From an uncultured Pseudomonadales bacterium (GTDB lineage: Bacteria > Patescibacteriota > Microgenomatia > UBA1400 > CG1-02-47-37): 48,295 nucleotides of DNA. The stretch spans positions 1-48,295 of the forward strand of contig CAYICL010000003.1 of assembly GCA_964361885.1 (NCBI GenBank), read 5' to 3'. A program made the position numbers and the translations under genes. Of the stretch, positions 1-48,295 are shown in pieces (the first letter of the stretch is position 1; each line of letters begins with the position of its first letter). A model generated the notes under the pieces. The model was not told the origin of the DNA. It saw only the letters and a program-made list of their open reading frames with translations, and searched no databases.

Positions 1-1002
1 GAAAACGTCCTTTACATCCTCGATCTTTATGACAGCGTTGCCCGGATCGAACAGCGCTTTTTAAGCCCGACCGTGGACACCGAAAAACTGACCACCAACT
101 TTATCTCGCCTTTAGCCGCTGACGGCCAAATTACCATCAACGGTTCTGTTGAAATTCACGGTGACGCCAGTATTTCCGGAACTTTAACTGCCAATGAAAT
201 CAAATCTTCTACCACTGACAGCTTAAAAGAAAAAATCGCTGATATTATTGCCAGTCTGGATCAGCCTAAGGCCACACCGCCAAAGTCAGCCTCAATGTCA
301 GCCACTCCCGAGGTGTTTGCAGATTTCACCTCGGGAGTGAGTTCACCTTCTGCCTACTTGGATATTGACAGTCTTAATGCTGACTCCGGCTTTTTCTCCG
401 AATACTTGGCTGTCTTAGGTTCAGCCGCCATTACCAGCTTAAATGTTACCAATAGTTTAACCATTAATAACCAGTTGTTACTGACTGCCAACTCGCTTTC
501 AGGTCTGGATAATCAACTTTTCCTCCAACCTTCAGGCACCGGCTCGATCAACTTTCTGGCAGGCTTAATGACTTTGTCTGACGCCGGTCTGGTTACCATC
601 ACCGGTAACTTAACTGTCACCGGCACTTTAACCGCTACTTATATCGCTCCTCCATTAGAGCAAGATCTGCAAATTAACATTGCCAGCCAATCGGCTGTGG
701 CAATCTATAATCAAATATCCGGCTCTCAAATAGCTTCAATTGATGCTTCCGGTTCAGCCTCTTTTAACCGATTAAATCTAAAAGCCTCAGGCTCAACCTC
801 GATTCTGGCCGGCGAAAATCACGTGATGATTAACTCCGATGCTCTCACTCAAACTTCCCAAATTATCGTTACCTTTACTTCCGACTACAAACCGGCCTCA
901 AAATACTGGGTGGTTAAAGAACCTGCCAACCAACACTTTACTCTCTTTGTCAACTACCCGGTCAACTCCGACACTTTTCTCGACTGGTTGATTATTAACT
1001 AG
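1..1002 (+). CDS. Secreted/surface repeat protein, 5'-partial (frame 1 is open from the window edge; the listed GTG at 73 is probably internal)
   Basis: Frame 1 has no stop from nt 1. The protein is Thr/Ser/Gly/Asn-rich with repeats such as SGTLTANEI and TGNLTVTGTLTAT, which look beta-helix or fibre-like. It carries an in-frame 37-nt palindromic cassette at 303-339. Confidence 0.5.
   Translation, partial: ENVLYILDLYDSVARIEQRFLSPTVDTEKLTTNFISPLAADGQITINGSVEIHGDASISGTLTANEIKSSTTDSLKEKIADIIASLDQPKATPPKSASMSATPEVFADFTSGVSSPSAYLDIDSLNADSGFFSEYLAVLGSAAITSLNVTNSLTINNQLLLTANSLSGLDNQLFLQPSGTGSINFLAGLMTLSDAGLVTITGNLTVTGTLTATYIAPPLEQDLQINIASQSAVAIYNQISGSQIASIDASGSASFNRLNLKASGSTSILAGENHVMINSDALTQTSQIIVTFTSDYKPASKYWVVKEPANQHFTLFVNYPVNSDTFLDWLIIN
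303..339. repeat. Family-2 palindromic doublet CACTCCCGAGGTG-N11-CACCTCGGGAGTG (37 nt) in the surface-protein gene
   Basis: Read directly. Encodes TPEVFADFTSGV. Confidence 0.9.
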
Positions 1003-1145
1003 TCAGTTTAAAAATATTAATTTTAATCATATAATAACTTTAAAGTTCGCATATTAGCTAGTTAGATATAATTCCGAACCCCACCCCTAAGACAAAAATT
1101 TTCAAGGGAAGGAATTATTTTAGACTGAGGGTAGATTAAAGTATT

Positions 1146-1550
1146 ATGGGAGAAAAGAAGAACAATAAAAAGGAAAACCCTGAGGAGTTAAATGCTTATG
1201 ATATAAAAATAAGCCAAATCAATCATAGCGTTTCCAAACTCACAGAGTTCACTTATGAATTGAAAGAATCTATCAACCAATTTAATAAGGCATCTTTGTC
1301 ACATTCTAACGTCTTGAAGAGACTAACTTGGGCCTTGATTGGACTAACAATCATTCTCGTAGTATTGGCTGGTATACAGGTTTATCTGCTAACAGCGGAT
1401 AAAAGGGAAATTAAAGATTTTCCCAAATTGCCTTCGGCAACTTCATCCGCGGACGTTATATCCTTACCTCCCCTAACACCTGTTCCACCTGAATATCTAT
1501 TAACTCCACTCTGTCTTTTTCCTCCCAGACTCCATTACCCTTTAAACTAA
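1146..1550 (+). CDS. Small hypothetical membrane protein (one TM helix)
   Basis: AT-rich ORF with a Lys-rich N-terminus and the TM segment LTWALIGLTIILVVLAGIQVYLL. Its last 95 nt overlap the convergent gene 1456-3024, so the real extent is uncertain. Confidence 0.35.
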   Translation: MGEKKNNKKENPEELNAYDIKISQINHSVSKLTEFTYELKESINQFNKASLSHSNVLKRLTWALIGLTIILVVLAGIQVYLLTADKREIKDFPKLPSATSSADVISLPPLTPVPPEYLLTPLCLFPPRLHYPLN

Positions 1551-3024
1551 TTCTGATTATCTCACCACAATCTCCGTCTGGCTGGCACGGCTTAGCTTGA
1601 TTCACCAACACCTCATCACCGCTGATTGCTATTTGCCCGGAAAAAGGCAAAAGGTAATGTTTCTCCACTCTGCTTGCCTCTACTGCCGGATAATCCACGA
1701 TTATCTGCCGACCGTTAACCTTGGCTAAGATATACTTATTATCTGCTGATATCTGCACTTTAGCCTTACTCCCTAAAGCCTCATACTTTAGCCCTGACTC
1801 ACCCTTGATATTGTAAAAATAGCTGCCGGACGAGTCTGAATAAAAAATGGTCTGGTCTGTCAGCCAGCCGAAACTGCTTGGTTCTGTCTCCAATTTTAAT
1901 TGCTTCACCCCCATCTCTTTATCCTCACCACACTCGGCCGCATACAAGCCCCAGGACGTCTCTTTAGCTTTGCCAAAAAATATGAGCTGCCTGTCTCCCC
2001 AAAAATCTGCCATCGGTCGATTATCCGTTTCTTTTACTTCCAGCCTTTCTCCGTCATAAAATATCGCTCCTTCTCCGCAAACTGCCTCATTACTGATATA
2101 TCTAATCTGCTTGTCTTCAATATATACCAGCATCAAACCATTGTCGGATAACCTAAACTTGTCCGTATCTACCTCATAAACCGGTTCAATCACTGCTGTG
2201 GCTGCTTTATCCTTGACTGAATATCTCTCCAAAGCTTTTTTCTCCGGCTTTAAGTAAAAAATATTGCCTTGGTTAATCACAAACTGACGCTTCTTCTCTG
2301 TTGATAGATTACTTTTGACTACCAGTTTAAACCTTTCCGGATCATATAAACTTAAGCCTGTTGCTGTCTGTAAAACTAACATTGACTCCGGCTGATATAA
2401 CCTGACGCCCACCTTGGCTTCAAAACCTTGATTGTTTAAGCTGATCTTCTGCCATTGGCTGGGTAAAAACTCGTCTCTTTCCTCTCCCGTTTTTACTAAT
2501 TGGTAATAGTTTAGCCAGGAAAAATCATCGGTGGCTGCCTGATCTTCCAGCTCATAATTTACAAACCGGACTTCATAATCACCTTCAGCCAAATCAGTAA
2601 TTGTCACCAACCCCTGGACATCACTGGGAACTGTTCTTAAACTGGTTTTATCCCCTGTTCTTCTGATCGTAACGGAAATATCTTTAAACACTGTTTCTTG
2701 ATAATCAAACACCCCGTTGCTGTTCTTATCATCAAAAAACAACCACATCATCTGGCCCGGCTTTGGCTCAATCTTTATCGGTATATAAGCTTCGTTAACC
2801 GGTTGGCTGCCTGACTTTTTCGGCCACACTTGTTCCAGAACAGTCACCGTAATCGCTAACAATATTAAGCTGCCAAAACTTACCAGCGCTACCAGTTTAA
2901 ACTTAGCCTTTTCTTTAACTCCCACCCTTAACCGCGTGAGCCAGCCGGCCTTTTGACTGGCTTCCGTCTCTAATCTCTTCTTATCACTGTCTTCAAAAAA
3001 CTGTTGTTCTAAATCCTCCTCCAT
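1456..3024 (-). CDS. Membrane-anchored hypothetical protein with a beta-rich extracytoplasmic domain
   Basis: 522-aa ORF with an N-terminal TM segment (LVALVSFGSLILLAITVTVL). No catalytic motif recognised. Confidence 0.6.
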   Translation of the reverse strand: MEEDLEQQFFEDSDKKRLETEASQKAGWLTRLRVGVKEKAKFKLVALVSFGSLILLAITVTVLEQVWPKKSGSQPVNEAYIPIKIEPKPGQMMWLFFDDKNSNGVFDYQETVFKDISVTIRRTGDKTSLRTVPSDVQGLVTITDLAEGDYEVRFVNYELEDQAATDDFSWLNYYQLVKTGEERDEFLPSQWQKISLNNQGFEAKVGVRLYQPESMLVLQTATGLSLYDPERFKLVVKSNLSTEKKRQFVINQGNIFYLKPEKKALERYSVKDKAATAVIEPVYEVDTDKFRLSDNGLMLVYIEDKQIRYISNEAVCGEGAIFYDGERLEVKETDNRPMADFWGDRQLIFFGKAKETSWGLYAAECGEDKEMGVKQLKLETEPSSFGWLTDQTIFYSDSSGSYFYNIKGESGLKYEALGSKAKVQISADNKYILAKVNGRQIIVDYPAVEASRVEKHYLLPFSGQIAISGDEVLVNQAKPCQPDGDCGEIIRISLKGNGVWEEKDRVELIDIQVEQVLGEVRI

Positions 3025-3058
3025 ATTTTAATTGTAGTATAATATCACTAACTAATCT

Positions 3059-4342
3059 ATGCGCCGCACTCCGCGTTTACTTATTGCCATTATCTTTATT
3101 ATCGTCTTGGCCGCCGGGATTACTCTGGCGATCAAAATTGCCAAAGGCTACCGGCCTTCTTTAAAAAACAAGTCCTTAGAAGGCACCGGCTTACTCTCCG
3201 CCAACTCCACTCCCCGGGGCGCCAGTGTCTTTATTAACGATAAACTTACCACCGCTACTGACGACACCTTGAACTTACCTCCCGGCGAATACCGGGTCAA
3301 AATCGCTCAGGATGGCTACATTTCCTGGGAAAAAACCCTGGTTTTGGTGCCTGAACTGGTGACTCAAACCAACGCCCGCCTCTTTCCTTCTGTACCCGAT
3401 TTAAAACCCTTAACCTTTTCCGGGGCTTTAAACGCCATCCCTTCGCCGGATGGTCAAAAATTAGTCTTTGGTGTTGACAATGCTACTACTGATACCAAAA
3501 ATGGTCTGTATGTTGTTGACCTCCAAGATCGGCCCTTTTCTCTCAACTCTGATCCCCGCCAAATCACCCGTAACTCGCAAAAATATGACTTTATTCATGC
3601 TCCGCTCACCTGGTCTCCTGACTCTTCCCAAATTTTGGCCACTTTAAATTCCGGCCAGTTGGACGAAACCAATGTTTTAATCAGCAGCTCATCCTTTAAC
3701 GATATTGCTGATTTAAAAGATGTCACTGCCCGTTTGCCGGTCATTATTAAAGAATGGCAGGATCTTTTAGATAAAAAAGATCATGAAAGAATGATCGTCT
3801 TACCGGAATTCATCCAAAAACTGGCCACTCAGTCAGCCAAATTAGCTTACTTTTCTCCGGACGAAGATAAGTTGATGTATACTGCCACTGCTGAAATTAC
3901 TATCCCGGAAAAACTCATCACTCCTCTACCCTCCAACTCCACTCAAACTGAAACCAGAAACTTAAAACCGGGCAAAATCTATATCTATGATATTGAAGAA
4001 GACAAAAACTTTCTTATTGCCGACGCTCCCCAGCCGCCAACTAAACCGGCTCCTGCTAAACCGGCTCCTGTTGATCAATTAAAACAAATTGCCAACCGTT
4101 ATTCGGCTATTTTTACCCAACCGATCCAGTGGTATCCTGACTCCCGCCACGTTATTATTGTCGAAGCTGACAAAATCATTATCAGTGAATATGACGGCAC
4201 CAACCGCCAAACTGTTTATGCCGGCCCTTTTGCTCAAAACTTCGCCTTCCCTTGGCCCAACGGCAGCCGCCTGGTTATTCTGGCTTCTCTAAACGGCGGC
4301 ACTAACCTATCTCCTAATCTCTACTCGATCAACCTGAAGTAA
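3059..4342 (+). CDS. PEGA-domain protein with TolB-like beta-propeller repeats
   Basis: N-terminal TM helix; PEGA-like segment STPRGASVFINDK...LPPGEYRVKIAQDGYISWEKTLVL; repeated WSPDSSQ and WYPDSRH propeller-type motifs; KPAPA/KPAPV tandem duplication at 4043-4072. Confidence 0.65.
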   Translation: MRRTPRLLIAIIFIIVLAAGITLAIKIAKGYRPSLKNKSLEGTGLLSANSTPRGASVFINDKLTTATDDTLNLPPGEYRVKIAQDGYISWEKTLVLVPELVTQTNARLFPSVPDLKPLTFSGALNAIPSPDGQKLVFGVDNATTDTKNGLYVVDLQDRPFSLNSDPRQITRNSQKYDFIHAPLTWSPDSSQILATLNSGQLDETNVLISSSSFNDIADLKDVTARLPVIIKEWQDLLDKKDHERMIVLPEFIQKLATQSAKLAYFSPDEDKLMYTATAEITIPEKLITPLPSNSTQTETRNLKPGKIYIYDIEEDKNFLIADAPQPPTKPAPAKPAPVDQLKQIANRYSAIFTQPIQWYPDSRHVIIVEADKIIISEYDGTNRQTVYAGPFAQNFAFPWPNGSRLVILASLNGGTNLSPNLYSINLK

Positions 4343-4358
4343 TTAACTTAGGTTACTT

Positions 4359-4907
4359 ATGCCGCAAAGTTATACAAAACTCTTTACTTACTGGTTTAGT
4401 TTAATAATTTACGATTTAACTGTGGAGTTTTGCCAACGTTGGATAAAAAGCTACAAACTTTCCGAACAAATGACCGGCGCCGCTCGCTCCGGAAAACAAA
4501 ATATCGTTGAAGGTTCTGAAGACATGTCAACTTCTTTAAAAACCGCCATTAAACTAACTAATATCGCTAAAGGCTCATTAGAAGAGTTACTCTCTGACTA
4601 CGAGGATTTTTTACGTCAAAGAAATCTGCTAATATGGACTAAAACCGACTCGCGCGTTCTTTTTTGGCGGGCAAAATTCGCCCGTCTCGTAAGAAACTTA
4701 AGTAACTTAAGAACCTTAGGTGGCTTACGAGGGCAGCTAACGCTGCCCAAAAATCCTGAAGAAGCCGCCAACCTACTTCTAACCCTTTGCCATCAAGCTT
4801 CATTTTTACTTAACAAACAAGTACAATCACTTATCAAAAAACACACCCAAGAAGGCGGATTTACTGAAAAACTTTATCATGCCAGAAAAACATATGCGCA
4901 TCATTAA
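4359..4907 (+). CDS. Four-helix-bundle protein (23S rRNA intervening-sequence protein family) with suffix domain
   Basis: AARSGKQNIVEGSE...IAKGSLEELLSDYEDFLRQRNL...PEEAANLLLTLCHQASFLLNKQ...EGGFTEKLYHARK matches my memory of this family. Confidence 0.65.
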   Translation: MPQSYTKLFTYWFSLIIYDLTVEFCQRWIKSYKLSEQMTGAARSGKQNIVEGSEDMSTSLKTAIKLTNIAKGSLEELLSDYEDFLRQRNLLIWTKTDSRVLFWRAKFARLVRNLSNLRTLGGLRGQLTLPKNPEEAANLLLTLCHQASFLLNKQVQSLIKKHTQEGGFTEKLYHARKTYAHH

Positions 4908-5991
4908 AACGACTCAAAAAAATGTCATTAGTGAGACCGTTCAAGTCTTAAAACTTGGCGGTCTGGTCATCTATCCTACCGAAACCTGCTATGGCGCCGG
5001 CGTTGACCCCACCAATCAGCCGGCAGTTAATAAACTTTTAGCCTACAAACATAAGCGCGAAGGCCGGCCGATATCTGTGGCCGTGGCTGATGAACCAATG
5101 GCCAGCAAATACGTTAAATTAAATCCCACGGCTAAAAATTTATATCAAAAATTCCTGCCCGGACCATTGACCGTTGTTTCCGCCGGCCGTCATCAACTCG
5201 CCTCTGGCATCGAGTCAGAACTCGGCACTCTTGGTATCCGGATTCCTGACCACCTGCTGGCTTTGGCAATTGTCAAAAAATTCGGTAAACCAATCACTGC
5301 CACCTCTGCCAATGTTTCTTATAAACCCCGGCCTTACTCGATCAAACAACTCTTAAAAAATACTTCCAAAAAACAGCAAAGCTTAATTGATTTAATTATT
5401 GACGCCGGCCAGTTACCCAAACGGCCGGTGTCCACCATTGTCGATACCACTCTTGACGACCCGCTAATCATCCGCCAAGGCAAAATTACTCTATCACCCC
5501 TATCACACCTCGGGAGTGTGATCAGGGTGATCAGTAAATCGCCGCAGCAAACCATTAAGTTGGCTCAAACCCTTTGTCTTAAATACTGGAAAGACCTGCA
5601 GACCAAACCGATTATTTTTCTTCTCATCGGCGAGTTAGGCACTGGCAAAACCCAGTTTTGCAAAGGCATCGGAAAATTCTTACAAATCAAGGCCAATATC
5701 AATTCCCCCACGTATACTATTGAAAAAGAATACGACTTTAACCGTTATCAAGTTAAAGGCAGGTTTTTGCACTTAGACACCTGGCGTTTACAAAACATCG
5801 AGGAATTTGATCAACTAAACCTTAAAGCCCGCTTCCTGCCTAAAACCGTCATCGCTGTTGAATGGGCTTCAAGAACCTTAAAACCCCTTTTAGATCTGGC
5901 TCGTCAAACCCAGACTAAAGTCATTATGGTTAAACTGCAAACCGTTTCCGGATCTTCTGCATCTCTTCGGCAGATAACCGTCTGCTGCTAG
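4879..5991 (+). CDS. tsaC: Fusion protein: L-threonylcarbamoyladenylate synthase (TsaC/YrdC/Sua5 domain) plus t6A ATPase TsaE
   Basis: N-terminal half has LKLGGLVIYPTETCYGAGVD (YrdC motif). C-terminal half has the P-loop GELGTGKTQFCKGIG, SPTYTIEKEY and HLDTWRL (TsaE motifs). An alternative start ATG at 4894 (MRIIKT) is plausible. Confidence 0.8.
   Translation: MPEKHMRIIKTTQKNVISETVQVLKLGGLVIYPTETCYGAGVDPTNQPAVNKLLAYKHKREGRPISVAVADEPMASKYVKLNPTAKNLYQKFLPGPLTVVSAGRHQLASGIESELGTLGIRIPDHLLALAIVKKFGKPITATSANVSYKPRPYSIKQLLKNTSKKQQSLIDLIIDAGQLPKRPVSTIVDTTLDDPLIIRQGKITLSPLSHLGSVIRVISKSPQQTIKLAQTLCLKYWKDLQTKPIIFLLIGELGTGKTQFCKGIGKFLQIKANINSPTYTIEKEYDFNRYQVKGRFLHLDTWRLQNIEEFDQLNLKARFLPKTVIAVEWASRTLKPLLDLARQTQTKVIMVKLQTVSGSSASLRQITVCC
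5493..5533. repeat. 41-nt imperfect palindrome centred on CACCTCGGGAGTG, forming the TsaC-TsaE inter-domain linker
   Basis: ATCACCCCTATCACAC-CTCGGGAG-TGTGATCAGGGTGATCA. The arms match at 14 of 16 positions. Confidence 0.75.
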
Positions 5992-6331
5992 CCGCTTTCC
6001 GCCAACCTTCCCAGATTTTATCCCAGCTTCCTTTTGTATCCGGCATTAAATGTAAATGGGCATGGGCTACTTCATTGCCGATAGTCACGCTCACCACCAT
6101 TTCTTTGCCGGAAACAGTTTGCATTTTTTTAACGATTTTCTGGGCCACTTTGTATAAGTCACCAATACCTTCAAGCTCCCAAACCCAACGATAATGTTTT
6201 TTAGGAATTACTAAAGTATGGCCATCCACTATCTGGGAAATATCCAAAAAAGCCAACCAATCCTTATCCTCGTAAATTTTATAGCAGGGAATCTCTCCTT
6301 TAACAATCTTGCAAAAAATGCAACTGGTCAT
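5930..6331 (-). CDS. HIT (histidine triad) family nucleotide hydrolase
   Basis: CIFCKIVKGEIP...DGHTLVIPKKH...HAHLHLMP histidine-triad motif. Confidence 0.85.
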   Translation of the reverse strand: MTSCIFCKIVKGEIPCYKIYEDKDWLAFLDISQIVDGHTLVIPKKHYRWVWELEGIGDLYKVAQKIVKKMQTVSGKEMVVSVTIGNEVAHAHLHLMPDTKGSWDKIWEGWRKAASSRRLSAEEMQKIRKRFAV

Positions 6332-6339
6332 ATATAAAG

Positions 6340-6345
6340 TATAAT
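6340..6345 (+). promoter_or_regulatory. -10 box (TATAAT) 7 nt upstream of ATG 6353 (tsaD), suggesting a leaderless start
   Basis: Read directly in the 21-nt HIT/tsaD divergent spacer. Confidence 0.35.
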
Positions 6346-6352
6346 ACCATAT

Positions 6353-7473
6353 ATGAAATCGCCATTAATTTAGCCATCGACACTTCCTGCGACGAAACCT
6401 GCGCCAGTGTTTCTTTTGGCCGCCGGATTTTATCCAATGTCATCTCTTCCCAAATCAACATTCACCAAAAATATGGCGGCGTTGTCCCGCACCTGGCCAA
6501 ACGGGCCCATCAGGAAAAAATCGAGCCTGTCGTTAAAGAGGCAATAAAAAGGTCTGTCCTTAAAGGACTCAAGTTGCGTCAGCAACCTGAAAAGAATTCA
6601 AAAAGGACAGACCTTTCTGGAATAAGCGCCATCGCCGTCACCGTCGGTCCGGGCTTGGCTCCGGCCCTTGAAGTTGGTATTAACTTTGCCAAAAATCTTG
6701 CCCGCCGGCTCAAACTCCCGTTAATTGCTGTCAATCATATGGAAGGCCACCTCTTATCCTGCCTTGCCTTGCCTCACACTCCCGGAGTGAAATCTTCAAA
6801 CACTCCGGGAGTGAAATTCCCCGCTCTCGGCCTGCTCGTCTCCGGTGGTCACACCCAGTTGGTTTTAGTCAAATCCATTGGTCTATACCAACTTTTGGGT
6901 GAAACTTTGGATGATGCAGCCGGTGAAGCTTTGGATAAGCTTAGTAAAATGTTAAAACTCGGCTATCCCGGCGGCCCGATTATCGAACAACTAGCTAAAC
7001 AATCCGCCGGCTGGCGGACCAGCACCATCCCCTTACCCGTCCCTTTGCAACATTCCCAAGACTTAAACTTCTCTTTTTCCGGTTTAAAAACCGCGGCTCT
7101 TTATACCATTCAAAAAGTTTACAAAGGACGGACCTTTGTAAAAAAACAATTCACTTACGACTTATGCGCTGCTTTCCAAACTGCCATTGCTAAAAGCTTA
7201 ACTGTCAAACTCCAAAAAGCGATTGAGCAATACCAACCAAAAAGCATTTTGTTAGGCGGCGGGGTGTTTTCCAATTTATATTTCCGTCGCCAAATCCGCT
7301 CGGCTGTTAAACCATTTCAACTACCTCTTTATCTTCCCTATTCCAAAAAACTTTTTACTGACAATGCTGCCATGATTGCCGTTCCCGCTTACTTTAAATT
7401 TCTTAAAAAAGACTTTGTCAAAAACATTAAGACCCTGGACCGCCAACCAAACCTTAACTTTGATACAATATAG
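6353..7473 (+). CDS. tsaD: tRNA N6-adenosine threonylcarbamoyltransferase TsaD (Kae1/Gcp family), with apparent 1-nt frame problem at codon 2-3
   Basis: The conserved N-terminus LAIDTSCDETCASV...GGVVPHLAKRAH...AVTVGPGL lies in frame 1 upstream of the listed TTG at 6574. HMEGH metal site and SGGHTQL are present. The only nearby ATG (6353) is one base out of frame. Confidence 0.8.
6548..6616. repeat. 69-nt palindromic cassette inside tsaD (14-bp perfect inverted repeat AAAGGTCTGTCCTT / AAGGACAGACCTTT), REP-core variant
   Basis: Read directly. Inner hairpin GTTGC-GTCA-GCAAC at 6573-6586. Encodes KRSVLKGLKLRQQPEKNSKRTDL. Confidence 0.85.
6777..6813. repeat. Family-2 doublet variant CACTCCCGGAGTG-N11-CACTCCGGGAGTG in tsaD
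   Basis: Read directly. Encodes TPGVKSSNTPGV. The spacer is the reverse complement, 10 of 11 nt, of the 303-339 spacer. Confidence 0.85.
7117..7143. repeat. REP copy (GTTTACAAAGGACGGACCTTTGTAAA) inside tsaD, in frame (VYKGRTFVK)
   Basis: Direct reading. 10-bp stem TTTACAAAGG/CCTTTGTAAA around ACGGA. Confidence 0.9.
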
Positions 7474-7477
7474 GCAA

Positions 7478-7552
7478 GTCCCTATAGCTCAACGGATAGA
7501 GCCCAGGTTTCCTAAACCTGTAATGAAGGTTCAATTCCTTCTGGGGACACCA
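7478..7552 (+). tRNA. tRNA-Arg (anticodon CCT), CCA encoded
   Basis: Manual cloverleaf: acceptor GTCCCTA/TGGGGAC, D arm GCTC-AACGGATA-GAGC, anticodon arm CAGGT-TTCCTAA-ACCTG, T arm GAAGG-TTCAATT-CCTTC, discriminator A plus CCA. Confidence 0.85.
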
Positions 7553-7553
7553 C

Positions 7554-8048
7554 TTATCGCTTCACTACCTTGCCAGCTGAGTTTAAGCATTCCGGCACCA
7601 TATCTTTAGGAAAATCATAACCTTCAATTTTGGCACACTCCGGCTGAGCTTGACCAGCATAAACAGCCACCCAACCAGAAGTAGTTTTCGCCGCCAGCCA
7701 GTAAGCACCGCCGACCGCCTCATACTCTTTGATATTACCGGTAGCGTGATTAGCCACGCGCCGGTTAATCGTAACTTCTGCCATGGCTTCGTTCAGATGG
7801 GTAAAGCGATAAACTGCTTGTTTAATTAACTCTGTTTCGTCAACAATAACCGCTGGAACCAATGAAGGACTGGGACTGGATCTCGGTACCAACGAAGGCT
7901 CAACTGACGATTCCGGGGAAACGCTGGCTAAAGGACTGGGTGAAACAGTCGGCTGCTGCTGCTTCCCAAAATAAAAAGCACCCATTCCCACCAAACTCAA
8001 AAGTCCCAAGCAAATAATAATTACCAAAACTTTGGTTTTTTTATCCAT
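7554..8048 (-). CDS. Membrane-anchored hypothetical protein with Ser/Pro-rich linker
   Basis: N-terminal TM helix (VLVIIICLGLLSLVGMGAFYF), then an SPSP-rich low-complexity linker and a small globular C-terminal domain. Confidence 0.55.
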   Translation of the reverse strand: MDKKTKVLVIIICLGLLSLVGMGAFYFGKQQQPTVSPSPLASVSPESSVEPSLVPRSSPSPSLVPAVIVDETELIKQAVYRFTHLNEAMAEVTINRRVANHATGNIKEYEAVGGAYWLAAKTTSGWVAVYAGQAQPECAKIEGYDFPKDMVPECLNSAGKVVKR

Positions 8049-8091
8049 CTAGTTTGGGATTATGATACAGTATAATAATAAAGTCAAACAG

Positions 8092-8167
8092 CGGGGTGTA
8101 GCGCAGTTGGTAGCGCGCTACGTTCGGGACGTAGAGGCCGGCGGTTCGAATCCGCCCACCCCGACCA
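8092..8167 (+). tRNA. tRNA-Pro (anticodon CGG), CCA encoded
   Basis: Manual cloverleaf: acceptor CGGGGTG/CACCCCG, D arm GCGC-AGTTGGTA-GCGC, anticodon arm CTACG-TTCGGGA-CGTAG, T arm GGCGG-TTCGAAT-CCGCC, then A plus CCA. Confidence 0.85.
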
Positions 8168-8173
8168 GAAATA

Positions 8174-8788
8174 ATGAAAGAAACCGATTTTATTGTCCAA
8201 CGAATACCATTAGATAAACCCGGACTATGTGCGCACGCTTTGGTTGTGTCTACCGCTCAGGCATTTGGGATAGATCTTGCTTGTCAGAAAGACATGCATG
8301 TTCATGTGGCGGATCCGATATGGGGTACCGAACCGTCCGAAATCACAAAAATGGCCCAAACGATTCTTCCCGATTCACACATTTGCGTCAAAGAAGGTTG
8401 GACATTTAGAGAACTGACCGAACTATTCGATAAAGGAAGAATCGTCGTAATACTTGATGTTACGGATATGTTAAGTAGGTTCGATAAAGTCTTGCAAGAG
8501 GAAGTTGGAAAAGATAAGGTTGATGGGCATTATGTTATCCTGGCAGGAATACACAACAGAATGGCCGTAATAATCGACCCTTCGGCAGATGAGATTGTTC
8601 ATGAAGATAATTCGGACGAACAAAATTTTGGTGTAAAAACAACAGATTGCGATAATATTTATCTTCTGCCACCGGCATCATTAGAGAAAATGTGGTGGGA
8701 TACCAATAAAAACGGAACGATAAATGACCATTGGGCTCTTGTGATGCTTCATCCCGATGATGACCCCAAAAATATCAAATTTAAATAA
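8174..8788 (+). CDS. Papain-fold (peptidase C39-like) cysteine peptidase domain protein
   Basis: Candidate catalytic Cys in PGLCAHALVVSTAQAFG and His in DGHYVILAGIHNRMAVIIDP, in the order and spacing typical of C39-like domains. No ABC transporter is attached. Confidence 0.45.
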   Translation: MKETDFIVQRIPLDKPGLCAHALVVSTAQAFGIDLACQKDMHVHVADPIWGTEPSEITKMAQTILPDSHICVKEGWTFRELTELFDKGRIVVILDVTDMLSRFDKVLQEEVGKDKVDGHYVILAGIHNRMAVIIDPSADEIVHEDNSDEQNFGVKTTDCDNIYLLPPASLEKMWWDTNKNGTINDHWALVMLHPDDDPKNIKFK

Positions 8789-8832
8789 CAATTAATTTGA
8801 GCGGGATAAGCATAGCTTGTCCGCGACCAAAA

Positions 8833-9306
8833 CTATCCTTCCAACTCTTCCTTTGAGTAAAGCAAACACTCGCTGGCACTGGTCCACTCAATCACTTCTT
8901 CATCTGCGAAAAGTAAGCCCTTTTCCTTATTAGCTGTCTCCTCTGAATCTGAAGCATGAATCAAGTTCAACTGTTGGCTAATGGAAAAATCACCCCTGAT
9001 ACTGCCAGCTTCTGCTTCTCTGCCTGATGTCGTCCCCACTAATTTTCTTGCTACTGCTACCGCATCAATCCCCTGCCATAACATGGCGATAATCGGCGCT
9101 GACTTCATAAACTTCTTTAAATCAGTAAAAAAACTCTTGTCTTTATGATGTGAATACCATTCATCCAGGATTTCATCTGTTAATCGCATCATCTTCAACC
9201 CCGCCAACTTTAAACCTTTGTGCTCAAACCTCTGGACTATCTCACCCAATAGACCCCTTTGTAATCCGTCCGGTTTTACTAACACCACTGACTGTTTCAC
9301 TGTCAT
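8833..9306 (-). CDS. ndk: Nucleoside diphosphate kinase
   Basis: VLVKPDGLQRGLLGEIVQRFEHKGLKL, GSIRGDF and NLIHASDS (active-site His). Confidence 0.85.
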   Translation of the reverse strand: MTVKQSVVLVKPDGLQRGLLGEIVQRFEHKGLKLAGLKMMRLTDEILDEWYSHHKDKSFFTDLKKFMKSAPIIAMLWQGIDAVAVARKLVGTTSGREAEAGSIRGDFSISQQLNLIHASDSEETANKEKGLLFADEEVIEWTSASECLLYSKEELEG

Positions 9307-10586
9307 ACTAATAGTTTAGCAAATTGATTTTGATTTTTAAAGGGGCCAACAATAGTTAAATTTAATTGCCGTTCTTGGAAAATTTTTCCTCCCACTCTCT
9401 GAATATCATCTATTTCCACCTTGTCAACTCCTTCAAGCATCTCTTGAATCGTCCTCACTTTGCCTTCTAAAAGCAAATCTTCCCCAAACTGCTCGGCCAC
9501 ATCCTGACTATCCTCCAAAGCCAGCGCCAATCTGCCTTTTAAATACTCCTTGGCCAACTTTAACTCTTTATCTTCAACCGGTTTCTGCCCTATTTTTTCA
9601 TATTCATTTAAAGTTAATTTAATCGACTCGTTAAGTTTTTTAACATCGCAGCCTGCTTGCGTTACCAAATAACCGGTTTCAAAAAAGCTGTCTATGCTGG
9701 ACCGGACATAATAAGCCAAACCCCTGTTTTCCCTGATCTCGTTCCACAGTCTCGAGCTGGTATTGCCGCCCAGAATCGTGTTTAAAAGCGCCAGAACATA
9801 CCGGTCTTTATTAGTCCTCTCAAACGTTCTGACTCCTAAGCAAAAGTGCGCCTGTTCGATTTTTTTCTCTATTACTTGTATTTGCGGTTTGTCTTGTTTA
9901 AAGCTTAATTTTCCCGGCTGGTCGCTGAATTTAACTTCTCCACTTTTTTCTGACTGAAATATCTTTTCAACTAGACCGGCTGTGCCGGCCGTAGCCGCAG
10001 ACGAAGGACCGGCTACTGCCAAAACCATGTTTTTCGGTTGATACCATTTATTTAAATGTTTGATAAACTTTGTTCTTGGTATTGATTTAATATTCTCCGC
10101 TGTGCCAATTACTGCTTGCCCTAAACAGGTCAGACTATAAACTTGTGATACAAAGGCCTCACTCACCTTGATCATCGGCTCATCCTGACGCATCTTAATT
10201 TCTTCTAAAATCACTCCCCGCTCGCGTTCCAGTTCCAACTCAGGCAGCCTGGGTTTAAAAATCAGTTGCTCTAAAAACTCCAAACCTAAGTTTAAATGTT
10301 TTTTGGCTACTTTAACCCAAAAACCAGTATTCTCCCATGAAGTAAAAGCATTAAATGCCCCACCCACGCTGTCAATCACTTTATTTACTGCTTGAGCCGT
10401 CGGCCACTTTTGAGTCCCTTTAAACACCATGTGTTCCACAAAATGTGACAAACCATTAATTTTCTTTTCTTCGTCCCTGCTTCCCACTCTGACTAATAAA
10501 ACCGCTGTCACCGACTCAGTTTCCATCGGCACCGTCACCAACGTCAAGCCATTAGCTAATTGATTAACCTTCTGCTTATACTTCAT
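9303..10586 (-). CDS. M16 (pitrilysin/insulinase) family zinc peptidase
   Basis: HxxEH zinc motif in GLSHFVEHMVFKGT. Two-domain length of 427 aa. Overlaps the ndk start by 4 nt. Confidence 0.8.
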   Translation of the reverse strand: MKYKQKVNQLANGLTLVTVPMETESVTAVLLVRVGSRDEEKKINGLSHFVEHMVFKGTQKWPTAQAVNKVIDSVGGAFNAFTSWENTGFWVKVAKKHLNLGLEFLEQLIFKPRLPELELERERGVILEEIKMRQDEPMIKVSEAFVSQVYSLTCLGQAVIGTAENIKSIPRTKFIKHLNKWYQPKNMVLAVAGPSSAATAGTAGLVEKIFQSEKSGEVKFSDQPGKLSFKQDKPQIQVIEKKIEQAHFCLGVRTFERTNKDRYVLALLNTILGGNTSSRLWNEIRENRGLAYYVRSSIDSFFETGYLVTQAGCDVKKLNESIKLTLNEYEKIGQKPVEDKELKLAKEYLKGRLALALEDSQDVAEQFGEDLLLEGKVRTIQEMLEGVDKVEIDDIQRVGGKIFQERQLNLTIVGPFKNQNQFAKLLV

Positions 10587-10601
10587 AGCCGTTATTGTAG
10601 C

Positions 10602-11717
10602 TTAATTCCCCAAAACTTTCTTTAATGTTTCCATCCCATTAACCAAAGATATTTTTGCTTGAACAAAATTATTTTCTTTGACTTTTCCTTGACAATCTGC
10701 CAAAGCTGTTCTGGCACTAATAGCGGCAATAAGATACGGCCTGACTCTGGGTATAGCTAAATATTCTGCGCTAATCTCCATCAGGATCATCTGCAGAATC
10801 TGCCTCTGTAATTCAGTCTGATTTTTAGACGTTCGGAATCCGGTGTGACCACCCACTTTTTGTTCCAATTCATCTACGGCACTTTGTAAAGCCCATCTGG
10901 TTATCCCTCTTTCATATTCCAACTGGATCCGGTTATCCGAAAATTTTTCCGCCACCAACCCAACCATTACCTTCCGTCTGACTGCAGCTAAATAGGCTGA
11001 ACGAATCCTAACTCTTTGCACTAACGGATTCTTTCTGCCTAAAGAATCTTTTTGCGACGCATTAGTTAACATCTCGGCAATCTTTACTTTATGAAATGCC
11101 GTGGACTGATCTAGACCGATTTGCCTTAAAAAAGCTTCTGTCTGGATTTCTAAATCCTGTAAACTAATCCTTTGGTTTAACACCGCTCCGACTGCACCTT
11201 CGGCAAAATTAATCACTTGATCCGCCTGGAAAGTTTCCGGCGCTGACCCGGAATCGCTAAACTTTTTCAACACTCTAGTTTGTAGTCTTATGGCGGCCTC
11301 AATAGTTGCCGATCTCTTCGGCTCTAAAGCGCAGGCGCTTTCACGACGACAAGGAATATTAGCCATATAACCAATCTCAACTCGATCAGGGATAAGCGGA
11401 TAAAGCAATCGGTAGTTAACTTGTTTAGGGTTATGCAAAGTCCGAATGCCGTTATGTTTGTCAATAGTTTTTGGCTTCCACACAAGCGTACGTAAATAAC
11501 CTAATTCGTCAATTCTGACACCTAATTTCCTTTCAGTAATTGACGGTAAATCCAGAATCCATAAATCTTTCGAGTTCATAACTAGAACTACCTTGCTTAA
11601 ATCCCCGCCCTGCCGCCTAAAATATTCTTTCGCCCACTGCCTGCCAGCCTCCTCAACAGTTAATCCACGGATCCCGCCTTTATCTGGAGCAGATAATACT
11701 TCTCGTTCTAATTCCAT
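10602..11717 (-). CDS. Hypothetical protein (no recognisable domain)
   Basis: Long intact ORF placed directly between the M16 peptidase gene and 11719-12852, with 1-nt spacing to the upstream gene. Predicted largely helical C-terminal half. Confidence 0.5.
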   Translation of the reverse strand: MELEREVLSAPDKGGIRGLTVEEAGRQWAKEYFRRQGGDLSKVVLVMNSKDLWILDLPSITERKLGVRIDELGYLRTLVWKPKTIDKHNGIRTLHNPKQVNYRLLYPLIPDRVEIGYMANIPCRRESACALEPKRSATIEAAIRLQTRVLKKFSDSGSAPETFQADQVINFAEGAVGAVLNQRISLQDLEIQTEAFLRQIGLDQSTAFHKVKIAEMLTNASQKDSLGRKNPLVQRVRIRSAYLAAVRRKVMVGLVAEKFSDNRIQLEYERGITRWALQSAVDELEQKVGGHTGFRTSKNQTELQRQILQMILMEISAEYLAIPRVRPYLIAAISARTALADCQGKVKENNFVQAKISLVNGMETLKKVLGN

Positions 11718-11718
11718 T

Positions 11719-12852
11719 TTATCGATACACCCAACCTCTCACTATCTCACCGGTTTCTAGTTTCCGCTTATGCGGCTTGACCCTAACTTTATATGGCTCA
11801 CCCAAAATCCCACAGTGCGGACAATGGTCAGTCACTTCTATCTCCTGCTTTCTTTTACCAAAATCACATAAAACGCAATCCCTTAATATATATACCCCAT
11901 CACCATCTGGATGATTGTGCACTCTAAAACAAAACTCTTTTAACTCTGTTGTCCCGGGAATCAATAACTCCTTTTGGCTATCTATCATTTCCTCAAAAAC
12001 TGCTCTTTCTATCTTCATCGCCAGCCTCCTGACCGGTTCTGGATATTCACTTAAATCAACCGCTGACTCATAACTTATTTGCTTCAATAATTCTTCACTA
12101 GTCACTTCCCCTACCTGACTGGAAAGGGTTGAACGCCAATCCTTTTTGACTATCAATAATCCCCCATCTAAAGATTCAAATATGGTTATCCCCATCTTCT
12201 CAGCTTCCTGTCTTCTTAGCCAAAAAATCTTCATCGCTTCTTTAAAAGTTAGATTTTCTTTCTTTCTTCTGGCTGACCACAATAAATAGTCTCTCTGTTT
12301 TCCGCCTTCATTAACTGCCACTGCCGCTTGAACTAAATCGACTCCAGAGTCTCTAAAACACCTTTCTCTCCAGCTTTTATCCAATAACTGATTCTGTTCC
12401 TGCTTCACTTCCACAACAAAGATGCTGCCTTTATGCTCCGGCAGTTTTTGACCAATGGCTTTAATATCTGCTTTTAACCATGACGCGTCCAATTCTGTCA
12501 ATCTAGGAGCTACTAAAACTGCGCCAGCCAGCTTAATCGGTTCCAGTATCCGTCTAAACTCTCCTTTTTCATATATCTGCCAATCTTTAGCAGATATATC
12601 CATCCACTCCATCTTGCCTAAACCTCTTCTCCCTTCGGTTAACGAAGGATAGGTAACCAGCAATACCATCCCAGCCGGCATTAACCCCCATGCTTTATGA
12701 AGGATTAAATCATTCTGCACTTTCAAGCCGTCCTTGACCCCGACTGATTCTATTACCTTGGCAAACGAATTCATCTCCAACCGATTCTCTTTACTACTAA
12801 TCGTAAAGCTTGTTTGCCAAGCTCTTTCAAGCGAACCAACATTTGATACCAT
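11719..12852 (-). CDS. Hypothetical protein with C-terminal C4 zinc ribbon
   Basis: CVLCDFGKRKQEIEVTDHCPHC (CxxC-N16-CxxC) near the C-terminus. Otherwise no recognised motif. Confidence 0.5.
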   Translation of the reverse strand: MVSNVGSLERAWQTSFTISSKENRLEMNSFAKVIESVGVKDGLKVQNDLILHKAWGLMPAGMVLLVTYPSLTEGRRGLGKMEWMDISAKDWQIYEKGEFRRILEPIKLAGAVLVAPRLTELDASWLKADIKAIGQKLPEHKGSIFVVEVKQEQNQLLDKSWRERCFRDSGVDLVQAAVAVNEGGKQRDYLLWSARRKKENLTFKEAMKIFWLRRQEAEKMGITIFESLDGGLLIVKKDWRSTLSSQVGEVTSEELLKQISYESAVDLSEYPEPVRRLAMKIERAVFEEMIDSQKELLIPGTTELKEFCFRVHNHPDGDGVYILRDCVLCDFGKRKQEIEVTDHCPHCGILGEPYKVRVKPHKRKLETGEIVRGWVYR

Positions 12853-12916
12853 ATCTTATAGTCCTAGTATATCACACTGCTTTTTTGTGTTATATTATTC
12901 CTACTGCCCCTAACTT

Positions 12917-14182
12917 ATGAGCTCAATCCTGACTCGCTGGCAGCTTTATCTCTTCTACCTGATTGTCTTTCTTACTCCTGCCAATCTGGCCAAACACTTT
13001 ATTCTCCCTGCCTCTTATGTTTCCGGCCAGCTGGTTGACTATCTGATTCCCTCTCTTTACCTGACTGATATTCTGATTATTATTCTCTTGTCTGCCTGGC
13101 TGCTGGAAATTCTTCAAGGCCGGCCAAAACAACTGGTTTTGATCAAACCAAAGTTTCTGCCTCAACCTTGGTTAATCTTTCTCATCTGCCTCCTTCCCTC
13201 TGTCTTTTTCGCCTCATCGCCTTTACCGGCGGTTTACAAATTTCTCAAACTTTTAGAATTGTCCCTTTTCTGCTTCTGGTTTAAATCTCATCTTGATTTA
13301 ACCAAACATCGCCTGCCGATAATTAATCTTTTGACTGCTTCTGTCCTCTTCCAATCCGCCCTGGCTCTGGCCCAATGGTTCAAACAAGCCTCTGTCTTTG
13401 GCTATTGGTTTTTGGGCGAACAGCCTTTTAAAACCTCCACTTTTGGCATTGACAAAATCGTTTGGTTTGACGGTTCTTTAAAAATCCCCCCGCTCGGAAC
13501 CTTTCCCCATCCTAATGTCTTAGCCGGATTTTTAGTCATATCTTTACTATTTATCCTTCAAGGTCTCTCCCTGAAGGTGTTTTGGAAAACACTGGCAATA
13601 GTTTTCGGGATAACCGCCCTGTTTCTGACTTTCTCCCTTTCCGCCTGGCTGGCTTTTTTACTTATTGGCTTGCCTTTAACTATCAACTCGATAATTAAAA
13701 TTAACCGGACAAAATTCCTGCTGATTTATACCGGAGCCTTATTAATTCTTTTTTCCTTAAGTCTTAACTTTTCCTTTTTAGCTCCGGAGTCTTCCTTCAC
13801 TCGCCGCTCCCTACTGGCTCAAATGGCTGTCACCATGCTCAAAGTTAACCCTTTAACCGGAGTCGGTTTAAACAACTTTACCGTTACCATGGATAGTTTC
13901 GGCTACATCCCGGCCACTACCCGTTTTCTCCAGCCGGTCCATAATATCTTTTTACTTGTCCTGGCCGAAACCGGCCTGATCGGTTTTCTTGGTTTTATCT
14001 GGCTGTTGATTACTCCTTATCTTAAATACTTCAAAACCTATCCTAATCAGTCGTCATCCTCCACCCTTTTCCTGCTCTGCCTGTCCAGCTTGCTTTTCTT
14101 AGGTCTGTTTGACCATTATCCTTTAACTCTTCAGCCTGGCTTACTCTTGCTTTTTCTTTTCCTTGGTCTCCTGTCTTCCTAA
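12917..14182 (+). CDS. O-antigen ligase/polymerase-like (Wzy_C family) polytopic membrane protein
   Basis: About 10 TM segments and the characteristic loop ...FLQPVHNIFLLVLAETGLIGFLGF. Confidence 0.65.
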   Translation: MSSILTRWQLYLFYLIVFLTPANLAKHFILPASYVSGQLVDYLIPSLYLTDILIIILLSAWLLEILQGRPKQLVLIKPKFLPQPWLIFLICLLPSVFFASSPLPAVYKFLKLLELSLFCFWFKSHLDLTKHRLPIINLLTASVLFQSALALAQWFKQASVFGYWFLGEQPFKTSTFGIDKIVWFDGSLKIPPLGTFPHPNVLAGFLVISLLFILQGLSLKVFWKTLAIVFGITALFLTFSLSAWLAFLLIGLPLTINSIIKINRTKFLLIYTGALLILFSLSLNFSFLAPESSFTRRSLLAQMAVTMLKVNPLTGVGLNNFTVTMDSFGYIPATTRFLQPVHNIFLLVLAETGLIGFLGFIWLLITPYLKYFKTYPNQSSSSTLFLLCLSSLLFLGLFDHYPLTLQPGLLLLFLFLGLLSS

Positions 14183-14189
14183 CATCCGC

Positions 14190-15968
14190 CTACATCCGCT
14201 CCGGCGTGGCAATCCCCAGTAAACCCAAACCTTTTTTAATTATCTCGGCCGTTGCCTGAGTCAGCCACAGCCTGAACTCTTTTACCTCTTTTTCCGCCTT
14301 TAAAATCCGGTGCCGGTTGTAAAACCCATTATACTTTTGAGCCAAATCATATAAGAAATTGGCTACCAGATTTGGCGCCAACTCCGCCGCCGCCTGGCTG
14401 ACCACCTCTTCATACCGATACAACGTCCGCAGTAATAGGTCTTCCTCTTTTGAATAAGGTCCGACCTTGAGCGCCTTTGGCGCGTCCCGACGAATGTCGG
14501 GACTCAAGGTCGGACCTTTACTCAGCACGCTCTTGGCTCTGGCGTATGTATACTGCAGATACGGCCCTGAGTTACCCTCTAAACTAATCGATTCGTCAAA
14601 ATCAAAAGCCATGTCTTTGGTCCTGCCCACTTTTAAAATACTGTATTTAACTGCTCCCACTCCGATTTTTTCCGCTACTTCGTCAATGGAGGCTGTTTCC
14701 ACTTCGCTCTCACCTGACCGTTTCATAATTTCTTTAGTTTTTCCCACTGCTTGATCCAGCAAATCATCAATATATACCACCATACCTGTTCTTGAACTCA
14801 TCCTGCCCTTACCCTTAAGACTCATCCAGCCATAACTCACATGCTGACACTCTTTGATCTTCACTATCCCTAGCTGTTCGCAGACCGCAAACATCTGTTT
14901 TAAAGCTAATGACTGCTCCGGTCCGATCACCCAAAAAAGCTTATCCGGTTTAAAGGTCTCCTTTTTTAATTTGGTCAAAGCTAAATCCTGAGTAATATAC
15001 AAAGCCGTACCGTCTGCTTTAATCACCACCGTGTCCGGAATGCCGTACTTGGTTAAATCCGTGACGATTGCCCCTTCTTTTCCTTTTCTAAACACGCCTT
15101 TCTTCAAACCTAGCTCCACCAAGTCCTTCCCTTGCTGATAATGCTCATGCTCATGCCAAACCCTGTCCCATTTATTTCCCAGTCTCTTCAGCGTCAACTC
15201 CTGCCCCTGGTAGGAATATTCCAGTACCTTTGCCCATAAAGCCCGGTTCTTCTTGTCTCCGGCTTCCCAATCTATCACCATTTGCCTGACCGCCTTTTCT
15301 GTATCAGCTGTTTTACAATCCTCACTGGCCTTAACATATAACTCGTCTACAAATCTATCCGGCCTCATCTTGGCATTTTCCGGAGTCTGCCATTCATCCT
15401 GATGGTCATACCAATAATTAAGATCAATCATTTGCTTCTTTTCTTTGTGGCCAAACCTTAAATATCCCCACATTAATTTGGCAATGGCAATTCCCCGGTT
15501 ATTATCAACACAATCTCTGACCACCTGGCAACCTAAGGCTTCGAAAATATTCGCCAAGGCCATACCGATAATATTGTTGGTTAAATGTCCTAAATGCATG
15601 GCTTTATTAGGATTAGGTGACGTGTGTTCCACTAAATATTTTTTCCCCTGATAAGGTTTCTTCTCATCACCAATTAGCACTTGATTAATTTGATTGATAA
15701 GAACGTCACTTTTGATTGATATATTAATAAAACCTGCTCCGGCAACACTGATTTTTGAAGCTATTTTTTTCATGCTATCTTCGGCTTTTAACTTAGCTGC
15801 AATTGCTTCAGCTGTTTCTCGGGGTGACTGGCTTTTTAACGCCACATTGCAGCTATAATCCCCAAACGCCATGTTCTCCGGATGCTCCACAATAAACTTG
15901 GCTTTTTCTAATTTGAGTTCTTTTAAAATCTTCTCTATATTCTTATAAATCTGATGTGATAATTCCAT
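14190..15968 (-). CDS. argS: Arginine--tRNA ligase
   Basis: HTSPNPNKAMHLGHL (HIGH region), MSSRTG (KMSKS-like) and a C-terminal anticodon-binding domain ending ...ERM. Carries a 63-nt in-frame palindromic cassette at 14456-14518. Confidence 0.9.
   Translation of the reverse strand: MELSHQIYKNIEKILKELKLEKAKFIVEHPENMAFGDYSCNVALKSQSPRETAEAIAAKLKAEDSMKKIASKISVAGAGFINISIKSDVLINQINQVLIGDEKKPYQGKKYLVEHTSPNPNKAMHLGHLTNNIIGMALANIFEALGCQVVRDCVDNNRGIAIAKLMWGYLRFGHKEKKQMIDLNYWYDHQDEWQTPENAKMRPDRFVDELYVKASEDCKTADTEKAVRQMVIDWEAGDKKNRALWAKVLEYSYQGQELTLKRLGNKWDRVWHEHEHYQQGKDLVELGLKKGVFRKGKEGAIVTDLTKYGIPDTVVIKADGTALYITQDLALTKLKKETFKPDKLFWVIGPEQSLALKQMFAVCEQLGIVKIKECQHVSYGWMSLKGKGRMSSRTGMVVYIDDLLDQAVGKTKEIMKRSGESEVETASIDEVAEKIGVGAVKYSILKVGRTKDMAFDFDESISLEGNSGPYLQYTYARAKSVLSKGPTLSPDIRRDAPKALKVGPYSKEEDLLLRTLYRYEEVVSQAAAELAPNLVANFLYDLAQKYNGFYNRHRILKAEKEVKEFRLWLTQATAEIIKKGLGLLGIATPERM
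14456..14518. repeat. 63-nt nested palindromic cassette inside argS (15-bp perfect inverted repeat AAGGTCCGACCTTGA / TCAAGGTCGGACCTT enclosing two hairpins)
   Basis: Read directly. Inner hairpins GCGCC-TTT-GGCGC (14471-14483) and GTCCCGAC-GAAT-GTCGGGAC (14484-14503). Confidence 0.9.
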
Positions 15969-15981
15969 ATTCTTATTTATT

Positions 15982-16725
15982 TTACTCCTTCACCACTCCG
16001 GCTCTTAATAAATACTTCTTGGCTTTTTCTATCGGCCAGTCTGCCGGTAATAAATCAGGCGGCAGCATCGGATCTAAAATCAAGGTTTCCAAATAATCCC
16101 GATAAACCTTTTTTAAAAACTCCTCCCGTTTCACCGACTCTTTGATCCCAAATCTGGTTACCAACCGGTCAATCACCTGGTTGTACCTGTTGGCAATCGC
16201 TTCTATGCCCCAAACCTTTTCCGCTAACTTCTTGGCCTCAACCAGATACTTCTGTTTTGATTCCAGTAAATACACCTTAGAACCCAAATCTTTAAGATCC
16301 AAATAGCTTAAAAACTCCTTGCTGTAATCATAAGGGGAAATATAGGTGCTGTTTTGCAAACAGCCAAAATCCATCTTAATTAACTGGCGTCTTAATAAAT
16401 CCCTTAACCGTCTTTGTTTTTCAGCCACATCAAAAATCACCACCCGCCAAAATCCGTCCCATGCCTGACCTACCTGTTTTAACACCGGTTTTAACATCAT
16501 CAAATGTTTTCTGCCGGCTCCGGTTAACCGGAAGTTTGGCCGGCCTTCAACCAACACTTGCTGCACATAACCCTCCCGCACCATTCTGGCTACCAAACCC
16601 CGGTACTTTTTTCTCGAATAACCCGGCGGTGTCCATAAAAACAGCTTATCTGTCTGATAAGCTCTGGCAAAGTCGCCGCCGATAGCCAACCCCCAAAGTA
16701 ACCGGTCACGCATCAATATTTTCAT
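15982..16725 (-). CDS. PaaX-like transcriptional regulator (winged helix plus PaaX-type domain)
   Basis: GYVQQVLVEGRPNFRLTGAGRKHL (wHTH-like), followed by WDGFWRVVIFDVAEKQRRLRDLLRRQLIKMDFGCLQNSTYISP. Confidence 0.5.
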   Translation of the reverse strand: MKILMRDRLLWGLAIGGDFARAYQTDKLFLWTPPGYSRKKYRGLVARMVREGYVQQVLVEGRPNFRLTGAGRKHLMMLKPVLKQVGQAWDGFWRVVIFDVAEKQRRLRDLLRRQLIKMDFGCLQNSTYISPYDYSKEFLSYLDLKDLGSKVYLLESKQKYLVEAKKLAEKVWGIEAIANRYNQVIDRLVTRFGIKESVKREEFLKKVYRDYLETLILDPMLPPDLLPADWPIEKAKKYLLRAGVVKE

Positions 16726-16753
16726 ATCGTCTAAATTATACTATAGTTAATCT

Positions 16754-18157
16754 ATGAAAATCGTTATTGGCTACCCGCCGATTAAATCTTCAAAAGGCGT
16801 TCCGCTTTTATCCCAAAACCGCCAGTTCCAGTGGTTTTCTTCCCCTACTTACGTCTACCCGGTTATTCCTGCCTCAGCCGCCACTTTATTAAAAACCAAT
16901 GGTTATCAAGTCAGCTGGCTGGACGGTATTGCCGAAAACTGGAGCTATAACCAATGGTTTAACCAATTACAAGCCGAGTCGCCAGACTTGCTCTTTATCG
17001 AAACCAAAACTCCGGTGATCAAACAACACTGGCAGATCATCAAACATCTAAAATCTAAAATCCCTGATCTAAAAATCTGTTTGGCCGGTGACCACGTCAC
17101 TGCCTTACCCAAAGAATCGTCTAAAAACTGCCCGGTTGATTATATTGTTGTTGGCGGCAACTATGATTTATCTTTACTTTCTATAGCAAACAGTATCAAC
17201 AAAACTAAACAAAAAGTTTACCAAGGACGGACCTTTGTAAATTTACCATTCATCGATCGGCAGTTAACCAAATGGCGTCTCTATGCTTACAAAAACGGCA
17301 ACTTTAAATTTACCCCGGCTGCTTACACCATGGCCGGCCGCGACTGCTGGTGGCGTCAAAACGGCGGCTGTACTTTTTGCTCCTGGACCACCCTTTTCCC
17401 CAAATTTATGGTCCGCACTCCAAAAAATCTTTTAGACGAAATCGACCAGCTCATCAAATTAGGCATTAAAGAAGTCTTTGACGATACCGGAACTTTCATG
17501 ACCGGTAACTGGTTAAAACAGTTCTGCCAAGGCATGATCAAGCGTGGCTATAATAAAAAAATCGTTTTTGGCTGCAACATGCGCTTTGGAGTTTTAACTC
17601 AAAAAGACTATTACTTAATGGCCAAAGCCAATTTTAGATTCCTTCTTTTTGGTTTAGAATCAGCCAGTCAAACCACCCTCGACCGCCTAAACAAAGGCAT
17701 TAAAATCAATCAAGTTGAACCAGAATTAAAAATTATTAAATCTGCCGGCGGCCGACTTGAACCTCATGTTACTTGTATGGTCGGCTATCCCTGGGAAAGT
17801 TTAGCCGACGCTCAAAATACCGTTAACTTTACCAAAAATCTCTTTAAAAAAGGCTTAATCAGCTCACTCCAAGCCACCATTGTCATCCCCTATCCCGGCA
17901 CCAAACTCTTTGCCCAAGCCAAGAAAAACCATTGGCTCAAAACTTTGGACTGGAATAAATATGACATGCGCCAACCAATCCTTAAATCCCCTATCCCCGA
18001 TAAAAAACTGATGCAGCTCACCCGGAATATTTACCTTAGCTGTTTCACTCCTCAATTTATTTTCAAAAAATTGCTCTCGATCCGCTCTTTGGCTGACATT
18101 AAATTTTTATTTAGATCGGTCCGAAAATTCGTCGGCCAGCTGCTGGATTTTTCATGA
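16754..18157 (+). CDS. B12-binding-domain radical SAM protein
   Basis: N-terminal Rossmann-like B12-binding region; Cys cluster GRDCWWRQNGGCTFCSW; radical-SAM core (FGLESASQTTLDRLNKG). REP copy in frame at 17216-17241, in the inter-domain linker. Confidence 0.7.
   Translation: MKIVIGYPPIKSSKGVPLLSQNRQFQWFSSPTYVYPVIPASAATLLKTNGYQVSWLDGIAENWSYNQWFNQLQAESPDLLFIETKTPVIKQHWQIIKHLKSKIPDLKICLAGDHVTALPKESSKNCPVDYIVVGGNYDLSLLSIANSINKTKQKVYQGRTFVNLPFIDRQLTKWRLYAYKNGNFKFTPAAYTMAGRDCWWRQNGGCTFCSWTTLFPKFMVRTPKNLLDEIDQLIKLGIKEVFDDTGTFMTGNWLKQFCQGMIKRGYNKKIVFGCNMRFGVLTQKDYYLMAKANFRFLLFGLESASQTTLDRLNKGIKINQVEPELKIIKSAGGRLEPHVTCMVGYPWESLADAQNTVNFTKNLFKKGLISSLQATIVIPYPGTKLFAQAKKNHWLKTLDWNKYDMRQPILKSPIPDKKLMQLTRNIYLSCFTPQFIFKKLLSIRSLADIKFLFRSVRKFVGQLLDFS
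17216..17241. repeat. REP copy (GTTTACCAAGGACGGACCTTTGTAAA) inside the radical SAM gene, in frame (VYQGRTFVN)
   Basis: Direct reading. One mismatch to consensus. Confidence 0.9.
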
Positions 18158-18975
18158 ACCACTCAATCGCCACGATCATTAACTACTGCTCTAATGATTA
18201 CCGCTTTCTGCGTTTTAATATCCTGCAGATTAAAAAGTTCAGCCAGCAAATCATTGTTCCCTATTGTGACCATTTTTACGACGGCTCCCCGGAAAATAAG
18301 GCCGTCATTCAAACCACAATTAAGGTCAATCCCCAAGCACGATTTATTGAATTTCCCTACAACCCCCAAGCCACTCGCAGTCTTTGGCGCGGTTGGCAAT
18401 TTCTCCTCCGCTATCTTGGCCGCGGCCGCGTCTTTGGCCCGCAGTACTGGATCTGCTTCGCCCGTCAACTTGGTTATCAGACAATTAAACCGCCGGTTGA
18501 ATATGTTTTGTTTTTGGATGCTGATGAAATTATCAACGGCCGAAAATTTCTAGACTGGCTTAACACCAACCAATATAAAAAATTTAACGCTCTTAAACCA
18601 GCTAATTATTGGTACTGGCGCTCCCCTCGTTATCAAGCCACGGTTTGGGAGGATTCGCCTTTGCTGGCTAAATATTCCTGCCTGAAAAAGGCTGTTTTTA
18701 TGGACCATGATGAAAGAAATGCCACTTATCACTCCCTGCCTTTCCCGAAAACCAGAATGGTTTTAGGTCTGGACCAAAAACCGATGATTCATCACTACGC
18801 TTGGGCCAAACCGAAAGCTAATTTATTAAAAAAAGTGGCCTGCTGGGGCCACACCAAAGATAGAAACTGGACTAAACTTATCCAAACAGAGTTTTCCCAT
18901 CCCTTTAATGACACTGACTTTATCTACAAGAGACAGTATAAAATCGTTAAGCCTTTCTTAAAACCAGCCGCTTAA
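18154..18975 (+). CDS. Putative glycosyltransferase-like protein (DxD motif)
   Basis: VLFLDADEIING DxD-type motif. Overlaps the radical SAM stop by 4 nt and sits in the glycan island. Confidence 0.4.
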   Translation: MNHSIATIINYCSNDYRFLRFNILQIKKFSQQIIVPYCDHFYDGSPENKAVIQTTIKVNPQARFIEFPYNPQATRSLWRGWQFLLRYLGRGRVFGPQYWICFARQLGYQTIKPPVEYVLFLDADEIINGRKFLDWLNTNQYKKFNALKPANYWYWRSPRYQATVWEDSPLLAKYSCLKKAVFMDHDERNATYHSLPFPKTRMVLGLDQKPMIHHYAWAKPKANLLKKVACWGHTKDRNWTKLIQTEFSHPFNDTDFIYKRQYKIVKPFLKPAA

Positions 18976-19882
18976 AATCCTCGCCGATTTGGGCCTGTAA
19001 ATACAGTTTTTGGATCCACCAAGGGGCAACGTGTCTGTTTTTAATAAAACCCGGCGCCGTTAAAATTCCTGTCAAGTAGCCAAGGCTAGCATAAATTAAT
19101 GCCCGCCAATTTTTTCTTCTGAACGGCTGCAATAAAATCCAGATCATGTCCCGAATAAAAATTAATGGCATGATCAACCAGGAAAAATGTTTAACATTCA
19201 GCCAGACTTTATTTCTGGTAATTAAAAAAACCTGTTCTTTGCGGAAATGATGGCTCTTGTAATAATGATCGAGAAGCAGTTCTTTCTTGCTGGCAAAATA
19301 TTGCTGCCAGCCGGCTTGTAAAAACCTAATGGTAAAGTCTTCTTCGAAGTTCCAGCAAAAAAATTTGTCTTCAAAATAACCAACCATGGCAAAGACTTTC
19401 CGTTTAAATATCCCCGAGCCGGAAAACGACCGAAAAGTTTTGCTTAAATCAACCCCGCTGTTATCGGTGTAACGCTTTAAAACCCGGTCGTAAACCGCCG
19501 CTGATACAACCCCGACCGATTTAGGCAACTGATTAAATAATTTAATCACCTTAGCCAAAGTCTCTCGGTAAACCGCACTATCATCATCAATAATCATGAT
19601 GTATTTGCCTTTTGTATTCACAATCCCGACGTTAAAACCCAACAACCCGGAATTAAAAGGCATCTTAATTACCTTAATTCGTTTATCCGGAAACGCCTTG
19701 GTTATCTTTTGGTCAAAACCTGGCTCACCGCTGTTATCCACCACGACTGTTTCCCAGTTCCGGCAATCAGAATTAAGAATCGACCGCAAACACCGCCATA
19801 AATCCCGCTGCCGCCCGGGTGCAGTTACCACGACCAAACTGATTAACGGCTGATTAACCATAACCCTCCTAATCTTAACCAT
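18947..19882 (-). CDS. Family 2 glycosyltransferase
   Basis: ISLVVVTAPGRQRDLWRCLRSILNS...VVVDNSG...IIDDDS. An alternative start at 19861 (MVNQPL) is likely. Confidence 0.7.
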   Translation of the reverse strand: MVKIRRVMVNQPLISLVVVTAPGRQRDLWRCLRSILNSDCRNWETVVVDNSGEPGFDQKITKAFPDKRIKVIKMPFNSGLLGFNVGIVNTKGKYIMIIDDDSAVYRETLAKVIKLFNQLPKSVGVVSAAVYDRVLKRYTDNSGVDLSKTFRSFSGSGIFKRKVFAMVGYFEDKFFCWNFEEDFTIRFLQAGWQQYFASKKELLLDHYYKSHHFRKEQVFLITRNKVWLNVKHFSWLIMPLIFIRDMIWILLQPFRRKNWRALIYASLGYLTGILTAPGFIKNRHVAPWWIQKLYLQAQIGEDFKRLVLRKA

Positions 19883-20619
19883 CGATTAATACTGGTAAAA
19901 TTTTTCATTACCGTCAACCGCCGGTTTCTTTGGTAATAAAATCGGACTGTTTTGGAAGCCACATTTTGCTTAAAACTTAAACTCCCTTTGTGAAAAATTA
20001 CCGCACTCATCACCCCAATTGCCCGACCGCCATGCTTTTTCGCCCTAAGCTGTAAATCCACATCTTCATAAAAAAACTTAAACCTTTCGTCAAATCCGCC
20101 TAAGTGAAAAAACCACTTTCTGTTTACCATTAAACAGGTCCCGTTGGCATAATCGCCTTTGATTAATCCTTGGTAATTATCTTGCCTCCCCCGGCCGATA
20201 GCCATCCCCAGTCCGGGCCAGATATATTTGCCGATCACGCAGTCTATCTTATCCGTGGAATAAATTTTTATCTTTGGCTGCAGGGTTAGTTTTCTATTAT
20301 TCCCGGCCGCTTTCACTAATTCTGTCAACCATTTTTTTTCCACCACCGTATCCGCGTTTAAAAAAACCAACCACTCACCCTTAGCTTTTCTCGCCCCCAA
20401 ATTACTGCCGCCGGTAAAAAACAGGTTAGTTCTTGACCGGACTAAATTCACCCGCTTATCTTGCCGATAGCGTTGTAAAAATTGCCAGCTATCATCATTA
20501 GAACCGTTTTCCACCACCACCACTTCCAAATCCTTAAAATTTGACTGCAAAACCGAATCCAGACAAGCGCCCAGATACTGCCTGCCGTTATAATTAACAA
20601 TCACGACGGATACTTTCAT
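19843..20619 (-). CDS. Family 2 glycosyltransferase
   Basis: MKVSVVIVNYNGRQYLGACLDSVLQS...VVVENGSNDDS...FLNADT...YEDVDL. Confidence 0.8.
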   Translation of the reverse strand: MKVSVVIVNYNGRQYLGACLDSVLQSNFKDLEVVVVENGSNDDSWQFLQRYRQDKRVNLVRSRTNLFFTGGSNLGARKAKGEWLVFLNADTVVEKKWLTELVKAAGNNRKLTLQPKIKIYSTDKIDCVIGKYIWPGLGMAIGRGRQDNYQGLIKGDYANGTCLMVNRKWFFHLGGFDERFKFFYEDVDLQLRAKKHGGRAIGVMSAVIFHKGSLSFKQNVASKTVRFYYQRNRRLTVMKNFTSINRWLRLGGLWLISR

Positions 20620-21275
20620 AATTTTTTGCCTAAAATAGCCAACCCTGCGCCGACGGCGAGAAACTCTGCCTTGGCCGGCCGAGCGGAAAACTTAATTCTC
20701 AATTTATTTAAGTATAAATATCGATGCCACTGCTTGATAGTTTTTTTGTCCAAATAATAATACCCCTCCACTAACTGCAGCTGATGCTGTTGCAACCGCT
20801 TTTTCCAACCGGTTAGATTCAGCAAATTATAGTGATTGTATTTATGATTAAACCATTGAGCGTATAACTTACCCCAACCTAAGTATTCTCCCAATTTATG
20901 GCTGGGCATGGTCGCCATCAATAACCCGGCCGGTTTTAACACCCTCCTGACTTCACTTAAAACCCTGTCAATATCTTTAATATGTTCCAGCACCGAGTTG
21001 GCAAACACCAAATCCACTGTCTTACTTTTTAAAGGTATCTTGGCCGCATCCCCTAAAATTACTTGGCGGTACATCCCGCTCTGCTCCGCTTTTTTAACCA
21101 TTTCCCGGTCATTATCCAAACCCCATTCCAGCTGTTTGCCAAACACTTCTTGAGCAATCTCACCCTCACCGCAGCCTAAATCCAAAATTTTTCCTTTCAA
21201 GAATTTACTCCATCTTTGCTTTAATAAACTCACTTCTATTCCCCGCCATAAATTAGTCGCCTGATCAAATTTCAT
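20616..21275 (-). CDS. Class I SAM-dependent methyltransferase
   Basis: ILDLGCGEGE motif I and ANSVLEHI (methyltransf_11-like). Confidence 0.75.
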   Translation of the reverse strand: MKFDQATNLWRGIEVSLLKQRWSKFLKGKILDLGCGEGEIAQEVFGKQLEWGLDNDREMVKKAEQSGMYRQVILGDAAKIPLKSKTVDLVFANSVLEHIKDIDRVLSEVRRVLKPAGLLMATMPSHKLGEYLGWGKLYAQWFNHKYNHYNLLNLTGWKKRLQQHQLQLVEGYYYLDKKTIKQWHRYLYLNKLRIKFSARPAKAEFLAVGAGLAILGKKL

Positions 21276-22180
21276 TAAAACGGCCTCCCTGAAATATATG
21301 CTAACCCCTTACCAACATACCAACTTAAACGCTTCTTGACTAAAACCTGATTTATCCAGCCTTCGTCTCCTTTTGGTTGGCGTTTCGGCCAATACCGCAC
21401 CAACCAAAACCACGCCCGCTCGATTGCCCATGCCTGCCGGAAGCGACCGGTGAATAAAAATAAAATCTCTAAACCTAGCCAACTTAAACTAACCCAAAAC
21501 AACATCCGTAAGCGCCGGCTTTGCGCATTTTTAATTATCGTCATCAATTGATTGCGGCAAGCTAAATAAACCTGTCCTGCTGCCGGAACCTTGGGGATTG
21601 GTTTGGCTTTGGTGCCGTAGGCATGATAAGCCTGACCCATCCACAAAAACCGTACCTCGTACCCGGCCTGCCAAATCCGCCAAAATAAATCCGGTTCTTC
21701 CCAGTAATAGACATAGTCTTCGTCAAAGCCGCCGACTTTTTCAAAAACATTTTTTCTCACGATCATCGCGGCGCCTTTGCCGGAAAAAATCTTATCAGCT
21801 TTGTCAAATTGCCCTCGGTCTTCTGCTTCCCTGGCTCGCTCCGCTAAAAATCCATTACCGGTTATCAAATCTCCGGCACTATCAAACTTATTTGTCCCCA
21901 TTCTTAATAACTTCAACTGTCCGGCGCCGACTTTCGGATGTTTGTCCATAAATTTGACTGCTTGATCCAGCCAGCCTTTGGTTACAGTAACGTCATTATC
22001 TAAAAATACTAAGTATTTACCCTTGGCTTTCCTGGCCCCATAATTACGCGCCCAACAGGGATTGCCCGGCTCATTAATACCGTTATCCACTCTAATAATC
22101 TCCATCCATTCTTCTTTGGCTGCCGCTGGAAACAACCAACCCGGCCGGTTATTGGCTACAATCACTGATGCTTTTATCAT
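21275..22180 (-). CDS. Family 2 glycosyltransferase
   Basis: ARNYGARKAKGKYLVFLDNDV...YWEEPDLFWR, with C-terminal TM segments. Confidence 0.7.
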   Translation of the reverse strand: MIKASVIVANNRPGWLFPAAAKEEWMEIIRVDNGINEPGNPCWARNYGARKAKGKYLVFLDNDVTVTKGWLDQAVKFMDKHPKVGAGQLKLLRMGTNKFDSAGDLITGNGFLAERAREAEDRGQFDKADKIFSGKGAAMIVRKNVFEKVGGFDEDYVYYWEEPDLFWRIWQAGYEVRFLWMGQAYHAYGTKAKPIPKVPAAGQVYLACRNQLMTIIKNAQSRRLRMLFWVSLSWLGLEILFLFTGRFRQAWAIERAWFWLVRYWPKRQPKGDEGWINQVLVKKRLSWYVGKGLAYISGRPF

Positions 22181-23583
22181 ATTTTTCTATAAACCACTCC
22201 ATAATTAATCGCTAAACTTTTAGTTTTAATGAATCTGTCTAACCCAACTGCGATTAAATTTATTATCATAATCACCGGCGAAAACACGATGATATACAGC
22301 CAGTAACTCCATAACCATTTTTCTAATCCAATCCGTAAAGGCAAAGTAATTAAAAGATAAGCCAATGCCTGGAAAATGCCTCCCTGAACTGCTAATTTTT
22401 CGACTTTAAACCCAACCGACTCGCCCAAATACTTCAACCCATACTCGGTAAACCGCCAATAATCATCCGGTGCCATGTGAATTTGGTAGATAAAATTTGT
22501 GGTTAAAAATACCTTGCCCCTAGGCTTTAACAACCGTTTAAACTCCCTAAACGCCGCTTCCGGCTGTTTTAAATGCTCCAGCACCTGAATACAAAGAATA
22601 TAGTCAAACTTAGCCGGAACTTTGGTTATTTCTCCCACATAGTCAATCGTCTTATTGGTATTTTGTTTTATATCCTGGCTTTGGTAATTCAACTGCTGCC
22701 AATACTGTTTGTACCGACATTCGCCTGCCCCTACATCCAACAGTTTTTTCCCTTTTTTGTCATACTGTTTAGCCAGTTTAATCACCCACCAATCAATTTG
22801 GAAATAAAAATTCATCAATAAAAACTTTAATATTAGGGGGCTTGTCCGCCTTTGGCGAAACCATTTCTTTCTGAATTTTAAATAATTCTTTATTCTCTCC
22901 CCCCAGTTTTTCCGCTTGATAAACGCCCCGCTTCTGGACACATGATGTTCTACTTTCACTTGACTACTCCACACCAACCTGTATCCCAATTGTTTCACTT
23001 TCATGGCTAAGTCTAACTCACACCACTCGCTCGTCCCTTTATATCCCAAATCAAATCCCCCGACTCTTTCCACCAACTTCCGCCTTAAACTCATGTTGCA
23101 GGCCTCAAGATAATCGACGTTATGCAATCCTTTTAACTTCAAACACTCCTTAAAATTGGAACCTGGCGACCACCAGCCGATTTTGGTGATTTTGCCAATT
23201 GCCAACGGTTGACTATCCAGTATTAATTTCACCCATAACTTCGCCGCTAAATTTTTCTTACCATACCACCAAAACACCAACCGATTTTTTAGTAAATTTT
23301 CCGGCACCAACGTTGGCCCGCTAACTCCACCCACATCCGAATTATCAGTAAAAATCTTAACTAAATTCTCGGCCCAATTTTTATCCGCCACCACGTCATC
23401 ATCAATCCAGGCTACTATCTCGCCTTTGGCTCTGCGCCAACCCAAATCTCTGGCTTTGACTAACGGTGATTCTTTAACAATAACTATCTCCAAATCCTTA
23501 AAACTCTGCTGCTGTAAACTTGTCCGGACTTGTTTTAAACTTTCCGGCCGGCCGCTGGTGCAAATAATTACTGATAGTTTCAT
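22177..23583 (-). CDS. Bifunctional GT2 glycosyltransferase / SAM-dependent methyltransferase fusion
   Basis: N-terminus MKLSVIICTSGRPESL...IDDDV (GT2). C-terminus LLDVGAGECRY...CIQVLEHL (methyltransferase), followed by TM helices. Confidence 0.7.
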   Translation of the reverse strand: MKLSVIICTSGRPESLKQVRTSLQQQSFKDLEIVIVKESPLVKARDLGWRRAKGEIVAWIDDDVVADKNWAENLVKIFTDNSDVGGVSGPTLVPENLLKNRLVFWWYGKKNLAAKLWVKLILDSQPLAIGKITKIGWWSPGSNFKECLKLKGLHNVDYLEACNMSLRRKLVERVGGFDLGYKGTSEWCELDLAMKVKQLGYRLVWSSQVKVEHHVSRSGAFIKRKNWGERIKNYLKFRKKWFRQRRTSPLILKFLLMNFYFQIDWWVIKLAKQYDKKGKKLLDVGAGECRYKQYWQQLNYQSQDIKQNTNKTIDYVGEITKVPAKFDYILCIQVLEHLKQPEAAFREFKRLLKPRGKVFLTTNFIYQIHMAPDDYWRFTEYGLKYLGESVGFKVEKLAVQGGIFQALAYLLITLPLRIGLEKWLWSYWLYIIVFSPVIMIINLIAVGLDRFIKTKSLAINYGVVYRKI

Positions 23584-23605
23584 CTCTTTAGTATACTATA
23601 GAGGT

Positions 23606-23998
23606 ATGATTCAAATTAAAGTCGGCGGTAAACTGATTGCTTTAATTATCAAAGCTAAAACTCAACCCAAGATAAATCAGTTTATAACTGATCCTCACAA
23701 TCCTCTCCAGCTGGGCTTTCTCCGATTTTCTAAAAATCGCCAAGTAAAGCCCCACCAACACCGCGCTCTTGATAAAACCACTCACCAAAATCAGGAATTT
23801 ATTTATGTTGTCTCCGGCCAAATTCTGGCTGAATTTTTTTACAAAGGACGGACCTTTGTAAAACATCTGCTTAATCCCGGAGATTGCTTATTGCAACTAC
23901 AAGGCGGCCATGGGTTTACCATGCTTAAACCCACCAAGCTCATTACCATTAAGCAAGGTCCTTACTCCAGCCGCCAGCGCGAAAAAATCGAAATATAG
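23606..23998 (+). CDS. Cupin-fold protein (WbuC/sugar-modifying cupin-like)
   Basis: I place the start at ATG 23606 (MIQIKVGG) rather than the listed 23426, which would run through the divergent gene's start. HQH...QEFIYVVSG...GDCLL...GGHGF is a cupin pattern. REP copy in frame at 23838-23863. Confidence 0.5.
   Translation: MIQIKVGGKLIALIIKAKTQPKINQFITDPHNPLQLGFLRFSKNRQVKPHQHRALDKTTHQNQEFIYVVSGQILAEFFYKGRTFVKHLLNPGDCLLQLQGGHGFTMLKPTKLITIKQGPYSSRQREKIEI
23838..23863. repeat. REP copy inside the cupin gene, in frame (FYKGRTFVK)
   Basis: TTTACAAAGGACGGACCTTTGTAAAA read directly. Confidence 0.9.
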
Positions 23999-24966
23999 TC
24001 TTCGGCTATCTTATCCCAGCTAAACTGTTTGAGCCACTGCTCTGGTCGATACCGCTTTTTTGATAAAGCTAATTTTAATTTTTCCACGTACTCTTCTCCC
24101 CAAACATCTTTGACATAAATCCCATAATCACCCAATATTTCTCTTCTTAACTCATCATCCGTCGCTACTACCGGCAAACCTGAAGCCAGCGCCTCTAAAT
24201 AGACAATGCCAAACGCTTCGGTCGAATCGCTGACTAAAGTAAACACATCCGCTGCTCGATAGACCGCCGGCATCGCTTCATGTTTAAATTTTTTCCCTCC
24301 TCCGGCCCACAACAAATTTACCGCTCCGAAGCCCTGCCTTGCCGGCAGGCAGGCTTGGCGAAGGGCGGCTACCGCCCTTCTAGTCGCTTCCACCCGTTTA
24401 TATTTATCTTCCGAAGCAACGCATAAAATTATTGGCCCCTTCAATTTTAGGTCCAATTTCCCACCCTCAGGCTTAAACCGTTGTAAATTTACTCCGTTAG
24501 GAATCACTTCAATCCTGACTCCCCGGCCGTAAAACTTTTTCGCCCAGCGCCGATTTCTTTCGCTTAAAGCCACAAACACATCCGGCCGCATCAGTAAATT
24601 CCACCCGTCGCACCAACCTAAACCCGCCTGTCCGCTAATCACCAGTTTGGCACCGGTTTGCCAGCAAAACAAACGGCATAATAAACTCTGCCAGCCGCCG
24701 TTAAATGGCATGATTATATCCGGTCGCCACGGCTTTAATTTTTCCAGCGCCTGCCGCGTTTCCCACCGCATTGTCCGGTGATACTTGTCAATCATCAAAG
24801 TCTTTAACCAAGGACGGACCTTTGTAAAAGATTGCCAGTCGACTGAATTGACACTAATTACTTTTACCTGGTGCTGCTTTTGCCAGCGCCGACTCAGTTC
24901 TTTCACTACCGTCTCTACCCCCCGATCAATTCGGCCACTGGTAAACGATAAAACCGCAATTTTCAT
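23962..24966 (-). CDS. GT4 (GT-B fold) glycosyltransferase
   Basis: MKIAVLSFTSGRIDRGVETVV...SDSTEAFGIVYLEALASGLPVVATDD (E-x7-E type motif). Confidence 0.8.
   Translation of the reverse strand: MKIAVLSFTSGRIDRGVETVVKELSRRWQKQHQVKVISVNSVDWQSFTKVRPWLKTLMIDKYHRTMRWETRQALEKLKPWRPDIIMPFNGGWQSLLCRLFCWQTGAKLVISGQAGLGWCDGWNLLMRPDVFVALSERNRRWAKKFYGRGVRIEVIPNGVNLQRFKPEGGKLDLKLKGPIILCVASEDKYKRVEATRRAVAALRQACLPARQGFGAVNLLWAGGGKKFKHEAMPAVYRAADVFTLVSDSTEAFGIVYLEALASGLPVVATDDELRREILGDYGIYVKDVWGEEYVEKLKLALSKKRYRPEQWLKQFSWDKIAEDYISIFSRWRLE
24803..24829. repeat. Degenerate REP copy inside the GT4 gene (minus strand reads FTKVRPWLK)
   Basis: TTTAACCAAGGACGGACCTTTGTAAAA. The left arm is altered relative to consensus. 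Confidence 0.8.
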
Positions 24967-24973
24967 AAAAATT

Positions 24974-26260
24974 TTAATAAATAGTTTTTATAATTAAGTT
25001 TTGTAACCAATAGACCTTACGCAAAAGTTTAAATATTTGATTAACTCCCTGGCTGATAATTTTAGCCACCGGTTTCGGAACCAGCCGATAGCAATAAAAA
25101 AGTCTAATCAGCGCGTTTCGACAGCTATATTTTTTAGCCAACTCAATTTCTTCCTGCCATAATTCCGGCCGATTATCCTCAAAATATCTGGCAATCGCTA
25201 AAGCCGCATGCTGATAACTTAAACGCAAATTCCTTTTTTTTATCATTAATTGGTTCATCAGCTCTCTTTTTAGCTTGATTCTTGGCAATTTACCTGATTC
25301 AATCGCTTTAAAAATCCGTAAAAACATGGCTTCCAGCGTATAGTGCTTGATGGCTTTCAAGTAACCCGCTTGGGCGACTGCCTGCCTCTTTTTTTCATGA
25401 TGTAAATAATATTTTATCTTGGCCATGGCTTCGGGAATGGTCTTAAAGACTTCAATTTCCCGGCCGATTTTAAACAACTTCTCCAAACCGAAAGCCGGTT
25501 GGGTTAATAAAAAACCGCCGGACAAACACACCTCAAACATTCTGGTTCTTAGCTGCCTGCTATCATTAGTAAAGTTTAGGTTTATCTTGCTGGAATTGTA
25601 AATATTAACCATCTCATCGGTGCTGATATAGCCTTGTTTATTCCAACCTGAACCAAAAGTGGCCACTTCAATACCTGATTTAGCCAACTCTTGGACCAGT
25701 TGCTGTCTTGGGCCGTAACTCGTACCGACAAACGAAACCGGATATTTAAACAATAAATTTTTCCTTTGATAAATTTGCCTGGAAGCACAACAAGGTTCAA
25801 ATAACGCCGGAATCCCTAAGGCTTGATACTGTTTTAACGACTGATAACTGTCAACAGTCACCGCATAATCCAAATATGCTAGCCAATATCTTGGATAATA
25901 ATCAAACATCGTTAAATCGTCAAAAAAAATCCCGATTCGCTTAACTCCCAACTCTGCCGCCTGAATTAATACTGCTTCGCTGATTTCGAAATCGCTATCC
26001 GCTGTCCAAATTAAATATTTTGGTCGATAGCAATACATTTTTTCTATTATCAATTGATTAGTCTTCTGATAACCCACTTTTAAATAACTGGCCCGTAAAT
26101 CCAGCTTAATCACCGGCGAACAAACTGTTTTTAAGGCCTGTCCCCATCTTTCTCCTAACGGAAAACGGCAGGCTAAATGAACATTGGGATATAGATTTAA
26201 TCTATTTTGCTGATGGTCGCCGACGGTTAGAAAAAGCGCCGAACGATTATTTTTTTTCAT
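24974..26260 (-). CDS. CgeB-like glycosyltransferase family protein (Glyco_trans_1_2 type C-terminal domain)
   Basis: KINLNFTN...RTRMFEVCLSGGFLLTQP...IEVFKTIPEAMAKIKYYLHHEKKRQAVAQAGY. Confidence 0.6.
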   Translation of the reverse strand: MKKNNRSALFLTVGDHQQNRLNLYPNVHLACRFPLGERWGQALKTVCSPVIKLDLRASYLKVGYQKTNQLIIEKMYCYRPKYLIWTADSDFEISEAVLIQAAELGVKRIGIFFDDLTMFDYYPRYWLAYLDYAVTVDSYQSLKQYQALGIPALFEPCCASRQIYQRKNLLFKYPVSFVGTSYGPRQQLVQELAKSGIEVATFGSGWNKQGYISTDEMVNIYNSSKINLNFTNDSRQLRTRMFEVCLSGGFLLTQPAFGLEKLFKIGREIEVFKTIPEAMAKIKYYLHHEKKRQAVAQAGYLKAIKHYTLEAMFLRIFKAIESGKLPRIKLKRELMNQLMIKKRNLRLSYQHAALAIARYFEDNRPELWQEEIELAKKYSCRNALIRLFYCYRLVPKPVAKIISQGVNQIFKLLRKVYWLQNLIIKTIY

Positions 26261-27233
26261 AAAACATATTTCTTATTAGGCTTAAACCATAAACCCACAC
26301 CAAACTAAAACACATTACCGGATGCCAAAACCAGGCCCAATCCGGTTTTTTAAAAAACCCTCGTAAGGCCGTCCACACCGGCCCTGCCAAACTCAAGCTG
26401 TAAATTACCAAAAATCCCAGCCTCAATCCGTCCTGATAATTTCTCACCCATTTGTACCGCCTCATCTTCATCTGCCGTAAATACAGCTGATTCATATAAT
26501 GAAACCGTTTCTTAATAAAAGGCCAAAACTTCTCGCCGGTATCATGAATAATTTTATTTTTAACTACAACAAACTGGTTCATTCCTAAACTTACCAGATC
26601 ATAAAATACGTCAATATGGGAAAAATATTTTCCCCCCACTTGCGCTTTTACCAGCTTTTTCCGCCACACCAGCACGCCGTTATCCCCTAATGTCGGCATA
26701 TTATTGAGATTAAATTTCACTAAAAAATACTTATTTCTGTCTATCGCTTCACCGCTTAATTGCCACCGACTGGAACCGTAACCTTGCCTATCGGCTTTTC
26801 CTAGCCACCAAGCGACCGGATCATTCACCCCCATTAAGCTAAAATACCGGTTTAAACTCGTATCCTCTTGGCTGTAAGCATATTGCCAGGGATAAGCAGC
26901 AATGGCTGACGGCTCTTTCAACAAACTGTTCACCATGGTTTTTAACCATTGCTTATCGGGTAAAATATTGTCACTGGCCATTAACAACACTAATTCACCC
27001 TTAGCTTGCTTCAAAGCTATGGCTTTGGCTGTTTCCGGACTGCCTGATCTTTCCGGAATTACTTTACCTTTATATTGGCTGATTACCTGTCTGGTGCCGT
27101 CAATTGAGCCACCGTCAGCTGCCAATATTTCTATCTTTCCCTGGTCATAATCCTGATCCCGGATGCTTTGTAAACAGGCCCTGATCGTCCTGAAACTGTT
27201 AAAGGTAGGCATGACTATACTGATAGATTTCAT
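26247..27233 (-). CDS. Family 2 glycosyltransferase
   Basis: ISIVMPTFNSFRTIRACLQSIRDQDY...AADGGSIDGT...LMASDN. Confidence 0.8.
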   Translation of the reverse strand: MKSISIVMPTFNSFRTIRACLQSIRDQDYDQGKIEILAADGGSIDGTRQVISQYKGKVIPERSGSPETAKAIALKQAKGELVLLMASDNILPDKQWLKTMVNSLLKEPSAIAAYPWQYAYSQEDTSLNRYFSLMGVNDPVAWWLGKADRQGYGSSRWQLSGEAIDRNKYFLVKFNLNNMPTLGDNGVLVWRKKLVKAQVGGKYFSHIDVFYDLVSLGMNQFVVVKNKIIHDTGEKFWPFIKKRFHYMNQLYLRQMKMRRYKWVRNYQDGLRLGFLVIYSLSLAGPVWTALRGFFKKPDWAWFWHPVMCFSLVWVYGLSLIRNMFYEKK

Positions 27234-27239
27234 ATTGTT

Positions 27240-28148
27240 TTATTTTGGCGACCAGACGATTACCGAGTAACCGTCGATAAATAAACTGCCGATATAAGTT
27301 CTTTGCGCCCGGTGAATAATAATTTTACCCTGTTTCTCCAGTTGTTTTAAATAAATCAGGTAACCAGCTACATAATTTCTTTTTTTAGCATACTCTATCG
27401 ATAAATAATCCAATAAATTATCTTTGTCCAGCAACTCATTAATCGGCTCAATATTCACGCAAAGTTTAATTTTATTTTTCAGCCAATATTGGACTATTGG
27501 TTTAAACCTTTTTCCCAATTGTTCCACAGCAGCCACGGTTAAAACATTGCTGTTGGGCCTTAATTTAAACTGTTTATTTGGTTTAAATAAATCAAATCCT
27601 GCTACTTTAAAACCCAGCTTTCTAATAATTTTTTGCGAACTCCTGGCCCAGTCCAATCCCCAAATTTCGGCCCCCTGATTAACCTCCCGAGCCCGTAACA
27701 AATTATGGCCGGTGCCGCAGCCGAATTCATAAATTATCGCGGCTGATTTAAAATATTTTTCCAACAGCCAATAGGTAATCAAAGCCAAACTGTGATATTC
27801 AAAGTTTTTACTTAAAGGTTTAATAAAATCTTGTTTGAAACGAATCATCGGATGCTTGCCGAAATAATGCGGGATCACTGCTTCAACCGGTTTTTTTGTC
27901 CTTAAATCAACTAAATTTTCTTTCCAGCCTTTCTCCCATCTTTTCAATCTCTGTGGTCCGGCTCGAGGTAAATCTGTTTCTAATATCTCTCTAATAACAG
28001 CCAATAAATATTGTTCTTTTTCTGTCTCACTTATCGGTCGGTAAATTAAACCCAGCTGATAAATTTTTCTTTGCAACCACAGACTTAACTTTTCCTGAAA
28101 CACTTCAGTAAAATCTTTAGTTTTTAACCTCATAACTGTTTTCGCCAA
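27240..28148 (-). CDS. Class I SAM-dependent methyltransferase
   Basis: IIYEFGCGTGHNLL motif I and IWGLDW. Confidence 0.65.
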   Translation of the reverse strand: MAKTVMRLKTKDFTEVFQEKLSLWLQRKIYQLGLIYRPISETEKEQYLLAVIREILETDLPRAGPQRLKRWEKGWKENLVDLRTKKPVEAVIPHYFGKHPMIRFKQDFIKPLSKNFEYHSLALITYWLLEKYFKSAAIIYEFGCGTGHNLLRAREVNQGAEIWGLDWARSSQKIIRKLGFKVAGFDLFKPNKQFKLRPNSNVLTVAAVEQLGKRFKPIVQYWLKNKIKLCVNIEPINELLDKDNLLDYLSIEYAKKRNYVAGYLIYLKQLEKQGKIIIHRAQRTYIGSLFIDGYSVIVWSPK

Positions 28149-29113
28149 TTAATTGTCCGCTTCAAACCTTCATCAAGAGAAACAAACTTGGTTTTTGAAA
28201 ACTCCTTTTTAATTTTAGTTAAATCCATCCTTACCTCCTGAGGCGCTCCTGACACTGCCGCCGACTTTTTAGGCATTACCACCTCTGCTTTTAACTCTTT
28301 GCCAATCTTTTTAGCCAAACCAGCTATGCTGATCCGCGACTCGCCGCCGACATTATAAATCATCTCTCTGCCCCTTAATAAAATCTGCCACATTGCTTCT
28401 ATGGCATCAGTCACATAACCATAGGTTCTTTTAGCCCTGCCTTGATCCAATAAACGAATTTCTCCTTTTAAACCTTTGGCAATCAATTGATTCAAAACCC
28501 GTTTGTCATTTCTTCTTGTTCCCGGACCATAAACCAGCGATAATCTGACTATTTTTGCCTTTATCCCTTTTTGGTTAAAAGCATAACAAATAGCTTCACC
28601 GCCCCGCTTAGCCTCAATATAGCAAGCCCGAATATGGTCAGTATTAGTCGTCCCGATTTGATTCTCTTTAAATGGCGGATGGGTTAAACCGCTATACACC
28701 TCACTGGAGCTAATAAATAAAAACTTGCCTTTAGGTTTAAGTTTGTCAAACAATAAAAAAGTGGTTAAAGTATTCAGTTTCAGGGTTTTCACCGGCTCAG
28801 CCAAAAACCGTCCCGGCTGGCCATAGCCGGCCGCATGAATAATAAAATCTGCCTTAGGCAATGATTGGCAAAAATTTATTTTAGTCAAATCTCCCCTCAT
28901 TATTTTAACGCCTTCAAAATCAGCCAGTTTTAACCAATAGGCCTTGGGCCTAGACTGAATTATCGCGACTACCTTCACGCCTTTTATTTGTCTTAAACAC
29001 GCCAGAAAATATGTTCCTATCAATCCGGAAGCGCCGGCGATCATCACTGTCTTGCCTCTTAATCGGCTTAAATTAACTTGGCTTACAATTTGTTTCGAAT
29101 CCTGTTCAATCAT
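28130..29113 (-). CDS. NAD-dependent sugar epimerase/dehydratase (extended SDR)
   Basis: VMIAGASGLIGTY (GxxGxxG), SSSEVYS and YIEAKRGGE (YxxxK). Confidence 0.8.
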   Translation of the reverse strand: MIEQDSKQIVSQVNLSRLRGKTVMIAGASGLIGTYFLACLRQIKGVKVVAIIQSRPKAYWLKLADFEGVKIMRGDLTKINFCQSLPKADFIIHAAGYGQPGRFLAEPVKTLKLNTLTTFLLFDKLKPKGKFLFISSSEVYSGLTHPPFKENQIGTTNTDHIRACYIEAKRGGEAICYAFNQKGIKAKIVRLSLVYGPGTRRNDKRVLNQLIAKGLKGEIRLLDQGRAKRTYGYVTDAIEAMWQILLRGREMIYNVGGESRISIAGLAKKIGKELKAEVVMPKKSAAVSGAPQEVRMDLTKIKKEFSKTKFVSLDEGLKRTINWRKQL

Positions 29114-29987
29114 TAATTAATCTCCTCAATCGTCGATTAATATTTTCCGCTGTCAAACCCAATTTTTTATCCTGTTGATCTCTGGTTCCGTAATCAGTGA
29201 TAAACTGACGGGGCACTCCCAGATCGTCAATGCTAATCGGTTTGGGGAAAAACGTCCTGGTTATTTCTGCTGTCAACCCGCCTTCATAATAAGGTTCACA
29301 TATCATAATCTTATTAGATAAAGTCTGCTGCTTCAAAGTCTTGGCATCAAAGGGCGCCACTGTCGTGTAATAAAGAACCGATACATCTAGCCCCTGACTG
29401 GCTTCCAACACCCAATCCAACATTGGACCTACCGCCAACACAGTGGCTTTTTTACCCTTCTTAATTACTTTAGCTTTGCCAAAATTAACCTCAACATTTT
29501 TCCGATTACTTCTTTCACTTAAACGAAAATAGCTTGGCCGGCCGTCAGCATAGCCTTGTTTAAACAGCCTATCAAACTCCAGGGGGGTTCCCGGAATCAC
29601 GATTTCCATTCCCGGAATCTGTTTAAGTATGCCGATATCTGCCGGGCAATGATGAGTACAGCCTAAACCCATGTAATCGTAAGAACCGCCGACCGAGATA
29701 AAATTACCTCCTAATTTTTGATAGCCAAAATCAATCTTTAACTGCTCCAAGGCCCGCTCCGCTATAAACGGGGCAATCGTATAAAACACCGGAATTAAAC
29801 CGGTTTTAGCCAAACCGGCGGCCAAACTGACGGTGGCCTGCTCTAAGATGCCGATGTTAAAAACCCTGTCCGGATAATCTTTAAATGCCTGCCTGAACCC
29901 CCAGACTCCGATATCTCCCAAAAGCAGCACCAAGCGCTTGTCTTTGGCTAAAATTTTTTCAATTGTCGTGACTAACTGTTGCCTCAT
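29106..29987 (-). CDS. Transketolase, C-terminal (pyrimidine-binding) subunit
   Basis: LLLGDIGVWGF...GILEQATVSLAAGLAKTG...THHCPADIGILKQIPGMEIV. Confidence 0.75.
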   Translation of the reverse strand: MRQQLVTTIEKILAKDKRLVLLLGDIGVWGFRQAFKDYPDRVFNIGILEQATVSLAAGLAKTGLIPVFYTIAPFIAERALEQLKIDFGYQKLGGNFISVGGSYDYMGLGCTHHCPADIGILKQIPGMEIVIPGTPLEFDRLFKQGYADGRPSYFRLSERSNRKNVEVNFGKAKVIKKGKKATVLAVGPMLDWVLEASQGLDVSVLYYTTVAPFDAKTLKQQTLSNKIMICEPYYEGGLTAEITRTFFPKPISIDDLGVPRQFITDYGTRDQQDKKLGLTAENINRRLRRLIND

Positions 29988-29988
29988 G

Positions 29989-31023
29989 TTAAAAAATTTT
30001 CGTCTTTAATCTATCTCCATAATAACAAATTAAGGTAAAATATTTATTAGCATAAAACCGATCCATCGCTTTTAACCGCCCCTGGGGCAATTCCCGGAAA
30101 TTAATTATTGTTTGCGGCTTTCTTTCTCCCTTAATCATGGCTAAAACCAACTGCCAGAACCTTTTGGCCGAATAGTCATGACTGCATGTCTGCCAGCCGT
30201 TTCTGGCAACTGCTTCTCTTTCCCTATCATGAACCAAATAGTATCTGATTTTTTCCAGCAAATCTTTTTTAGAAAAAAATGGCACATAATCAACTCCGGG
30301 AATAAATAACTTCGCCGTCTCCGGGCCGGCCTCTTCCAGTAGCATTGCCCCACAACCGGTAATCTCAAAACTCCTGGCTGGCATCACCGGCAACCAACCG
30401 GACCGGCTAAAATTTAAGCTTATTTTTGATCTTTGTAAAATCCCGGCATACTGCTTTACCGTTAAATGATCAGCCCTTTCCCCGCCTCCGGTGAACACTT
30501 TAACTCCCTTAGCTTTTAGATAGTTAATCATTTTGACTCTCTCCGGCTTTAATGAGCCGACAAAACTCACCTTTATGTCTCTTTTAATCTTTGGGTTAAA
30601 AAAAACTGCTCTATCCTTAGGTACCCAAAAATAAACATAAGGTTTATTGGTTTTAATCCCGTGTAAGGCAACGCTGGTAGCAGTATAAATATAAAAATCC
30701 ATTATGGAGACGAATTTTTGAGATAGTTTCACCTGTTCCGGTGATTGCAAATCTCCCCAAATCGAAAAAATCGACAACTTGAATTGCTGTTTCAAACTGG
30801 TTAAAGTCTGCCATTTAGGCAAGTGATCACTGCTTCCCGGCAATCCGTCCAGCACCAAACAAACAGCATTTGGTCTAAATTTTTGACACACTCGCAATAA
30901 TCCCTGATCCGCTCCCTGTCCGTAGCACCTAACATAATCATCAAAATGAAACGTATCTACTTGAGCTAAATTGGTTGTTTTTAATGACTGCCATAAATTG
31001 GTTTCCCACTCGGAAATCCCCAA
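29989..31023 (-). CDS. CgeB-like glycosyltransferase family protein
   Basis: ISLNFSRS...PARSFEITGCGAMLLEE...VPFFSKKDLLEKIRYYLVHDREREAVARNG. It is a paralogue-like match to 24974-26260. Confidence 0.6.
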   Translation of the reverse strand: MGISEWETNLWQSLKTTNLAQVDTFHFDDYVRCYGQGADQGLLRVCQKFRPNAVCLVLDGLPGSSDHLPKWQTLTSLKQQFKLSIFSIWGDLQSPEQVKLSQKFVSIMDFYIYTATSVALHGIKTNKPYVYFWVPKDRAVFFNPKIKRDIKVSFVGSLKPERVKMINYLKAKGVKVFTGGGERADHLTVKQYAGILQRSKISLNFSRSGWLPVMPARSFEITGCGAMLLEEAGPETAKLFIPGVDYVPFFSKKDLLEKIRYYLVHDREREAVARNGWQTCSHDYSAKRFWQLVLAMIKGERKPQTIINFRELPQGRLKAMDRFYANKYFTLICYYGDRLKTKIF

Positions 31024-31067
31024 TGCCGGATTAGCTTCGCACCATTTATTTAAGACAAATAATATTT

Positions 31068-31808
31068 TCAGCTTAACTCCTTTAACATTAACTTCATTTC
31101 TTGCCGGTTTGGTGCCCGATGATGCCAGGCAGGATTGTTTTCCATCTCTTTGACTCCATAACCTTTAATGGTTTCTGCTATTATCGCCAATGGTTTATTA
31201 GACTGCTTTTTCAATGCTTTATATATCTCCTGATGATTATGACCATTAATTTTTTTTACTTCCCAACCGAAACTTTTGAATTTTTTCCCTAAATTCCCTA
31301 AAGCTAAAGCTCGGTCAGTGGAATGATTATAGTCCACCACGCAAACCAAATTATTTAAGCGGTGATGCGCTCCCAGCATTACCGCCTCCCAGATTGAACC
31401 TTCGTTAGCTTCGCCGTCGCCAATCAAGCAATAAACTTTATTTGGCTTTTTCTGAATCTTTAAACCCAAAGCCATGCCCACAGCCATGGGTAAGCCATGC
31501 CCCAGTGACCCTGTCGAAGCTTCCACTCCGGGGATTTGATTGCAATCAGGGTGACCGCCTAAATGACTTTTAAACGAGGCAAAATCATGAAGCCAGGTTT
31601 TAGGAAAAAGTCCTTTTTCCGCCAATACTGCATATAATCCTAAACTGGCATGACCTTTGCTTAAAACAAAATAATCTTTTTTTAACACCCGATCGTATAA
31701 CACCCACAAAATATCTAAAACAGAAAAAGCGCTGGCCACATGCCCTTCCTGTGCTTGGTAAGCCGCCCGGATAATCTCTTTTTTTAACCGATTAATAATT
31801 TTTGTCAT
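31068..31808 (-). CDS. Transketolase, N-terminal (thiamine-diphosphate-binding) subunit
   Basis: GHVASAFS...SKGHASLGLYAVLAEKG...GSLGHGLP...IGDGEANEGSIWEA. Confidence 0.8.
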   Translation of the reverse strand: MTKIINRLKKEIIRAAYQAQEGHVASAFSVLDILWVLYDRVLKKDYFVLSKGHASLGLYAVLAEKGLFPKTWLHDFASFKSHLGGHPDCNQIPGVEASTGSLGHGLPMAVGMALGLKIQKKPNKVYCLIGDGEANEGSIWEAVMLGAHHRLNNLVCVVDYNHSTDRALALGNLGKKFKSFGWEVKKINGHNHQEIYKALKKQSNKPLAIIAETIKGYGVKEMENNPAWHHRAPNRQEMKLMLKELS

Positions 31809-32359
31809 AACTTAGTTATCATACACTGGGATCCGGGCATTTTAATTAATGTTTCCTGTTTATTCTGAAAATATTCATCAAAAGCCTTAGCCACTCCTTT
31901 AGCAGGACCAAAATAATCATGAGAAACAATCACTCCTCCGCGATTCATTCGCGGGTAAAAAAATTCTAAACAGTCTTTAGTGCTTTTGTATGTATCAGCA
32001 TCTAAATGAACCAAAGAAAATTTTCTATTTTTTACACAATCGGCAGTCTTTGGAAACACCCCTTTATAATAATAAACGTTTTTATATTTTTTTAAATATT
32101 CCTTCACTTCAAAAAAAGATGCCGAATATAATCCTTTATATAAAAAACCCGGGTCTATCCGGTGATCAACTGACGGCAACCCTTTAAAAGTGTCAAACAA
32201 GTGAAGCGGCCTTGCGCCTTTTGCTAAACAAATTATTTTTGCCGACCTTCCTTTATATACACCGACTTCTGCTAAATCGCCTTTGATTTTCCCAATTGCT
32301 TTTACCAATAAAAACAAACGACAGGCTTCGCCAAATCCTAATAAACAATTTTTTCTCAT
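31805..32359 (-). CDS. TylF/MycF-like SAM-dependent O-methyltransferase
   Basis: GDLAEVGVYKGRSAK...VHLDADTYKSTKDCLEFFYPRMNRGGVIVSHDY. Confidence 0.65.
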   Translation of the reverse strand: MRKNCLLGFGEACRLFLLVKAIGKIKGDLAEVGVYKGRSAKIICLAKGARPLHLFDTFKGLPSVDHRIDPGFLYKGLYSASFFEVKEYLKKYKNVYYYKGVFPKTADCVKNRKFSLVHLDADTYKSTKDCLEFFYPRMNRGGVIVSHDYFGPAKGVAKAFDEYFQNKQETLIKMPGSQCMITKL

Positions 32360-33126
32360 GACCTTTTCTCTTTATACTTTTTTATAATAGTCCCTGCATT
32401 CCCAACAGCTTTTATCCTGCCTTTTTCCAATACCATCACTCTCTGGCAGTATTTTTTGATTAAATTTAAGTTATGGCTCACGATTATAATCGTCTTCCCT
32501 TGTAATCTCATCTGTCTCAATAATTCAAACACCTGCTCCTGAAACTGTCTGTCCACCACTGATAAAACTTCATCAATCACTAAAATATCAAAATCCACCT
32601 GCAGGGCCACTGCCAACCCTAAACGGATAAACATGCCGCTGGAATAATACTTGGCCGGAGTGTCGATAAACTGGCTAATCCCGGAAAACTCCACCATCTG
32701 ATTAAACTTCTGCCTGATTTCCCTGCGTTTCATTCCCAAAATCACTCCGTTTAAAAAAATATTTTCCCTGCCGGTTAATTCCGAATTAAAACCCGCCCCC
32801 AGCTCCAACAATGAACTTAATTTTCCCCGGATTAAAATTTCTCCACTGGTTGGATCGGTAATCCGGGACAACAGTTTTAAGATCGTGGACTTGCCGGCAC
32901 CGTTCGGGCCGATAATGCCGAAAATCTCCCCTTTTTTAACCTGAAAATTTATCCCCTTAAGCGCCCAAAAACTTTTCTTCAGCCGGCTGTTAAATATTAA
33001 ATTAACTATCGAATCGCGCAAAGTCAGATAAGACTCTTTTTCGCCGATTTTGTATCGCTTGCCTAAATTGGTTACTTTAATCGCTAAATTCCGATTCATC
33101 TTAATCATATTAAAGTTTATCGGCAA
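32356..33126 (-). CDS. ABC transporter ATP-binding protein, polysaccharide/teichoic-acid export type (Wzt/TagH-like)
   Basis: Walker A GIIGPNGAGKST, signature-like YSSGMFIRL, Walker B ILVIDEV. Confidence 0.85.
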   Translation of the reverse strand: MPINFNMIKMNRNLAIKVTNLGKRYKIGEKESYLTLRDSIVNLIFNSRLKKSFWALKGINFQVKKGEIFGIIGPNGAGKSTILKLLSRITDPTSGEILIRGKLSSLLELGAGFNSELTGRENIFLNGVILGMKRREIRQKFNQMVEFSGISQFIDTPAKYYSSGMFIRLGLAVALQVDFDILVIDEVLSVVDRQFQEQVFELLRQMRLQGKTIIIVSHNLNLIKKYCQRVMVLEKGRIKAVGNAGTIIKKYKEKRS

Positions 33127-33925
33127 AATACCGCTCCACTGATTTAAAATAAATTAAGCCGGTCCCAAATATCAGGCAGCTCGCGCCCACACTATAAACC
33201 ACTAATCCCCAATCAATCGCTGACCCTAAAATCAGATTTCTGTGTAACTCAATCAAACCACTCATCGGGTTAAGTTTTAATATAAATCTATATTTCCCGA
33301 CCGTGCTTAACGGATAAATTACCGGTGTTATAAAAATCATCAGCTGGATAAAAAACGGCAAAGCGTAGCGGATATCCCGGTACTTAATATTCAAACTGGA
33401 CAGCCACAAACCAATGCCAGAAGCCAAAATCCAGGTCAAACCCCACACCAACGGCAGCAATATCCAAGTTAATCTTATCGCTAGCTGATAATAAATTGCC
33501 AGTCCGAAAATTACCAAGCCGGCAATTAAATAATCCAAACCCGGCGTTAATGTGCTGGTGAGTGGAATAAATACCCGTGGCAGATAAATCTTGCTGATCA
33601 GATAAACATTATCAATCATGCTGGTGCTGGCACCGCTGATGGCAGACGTAAAATAGGTCCACAAAATTAAACCTGAATAAGCAAAGACAGGGTAAGGCGT
33701 GTCTCCGGCCAAAACCCCGCTTATGCGGCTGAAAAAAATTGTAAACACAATCATGGTGAAAAGCGGCTGGATTATTGCCCATAATCCGCCGATTACCGTC
33801 TGCTTATACCTCACCTTAATATCCCGCTCAATCAATATCCATAGCAACTCTCGATACTCCCACAACTCTTTAAAATTAACTACTCCTAAACCTTTCGTTG
33901 GTTTAATTCGGGTAATCTTATCCAT
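33110..33925 (-). CDS. ABC-2 type transporter permease (Wzm/TagG-like)
   Basis: Six predicted TM segments and the N-terminal ELWEYRELLWILIERDIKVRYKQTVIGGLWAI motif typical of ABC-2 polysaccharide exporters. Confidence 0.8.
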   Translation of the reverse strand: MDKITRIKPTKGLGVVNFKELWEYRELLWILIERDIKVRYKQTVIGGLWAIIQPLFTMIVFTIFFSRISGVLAGDTPYPVFAYSGLILWTYFTSAISGASTSMIDNVYLISKIYLPRVFIPLTSTLTPGLDYLIAGLVIFGLAIYYQLAIRLTWILLPLVWGLTWILASGIGLWLSSLNIKYRDIRYALPFFIQLMIFITPVIYPLSTVGKYRFILKLNPMSGLIELHRNLILGSAIDWGLVVYSVGASCLIFGTGLIYFKSVERYFADKL

Positions 33926-33948
33926 AATAGTATATTATTATACTTTAG

Positions 33949-34683
33949 ATGTCTCAAAATAAACTAATCTCTGTTATTATTCCTTGTTTCCAGCAGGCAG
34001 CTACGATTGTCAAAGACCTGAAACGGATTCAATCGGTCTTAAGCCGGATTCGTTACCCTTTTGAAATGATCGTCGTGGTTGACGGCCGGCTCGATCGAAC
34101 TTTTCAAAAAGCCAAAACCCTTAGTTCTCCTCAACTCAAAGTCTATCTTATCAAAACTCACCAGGGTAAAGGTTATACTGTTCGCTTTGGTATGAGCAAA
34201 GCCAAAGGCGATTACATTGCTTTTTTAGATGCCGGCATGGAAATCGACCCTAACGGCATTTCCATGCTGCTTGAACATTTGGAGTGGTATAACGCCGATA
34301 TTATTGTCGGCTCTAAACGCCACCTGGCTTCAGTAGTCCGATATCCTTGGGACAGAAAAATTTTAAGCCTCGGCTATTATTGGCTTGTCCGGCTGCTTTT
34401 TGGCGTAAAAATCAAAGACACCCAACCGGGCATTAAAATCTTTAAGCGCCGGGTCTTGGAAAAAATCCTGCCTAAACTGGTGGTGAAAAACTATGCCTTT
34501 GATATTGAAATGCTGTCCGTGGCCCGCCGGAAAGGCTTCAAGCGCATTTACGAAGCCCCGATCAAACTTAAATACCGGTTCGGCTCAGTCACTAATGCCG
34601 CAACGTTAAACACCATCTGGCACATGCTTTATGACACCATCGCCGTCTTCTACCGCCTTAAAATTCTTAAATATTACGATTAA
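33949..34683 (+). CDS. Family 2 glycosyltransferase (polyprenol-phosphate glycosyltransferase-like)
   Basis: ISVIIPCFQQAATIVKDL...VVVDGRLDRT...FLDAGMEID...FDIEML. Confidence 0.75.
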   Translation: MSQNKLISVIIPCFQQAATIVKDLKRIQSVLSRIRYPFEMIVVVDGRLDRTFQKAKTLSSPQLKVYLIKTHQGKGYTVRFGMSKAKGDYIAFLDAGMEIDPNGISMLLEHLEWYNADIIVGSKRHLASVVRYPWDRKILSLGYYWLVRLLFGVKIKDTQPGIKIFKRRVLEKILPKLVVKNYAFDIEMLSVARRKGFKRIYEAPIKLKYRFGSVTNAATLNTIWHMLYDTIAVFYRLKILKYYD

Positions 34684-35546
34684 TGAAGTTCTCCGTTATC
34701 ATCCCTTGTAAAACTAAGGCCGACCTCTGCCCCGAACTGATTCCGGCTTTAAAATCTCAAACTTTCAAAGACTTTGAAACTATCATTGTTATTGACCGTC
34801 TTTGCGCAGGCTTGCCGGCTGCAAAACGCGATTGGGGGGCAAACCGCAGTCATGGCCAAATTTTGGCTTTTATTGACTCTGATGCCTACCCTGACCAACA
34901 CTGGCTGGAAAACGCCAATGCTCACTTTAAATCTCCTGTTACCGCGGCTGTTTGCGGTCCTGGCCTAACTCCTCCCACTGACTCTCAAACCCAACAGCTT
35001 TCCGGTTTAGTTTGGTCGACCTGGCTCGGTGCCGGCGGCGCCGGTACTTTTAGAAACCTAAAAGCTAAACCCCGTCTGGTTGATGACTATCCCAGTTTTA
35101 ACCTTCTGGTTTTAAAAAAAGACTTTAACCAAGTTAACGGTTTTAACACCCGTTACTGGCCCGGCGAAGACACCAAGCTCTGCCATGACTTAGTCTATAT
35201 CTTAAAAAAACAAATTCTTTATCATCCCCAAATCATGGTTTATCACCACCGCCGGCCGGTTTTTATCTCTCATCTTAAACAAATCTCCGCTTACGGTCTT
35301 CACCGCGGGTTTTTTGTTAAAATCCTACCCAAAACTTCTTTAAAACCCGGCTATTTTATTCCCCTGCTTTTTCTCTTTGGTTTAATCATCTTGCCTTCTT
35401 TAACTCTTCCTCCTTACCTGCTTCTCCTTATCATTACCGGCCTGATTCACCGCTCTTTACTTTTAATCCCGGCTATCTTTCTGACTCACCTGACTTACGC
35501 CGTGATGTTTTTAAAAGGCTTACTCACTCCCTACCTCAAAAACTAA
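34683..35546 (+). CDS. Family 2 glycosyltransferase with C-terminal TM segments
   Basis: MKFSVIIPCKTKADLCPELIPALKSQTF...FIDSDAYP...GEDTKLC. Its stop codon abuts the left REP copy. Confidence 0.7.
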   Translation: MKFSVIIPCKTKADLCPELIPALKSQTFKDFETIIVIDRLCAGLPAAKRDWGANRSHGQILAFIDSDAYPDQHWLENANAHFKSPVTAAVCGPGLTPPTDSQTQQLSGLVWSTWLGAGGAGTFRNLKAKPRLVDDYPSFNLLVLKKDFNQVNGFNTRYWPGEDTKLCHDLVYILKKQILYHPQIMVYHHRRPVFISHLKQISAYGLHRGFFVKILPKTSLKPGYFIPLLFLFGLIILPSLTLPPYLLLLIITGLIHRSLLLIPAIFLTHLTYAVMFLKGLLTPYLKN

Positions 35547-36291
35547 GTTTACAAAGGACGGACCCTTGTAAACTATGTATAATACAAATATGCCTGCCAA
35601 AAATATTATCAAAACCTATATTCAAAACGGTTATTATCACCTTTATAATCGCGGAGTCAACAAACGAAACATCTTTAAAAATCAGCAAGATTACGGTGTT
35701 TTTCTTGGCTACTTGAAACAATATCTCTCCCCAAATGATAAAAATCCTTGTTTAAGAAACATCACTGTTAAAAACAAAGTTTATAAAATTCTGACTCCCC
35801 CATGTAAAAACTATCATCATGATATCAAACTCCTGGCTTACTGTTTAATGCCTAATCATTTTCATTTATTAATTAAACAATTTTCCGAAAGAGGCATTGC
35901 CTCACTGATGAAATCTCTCGGCACCCGCTACACCATGTACTTTAACAAACGTTACCAACGCACCGGTCCTTTATTCCAAAGCCGTTATAAGGCCGTTTTA
36001 ATTGATAACGAAAACCAGCTGCTTCATCTCTCCCGCTATATTCATCTTAATCCCCTACCCAAAAACCCAACTCAACCCTCTAGTTATCCTAATTATCTTG
36101 GTCTAAACCATGCCACTTGGATTCAGCCCCAAGAAATCCTTACTTTCTTTAAAACCGCCCGCAAAACCAATCTGAATGATATTAGTTCATATCAAAGTTT
36201 TATTGAAGACTATTCTGAACCGCCTAAAACATTTTTAGAAAACCTTACCCTTGATTAGATTGTTTACAAAGGACGGACCCTTGTAAACTAT
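35547..36291 (+). mobile_element. REP/RAYT unit: IS200-like Y1 (HUH) transposase gene bracketed by two identical 27-nt (30-nt with flank) palindromic REP copies
   Basis: GTTTACAAAGGACGGACCCTTGTAAACTAT occurs at 35547-35576 and 36262-36291 in direct orientation. The unit fills the gap between two convergent gene ends exactly. Confidence 0.8.
35575..36258 (+). CDS. REP-associated tyrosine transposase (RAYT; IS200/IS605 TnpA-like Y1 HUH enzyme)
   Basis: YHLYNRGVNKRNIF, HUH motif in LMPNHFHLLIK, FQSRYKAVLI and the catalytic-Tyr region LSRYIHLNP. The start may be ATG 35590 (MPAKN), which lies 6 nt after a TATAAT. Confidence 0.8.
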   Translation: MYNTNMPAKNIIKTYIQNGYYHLYNRGVNKRNIFKNQQDYGVFLGYLKQYLSPNDKNPCLRNITVKNKVYKILTPPCKNYHHDIKLLAYCLMPNHFHLLIKQFSERGIASLMKSLGTRYTMYFNKRYQRTGPLFQSRYKAVLIDNENQLLHLSRYIHLNPLPKNPTQPSSYPNYLGLNHATWIQPQEILTFFKTARKTNLNDISSYQSFIEDYSEPPKTFLENLTLD

Positions 36292-37856
36292 AACTCCTGC
36301 TCGACCCGCTTCACCGCCTCGATTAACTTTTGATCCTCGGGGACAATTCCTAATGCCTTTTTAAACTCCGCCAATGCCGTTTGTTTATCACCTTTTTGAT
36401 AATAAATTGATCCTAACTGCTGATGTGACTGCCATAAACTCGGCTTAAACTTTAAAGCTTTCGTGTACCACTCTATTGCTTCGTCTAATTTTCCTTCCTG
36501 AAAATAAGTATTGGCTAAATTATGCATGGCATCCGCATAATTCTGGTTCAAACTAATTGCCTGCATAAAATGCCACTCTGCCTGCTTTAAATCCCCTCTT
36601 CTGCCATACAAATCCCCCAGATTGTTATGGTTTTGAGGGCTGGTTGGCGATGTCCGTTCTGCCGACAGCCATAAAACATCCTGATTTTGCCAATTACTAT
36701 TCCTCACCAAAGTCCTGATTATTAACAAACATACCAATAAAGTAATTACCGCCCAGCCAGCTTCTGTCTGCTTTGGTCTTTGGCTGAAACTAACCAACCC
36801 CCAAGCTGTCAAAACAAAAACGCCGATCGCCCCAAAATACACATACCTCTCTGCCACAATCCAGGCCACACCCAAAGGGAGTAATGTCGGGCTTAAACCG
36901 ATCACCAGCCAGGCTAAGAAAAACCCGGCTATGCCAAACTTGGCCTTACCTTTAAACCCCAGCCATAACAGCCCAGCGCTGACCAGAAAATAGATTATTG
37001 TTATTCCGGCCATCAGCCAGAATATTTCTTGAGTAATATTTAACTCCGAGTGGTACAAAGTCAACTTATCCGGCCAAAAAATTAATGAAAGATAATTAGC
37101 GATGGCTACCGGAATCTGAATCAATGGGTTAATCTTGGATCCGCCGCCGCCGGTGAACTCGGCTTCTAAATAACTTAATCTCGCTCCCACTTTTAAAAGA
37201 TTAATCGCCAGCCATAAGCCGCTTAAGCCAATGTATGGAACCAGATCTCCCCACCGTCCCCGTTTCTTCTCAATTACCAACCGGTAAACGAGTAAAATTC
37301 CCGGCAGTATTACCGCTTTTTCCGAATACTGTAAGGCTCCTAAGAAAAGTAAAATAGATGTTCCGTACTTCCACCAGCTGTCTTTGGCTTTAATGTAGAA
37401 AATTAAGCTCCAGATTAACAAAGCCGTATACCAGCTGTAACCTCCGCCCGATATCCAGGTAACTGACTCAATCATGATCGGATGCACTGCCACCAATACC
37501 GCTGCCACAGTCCCCACTGTCCGGTTAATTAGCCACCCCCCTAAAATCATTACTCCCACCGCCGTCATCAAATGCACCAAGATATTCACCAGTCTGAATG
37601 GCCAGGGTACAATCCCAAACCCATTGGCAATAATAAAATATATCAGTCTGTTTAAAACAATCGTCGGGTTTTTCACTACCCAGTCAAACTTAACAATCTC
37701 CGGATTATTGACAATCCCGTAAATGTCATCGGATACAAACGCATTGTCCAAAGTCCCTAAGTAGGCTATCCCTACTAAACCTGCCAATAAGCCTAATCTC
37801 CATTTATTTTGCTTAATCCAATCCATATTTTTTATTTTACACCATTCAGCCACCAA
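36288..37856 (-). CDS. Polytopic GT-C-like membrane protein with C-terminal TPR repeats
   Basis: About 11 TM segments, then TPR repeats (NNLGDLYGRRGDLKQAEWHFMQAISLNQNYADAMHNLANTYFQEGKLDEAIEWYTKALKFKP). A start at 37826 (MDWIKQ) would remove the overlap with the upstream gene. Confidence 0.6.
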   Translation of the reverse strand: MVAEWCKIKNMDWIKQNKWRLGLLAGLVGIAYLGTLDNAFVSDDIYGIVNNPEIVKFDWVVKNPTIVLNRLIYFIIANGFGIVPWPFRLVNILVHLMTAVGVMILGGWLINRTVGTVAAVLVAVHPIMIESVTWISGGGYSWYTALLIWSLIFYIKAKDSWWKYGTSILLFLGALQYSEKAVILPGILLVYRLVIEKKRGRWGDLVPYIGLSGLWLAINLLKVGARLSYLEAEFTGGGGSKINPLIQIPVAIANYLSLIFWPDKLTLYHSELNITQEIFWLMAGITIIYFLVSAGLLWLGFKGKAKFGIAGFFLAWLVIGLSPTLLPLGVAWIVAERYVYFGAIGVFVLTAWGLVSFSQRPKQTEAGWAVITLLVCLLIIRTLVRNSNWQNQDVLWLSAERTSPTSPQNHNNLGDLYGRRGDLKQAEWHFMQAISLNQNYADAMHNLANTYFQEGKLDEAIEWYTKALKFKPSLWQSHQQLGSIYYQKGDKQTALAEFKKALGIVPEDQKLIEAVKRVEQEL

Positions 37857-38668
37857 CTTTTACCGTCACTTTCTATTTGAATCGTTCCTTTTTCATCTGT
37901 CCTTAACACTTCTGCGCCAATTGCTTCCAGTCTCTTTAAAACCTCCGGTGTCGGATGTCCAAATTGATTCTTCCCCACCGAAATCACTGCCGCTTTTGGT
38001 CTGATTGTCTTTAAAAAACTTTCGCCGGAGCTGTATTTGCTGCCATGATGCCCGACCTTTAAAATTTCTACCGGTTCCCACTTGTTCCTCATTAAACTCT
38101 CTTCTTTTTCTCCGCTGTCACTGGTTAACAACCATTTAAAATTATTAAACCTGCCTTTTAGCACGGTGGCGATCTTATTAGTGTCTTTGATAAAACTGGC
38201 TGCTCCTAGAACTTGAGTTTCCGGCCAAATTGCTTCCAGCTCCACCGGCCCAAACCTCAATTTGTCTCCGCTGGTCAACTCTTTTGTCTTAATGCCCTGA
38301 CTTGCCACCAACTCCTTCAACTGCCAATATTCCGGAGTGTCATTAACTATATTGCTGGCCAAAAACTTTTCCACCCTGTATCTTCGAAATACCTCAATCA
38401 ACCCGGTCATATGATCGGCCTGCGGATGCGTCAACACCACTACCTCCAGCTTTCTGTCCCAAAAAGCCAGGTTTTTACCTAAACAATACAAGACTGAATT
38501 GTCCGGCCCGCCATCGATTAAAACTTGATAAGTTTTATAACTAACAATAATTGCATCTCCTTGCCCGACATTGCAAAATGTTAATCTTAAATTATTGTCC
38601 GGCCACTGGCCCATTAAAAAAATTACTAAACCGATAGTCAAACTCAAAACCAAATTAATTTTTTTCAT
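37832..38668 (-). CDS. comEC: ComEC C-terminal metallo-beta-lactamase domain protein, encoded as a separate ORF
   Basis: NVGQGDAII...VLTHPQADHMTGL...KVGHHGSKYS. ATGA overlap with the upstream ComEC channel ORF. Confidence 0.75.
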   Translation of the reverse strand: MKKINLVLSLTIGLVIFLMGQWPDNNLRLTFCNVGQGDAIIVSYKTYQVLIDGGPDNSVLYCLGKNLAFWDRKLEVVVLTHPQADHMTGLIEVFRRYRVEKFLASNIVNDTPEYWQLKELVASQGIKTKELTSGDKLRFGPVELEAIWPETQVLGAASFIKDTNKIATVLKGRFNNFKWLLTSDSGEKEESLMRNKWEPVEILKVGHHGSKYSSGESFLKTIRPKAAVISVGKNQFGHPTPEVLKRLEAIGAEVLRTDEKGTIQIESDGKSWWLNGVK

Positions 38669-39798
38669 AATCTGGAAAACTCTTCAATCACTCTGACCAT
38701 CACTGTCAAAGGCACATAGGTAAGCCAGCCAACCCACTGGCCCAAACCAGCACTAACCAATCCTACCCCCGCCAAAATCGCTCCCAATCCCATAATTATT
38801 GGCACCATCCACAGTATCAAACTATTAACTAATATGCTAAACCAACTCACCTGGCCAAAATTAATAAAAATAACCGGCCAAACCATCAACTGGGCTGCTG
38901 TTGTTTGACTAATATCTTTCCCAATCAACCACACCCTGCCAAACACTTTCTCCAGCCTCGGCGCTACTATTAATAGTCCTAAAGTTGCCAAAAACGACAG
39001 CTGAAAACCAATATCAAAAATAAACATCGGTTCTACTATTAACATCACTGCTACCGCTGCTGTTAAAAGCCTGACTCCGTCCGCTTTCCTGCCAAGCATT
39101 TGACCCAAATATCCTAAGCTGCCCATAATGGCTGCCCGGACTATGGCCGGTTCGGCTCCGGCCATGACCGTATAACCAATCACAAATAAAATTCCCAAGC
39201 TAATAGCGGTTCTTCGTTTAAATATCCCGGCTAAATAGGCCACCGTTGTCCCAATCACCACTGTTACGTTGTAGCCTGAAGCCACCACAATATGCAAAGT
39301 GCCGGTTCTTTGCAAAGCTTGCCAAAACTTGCTTGGTAGGTTTCTTTTGACTCCCAACACTATTCCCGCCAGTAAGCTGGCCTCCGGTTCAGGCAAACTA
39401 GTGTTATAAACCAACTCAATCCGTTGCTTTAACCTTAAAACTGCCTCTTTCCAATCAAAGCCTATAAACTGCCACCTATCGGCCTCCATTAAACTAATGT
39501 CCGGATACATCAAACTAAATTGACTATACCATCTGTTTACTACTTTCCTCTGGAGAGTGCCAGAAATAGTCAATTTTTGACCATATTCATACTCCGGATA
39601 CTGTTTGGCTATGACCCGAATCCGACCCATATTCAGTCTTTGTGACCTACCCTGTAGTAAAGGTTCTGAAGATACTCTTCCCACCAGCTTAATTTCCCTA
39701 CCTTCTAATTGTCCAAGTTTTGCCTCAGCCTGAAATGAATTAAAAAATCTAGCAACAAATATTATTAACCATATCAAGAGCACTATGACCGGCTTCAT
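38665..39798 (-). CDS. comEC: ComEC/Rec2 DNA-uptake channel (OB-like N-domain plus Competence membrane domain)
   Basis: LLAGIVLGVKRNLPSKFWQALQRTGTLHIVVASGYNV...AGAEPAIVRAAIMG, with multiple TM helices. Confidence 0.75.
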   Translation of the reverse strand: MKPVIVLLIWLIIFVARFFNSFQAEAKLGQLEGREIKLVGRVSSEPLLQGRSQRLNMGRIRVIAKQYPEYEYGQKLTISGTLQRKVVNRWYSQFSLMYPDISLMEADRWQFIGFDWKEAVLRLKQRIELVYNTSLPEPEASLLAGIVLGVKRNLPSKFWQALQRTGTLHIVVASGYNVTVVIGTTVAYLAGIFKRRTAISLGILFVIGYTVMAGAEPAIVRAAIMGSLGYLGQMLGRKADGVRLLTAAVAVMLIVEPMFIFDIGFQLSFLATLGLLIVAPRLEKVFGRVWLIGKDISQTTAAQLMVWPVIFINFGQVSWFSILVNSLILWMVPIIMGLGAILAGVGLVSAGLGQWVGWLTYVPLTVMVRVIEEFSRL

Positions 39799-39814
39799 TT
39801 GTTATAAGATCATA

Positions 39815-40390
39815 TTAATAAACCGCTACCTTTTCCTTAATCGCTTCATACACATTACTTTTCACCGCTTTTTTTGTCAGCAACTCCTCCACTGACCCAT
39901 ACGGCCGGTTTGAAATAATCTTTTCTGCCGTGGCCGGCCCCACTCCCCAAAGCGTATCCAGCTCGGCGCTTGACGCGGTATTGATGTTTACAAAGGACGG
40001 ACCTTTGTAAACATTTTGAGAAGGTCCGTCCTTATTGGATTCTTCTTGACTCGGAATATATACCTTCTGGCCGTCAACAATTTTGGCAGCCAAATTTAAG
40101 TTTTTATTCAACCATTCCCTGTCTGCTTTTTCTCCTAAGCCGCCGGCGACGACTAAGGCATCATTCATTCTGGCTCCAAGGCTTAACTTATACAATCCGG
40201 GCTTCATCACTGCTCCGGCTACATCCACATACACATACACCTCTTTTTCCTGCTCTACGATCTCTACCCCTCTATCAGTCGCTTTATTGCTGATCAATAT
40301 TGCTGAAAACACTCCGACAATCAATAACAGTATTCCCGCCAATCCCACGGTCAACCAATATGGTTTGGCTTTCAATTCCTTTATCCTCAT
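39815..40390 (-). CDS. comEA: ComEA DNA receptor (SLBB domain plus helix-hairpin-helix)
   Basis: VAGAVMKPGLYKLSLGARMNDALVVAGG (SLBB) and INTASSAELDTLWGVGPATAEKIISNRPYGSVEEL (HhH). The REP doublet sits in the inter-domain linker. Confidence 0.8.
   Translation of the reverse strand: MRIKELKAKPYWLTVGLAGILLLIVGVFSAILISNKATDRGVEIVEQEKEVYVYVDVAGAVMKPGLYKLSLGARMNDALVVAGGLGEKADREWLNKNLNLAAKIVDGQKVYIPSQEESNKDGPSQNVYKGPSFVNINTASSAELDTLWGVGPATAEKIISNRPYGSVEELLTKKAVKSNVYEAIKEKVAVY
39986..40033. repeat. REP doublet (full REP 39986-40012 plus inverted core AAGGTCCGTCCTT at 40021-40033) inside comEA
   Basis: Read directly. Encodes NKDGPSQNVYKGPSFVN on the minus strand. Confidence 0.9.
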
Positions 40391-42786
40391 ACCACCAGAT
40401 TCACCAGTTTTCCCGGCACAAACACCTCTTTGACTACTTTTTTCCCTGCCAAATAAACCTTCACCTTTTCGCTTAACTTAGCCATTGCCAGGACTTTTTC
40501 CTTATCACCGGCTTGTTCCCGATCCAACACCAGCCTGTCTCTAAGCTTAGCATTCACTTGAATTACCACTGTTACCGTCTCGCCCTTGGCAAACTCTTTA
40601 TCATATTCCGGCCAAGCTTGCTGATGCACCGAAAACTTACCTCCAAGCTTCTGCCACAACTCCTCGCTTATATACGGTGCCATCGGCGCCAATAGCAAAA
40701 TCAAAGTCTTAACTGCCTCTGAAAACACCTCCGAGGTGTGAACTTCTTTCACCTCGGAGGTGAATAATCTCTCCAACTCATTAACATACTCCATTAAAGC
40801 CGCAATCCCCACATTAAACCTAAACTCTTTCATTGCCTGAGTGACTCGCTTAACTGTCTGGTGTTGCAACCGACGCAAGCCTTCAAGGTCCGTCCTTGTA
40901 GGCTTATTGTTTACAAAGGACGGACCTTTGTAAACCAACTTCCACACCCGGTTTAGAAACCGCCTCATTCCTTTCATGCCTGTGTCTTGAAAATCACCGC
41001 CCTGATCATACGGCCCGATAAACATTAGATACATCCGCAAAGCATCCACTCCGTACTTATCTATATACTCATCCGGATTGACAATATTGCCTTTACTCTT
41101 ACTCATCTTGGCTCCGTCTTTAATAATCAAGCCGTGCCCATACAAAAACGGAAACGGCTCATCTCCCAAACTCTTAGGAATATAGCCAAAATCCTGCAAA
41201 GCCATCCAGATAAATCGGGAATACATCAGGTGCAGCACAGCATGTTCTGCTCCGCCGATATAAGCGTCAACCGGCAGCCACTTCTTGGTAACTTCCGGAT
41301 CAAAAGGCAAATTAGACACTCCCGAGGTGGCAGATTTTTTCACCTCGGGAGTGTGATTGACCGACGGATAGCGCAGGAAATACCACGAACTGTCCAAAAA
41401 TGTGTCGCTCACATCTGTTTCCCGTTTCGCTTTGCCTTTGCATGAAGGGCATTTGGTATATAACCAATCATCTCCGGCCTTCTGAAGCGGCGACTTGCCG
41501 TCTCCAGTCGGTTTAAAATCTTTGACGTACGGCAGTTTCACCGGCAGATTCTTTTCTTTTTCTGCTTGCCATTTACATTTCTCGCAATAAATCATCGGAA
41601 TCGGCGGCCCCCAGTACCGCTGCCGGCTGATACACCAATCCCTTAACCGGTAATTTATCTTTTTCCTCACTCCGCCTAATTTTGCCAACTGTTTAAAAAC
41701 TTCATCTTGATTTTTCAAAACATCTACTACCAATAACTTATGTTTCTTGGCAAAAGCCATATCTCTCTCGTCATGAGCCGGCACCCCCATCACCGCTCCG
41801 GTACCATAATCTTTCAGCACAAAATCGGCTATCCAAATCGGCATTAACTTGCCTGTTAATGGATGAGTCACTTTGTAACCAGTATCCACTCCCGTTTTAC
41901 TTTTCTCTCCTTCTTTTCTCTGTTGCTCAGTTTTATCTAAAGCTTTTTTTACATAATTCATCACTGCTTTATTTGTGGTCAAACTGCTCACCAAAGGATG
42001 TTCCGGGGCTAAACATAAAAAAGTGGCTCCAAAAATCGTGTCCAGTCTGGTAGTAAAGGTGGTAACTTTTTTATCCATGCCTTTAACTTGCCAGTCAACT
42101 TCGACTCCCTTGCTCCGGCCGATCCAGTTTCTCTGAACCGTCTTGATCTTCTCCGGCCAATCAATCTTGTCAATATTGTCTAAAAGTCTTTGAGCATACT
42201 TAGTTATCTTAAAAAACCACTGGAAAGTTTCTTTTTTTTCCGTCACGGTTTTACACCGCTCGCATAATCCGGCTTCTACCTGTTCATCGGCCAGCACCGT
42301 TTTGCATGACGGACACCAGTTAACCAAAGATTTCTTCCTATAAGCCAATCCTTTCTCAAACATCTTAATAAACAACCACTGGGTCCATTTATAGTATTCC
42401 GGATCATAAGTTTCTAACCGGTTCTCCCAGGAAAACCGGTTGCCGATCCGTGATAATTGTTCGTAAAAATGTTTCTCGCTAATCTTGGCTTGATCTGCCG
42501 GATGCTTAGCGATCTGAATCGCATAGTTTTCCGAGTGAATCCCAAACCCGTCCAACCCGATCGGCTCAAACACCTGATAGCCATTCATCGCCTTGTACCT
42601 GCCGTAAAAGTCTGCCCCGGTAAAAGCATACATATTGCCCACATGTAAACCCTCTGCCGACGGATACGGAAACATCATCAGGTTGTAAAATTTCTTCTTG
42701 GGGTTTTTCAAATCCACTTGATATATCTTGGCTTTCTGCCACTTTTTTTCCCACTTGGTCTCAATAGTTTTGGAATTATAATCCAT
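40387..42786 (-). CDS. leuS: Leucine--tRNA ligase
   Basis: PYPSAEGLHVGNMYAF (HIGH), CxxC zinc motifs, KMSKSKGN and RFLNRVWKLV. Three in-frame palindromic cassettes. Confidence 0.9.
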   Translation of the reverse strand: MDYNSKTIETKWEKKWQKAKIYQVDLKNPKKKFYNLMMFPYPSAEGLHVGNMYAFTGADFYGRYKAMNGYQVFEPIGLDGFGIHSENYAIQIAKHPADQAKISEKHFYEQLSRIGNRFSWENRLETYDPEYYKWTQWLFIKMFEKGLAYRKKSLVNWCPSCKTVLADEQVEAGLCERCKTVTEKKETFQWFFKITKYAQRLLDNIDKIDWPEKIKTVQRNWIGRSKGVEVDWQVKGMDKKVTTFTTRLDTIFGATFLCLAPEHPLVSSLTTNKAVMNYVKKALDKTEQQRKEGEKSKTGVDTGYKVTHPLTGKLMPIWIADFVLKDYGTGAVMGVPAHDERDMAFAKKHKLLVVDVLKNQDEVFKQLAKLGGVRKKINYRLRDWCISRQRYWGPPIPMIYCEKCKWQAEKEKNLPVKLPYVKDFKPTGDGKSPLQKAGDDWLYTKCPSCKGKAKRETDVSDTFLDSSWYFLRYPSVNHTPEVKKSATSGVSNLPFDPEVTKKWLPVDAYIGGAEHAVLHLMYSRFIWMALQDFGYIPKSLGDEPFPFLYGHGLIIKDGAKMSKSKGNIVNPDEYIDKYGVDALRMYLMFIGPYDQGGDFQDTGMKGMRRFLNRVWKLVYKGPSFVNNKPTRTDLEGLRRLQHQTVKRVTQAMKEFRFNVGIAALMEYVNELERLFTSEVKEVHTSEVFSEAVKTLILLLAPMAPYISEELWQKLGGKFSVHQQAWPEYDKEFAKGETVTVVIQVNAKLRDRLVLDREQAGDKEKVLAMAKLSEKVKVYLAGKKVVKEVFVPGKLVNLVV
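40726..40762. repeat. Family-2 doublet CACCTCCGAGGTG-N11-CACCTCGGAGGTG in leuS
   Basis: Read directly. Encodes TSEVKEVHTSEV on the minus strand. Confidence 0.85.
40885..40935. repeat. REP doublet (inverted core AAGGTCCGTCCTT at 40885-40897 plus full REP 40909-40935) inside leuS
   Basis: Read directly. Encodes VYKGPSFVNNKPTRTDL on the minus strand. Confidence 0.9.
41317..41353. repeat. Family-2 doublet CACTCCCGAGGTG-N11-CACCTCGGGAGTG in leuS
   Basis: Read directly. The arms are identical to the 303-339 copy. Encodes TPEVKKSATSGV on the minus strand. Confidence 0.9.
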
Positions 42787-42818
42787 AATCAGTTATCATA
42801 TCAAAAAAAATCACCTTC

Positions 42819-42827
42819 TGCTATAAT
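42819..42827 (+). promoter_or_regulatory. Extended -10 element (TGCTATAAT) 6 nt upstream of ATG 42834, suggesting a leaderless transcript
   Basis: Read directly. No Shine-Dalgarno sequence fits between the -10 and the ATG. Confidence 0.4.
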
Positions 42828-42833
42828 ATTTTT

Positions 42834-43583
42834 ATGTCACTGCCCGTTTTGCTTCACTCCATCTTGCTTATCCTAACCGCTATCTTTCCTTTCTTTTGGA
42901 CCAGCAATCCTGACCTGTCCAACTATTCTCTCCAACTCTCGGCTCTGTTGCTGGCTGTCTTTCTTTTTCACAACCTGATCGCTAAAAGAAAACCACTTAC
43001 CAATCTATTCATAAAGTATCAATATATAACAAACAGTATCATTATTACTTTACTGGTTTTACTCCTTATCTTGGATACAGGCGGACTTAACTCACCTTTG
43101 TTCTTTATAGCCGACTTTCTCCTGTTCGGTTTAAGCCTTTTCTTCCATCCCATGCAGGGTTTTGTCCTTGGCTTAGCACTCTCCTTCCTATTTCTGCTAA
43201 ACTCTAATCTTACCAGCATCAATACTCTTACCAACGTTATTTCCCTCTTATTAATGACTCCTTTAGCTCGCTTTTTTGGCACTCAATATGCTAAACTGCT
43301 TGAAGCTCAAGACCAAATAAAAATCTTAAGTTATCAATCTAAACACTTACGATCCACTGTCTCCAAAGAAGAAACTACTACCCTTCTATGGCTTTCTCTA
43401 GAATTCCGTAACAAAATGTATCAAGCTCTTGACCTGGTTTCTCAACTCTCTTCTAATCTGTCTTTTCTCCCTTATCACCAAAAAGAGCAGTTAATAAAAC
43501 TCTATCAAGACCTCAAGGCTTTATTCCAGTCCGGCCAAGAACTCGAGAAAAGAATTGACCGGTTAACCGAAAATGAACTATAA
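42834..43583 (+). CDS. Polytopic membrane protein with C-terminal coiled-coil / degenerate DHp-like segment
   Basis: About five TM helices including DTGGLNSPLFF. The C-terminal helical region LLWLSLEFRNKMYQAL resembles a HisKA H-box but has Leu in place of His. No ATPase domain. Confidence 0.45.
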   Translation: MSLPVLLHSILLILTAIFPFFWTSNPDLSNYSLQLSALLLAVFLFHNLIAKRKPLTNLFIKYQYITNSIIITLLVLLLILDTGGLNSPLFFIADFLLFGLSLFFHPMQGFVLGLALSFLFLLNSNLTSINTLTNVISLLLMTPLARFFGTQYAKLLEAQDQIKILSYQSKHLRSTVSKEETTTLLWLSLEFRNKMYQALDLVSQLSSNLSFLPYHQKEQLIKLYQDLKALFQSGQELEKRIDRLTENEL

Positions 43584-44292
43584 ATTTCTAATTGTTCTAA
43601 TTACCCTAATTATTCTAATACCCTTTTCGCCTGCTCTGGCCGTTAACATGAACTCAGACGCTTACAAGCTTCAATTTACCAATCTAAACATGACTTCCGG
43701 CTCTAAATCATCTGAAAACTTTCAGATCCTGGACACTTTGGGCCAATTCGCCCCGGGCGAATACGCTTCTTCCGGCTTTTATGTCAAAGCCGGTTTCCCT
43801 TACATCAAAACCATTATTCCTTTTTCTTTTTCCATTTCCGATTTATCCATTGATTTTGGCACCCTTTCTCCTTCCGCCTTTGCCACATTAACCAACACCC
43901 TGACTGTCTCTTTTGGCGCCGCCGGCGGTTACTCGGTTGTGGCTCACGAAGACCATCCGCTTAAACTTCAAACCGGTTCCATCACTATTCCTGACACTAC
44001 CTGCGACACCGCTTGCGATGAAACCACGGCCGCGGTCTGGATCAATACCACTAACTACGGCTTTGGCTACAATATGTCCGGCCATGACGTCCCCGCCGCC
44101 TTTGTTAACAACACTTACTTTAAACAGTTCGCTAATAACTCTATTGAAGAACCCGATCAAATCGTCATGTCTTCTGCCAACGTCGGCATCGGCCGTACCG
44201 CCACTGTCACTTACAAAATTAACATCAGCACTACCCAAGCTGCCGGCGATTACGAAAACTCGATTGTTTTCATCGCCACCCCCACTTATTAA
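43573..44292 (+). CDS. Secreted surface protein, WxL-domain-like
   Basis: Signal peptide (ILIPFSPALA). The C-terminus TVTYKINISTTQAAGDYENSIVFIATPTY resembles the terminal aG.Y...l.W.L...P motif of WxL proteins, with W replaced by F. Confidence 0.5.
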   Translation: MNYKFLIVLITLIILIPFSPALAVNMNSDAYKLQFTNLNMTSGSKSSENFQILDTLGQFAPGEYASSGFYVKAGFPYIKTIIPFSFSISDLSIDFGTLSPSAFATLTNTLTVSFGAAGGYSVVAHEDHPLKLQTGSITIPDTTCDTACDETTAAVWINTTNYGFGYNMSGHDVPAAFVNNTYFKQFANNSIEEPDQIVMSSANVGIGRTATVTYKINISTTQAAGDYENSIVFIATPTY

Positions 44293-44295
44293 ACT

Positions 44296-45222
44296 ATGAT
44301 TAACAGATGTAAATTACTCACCACTATCGTATGTATATCTTTATATCTGTCATTTTACACGCCGGTTCAAGCTCAAACCGTTTCTCTTTCCATTTGGCCG
44401 CCCATCCTGGACGTTATTATTAAACCCGGAAAAGCCGTTACCCAAGTTTTTCGTTTCACCAACAACGGCGACAATACCACCATCACTGCTTCAATTGTCC
44501 CTTTTGAACCAGCCGATAATTTCGGCCATGTTAAACTCTCCTCCACTCCTTCTCCTGCTACCGCTTACTTTTCCTTGCAAAATGCCGACCTGAATCTACC
44601 GGCTACTTTTGCCTTAAAAGCCGGTGAAAGCCAGGAGTTGGTTTTAAAAATCCGGGTGCCGGATACTGCTCCGGAAGCCGACCACTATCTAACCTTTCTG
44701 TTCGATTCCTCAAACTTGGGGCTTATCGCCGGCACCGGCACCAAAACTCAAGGCTCTATCGGCGCCAATGTCTTGCTGACTGTTTCTAAAACCGGTCAAC
44801 CCGTCAGGCTGGCCAAAATTGACTCTTTCACTCTTTCTCCTTGCCTGTTCAATCTCTCTCCTTGTTTGCTTGACTCATTTGACCAGCCTCAATTTAAGTT
44901 TCTGGTTAAAAACACCGGCCGCAACCGCTTTAAAGCAGTCGGTCAAATTGATATTCGCAACACCTTTAATAAAAAAATTGCCACCCTTGGCTTTCGTCAA
45001 GACAATGTTTTAGCCAACTCCAGCCGATACCTCACCTCCGACACCACCTGGAACCCGGTTTTTCCCGTGGGCCGCTATCAAGCCACTGCCGCTATCACCC
45101 CGGAAGATTCCACCAACACCGTCTCCCAAACACTCACTTTTCTAATTCTGCCTTACAAAGCCCTGCTGATTTTAGGCTTATTCTGGTTTTTTTTCTATCT
45201 TATAAAAAAACTTAAAAACTAA
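44296..45222 (+). CDS. Cell-surface protein, DUF916/DUF3324-like (CscA-like) with C-terminal TM anchor
   Basis: Signal peptide, two beta-rich domains (SIWPPILDVIIKPGKAVTQVFRFTNNGDN...), and a C-terminal TM helix followed by basic residues (LILGLFWFFFYLIKKLKN). Confidence 0.5.
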   Translation: MINRCKLLTTIVCISLYLSFYTPVQAQTVSLSIWPPILDVIIKPGKAVTQVFRFTNNGDNTTITASIVPFEPADNFGHVKLSSTPSPATAYFSLQNADLNLPATFALKAGESQELVLKIRVPDTAPEADHYLTFLFDSSNLGLIAGTGTKTQGSIGANVLLTVSKTGQPVRLAKIDSFTLSPCLFNLSPCLLDSFDQPQFKFLVKNTGRNRFKAVGQIDIRNTFNKKIATLGFRQDNVLANSSRYLTSDTTWNPVFPVGRYQATAAITPEDSTNTVSQTLTFLILPYKALLILGLFWFFFYLIKKLKN

Positions 45223-45226
45223 CCCA

Positions 45227-45256
45227 TTGACAAGTTTAATCATTTAAAGATACTAT
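45227..45256 (+). promoter_or_regulatory. Sigma70-like promoter candidate upstream of the 45277 surface-protein gene
   Basis: TTGACA (45227-45232), an 18-nt spacer, then TACTAT (45251-45256), about 20 nt before the ATG. Confidence 0.4.
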
Positions 45257-45276
45257 GTATAAATAATATATCTTTC

Positions 45277-46737
45277 ATGTTTAGATTAAAAAAGTTGGTT
45301 GCCAAAATAGCTCTGGCTTCTATCCTGGCTTTTTCCGGCCAAACTCTTTTTCTAATACACCCCCAAGAATTAGACTCCGCCAACCTAACCGCTGTGGCTG
45401 ACACTCTTTCCACATCCAGACTTTCCTATTACGGTAGTTTGGGAGTCGGTCACACTGCCGGGGTTACCTTGATAAAAATATCCACCTCTGGCATGCCCTC
45501 AACCTCTACCGCTAATTTATTCACCGGCGAATCGGTTTTAATCGGTGACACTACCACTGCCAGCACCTATACGGTTGATGATATTTACGATACTGATGAA
45601 TTCACTATTACTGCCGGTCTTGGCGCCGGTGATAATGATTCCGGCGACTTGGTGATTGCCACCCGCTCTGCCACCCACACTGTCACTTTTACTACTGCTT
45701 CGGCTATTGCTAATGGCGCTATCCGGATCCTAATTCCTTCCGGCACCAATGGCAACAATGACGGTATTCCTAACCATGACGGTTTTGACTTTGGCTTCAC
45801 TACTCCCAGTTTAACCGGCCCCAGCGGCGGCGGGGTCACCTCTTGGGAAACCGCCACTGCCACCGCTTCCGCCGGCACTTGGTGTACGGCCGGCAACCAC
45901 TGTTTTGAGGCCCGCTACAACGGCACTAATAACGTTAATGCCGCTTTGACTTTCACTATCGGCGGGGCTAACAAACTGATTAACCCTGCCCCTGGTGCCG
46001 GCCATACTGCCGGTACGGCCGATACTTACACCGTCACTATCCAGCAGTTGGGCCCGATGACCAGCCAATATCCGGTGATTGATTCCACGACGGTAAAAAT
46101 CGCCGTGATCGAATCGGTCCGGGTCACGGCCACGGTTGACCCCACCATTACCTTTACCGTTGCCAGCGTCGGCGTCGGCGTTACCGCCTGCCTACAGACG
46201 CTGGATATCACTTCCACTGCCACCACGATACCTTACGGCACACTGGATTTAGCTTCTTTTAACGACGCTGCCCAACAATTAAGCGCTGTTACCAATGCCG
46301 CCGGCGGCTACGCGGTCACTATCATCTCCGATGACCAACTCTCTGTTGGCGGTGATCATGCGGTCGAGATCGAAAATACTGACTGCGACAATGAAAACTG
46401 TACTGATACTGTCAGCGGTAGATGGTCTTCCGAAAACGATATCTCCGGCTTTGGTTTTTCTCTTCACAATATCGATGCCAATACTGCTCCTTTCTGGTAT
46501 AGCACCACCACCGGCAACTGCAGCGGCGGCTCTTTCTGTGCCAGAATGATTCCTTCTACCGCTACCGCCAGCGAAACGCCGGATGACAGCGACACTGCTT
46601 TGCAAATCATGTCCCGCTCCACCATCCCCTCGACTACTGAAGATCTGTATGTTTGTTATCGCCTGGTAGCTGATACCACTCAAACCGCCGGCGACTATGA
46701 AAATAACGTTACCTATACGGCTACGGCTACTTTTTAA
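45277..46737 (+). CDS. Large secreted Thr/Ala/Gly-rich surface protein, WxL-domain-like C-terminus
   Basis: Signal peptide. The C-terminal approximately 190 aa align by eye with 43573-44292 (ITFTV...GTLDL...NAAGGYAVTI...GFGFS...QTAGDYENNVTYTATATF). Confidence 0.5.
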   Translation: MFRLKKLVAKIALASILAFSGQTLFLIHPQELDSANLTAVADTLSTSRLSYYGSLGVGHTAGVTLIKISTSGMPSTSTANLFTGESVLIGDTTTASTYTVDDIYDTDEFTITAGLGAGDNDSGDLVIATRSATHTVTFTTASAIANGAIRILIPSGTNGNNDGIPNHDGFDFGFTTPSLTGPSGGGVTSWETATATASAGTWCTAGNHCFEARYNGTNNVNAALTFTIGGANKLINPAPGAGHTAGTADTYTVTIQQLGPMTSQYPVIDSTTVKIAVIESVRVTATVDPTITFTVASVGVGVTACLQTLDITSTATTIPYGTLDLASFNDAAQQLSAVTNAAGGYAVTIISDDQLSVGGDHAVEIENTDCDNENCTDTVSGRWSSENDISGFGFSLHNIDANTAPFWYSTTTGNCSGGSFCARMIPSTATASETPDDSDTALQIMSRSTIPSTTEDLYVCYRLVADTTQTAGDYENNVTYTATATF

Positions 46738-46740
46738 CTT

Positions 46741-47706
46741 ATGAAATCCCTCCTGCCCATCATCGTCCTCGCTCTAGCTTCCACTCTACCATCTGCTCCG
46801 CCGGCCGCTGGCCCGGACATTGTCTCCACCACCGCTTCGCCGCCCCGGCTGGAACTGGAAGCTTTACCCGGTACTACCCTTCAGGAAACCTTAAAAATCA
46901 CTAATGCCTCACCCACCGAACAAGCTTATCAGGTTAAATTTACCGACTTTATCGTCAAAGATAATCAGGGCACTCCGGTAGCCGTGACTGAAAAAGTTTC
47001 CGGCCGCTGGAGTTTAGCCTCCTGGCTGACGGTTAAACCCGACAAACTGCTTTTAACCCCTAGCCAAACCGCCACTGTTAATCTGCTTATCTCTGTCCCC
47101 AAGGACGCGCTCCCCGGCGGCCATTATGCTATCGTCACCTACTCACCCTTAGCCGGCGGCACTTTGGGCCAAGCCAAGCAAGGTGTTGGCGGCGGTTCAG
47201 CGGTTGAACCCAAAGTCGGTACTTTAATCTACTTTAATGTTATCGGCGATGTTACCGAAGCCGCCAACCTGAAAGAATTCAAAGTTGATAAAAAATTTGC
47301 TTATTACGGCCCGATTAATTTATTTGCCGAAATCGAAAACTTGGGCGATGTCCATATCCGGCCCCAAGGCACCGTTAGTGTTGCCAACCTGCTGGGTGAT
47401 GTCATCTTCTCCCAAAGCCTGGAAGAAAAAAACATCTTCCCTTTTGCTTCCCGCACCTATGATTTAACCGTTCCCGGTAAATGGCGCTTAGGCCGCTATG
47501 CTGCCAAGCTTGAAGCTACTGCCGGCTCTTCCCAACTGCCCCTTCATGGCTTAATCTACTTCTGGATCGTCCCGGTTAAAGAATTAAGCCTGATCGCCGG
47601 AGCCTTAATCATCATCATCCTGATAATTATCCTGAAAAAAAGACAGCCCAAGCCACCGACAGAATTACCCCAGGAAACCCCTACCTTAACTCCGCCAACT
47701 GCTTAA
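46741..47706 (+). CDS. Cell-surface protein, DUF916/DUF3324-like with C-terminal TM anchor
   Basis: Signal peptide, PRLELEALPGTTLQETLKITNAS...PGGHYAIVTY, a second domain (IENLGDVHIRPQGTVSV...GRYAAKLEA), and the TM anchor LIAGALIIIILIIILKKRQ. Confidence 0.5.
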   Translation: MKSLLPIIVLALASTLPSAPPAAGPDIVSTTASPPRLELEALPGTTLQETLKITNASPTEQAYQVKFTDFIVKDNQGTPVAVTEKVSGRWSLASWLTVKPDKLLLTPSQTATVNLLISVPKDALPGGHYAIVTYSPLAGGTLGQAKQGVGGGSAVEPKVGTLIYFNVIGDVTEAANLKEFKVDKKFAYYGPINLFAEIENLGDVHIRPQGTVSVANLLGDVIFSQSLEEKNIFPFASRTYDLTVPGKWRLGRYAAKLEATAGSSQLPLHGLIYFWIVPVKELSLIAGALIIIILIIILKKRQPKPPTELPQETPTLTPPTA

Positions 47707-47848
47707 AACAGCCCCCACTCTTTGGCTAACTGCTTGAGATGACTTAAAAACTGCAATATTTCCCTAGGTGTTATCCTATCTCCACCTCCCAGGTGAATCT
47801 ACTTAACCAAACCTGAAGTGGAAGTTACCAAGAATGAAAGTCTTTCGG

Positions 47849-48295
47849 TCACGGCATTTGAAAAGCTGACTTACTCACACCATCATCTGTACCTAAATAA
47901 ACTTTCGTTCCTCTTTGATCGGTATTTCGACGGAAAACTCCTGGTAAACTAAACACATCTGTTCCTTCTGGCAATACTACTTCCTGGCCAAAAGGGTTAA
48001 AAATAGTCAACGGTCGCATATCATCAATTACTTTATCAACTGCCCTTTGGCGTTTCGGATCATCATTTGATAACTCATCTAAAAGTAGAGGAAAACCCAA
48101 TCCCCATAAATATCGGGTTTGGTCTAAATTCAAATTTACTGTTAACAATTTTTCAGAAAAGATATCAGTTATAGCAGATGTGTCTGATCTATTTAGAGCA
48201 AAATACAACCATTGACGCGTTCCTGGATATTGCAGATGCAGTGATTCAAAACTGAAATAATAACAATTTGTTCTCGATATATGTCCATGCCCGCC
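47849..48295 (-). CDS. Hypothetical protein, 5'-partial (frame open to the window edge)
   Basis: The minus-strand frame stays open upstream of the listed TTG at 48208, through nt 48295 (...GGHGHISRTNCYYFSFESLHLQYPGTRQW-LYFALN...). No domain recognised. Confidence 0.4.
   Translation of the reverse strand, partial: GGHGHISRTNCYYFSFESLHLQYPGTRQWLYFALNRSDTSAITDIFSEKLLTVNLNLDQTRYLWGLGFPLLLDELSNDDPKRQRAVDKVIDDMRPLTIFNPFGQEVVLPEGTDVFSLPGVFRRNTDQRGTKVYLGTDDGVSKSAFQMP

Follow-up and report, generated by a model that had tools for sequence, protein, structure and literature searches.

Intragenic REPs and inverted REP-like doublets in comEA, leuS and other genes of a Candidatus Beckwithbacteria-like genome carrying a divergent Y1 transposase gene

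Background

REPIN/RAYT systems, known from Pseudomonas, E. coli and other bacteria, combine a short palindromic repeat with the Y1 transposase gene that it flanks, and inverted doublets of the repeat, capable of forming a long hairpin, show compensatory changes between their two sides (Bertels & Rainey 2011, PMC3116915). The stretch of 48,295 nucleotides analyzed here (the window), from a Candidatus Beckwithbacteria-like genome, shares these features with the described systems; as there, singlets and doublets of the repeat occur side by side. The transposase gene is present once in the window and appears to be vertically inherited. However, the elements here are almost all intragenic and in frame, the geometry of the doublets is not fixed, the doublets in comEA and leuS carry the REP arms on one half only, the transposase falls under the NCBIfam cut-off for RAYTs, and the host is a Patescibacteria genome of the ~1 Mb class.

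Intragenic REPs have also been described before. REPs and REP dimers may lie wholly within open reading frames of known function, where the dimers encode about 20-30 extra residues, insertions that modular proteins are considered to tolerate (Di Nocera et al. 2013, PMC3733652). The REPs of the window share this location, but they carry neither the GTAG nor the CGTC tag that marks the super-families of those authors, the copies beginning instead with GTTTAC or TTTTAC; the genes affected here include aminoacyl-tRNA synthetases, tsaD and comEA, and persistence at orthologous sites together with covariation lies outside that earlier description. A further likeness is with the Rickettsia palindromic elements (RPEs; Ogata et al. 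2000, cited in PMC3733652), selfish palindromic repeats that sit in frame inside functional genes, at linkers or surface sites of the proteins, in a genome that is reduced. In-frame palindromic insertion into functional genes is likewise found here; however, most RPEs are longer than the present REPs (RPE-1, ~100-150 bp) and are not known to come with a linked transposase, while the window includes the gene of a cognate Y1 transposase. That enzyme belongs to the same HUH/Y1 fold family (PF01797) as TnpA of IS200/IS605. Unlike IS200/IS605, the locus shows neither IS ends nor tnpB, the one transposase gene of the window is syntenic in the relative L025, and the hairpins are dispersed 27-nt units rather than element boundaries.

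Results and discussion

A REP family linked to a Y1 transposase gene

The genes comEA and leuS contain the same exact 27-nt palindrome, GTTTACAAAGG-ACGGA-CCTTTGTAAAC, and the two copies are one identical 27-mer, GTTTACAAAGGACGGACCTTTGTAAAC, with a 5-nt loop on an 11-bp stem. Allowing up to three mismatches, this 27-mer was found at 7 loci of the 48-kb window, against 0.00 expected, and a degenerate eighth copy lies beyond the reach of that search (Table 1). The 13-mer core, with at most one mismatch, has 14 matches against 0.04 expected, a density of about one per 3.4 kb. A 19-mer scan of genomes and metagenome contigs found the source organism only in short Hainich groundwater contigs (L007, L012, L016 and L019); matches of the same scan in L003, L004, L006, L008 and L018 lack the left arm and were discarded as chance. 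Rfam, at gathering thresholds, returned two tRNAs and nothing else.

By strict criteria, this repeat is a genuine REP: it tightly flanks a Y1 (HUH) transposase gene, and it is a short (20-40 nt) imperfect palindrome with many dispersed copies in the window and further copies in contigs of the same sample and in relatives. It departs from the REP definition in not being extragenic, the only clearly intergenic copies being the two that flank the transposase gene, the downstream of which overlaps the stop codon of a convergent gene by 1 nt. The transposase matches Pfam Y1_Tnp (PF01797) with an E value of 2.6e-13, and its best NCBIfam match is "REP-associated tyrosine transposase" (REP_Tyr_transpos); the score of 49.8 bits against the RAYT model NF047646, with a cut-off of 80, marks it as a divergent relative, which nevertheless has the HUH/Y1 domain with its tyrosine and the flanking REPs of a RAYT. 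A PDB sequence search with the transposase found no relative. The HUH and tyrosine motifs are kept in five orthologues, and copies of this REP stand on both sides of those in L009, L025 and L001. The orthologue in L023 is flanked by a different hairpin, which fits what would be expected if enzyme and repeat co-evolve. The gene holds a conserved syntenic position in L025 and stands elsewhere in the locus in L023, while L024 and L026 have no transposase gene there; some Microgenomates genomes carry two paralogues.

Table 1 Features of the REP family in the window (positions are those of the whole stretch)
Feature	Position	Strand	Remarks
Core-only inverted doublet, tsaD	6549-6615	+	AAGGTCTGTCCTT, 41 nt, AAGGACAGACCTT; cores at 6549/6603
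Single full REP, tsaD	7117-7143	+	In frame, VYKGRTFVK
Core-only inverted doublet, argS	14456-14518	+	Cores at 14456/14506
Single REP, B12-binding radical SAM gene	17216-17242	+	In frame, interdomain linker, VYQGRTFVN
Single REP, small cupin-like ORF	23837-23863	+	Probably in frame, FYKGRTFVK
Degenerate REP, GT4 glycosyltransferase gene	24803-24829	+	FTKVRPWLK
REP, CCCTT variant	35547-35573	+	Fills the spacer, 1 nt ahead of the transposase start codon
RAYT-like Y1 (HUH) transposase gene	35575-36258	+	227 aa; HUH motif PNHFHLL; catalytic Tyr in SRYIHLNP
REP, identical CCCTT variant	36262-36288	+	3 nt past the transposase stop
comEA	39815-40390	-	SLBB + HHH_3
Full 27-nt REP in comEA	39986-40012	+	11-bp stem, + strand loop ACGGA; gene reads VYKGPSFVN
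Inverted 13-nt core in comEA	40021-40033	+	AAGGTCCGTCCTT; gene reads KDGPS
leuS	40387-42786	-	
Inverted 13-nt core in leuS	40885-40897	+	AAGGTCCGTCCTT; gene reads RTDL
Full 27-nt REP in leuS	40909-40935	+	Gene reads VYKGPSFVN

In-frame REPs in interdomain linkers

Six REPs of the window do not flank the transposase gene. Five of these lie within genes that could be identified or within clear matches to Pfam, and the last, at 23837-23863, in what is probably a cupin-like ORF; the intragenic copies are located between Pfam domains. The frame YKG(R/P)(T/S)FV is used by five of the six, and the core itself is read as KDGP, RTDL, KGRT, KGPS or KVRP, depending on the gene. A strict rule that only phase 0 is used does not hold, for the LQR(TD/SV)LCK frame is also found in L010, L011 and L001, and L010 carries a REP in the same radical SAM linker in another reading frame. 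The GT4 glycosyltransferase gene uses the frame that normally ends in TAA, the stop being removed by the altered left arm (+ strand). The FYKGRTFVK peptide recurs in L025, within a 139-codon ORF. A comparison of the REP in L022 with a possible empty site near position 18977 of the window was indecisive, the convergent gene ends being too diverged for the junction to be defined.

The loop ACGGA is on the + strand in all eight REPs of the window, irrespective of gene direction, a uniformity that would be explained by recognition of the hairpin on one strand, as with TnpA of IS200/IS605. Loop orientation follows the GC-skew strand in all nine copies of the source organism; as a general rule, however, this fails in the relatives L009 and L022 and for one copy of L025.

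Structure of the doublets in comEA and leuS

Both genes are real and are encoded on the - strand, and in each a full REP is accompanied by an inverted core, as an earlier note on this DNA had described from the letters, with coordinates that proved exact: the core of comEA follows the 27-mer by 8 nt and that of leuS precedes it by 11 nt, with total spans of 48 nt (16 codons) and 51 nt (17 codons) that leave the frame intact. In leuS, the full REP occupies a variable linker with the catalytic domain on one side and the anticodon-binding domain on the other, and the core lies within a 27-nt hairpin of its own (40878-40904) with a different outer stem, AGCCT/AGGCT.

On the + strand, comEA has the order [full REP, loop ACGGA]-8 nt-[core, loop TCCGT] and leuS the order [core TCCGT]-11 nt-[full REP ACGGA]. 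As the reverse complement of the comEA doublet reads [core ACGGA]-[full TCCGT], the two are mirror images rather than one unit in two orientations. Their spacers are unrelated to each other, and in both the half that bears the arms is the one with ACGGA on the + strand. The core half pairs with the REP over 13/13 positions, while its flanks match the REP arms at 2-3 of 7 positions, which is chance level.

Further doublets, on whose existence the reading of the earlier note depended, occur in tsaD and argS, in the contig L016 of the same metagenome assembly (a third REP-plus-core doublet, in a glycosyltransferase gene), and in L001 and L011/L021, where two full REPs are inverted against each other; inverted doublets are thus a recurrent form of this REP family. 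The 14-bp arms of the tsaD doublet are fully complementary, with one loop variant common to both sides, and the argS doublet has arms of 16 bp around two further small hairpins, with a ssDNA fold of -32.5 kcal/mol (z -10.3). The spacing distributions that the note had proposed to compare gave no fixed length: from core to core, doublets of the family are spaced by 20-54 nt, with values in the source genome of 20, 28, 31, 50 and 54 nt, and neither a characteristic spacing nor a common unit was found.

The note's prediction that each doublet can fold into a longer hairpin holds in part. The long hairpin is one of two near-equal folds, but the minimum-energy folds as ssDNA consist of two separate hairpins each (-14.5 and -18.9 kcal/mol for the two doublets). 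For comEA, the long hairpin is the ssDNA centroid (-12.2), and the sense RNA prefers a 13-bp long hairpin (-20.8 kcal/mol, z -5.7); the leuS sense RNA prefers two hairpins (-27.4). The leuS core forms an extended hairpin through outer stems that differ between the window and L023. A G.T/C.A intermediate (Ala/Thr codon pair) was considered as an indicator of the folding strand and abandoned, L026 and the transposase-flanking REPs giving conflicting answers.

Persistence, covariation and turnover across orthologues

In ComEA orthologues the linker hairpin is conserved, and the inverted core of comEA is its partner half. At the DNA level, the core doublet is present in the same domain linker in each of the nine orthologues that were read, down to 60-68% nucleotide identity and mostly without REP arms. 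Neither the comEA doublet nor that of leuS is a fresh insertion. Among 80 distinct ComEA linkers, the doublet is present in 41 and absent from 39, some of the latter resembling empty sites (e.g., P0222 and P0229), and the REP-arm peptide YKGPSFV is found in only six linkers.

The two halves covary. Over the nine orthologues, 94.9% of cells are paired between the halves, against at most 54% in slid controls; three pairs have changed on both sides, and the covariation of 0.184 compares with 0.058 in shuffles (0 of 500 reaching it), the covariation counts being uncorrected for phylogeny. In the peptide comparison, 35 of the 41 linkers have complementary central codons (shuffle mean 8.6, maximum 18), which fall into eight complementary codon-pair types. 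Compensatory changes over the hairpin, as known from REPINs, are present here. The constraint acts on nucleotides rather than on protein: third codon positions do not vary in 7/8 codons of the core, compared with 25/186 over the whole gene.

Turnover of the sequence is nonetheless rapid. Four different doublet variants occur among relatives with 87-95% identity outside the linker, and in each of the four the halves are near-complementary (12-13 of 13 positions). The distribution of variants is incongruent with the gene tree: the comEA variant of the window is shared with L025 (64% identical), another is common to L027 and L024 (67%), and that of L028 is the tsaD variant of the window. At the leuS site, the inverted core is gone through a 15-nt deletion in L030 (~91% identical), the outer stem is gone in L027, and the same linker of L025 carries an unrelated hairpin family.

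Origin of the doublets

Taken together, these observations are probably best explained by REPIN-like hairpins that reside in linkers tolerant of insertions; one half of each hairpin carries the currently active REP, and the complementarity of the halves is maintained by replacement of the whole unit or by correction of one arm against the other. In this reading, the 27-nt palindrome is the REP of a REP/RAYT system, whose transposase presumably binds the REP hairpin in single-stranded DNA and then copies or moves it. REPs persist within genes, in frame and free of stops, where linkers tolerate 9-22 extra residues, since hardly any intergenic space is available in the genome. The comEA and leuS doublets would each represent a long-resident hairpin locus of two inverted 13-nt cores (AAGG-N5-CCTT), which in this lineage has full REP arms on the half with the strand orientation of all active REPs. 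The halves could stay complementary despite the fast turnover in either of two ways: other copies may replace or convert the doublet as a whole, or template switching at the palindrome may correct one arm to match the other. Neither a transposition event nor an excision footprint was seen, nor any clean filled/empty pair at high identity, so that mobility of the elements is inferred; so are catalysis by the transposase, the single-stranded intermediate and the process that matches the arms. The transposase score under the RAYT cut-off, the missing GTAG or CGTC tag and the exceptions to the orientation rule in relatives also speak against this reading.

An alternative hypothesis is that the doublets are classical REPINs, i.e., two inverted REPs inserted as one unit by the RAYT, the core-only half being a decayed REP. 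The full-full inverted doublets of the same REP in L001 and L011/L021 are what this predicts, the halves covary as published for REPINs (PMC3116915), and the doublet variants act as exchangeable units. However, mirror-image doublets with unrelated spacers and a spacing without fixed length do not fit a mobilized unit, a half that is perfectly complementary in its core and at chance level in its flanks does not indicate uniform decay, and most orthologous doublets have arms on neither half. We consider this unlikely. The reading of the earlier note, in which REPINs are the unit mobilized by RAYTs, is only partly right; a view of the two doublets as copies of one mobilized REPIN, inserted twice, is not supported.

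It is likewise doubtful that the core doublets exceed the role of tolerated parasites and serve as rewriting sites, where the Y1 transposase or palindrome-directed template switching would alter a short piece of coding DNA again and again, or as selected structures at domain boundaries. If they were rewriting sites, linkers at fixed positions in essential genes would undergo rapid, hairpin-constrained turnover across Beckwithbacteria, and under either version a REP system would have been domesticated inside coding sequence.

Selection of the 13-bp hairpins as functional structures of mRNA or DNA at domain boundaries, with a likeness to the REP that reflects domestication, seems distinctly improbable. 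Such hairpins could assist the folding of domains by pausing translation, or could serve in protein binding or chromosome structuring. Persistence at 60-68% nucleotide identity, the compensatory changes, the frozen synonymous sites, the interdomain location, the stable long hairpin of the comEA sense RNA and the different outer stems that extend the leuS core would all be accounted for. Against this, nearly half of the ComEA linkers lack the doublet, the leuS site has lost its inverted core in L030 and its outer stem in L027 and is occupied by an unrelated family in L025, tolerance of insertions predicts a location in linkers equally well, and template-switch correction of palindromes yields paired changes with no need for selection.

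The core might also be a DNA uptake signal or another tag (cf. Neisseria and Pasteurellaceae), enriched genome-wide and tolerated in variable regions. The density of cores, their position in variable protein regions with preferred reading frames, and the presence of ComEA and ComEC genes in the lineage agree with this idea; it is nevertheless very unlikely, given that the Y1 transposase gene is tightly flanked by REPs in four genomes, the signature of REP/RAYT, and that the variable loop positions covary between the halves, for which an uptake tag has no need. Finally, chance, an assembly artefact or a conserved protein motif, favored by nothing except the small size of the motif, can be considered negligible: 9-14 matches observed against 0.00-0.04 expected exclude chance, as the earlier note had supposed for the 13-nt match, the independent assemblies L007, L012 and L019 are 99.9% identical over the sites, and genes on both strands read the core in five or more combinations of frame and strand, which rules out a protein-motif origin.

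Implications for Patescibacteria

Compensatory changes in REPINs (PMC3116915) and intragenic REPs and REP dimers (PMC3733652) were already published, and what is new is the phylum, the divergent transposase and the persistence at orthologous sites. These results extend REP/RAYT systems to Patescibacteria; the setting is new for an element of a known kind, the host being an ultra-small bacterium from groundwater (Candidatus Beckwithbacteria) and the genes being of essential type. With intergenic DNA scarce, a selfish hairpin repeat would here persist by occupying linkers of essential proteins without breaking the reading frame. At comEA and leuS, orthologous hairpins with numerous paired changes form a natural series, which could separate selection for structure, replacement of units and template-switch correction as causes of compensatory evolution in REPINs. 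For annotation and phylogenomics, linkers with YKGPSFV, KDGPS/RTDL, TSEV..TSEV or TPGV..TPGV should be treated as derived from repeats and not as homologous protein sequence. Our literature search found no publication tying REP or RAYT to Patescibacteria, in which the transposase family is very abundant, with more than 7,995 matches.

A probable REP/RAYT pair and the gene-borne REP copies

The REP is a 27-nt palindrome, GTTTACAAAGG-ACGGA-CCTTTGTAAAC, with an 11-bp stem and a 5-nt loop, whose central 13 nt (AAGG-N5-CCTT) form the core. Seven loci were found in the window at three or fewer mismatches to the 27-mer (0.00 expected from dinucleotide shuffles), together with 14 matches to the core at one or no mismatch (0.04 expected), so that chance, which the earlier note had considered unlikely, is excluded. 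Two of the seven, identical CCCTT variants, flank the transposase gene, one ending 1 nt before its ATG and the other beginning 3 nt past its stop, and these are the only clearly intergenic REPs in the window. REPs placed in this way around a Y1/HUH transposase gene are the usual mark of a REP/RAYT pair. The best NCBIfam match of the gene product, 'REP-associated tyrosine transposase', scores 49.8 bits, under the cut-off of 80.

Orthologues from L009, L023, L025 and L001 keep both the HUH motif (PNHFHLL) and the tyrosine motif (SRYIHLNP). The same REP flanks the gene in L009, L025 and L001, and a different hairpin, CACTTCAGGG-TTGAT-CCCTGAAGTG, flanks the orthologue of L023, which is more divergent. 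The position of the gene is syntenic in L025 and the window, in both between a TPR/PMT gene and a glycosyltransferase gene. More than 7,995 proteins of the collection belong to the transposase family, from Beckwith-, Levy-, Curtiss-, Woese- and Shapirobacteria, and they are annotated only as 'transposase' or 'hypothetical'. Judged by its LeuS relatives, the organism belongs in or near Candidatus Beckwithbacteria (Patescibacteria); beyond its own population, the closest LeuS is 70-71% identical. The RAYT-like gene of L001, a further Patescibacteria genome, contains its REP twice in frame (~1730-2410, minus strand), read as NYKGRTFVRR and NNKGPSFVIR, in loops whose length varies among orthologues.

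REPs are carried in frame by tsaD, a B12-binding radical SAM gene, a small cupin-like ORF that is probably a gene, a GT4 glycosyltransferase gene, comEA and leuS. Wherever Pfam domains are defined, the copies fall between them: between SLBB and HHH_3 in ComEA, between the catalytic and anticodon-binding domains in LeuS, and, in the radical SAM protein, between the B12-binding domain and the radical SAM domain. Of the three frames in which the palindrome can be read, one runs into a terminal TAA. The frame YKG(R/P)(T/S)FV is used by five of the six gene-borne REPs of the window, the GT4 copy uses the frame with the TAA but has lost this stop through a mutated arm, and the third frame, LQR(TD/SV)LCK, is used in relatives (L010, L011 and L001).

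All eight REPs of the window carry the loop ACGGA on the C-rich plus strand. As the Y1 family uses single-stranded hairpins, this uniform orientation suggests that the transposase may act strand-specifically, although the rule is broken in some relatives. The GC skew is -0.17 to -0.32 in each 4-kb segment, independent of gene direction; in Beckwithbacteria and relatives, a whole-chromosome G/C strand disparity was read as suggesting unidirectional replication (PMC7143001).

Coordinates of the REP copies, doublets and associated features
Feature	Position	Strand	Remark
Transposase ORF	35575-36258		Pfam Y1_Tnp, E 2.6e-13
comEA	39815-40390	-	SLBB and HHH_3 domains
Full REP in comEA	39986-40012		identical to leuS copy
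Inverted core AAGGTCCGTCCTT in comEA	40021-40033		8 nt downstream of full REP
leuS	40387-42786	-	
Inverted core AAGGTCCGTCCTT in leuS	40885-40897		11 nt upstream of full REP
Full REP in leuS	40909-40935		identical to comEA copy
Degenerate REP	24803-24829		located via exact 13-nt core; additional to the seven
REP and core doublet, GT1 gene	L016 (same assembly)		spacer 7 nt
Core-only inverted pair, tsaD	6549/6603		spacer 41 nt
Core-only inverted pair, argS	14456/14506		spacer 37 nt
argS element	14456-14518	-	63 nt, in frame; strand is that of the gene
Second hairpin family	303-339, 6777-6813, 40726-40762, 41316-41354		plus lone 13-mer at 5506

Geometry and folding of the doublets

The full REP and inverted core that the earlier note reported in comEA and leuS are exact in position, and both pairs lie inside minus-strand genes. 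Their opposite arrangement was likewise borne out: on the plus strand, comEA reads full REP (loop ACGGA)-8 nt-core (TCCGT), and leuS reads core (TCCGT)-11 nt-full REP (ACGGA). Reverse-complementing the comEA order gives core (ACGGA)-full REP (TCCGT), which is not what leuS shows, and the two are thus mirror images rather than one unit in two orientations. Their spacers are unrelated (ATTTTGAG versus GTAGGCTTATT). Further doublets, on whose existence the earlier reading had been made to depend, occur in the GT1 gene of L016 and, as core-only pairs, in tsaD and argS; because the spacers of all five vary, core-to-core spacing ranges from 20 to 54 nt. These points speak against a single mobilised unit.

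The longer hairpin proposed for each doublet was predicted only in part. In the RNA sense strand, comEA prefers the long 13-bp hairpin and leuS two hairpins, and as ssDNA both prefer two separate hairpins. The leuS 'core' is part of a separate 27-nt hairpin, whose outer stem is a different one. The argS element, in a DALR-domain linker, has 16-bp terminal inverted arms with a REP-like core, and its predicted ssDNA three-way fold reaches -32.5 kcal/mol (z -10.3). It encloses two small hairpins, GCGCC-TTT-GGCGC and GTCCCGAC-GAAT-GTCGGGAC, and may consist of nested insertions.

Persistence and paired variation at the comEA and leuS linkers

The synteny leuS-comEA-comEC-MBL is kept in L023-L026, and two inverted cores occupy the same linker place in all nine comEA orthologues read as DNA. 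Outside the linker, five of these share 87-100% identity among themselves, and the other four are 60-68% identical to the window. REP arms are confined to the window, L030 and L025, in each case on a single half. The loops vary (ACGGA/TCCGT, TCGGA/TCCGA, ACAGA/(A)CTGT, ACGCA/(A)GCGT, TCGCA/(A)GCGA), yet the halves are complementary at 11-13 of 13 positions. In the nine-sequence alignment, 94.9% of cells pair, falling to 22-54% when the partner is shifted by 1-3 columns; three of the 13 pairs changed on both sides, and the covariation score of 0.184 (0.058 shuffled) was reached in none of 500 shuffles.

At the peptide level, where the test rests on the reading frames of the two comEA halves, the central codons are reverse-complementary in 35 of 41 distinct doublet-bearing ComEA linkers (shuffled mean 8.6, maximum 18 in 10,000), with eight codon-pair types (G/P, S/L, A/A, S/E, T/V, R/L, E/S and V/T); at the outer variable position, 38 of the 41 linkers show the pair D/S or V/T. 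Third codon positions are invariant in 7/8 core codons versus 25/186 gene-wide, indicating that the constraint acts on nucleotides, not protein. The LeuS linker displays the same pattern, with reverse-complement codon pairs R/T, H/M and G/S in orthologues P0015, P0009 and P0018. In L024 and L026, a third small hairpin (GACAAGG-TCGAA-CCTTGTC and GACAAGG-TTGGA-CCTTGTC, respectively) lies just past the comEA doublet, giving three REP-like cores there.

The doublets are persistent yet dispensable. About half of the distinct ComEA linkers are without a doublet, and some resemble empty sites (...GETSLTDKININ in P0222 versus ...GNSNKDRPSYDKGLSLTDKININ in P0125). In L030 (~91% identical; 651-760 against window 40860-40960), a 15-nt in-frame deletion in leuS takes the spacer and part of the inverted core, changing VNNKPTRTDLE to VNKDLE, apparently through two steps of slippage (11 and 4 nt) or a single complex event. 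The outer stem of leuS is broken in L027, the leuS linker of L025 carries CACTCCCGGTGTG-11-CACACCGGGAGTG, and in other lineages this linker is taken by other palindromic families (TSEV..TSEV, TPGV..TPGV, APRG..APRG).

Origin of the matched halves

The favoured explanation for the matched halves is replacement of whole doublets, or their conversion, from other copies, as the comEA variants are incongruent with the gene tree and variants are common to different loci. Four variants occur among relatives 87-95% identical. The REP-armed variant of the window recurs in L025 (64% identical), that of L027 in L024 (67%) with the same single mismatch and a spacer differing by one base, and the L028 variant is that of tsaD in the window. 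The other candidates are selection on the hairpin and template switching that corrects one arm by its partner. Passive decay of a full REPIN is argued against by the sharp border between a core matching at 13 of 13 positions and unrelated flanks.

The comEA and leuS doublets are best read as resident inverted-core hairpins of REPIN type, and the data fit a REP/RAYT system with elements in insertion-tolerant protein linkers. The elements would live in linkers because the genome offers little else. Full arms of the active REP are carried, in this lineage, by that half of each doublet which has the orientation of all eight window REPs. Among in-frame palindromic elements, those of Rickettsia are a classic case. 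REPs and REP dimers that lie within genes and encode 20-30 residues are reported from Opitutus, Rickettsia and others (PMC3733652), and compensatory changes in REPINs and vertical inheritance of RAYTs are established (PMC3116915); the kind of element is thus not new. What sets the present case apart is its phylum, a transposase under the curated threshold, the lack of a GTAG or CGTC tag on the REP, near-exclusively intragenic copies, asymmetric doublets, and persistence with rapid paired turnover, documented at orthologous linker positions of essential genes.

Other hairpins and features of the window

A second hairpin family, unrelated to the REP, consists of a 13-nt near-palindrome, CAC(Y)(Y)C-N-G(R)(R)GTG, 11 nt and the reverse complement (13-bp stem), and unlike the doublets always keeps this 13 + 11 + 13 geometry. 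All copies lie in frame in genes (TSEVKEVHTSEV in leuS, HTPGVKSSNTPGV in tsaD), so that leuS hosts three hairpin elements; the family also fills the leuS linker in L025 and is seen in many LeuS orthologues. Among Rfam families, only two tRNA genes match in the window (7478-7549 and 8092-8164). In the 5' part of tsaD (6322-6574), the frame is open from at least 6322 with a conserved N-terminus (..LAIDTSCDET..), and ATG, GTG or TTG starts are absent before 6574; a non-canonical start (ATT/ATC near 6350) or an annotation problem is likely. Contig L022 is a mosaic relative to window 17642-18927, 99% identical over 510 nt and ~73% from the next gene, which suggests a recombination breakpoint near 18151-18160; at the junction of convergent genes L022 carries a REP that is absent from the window.
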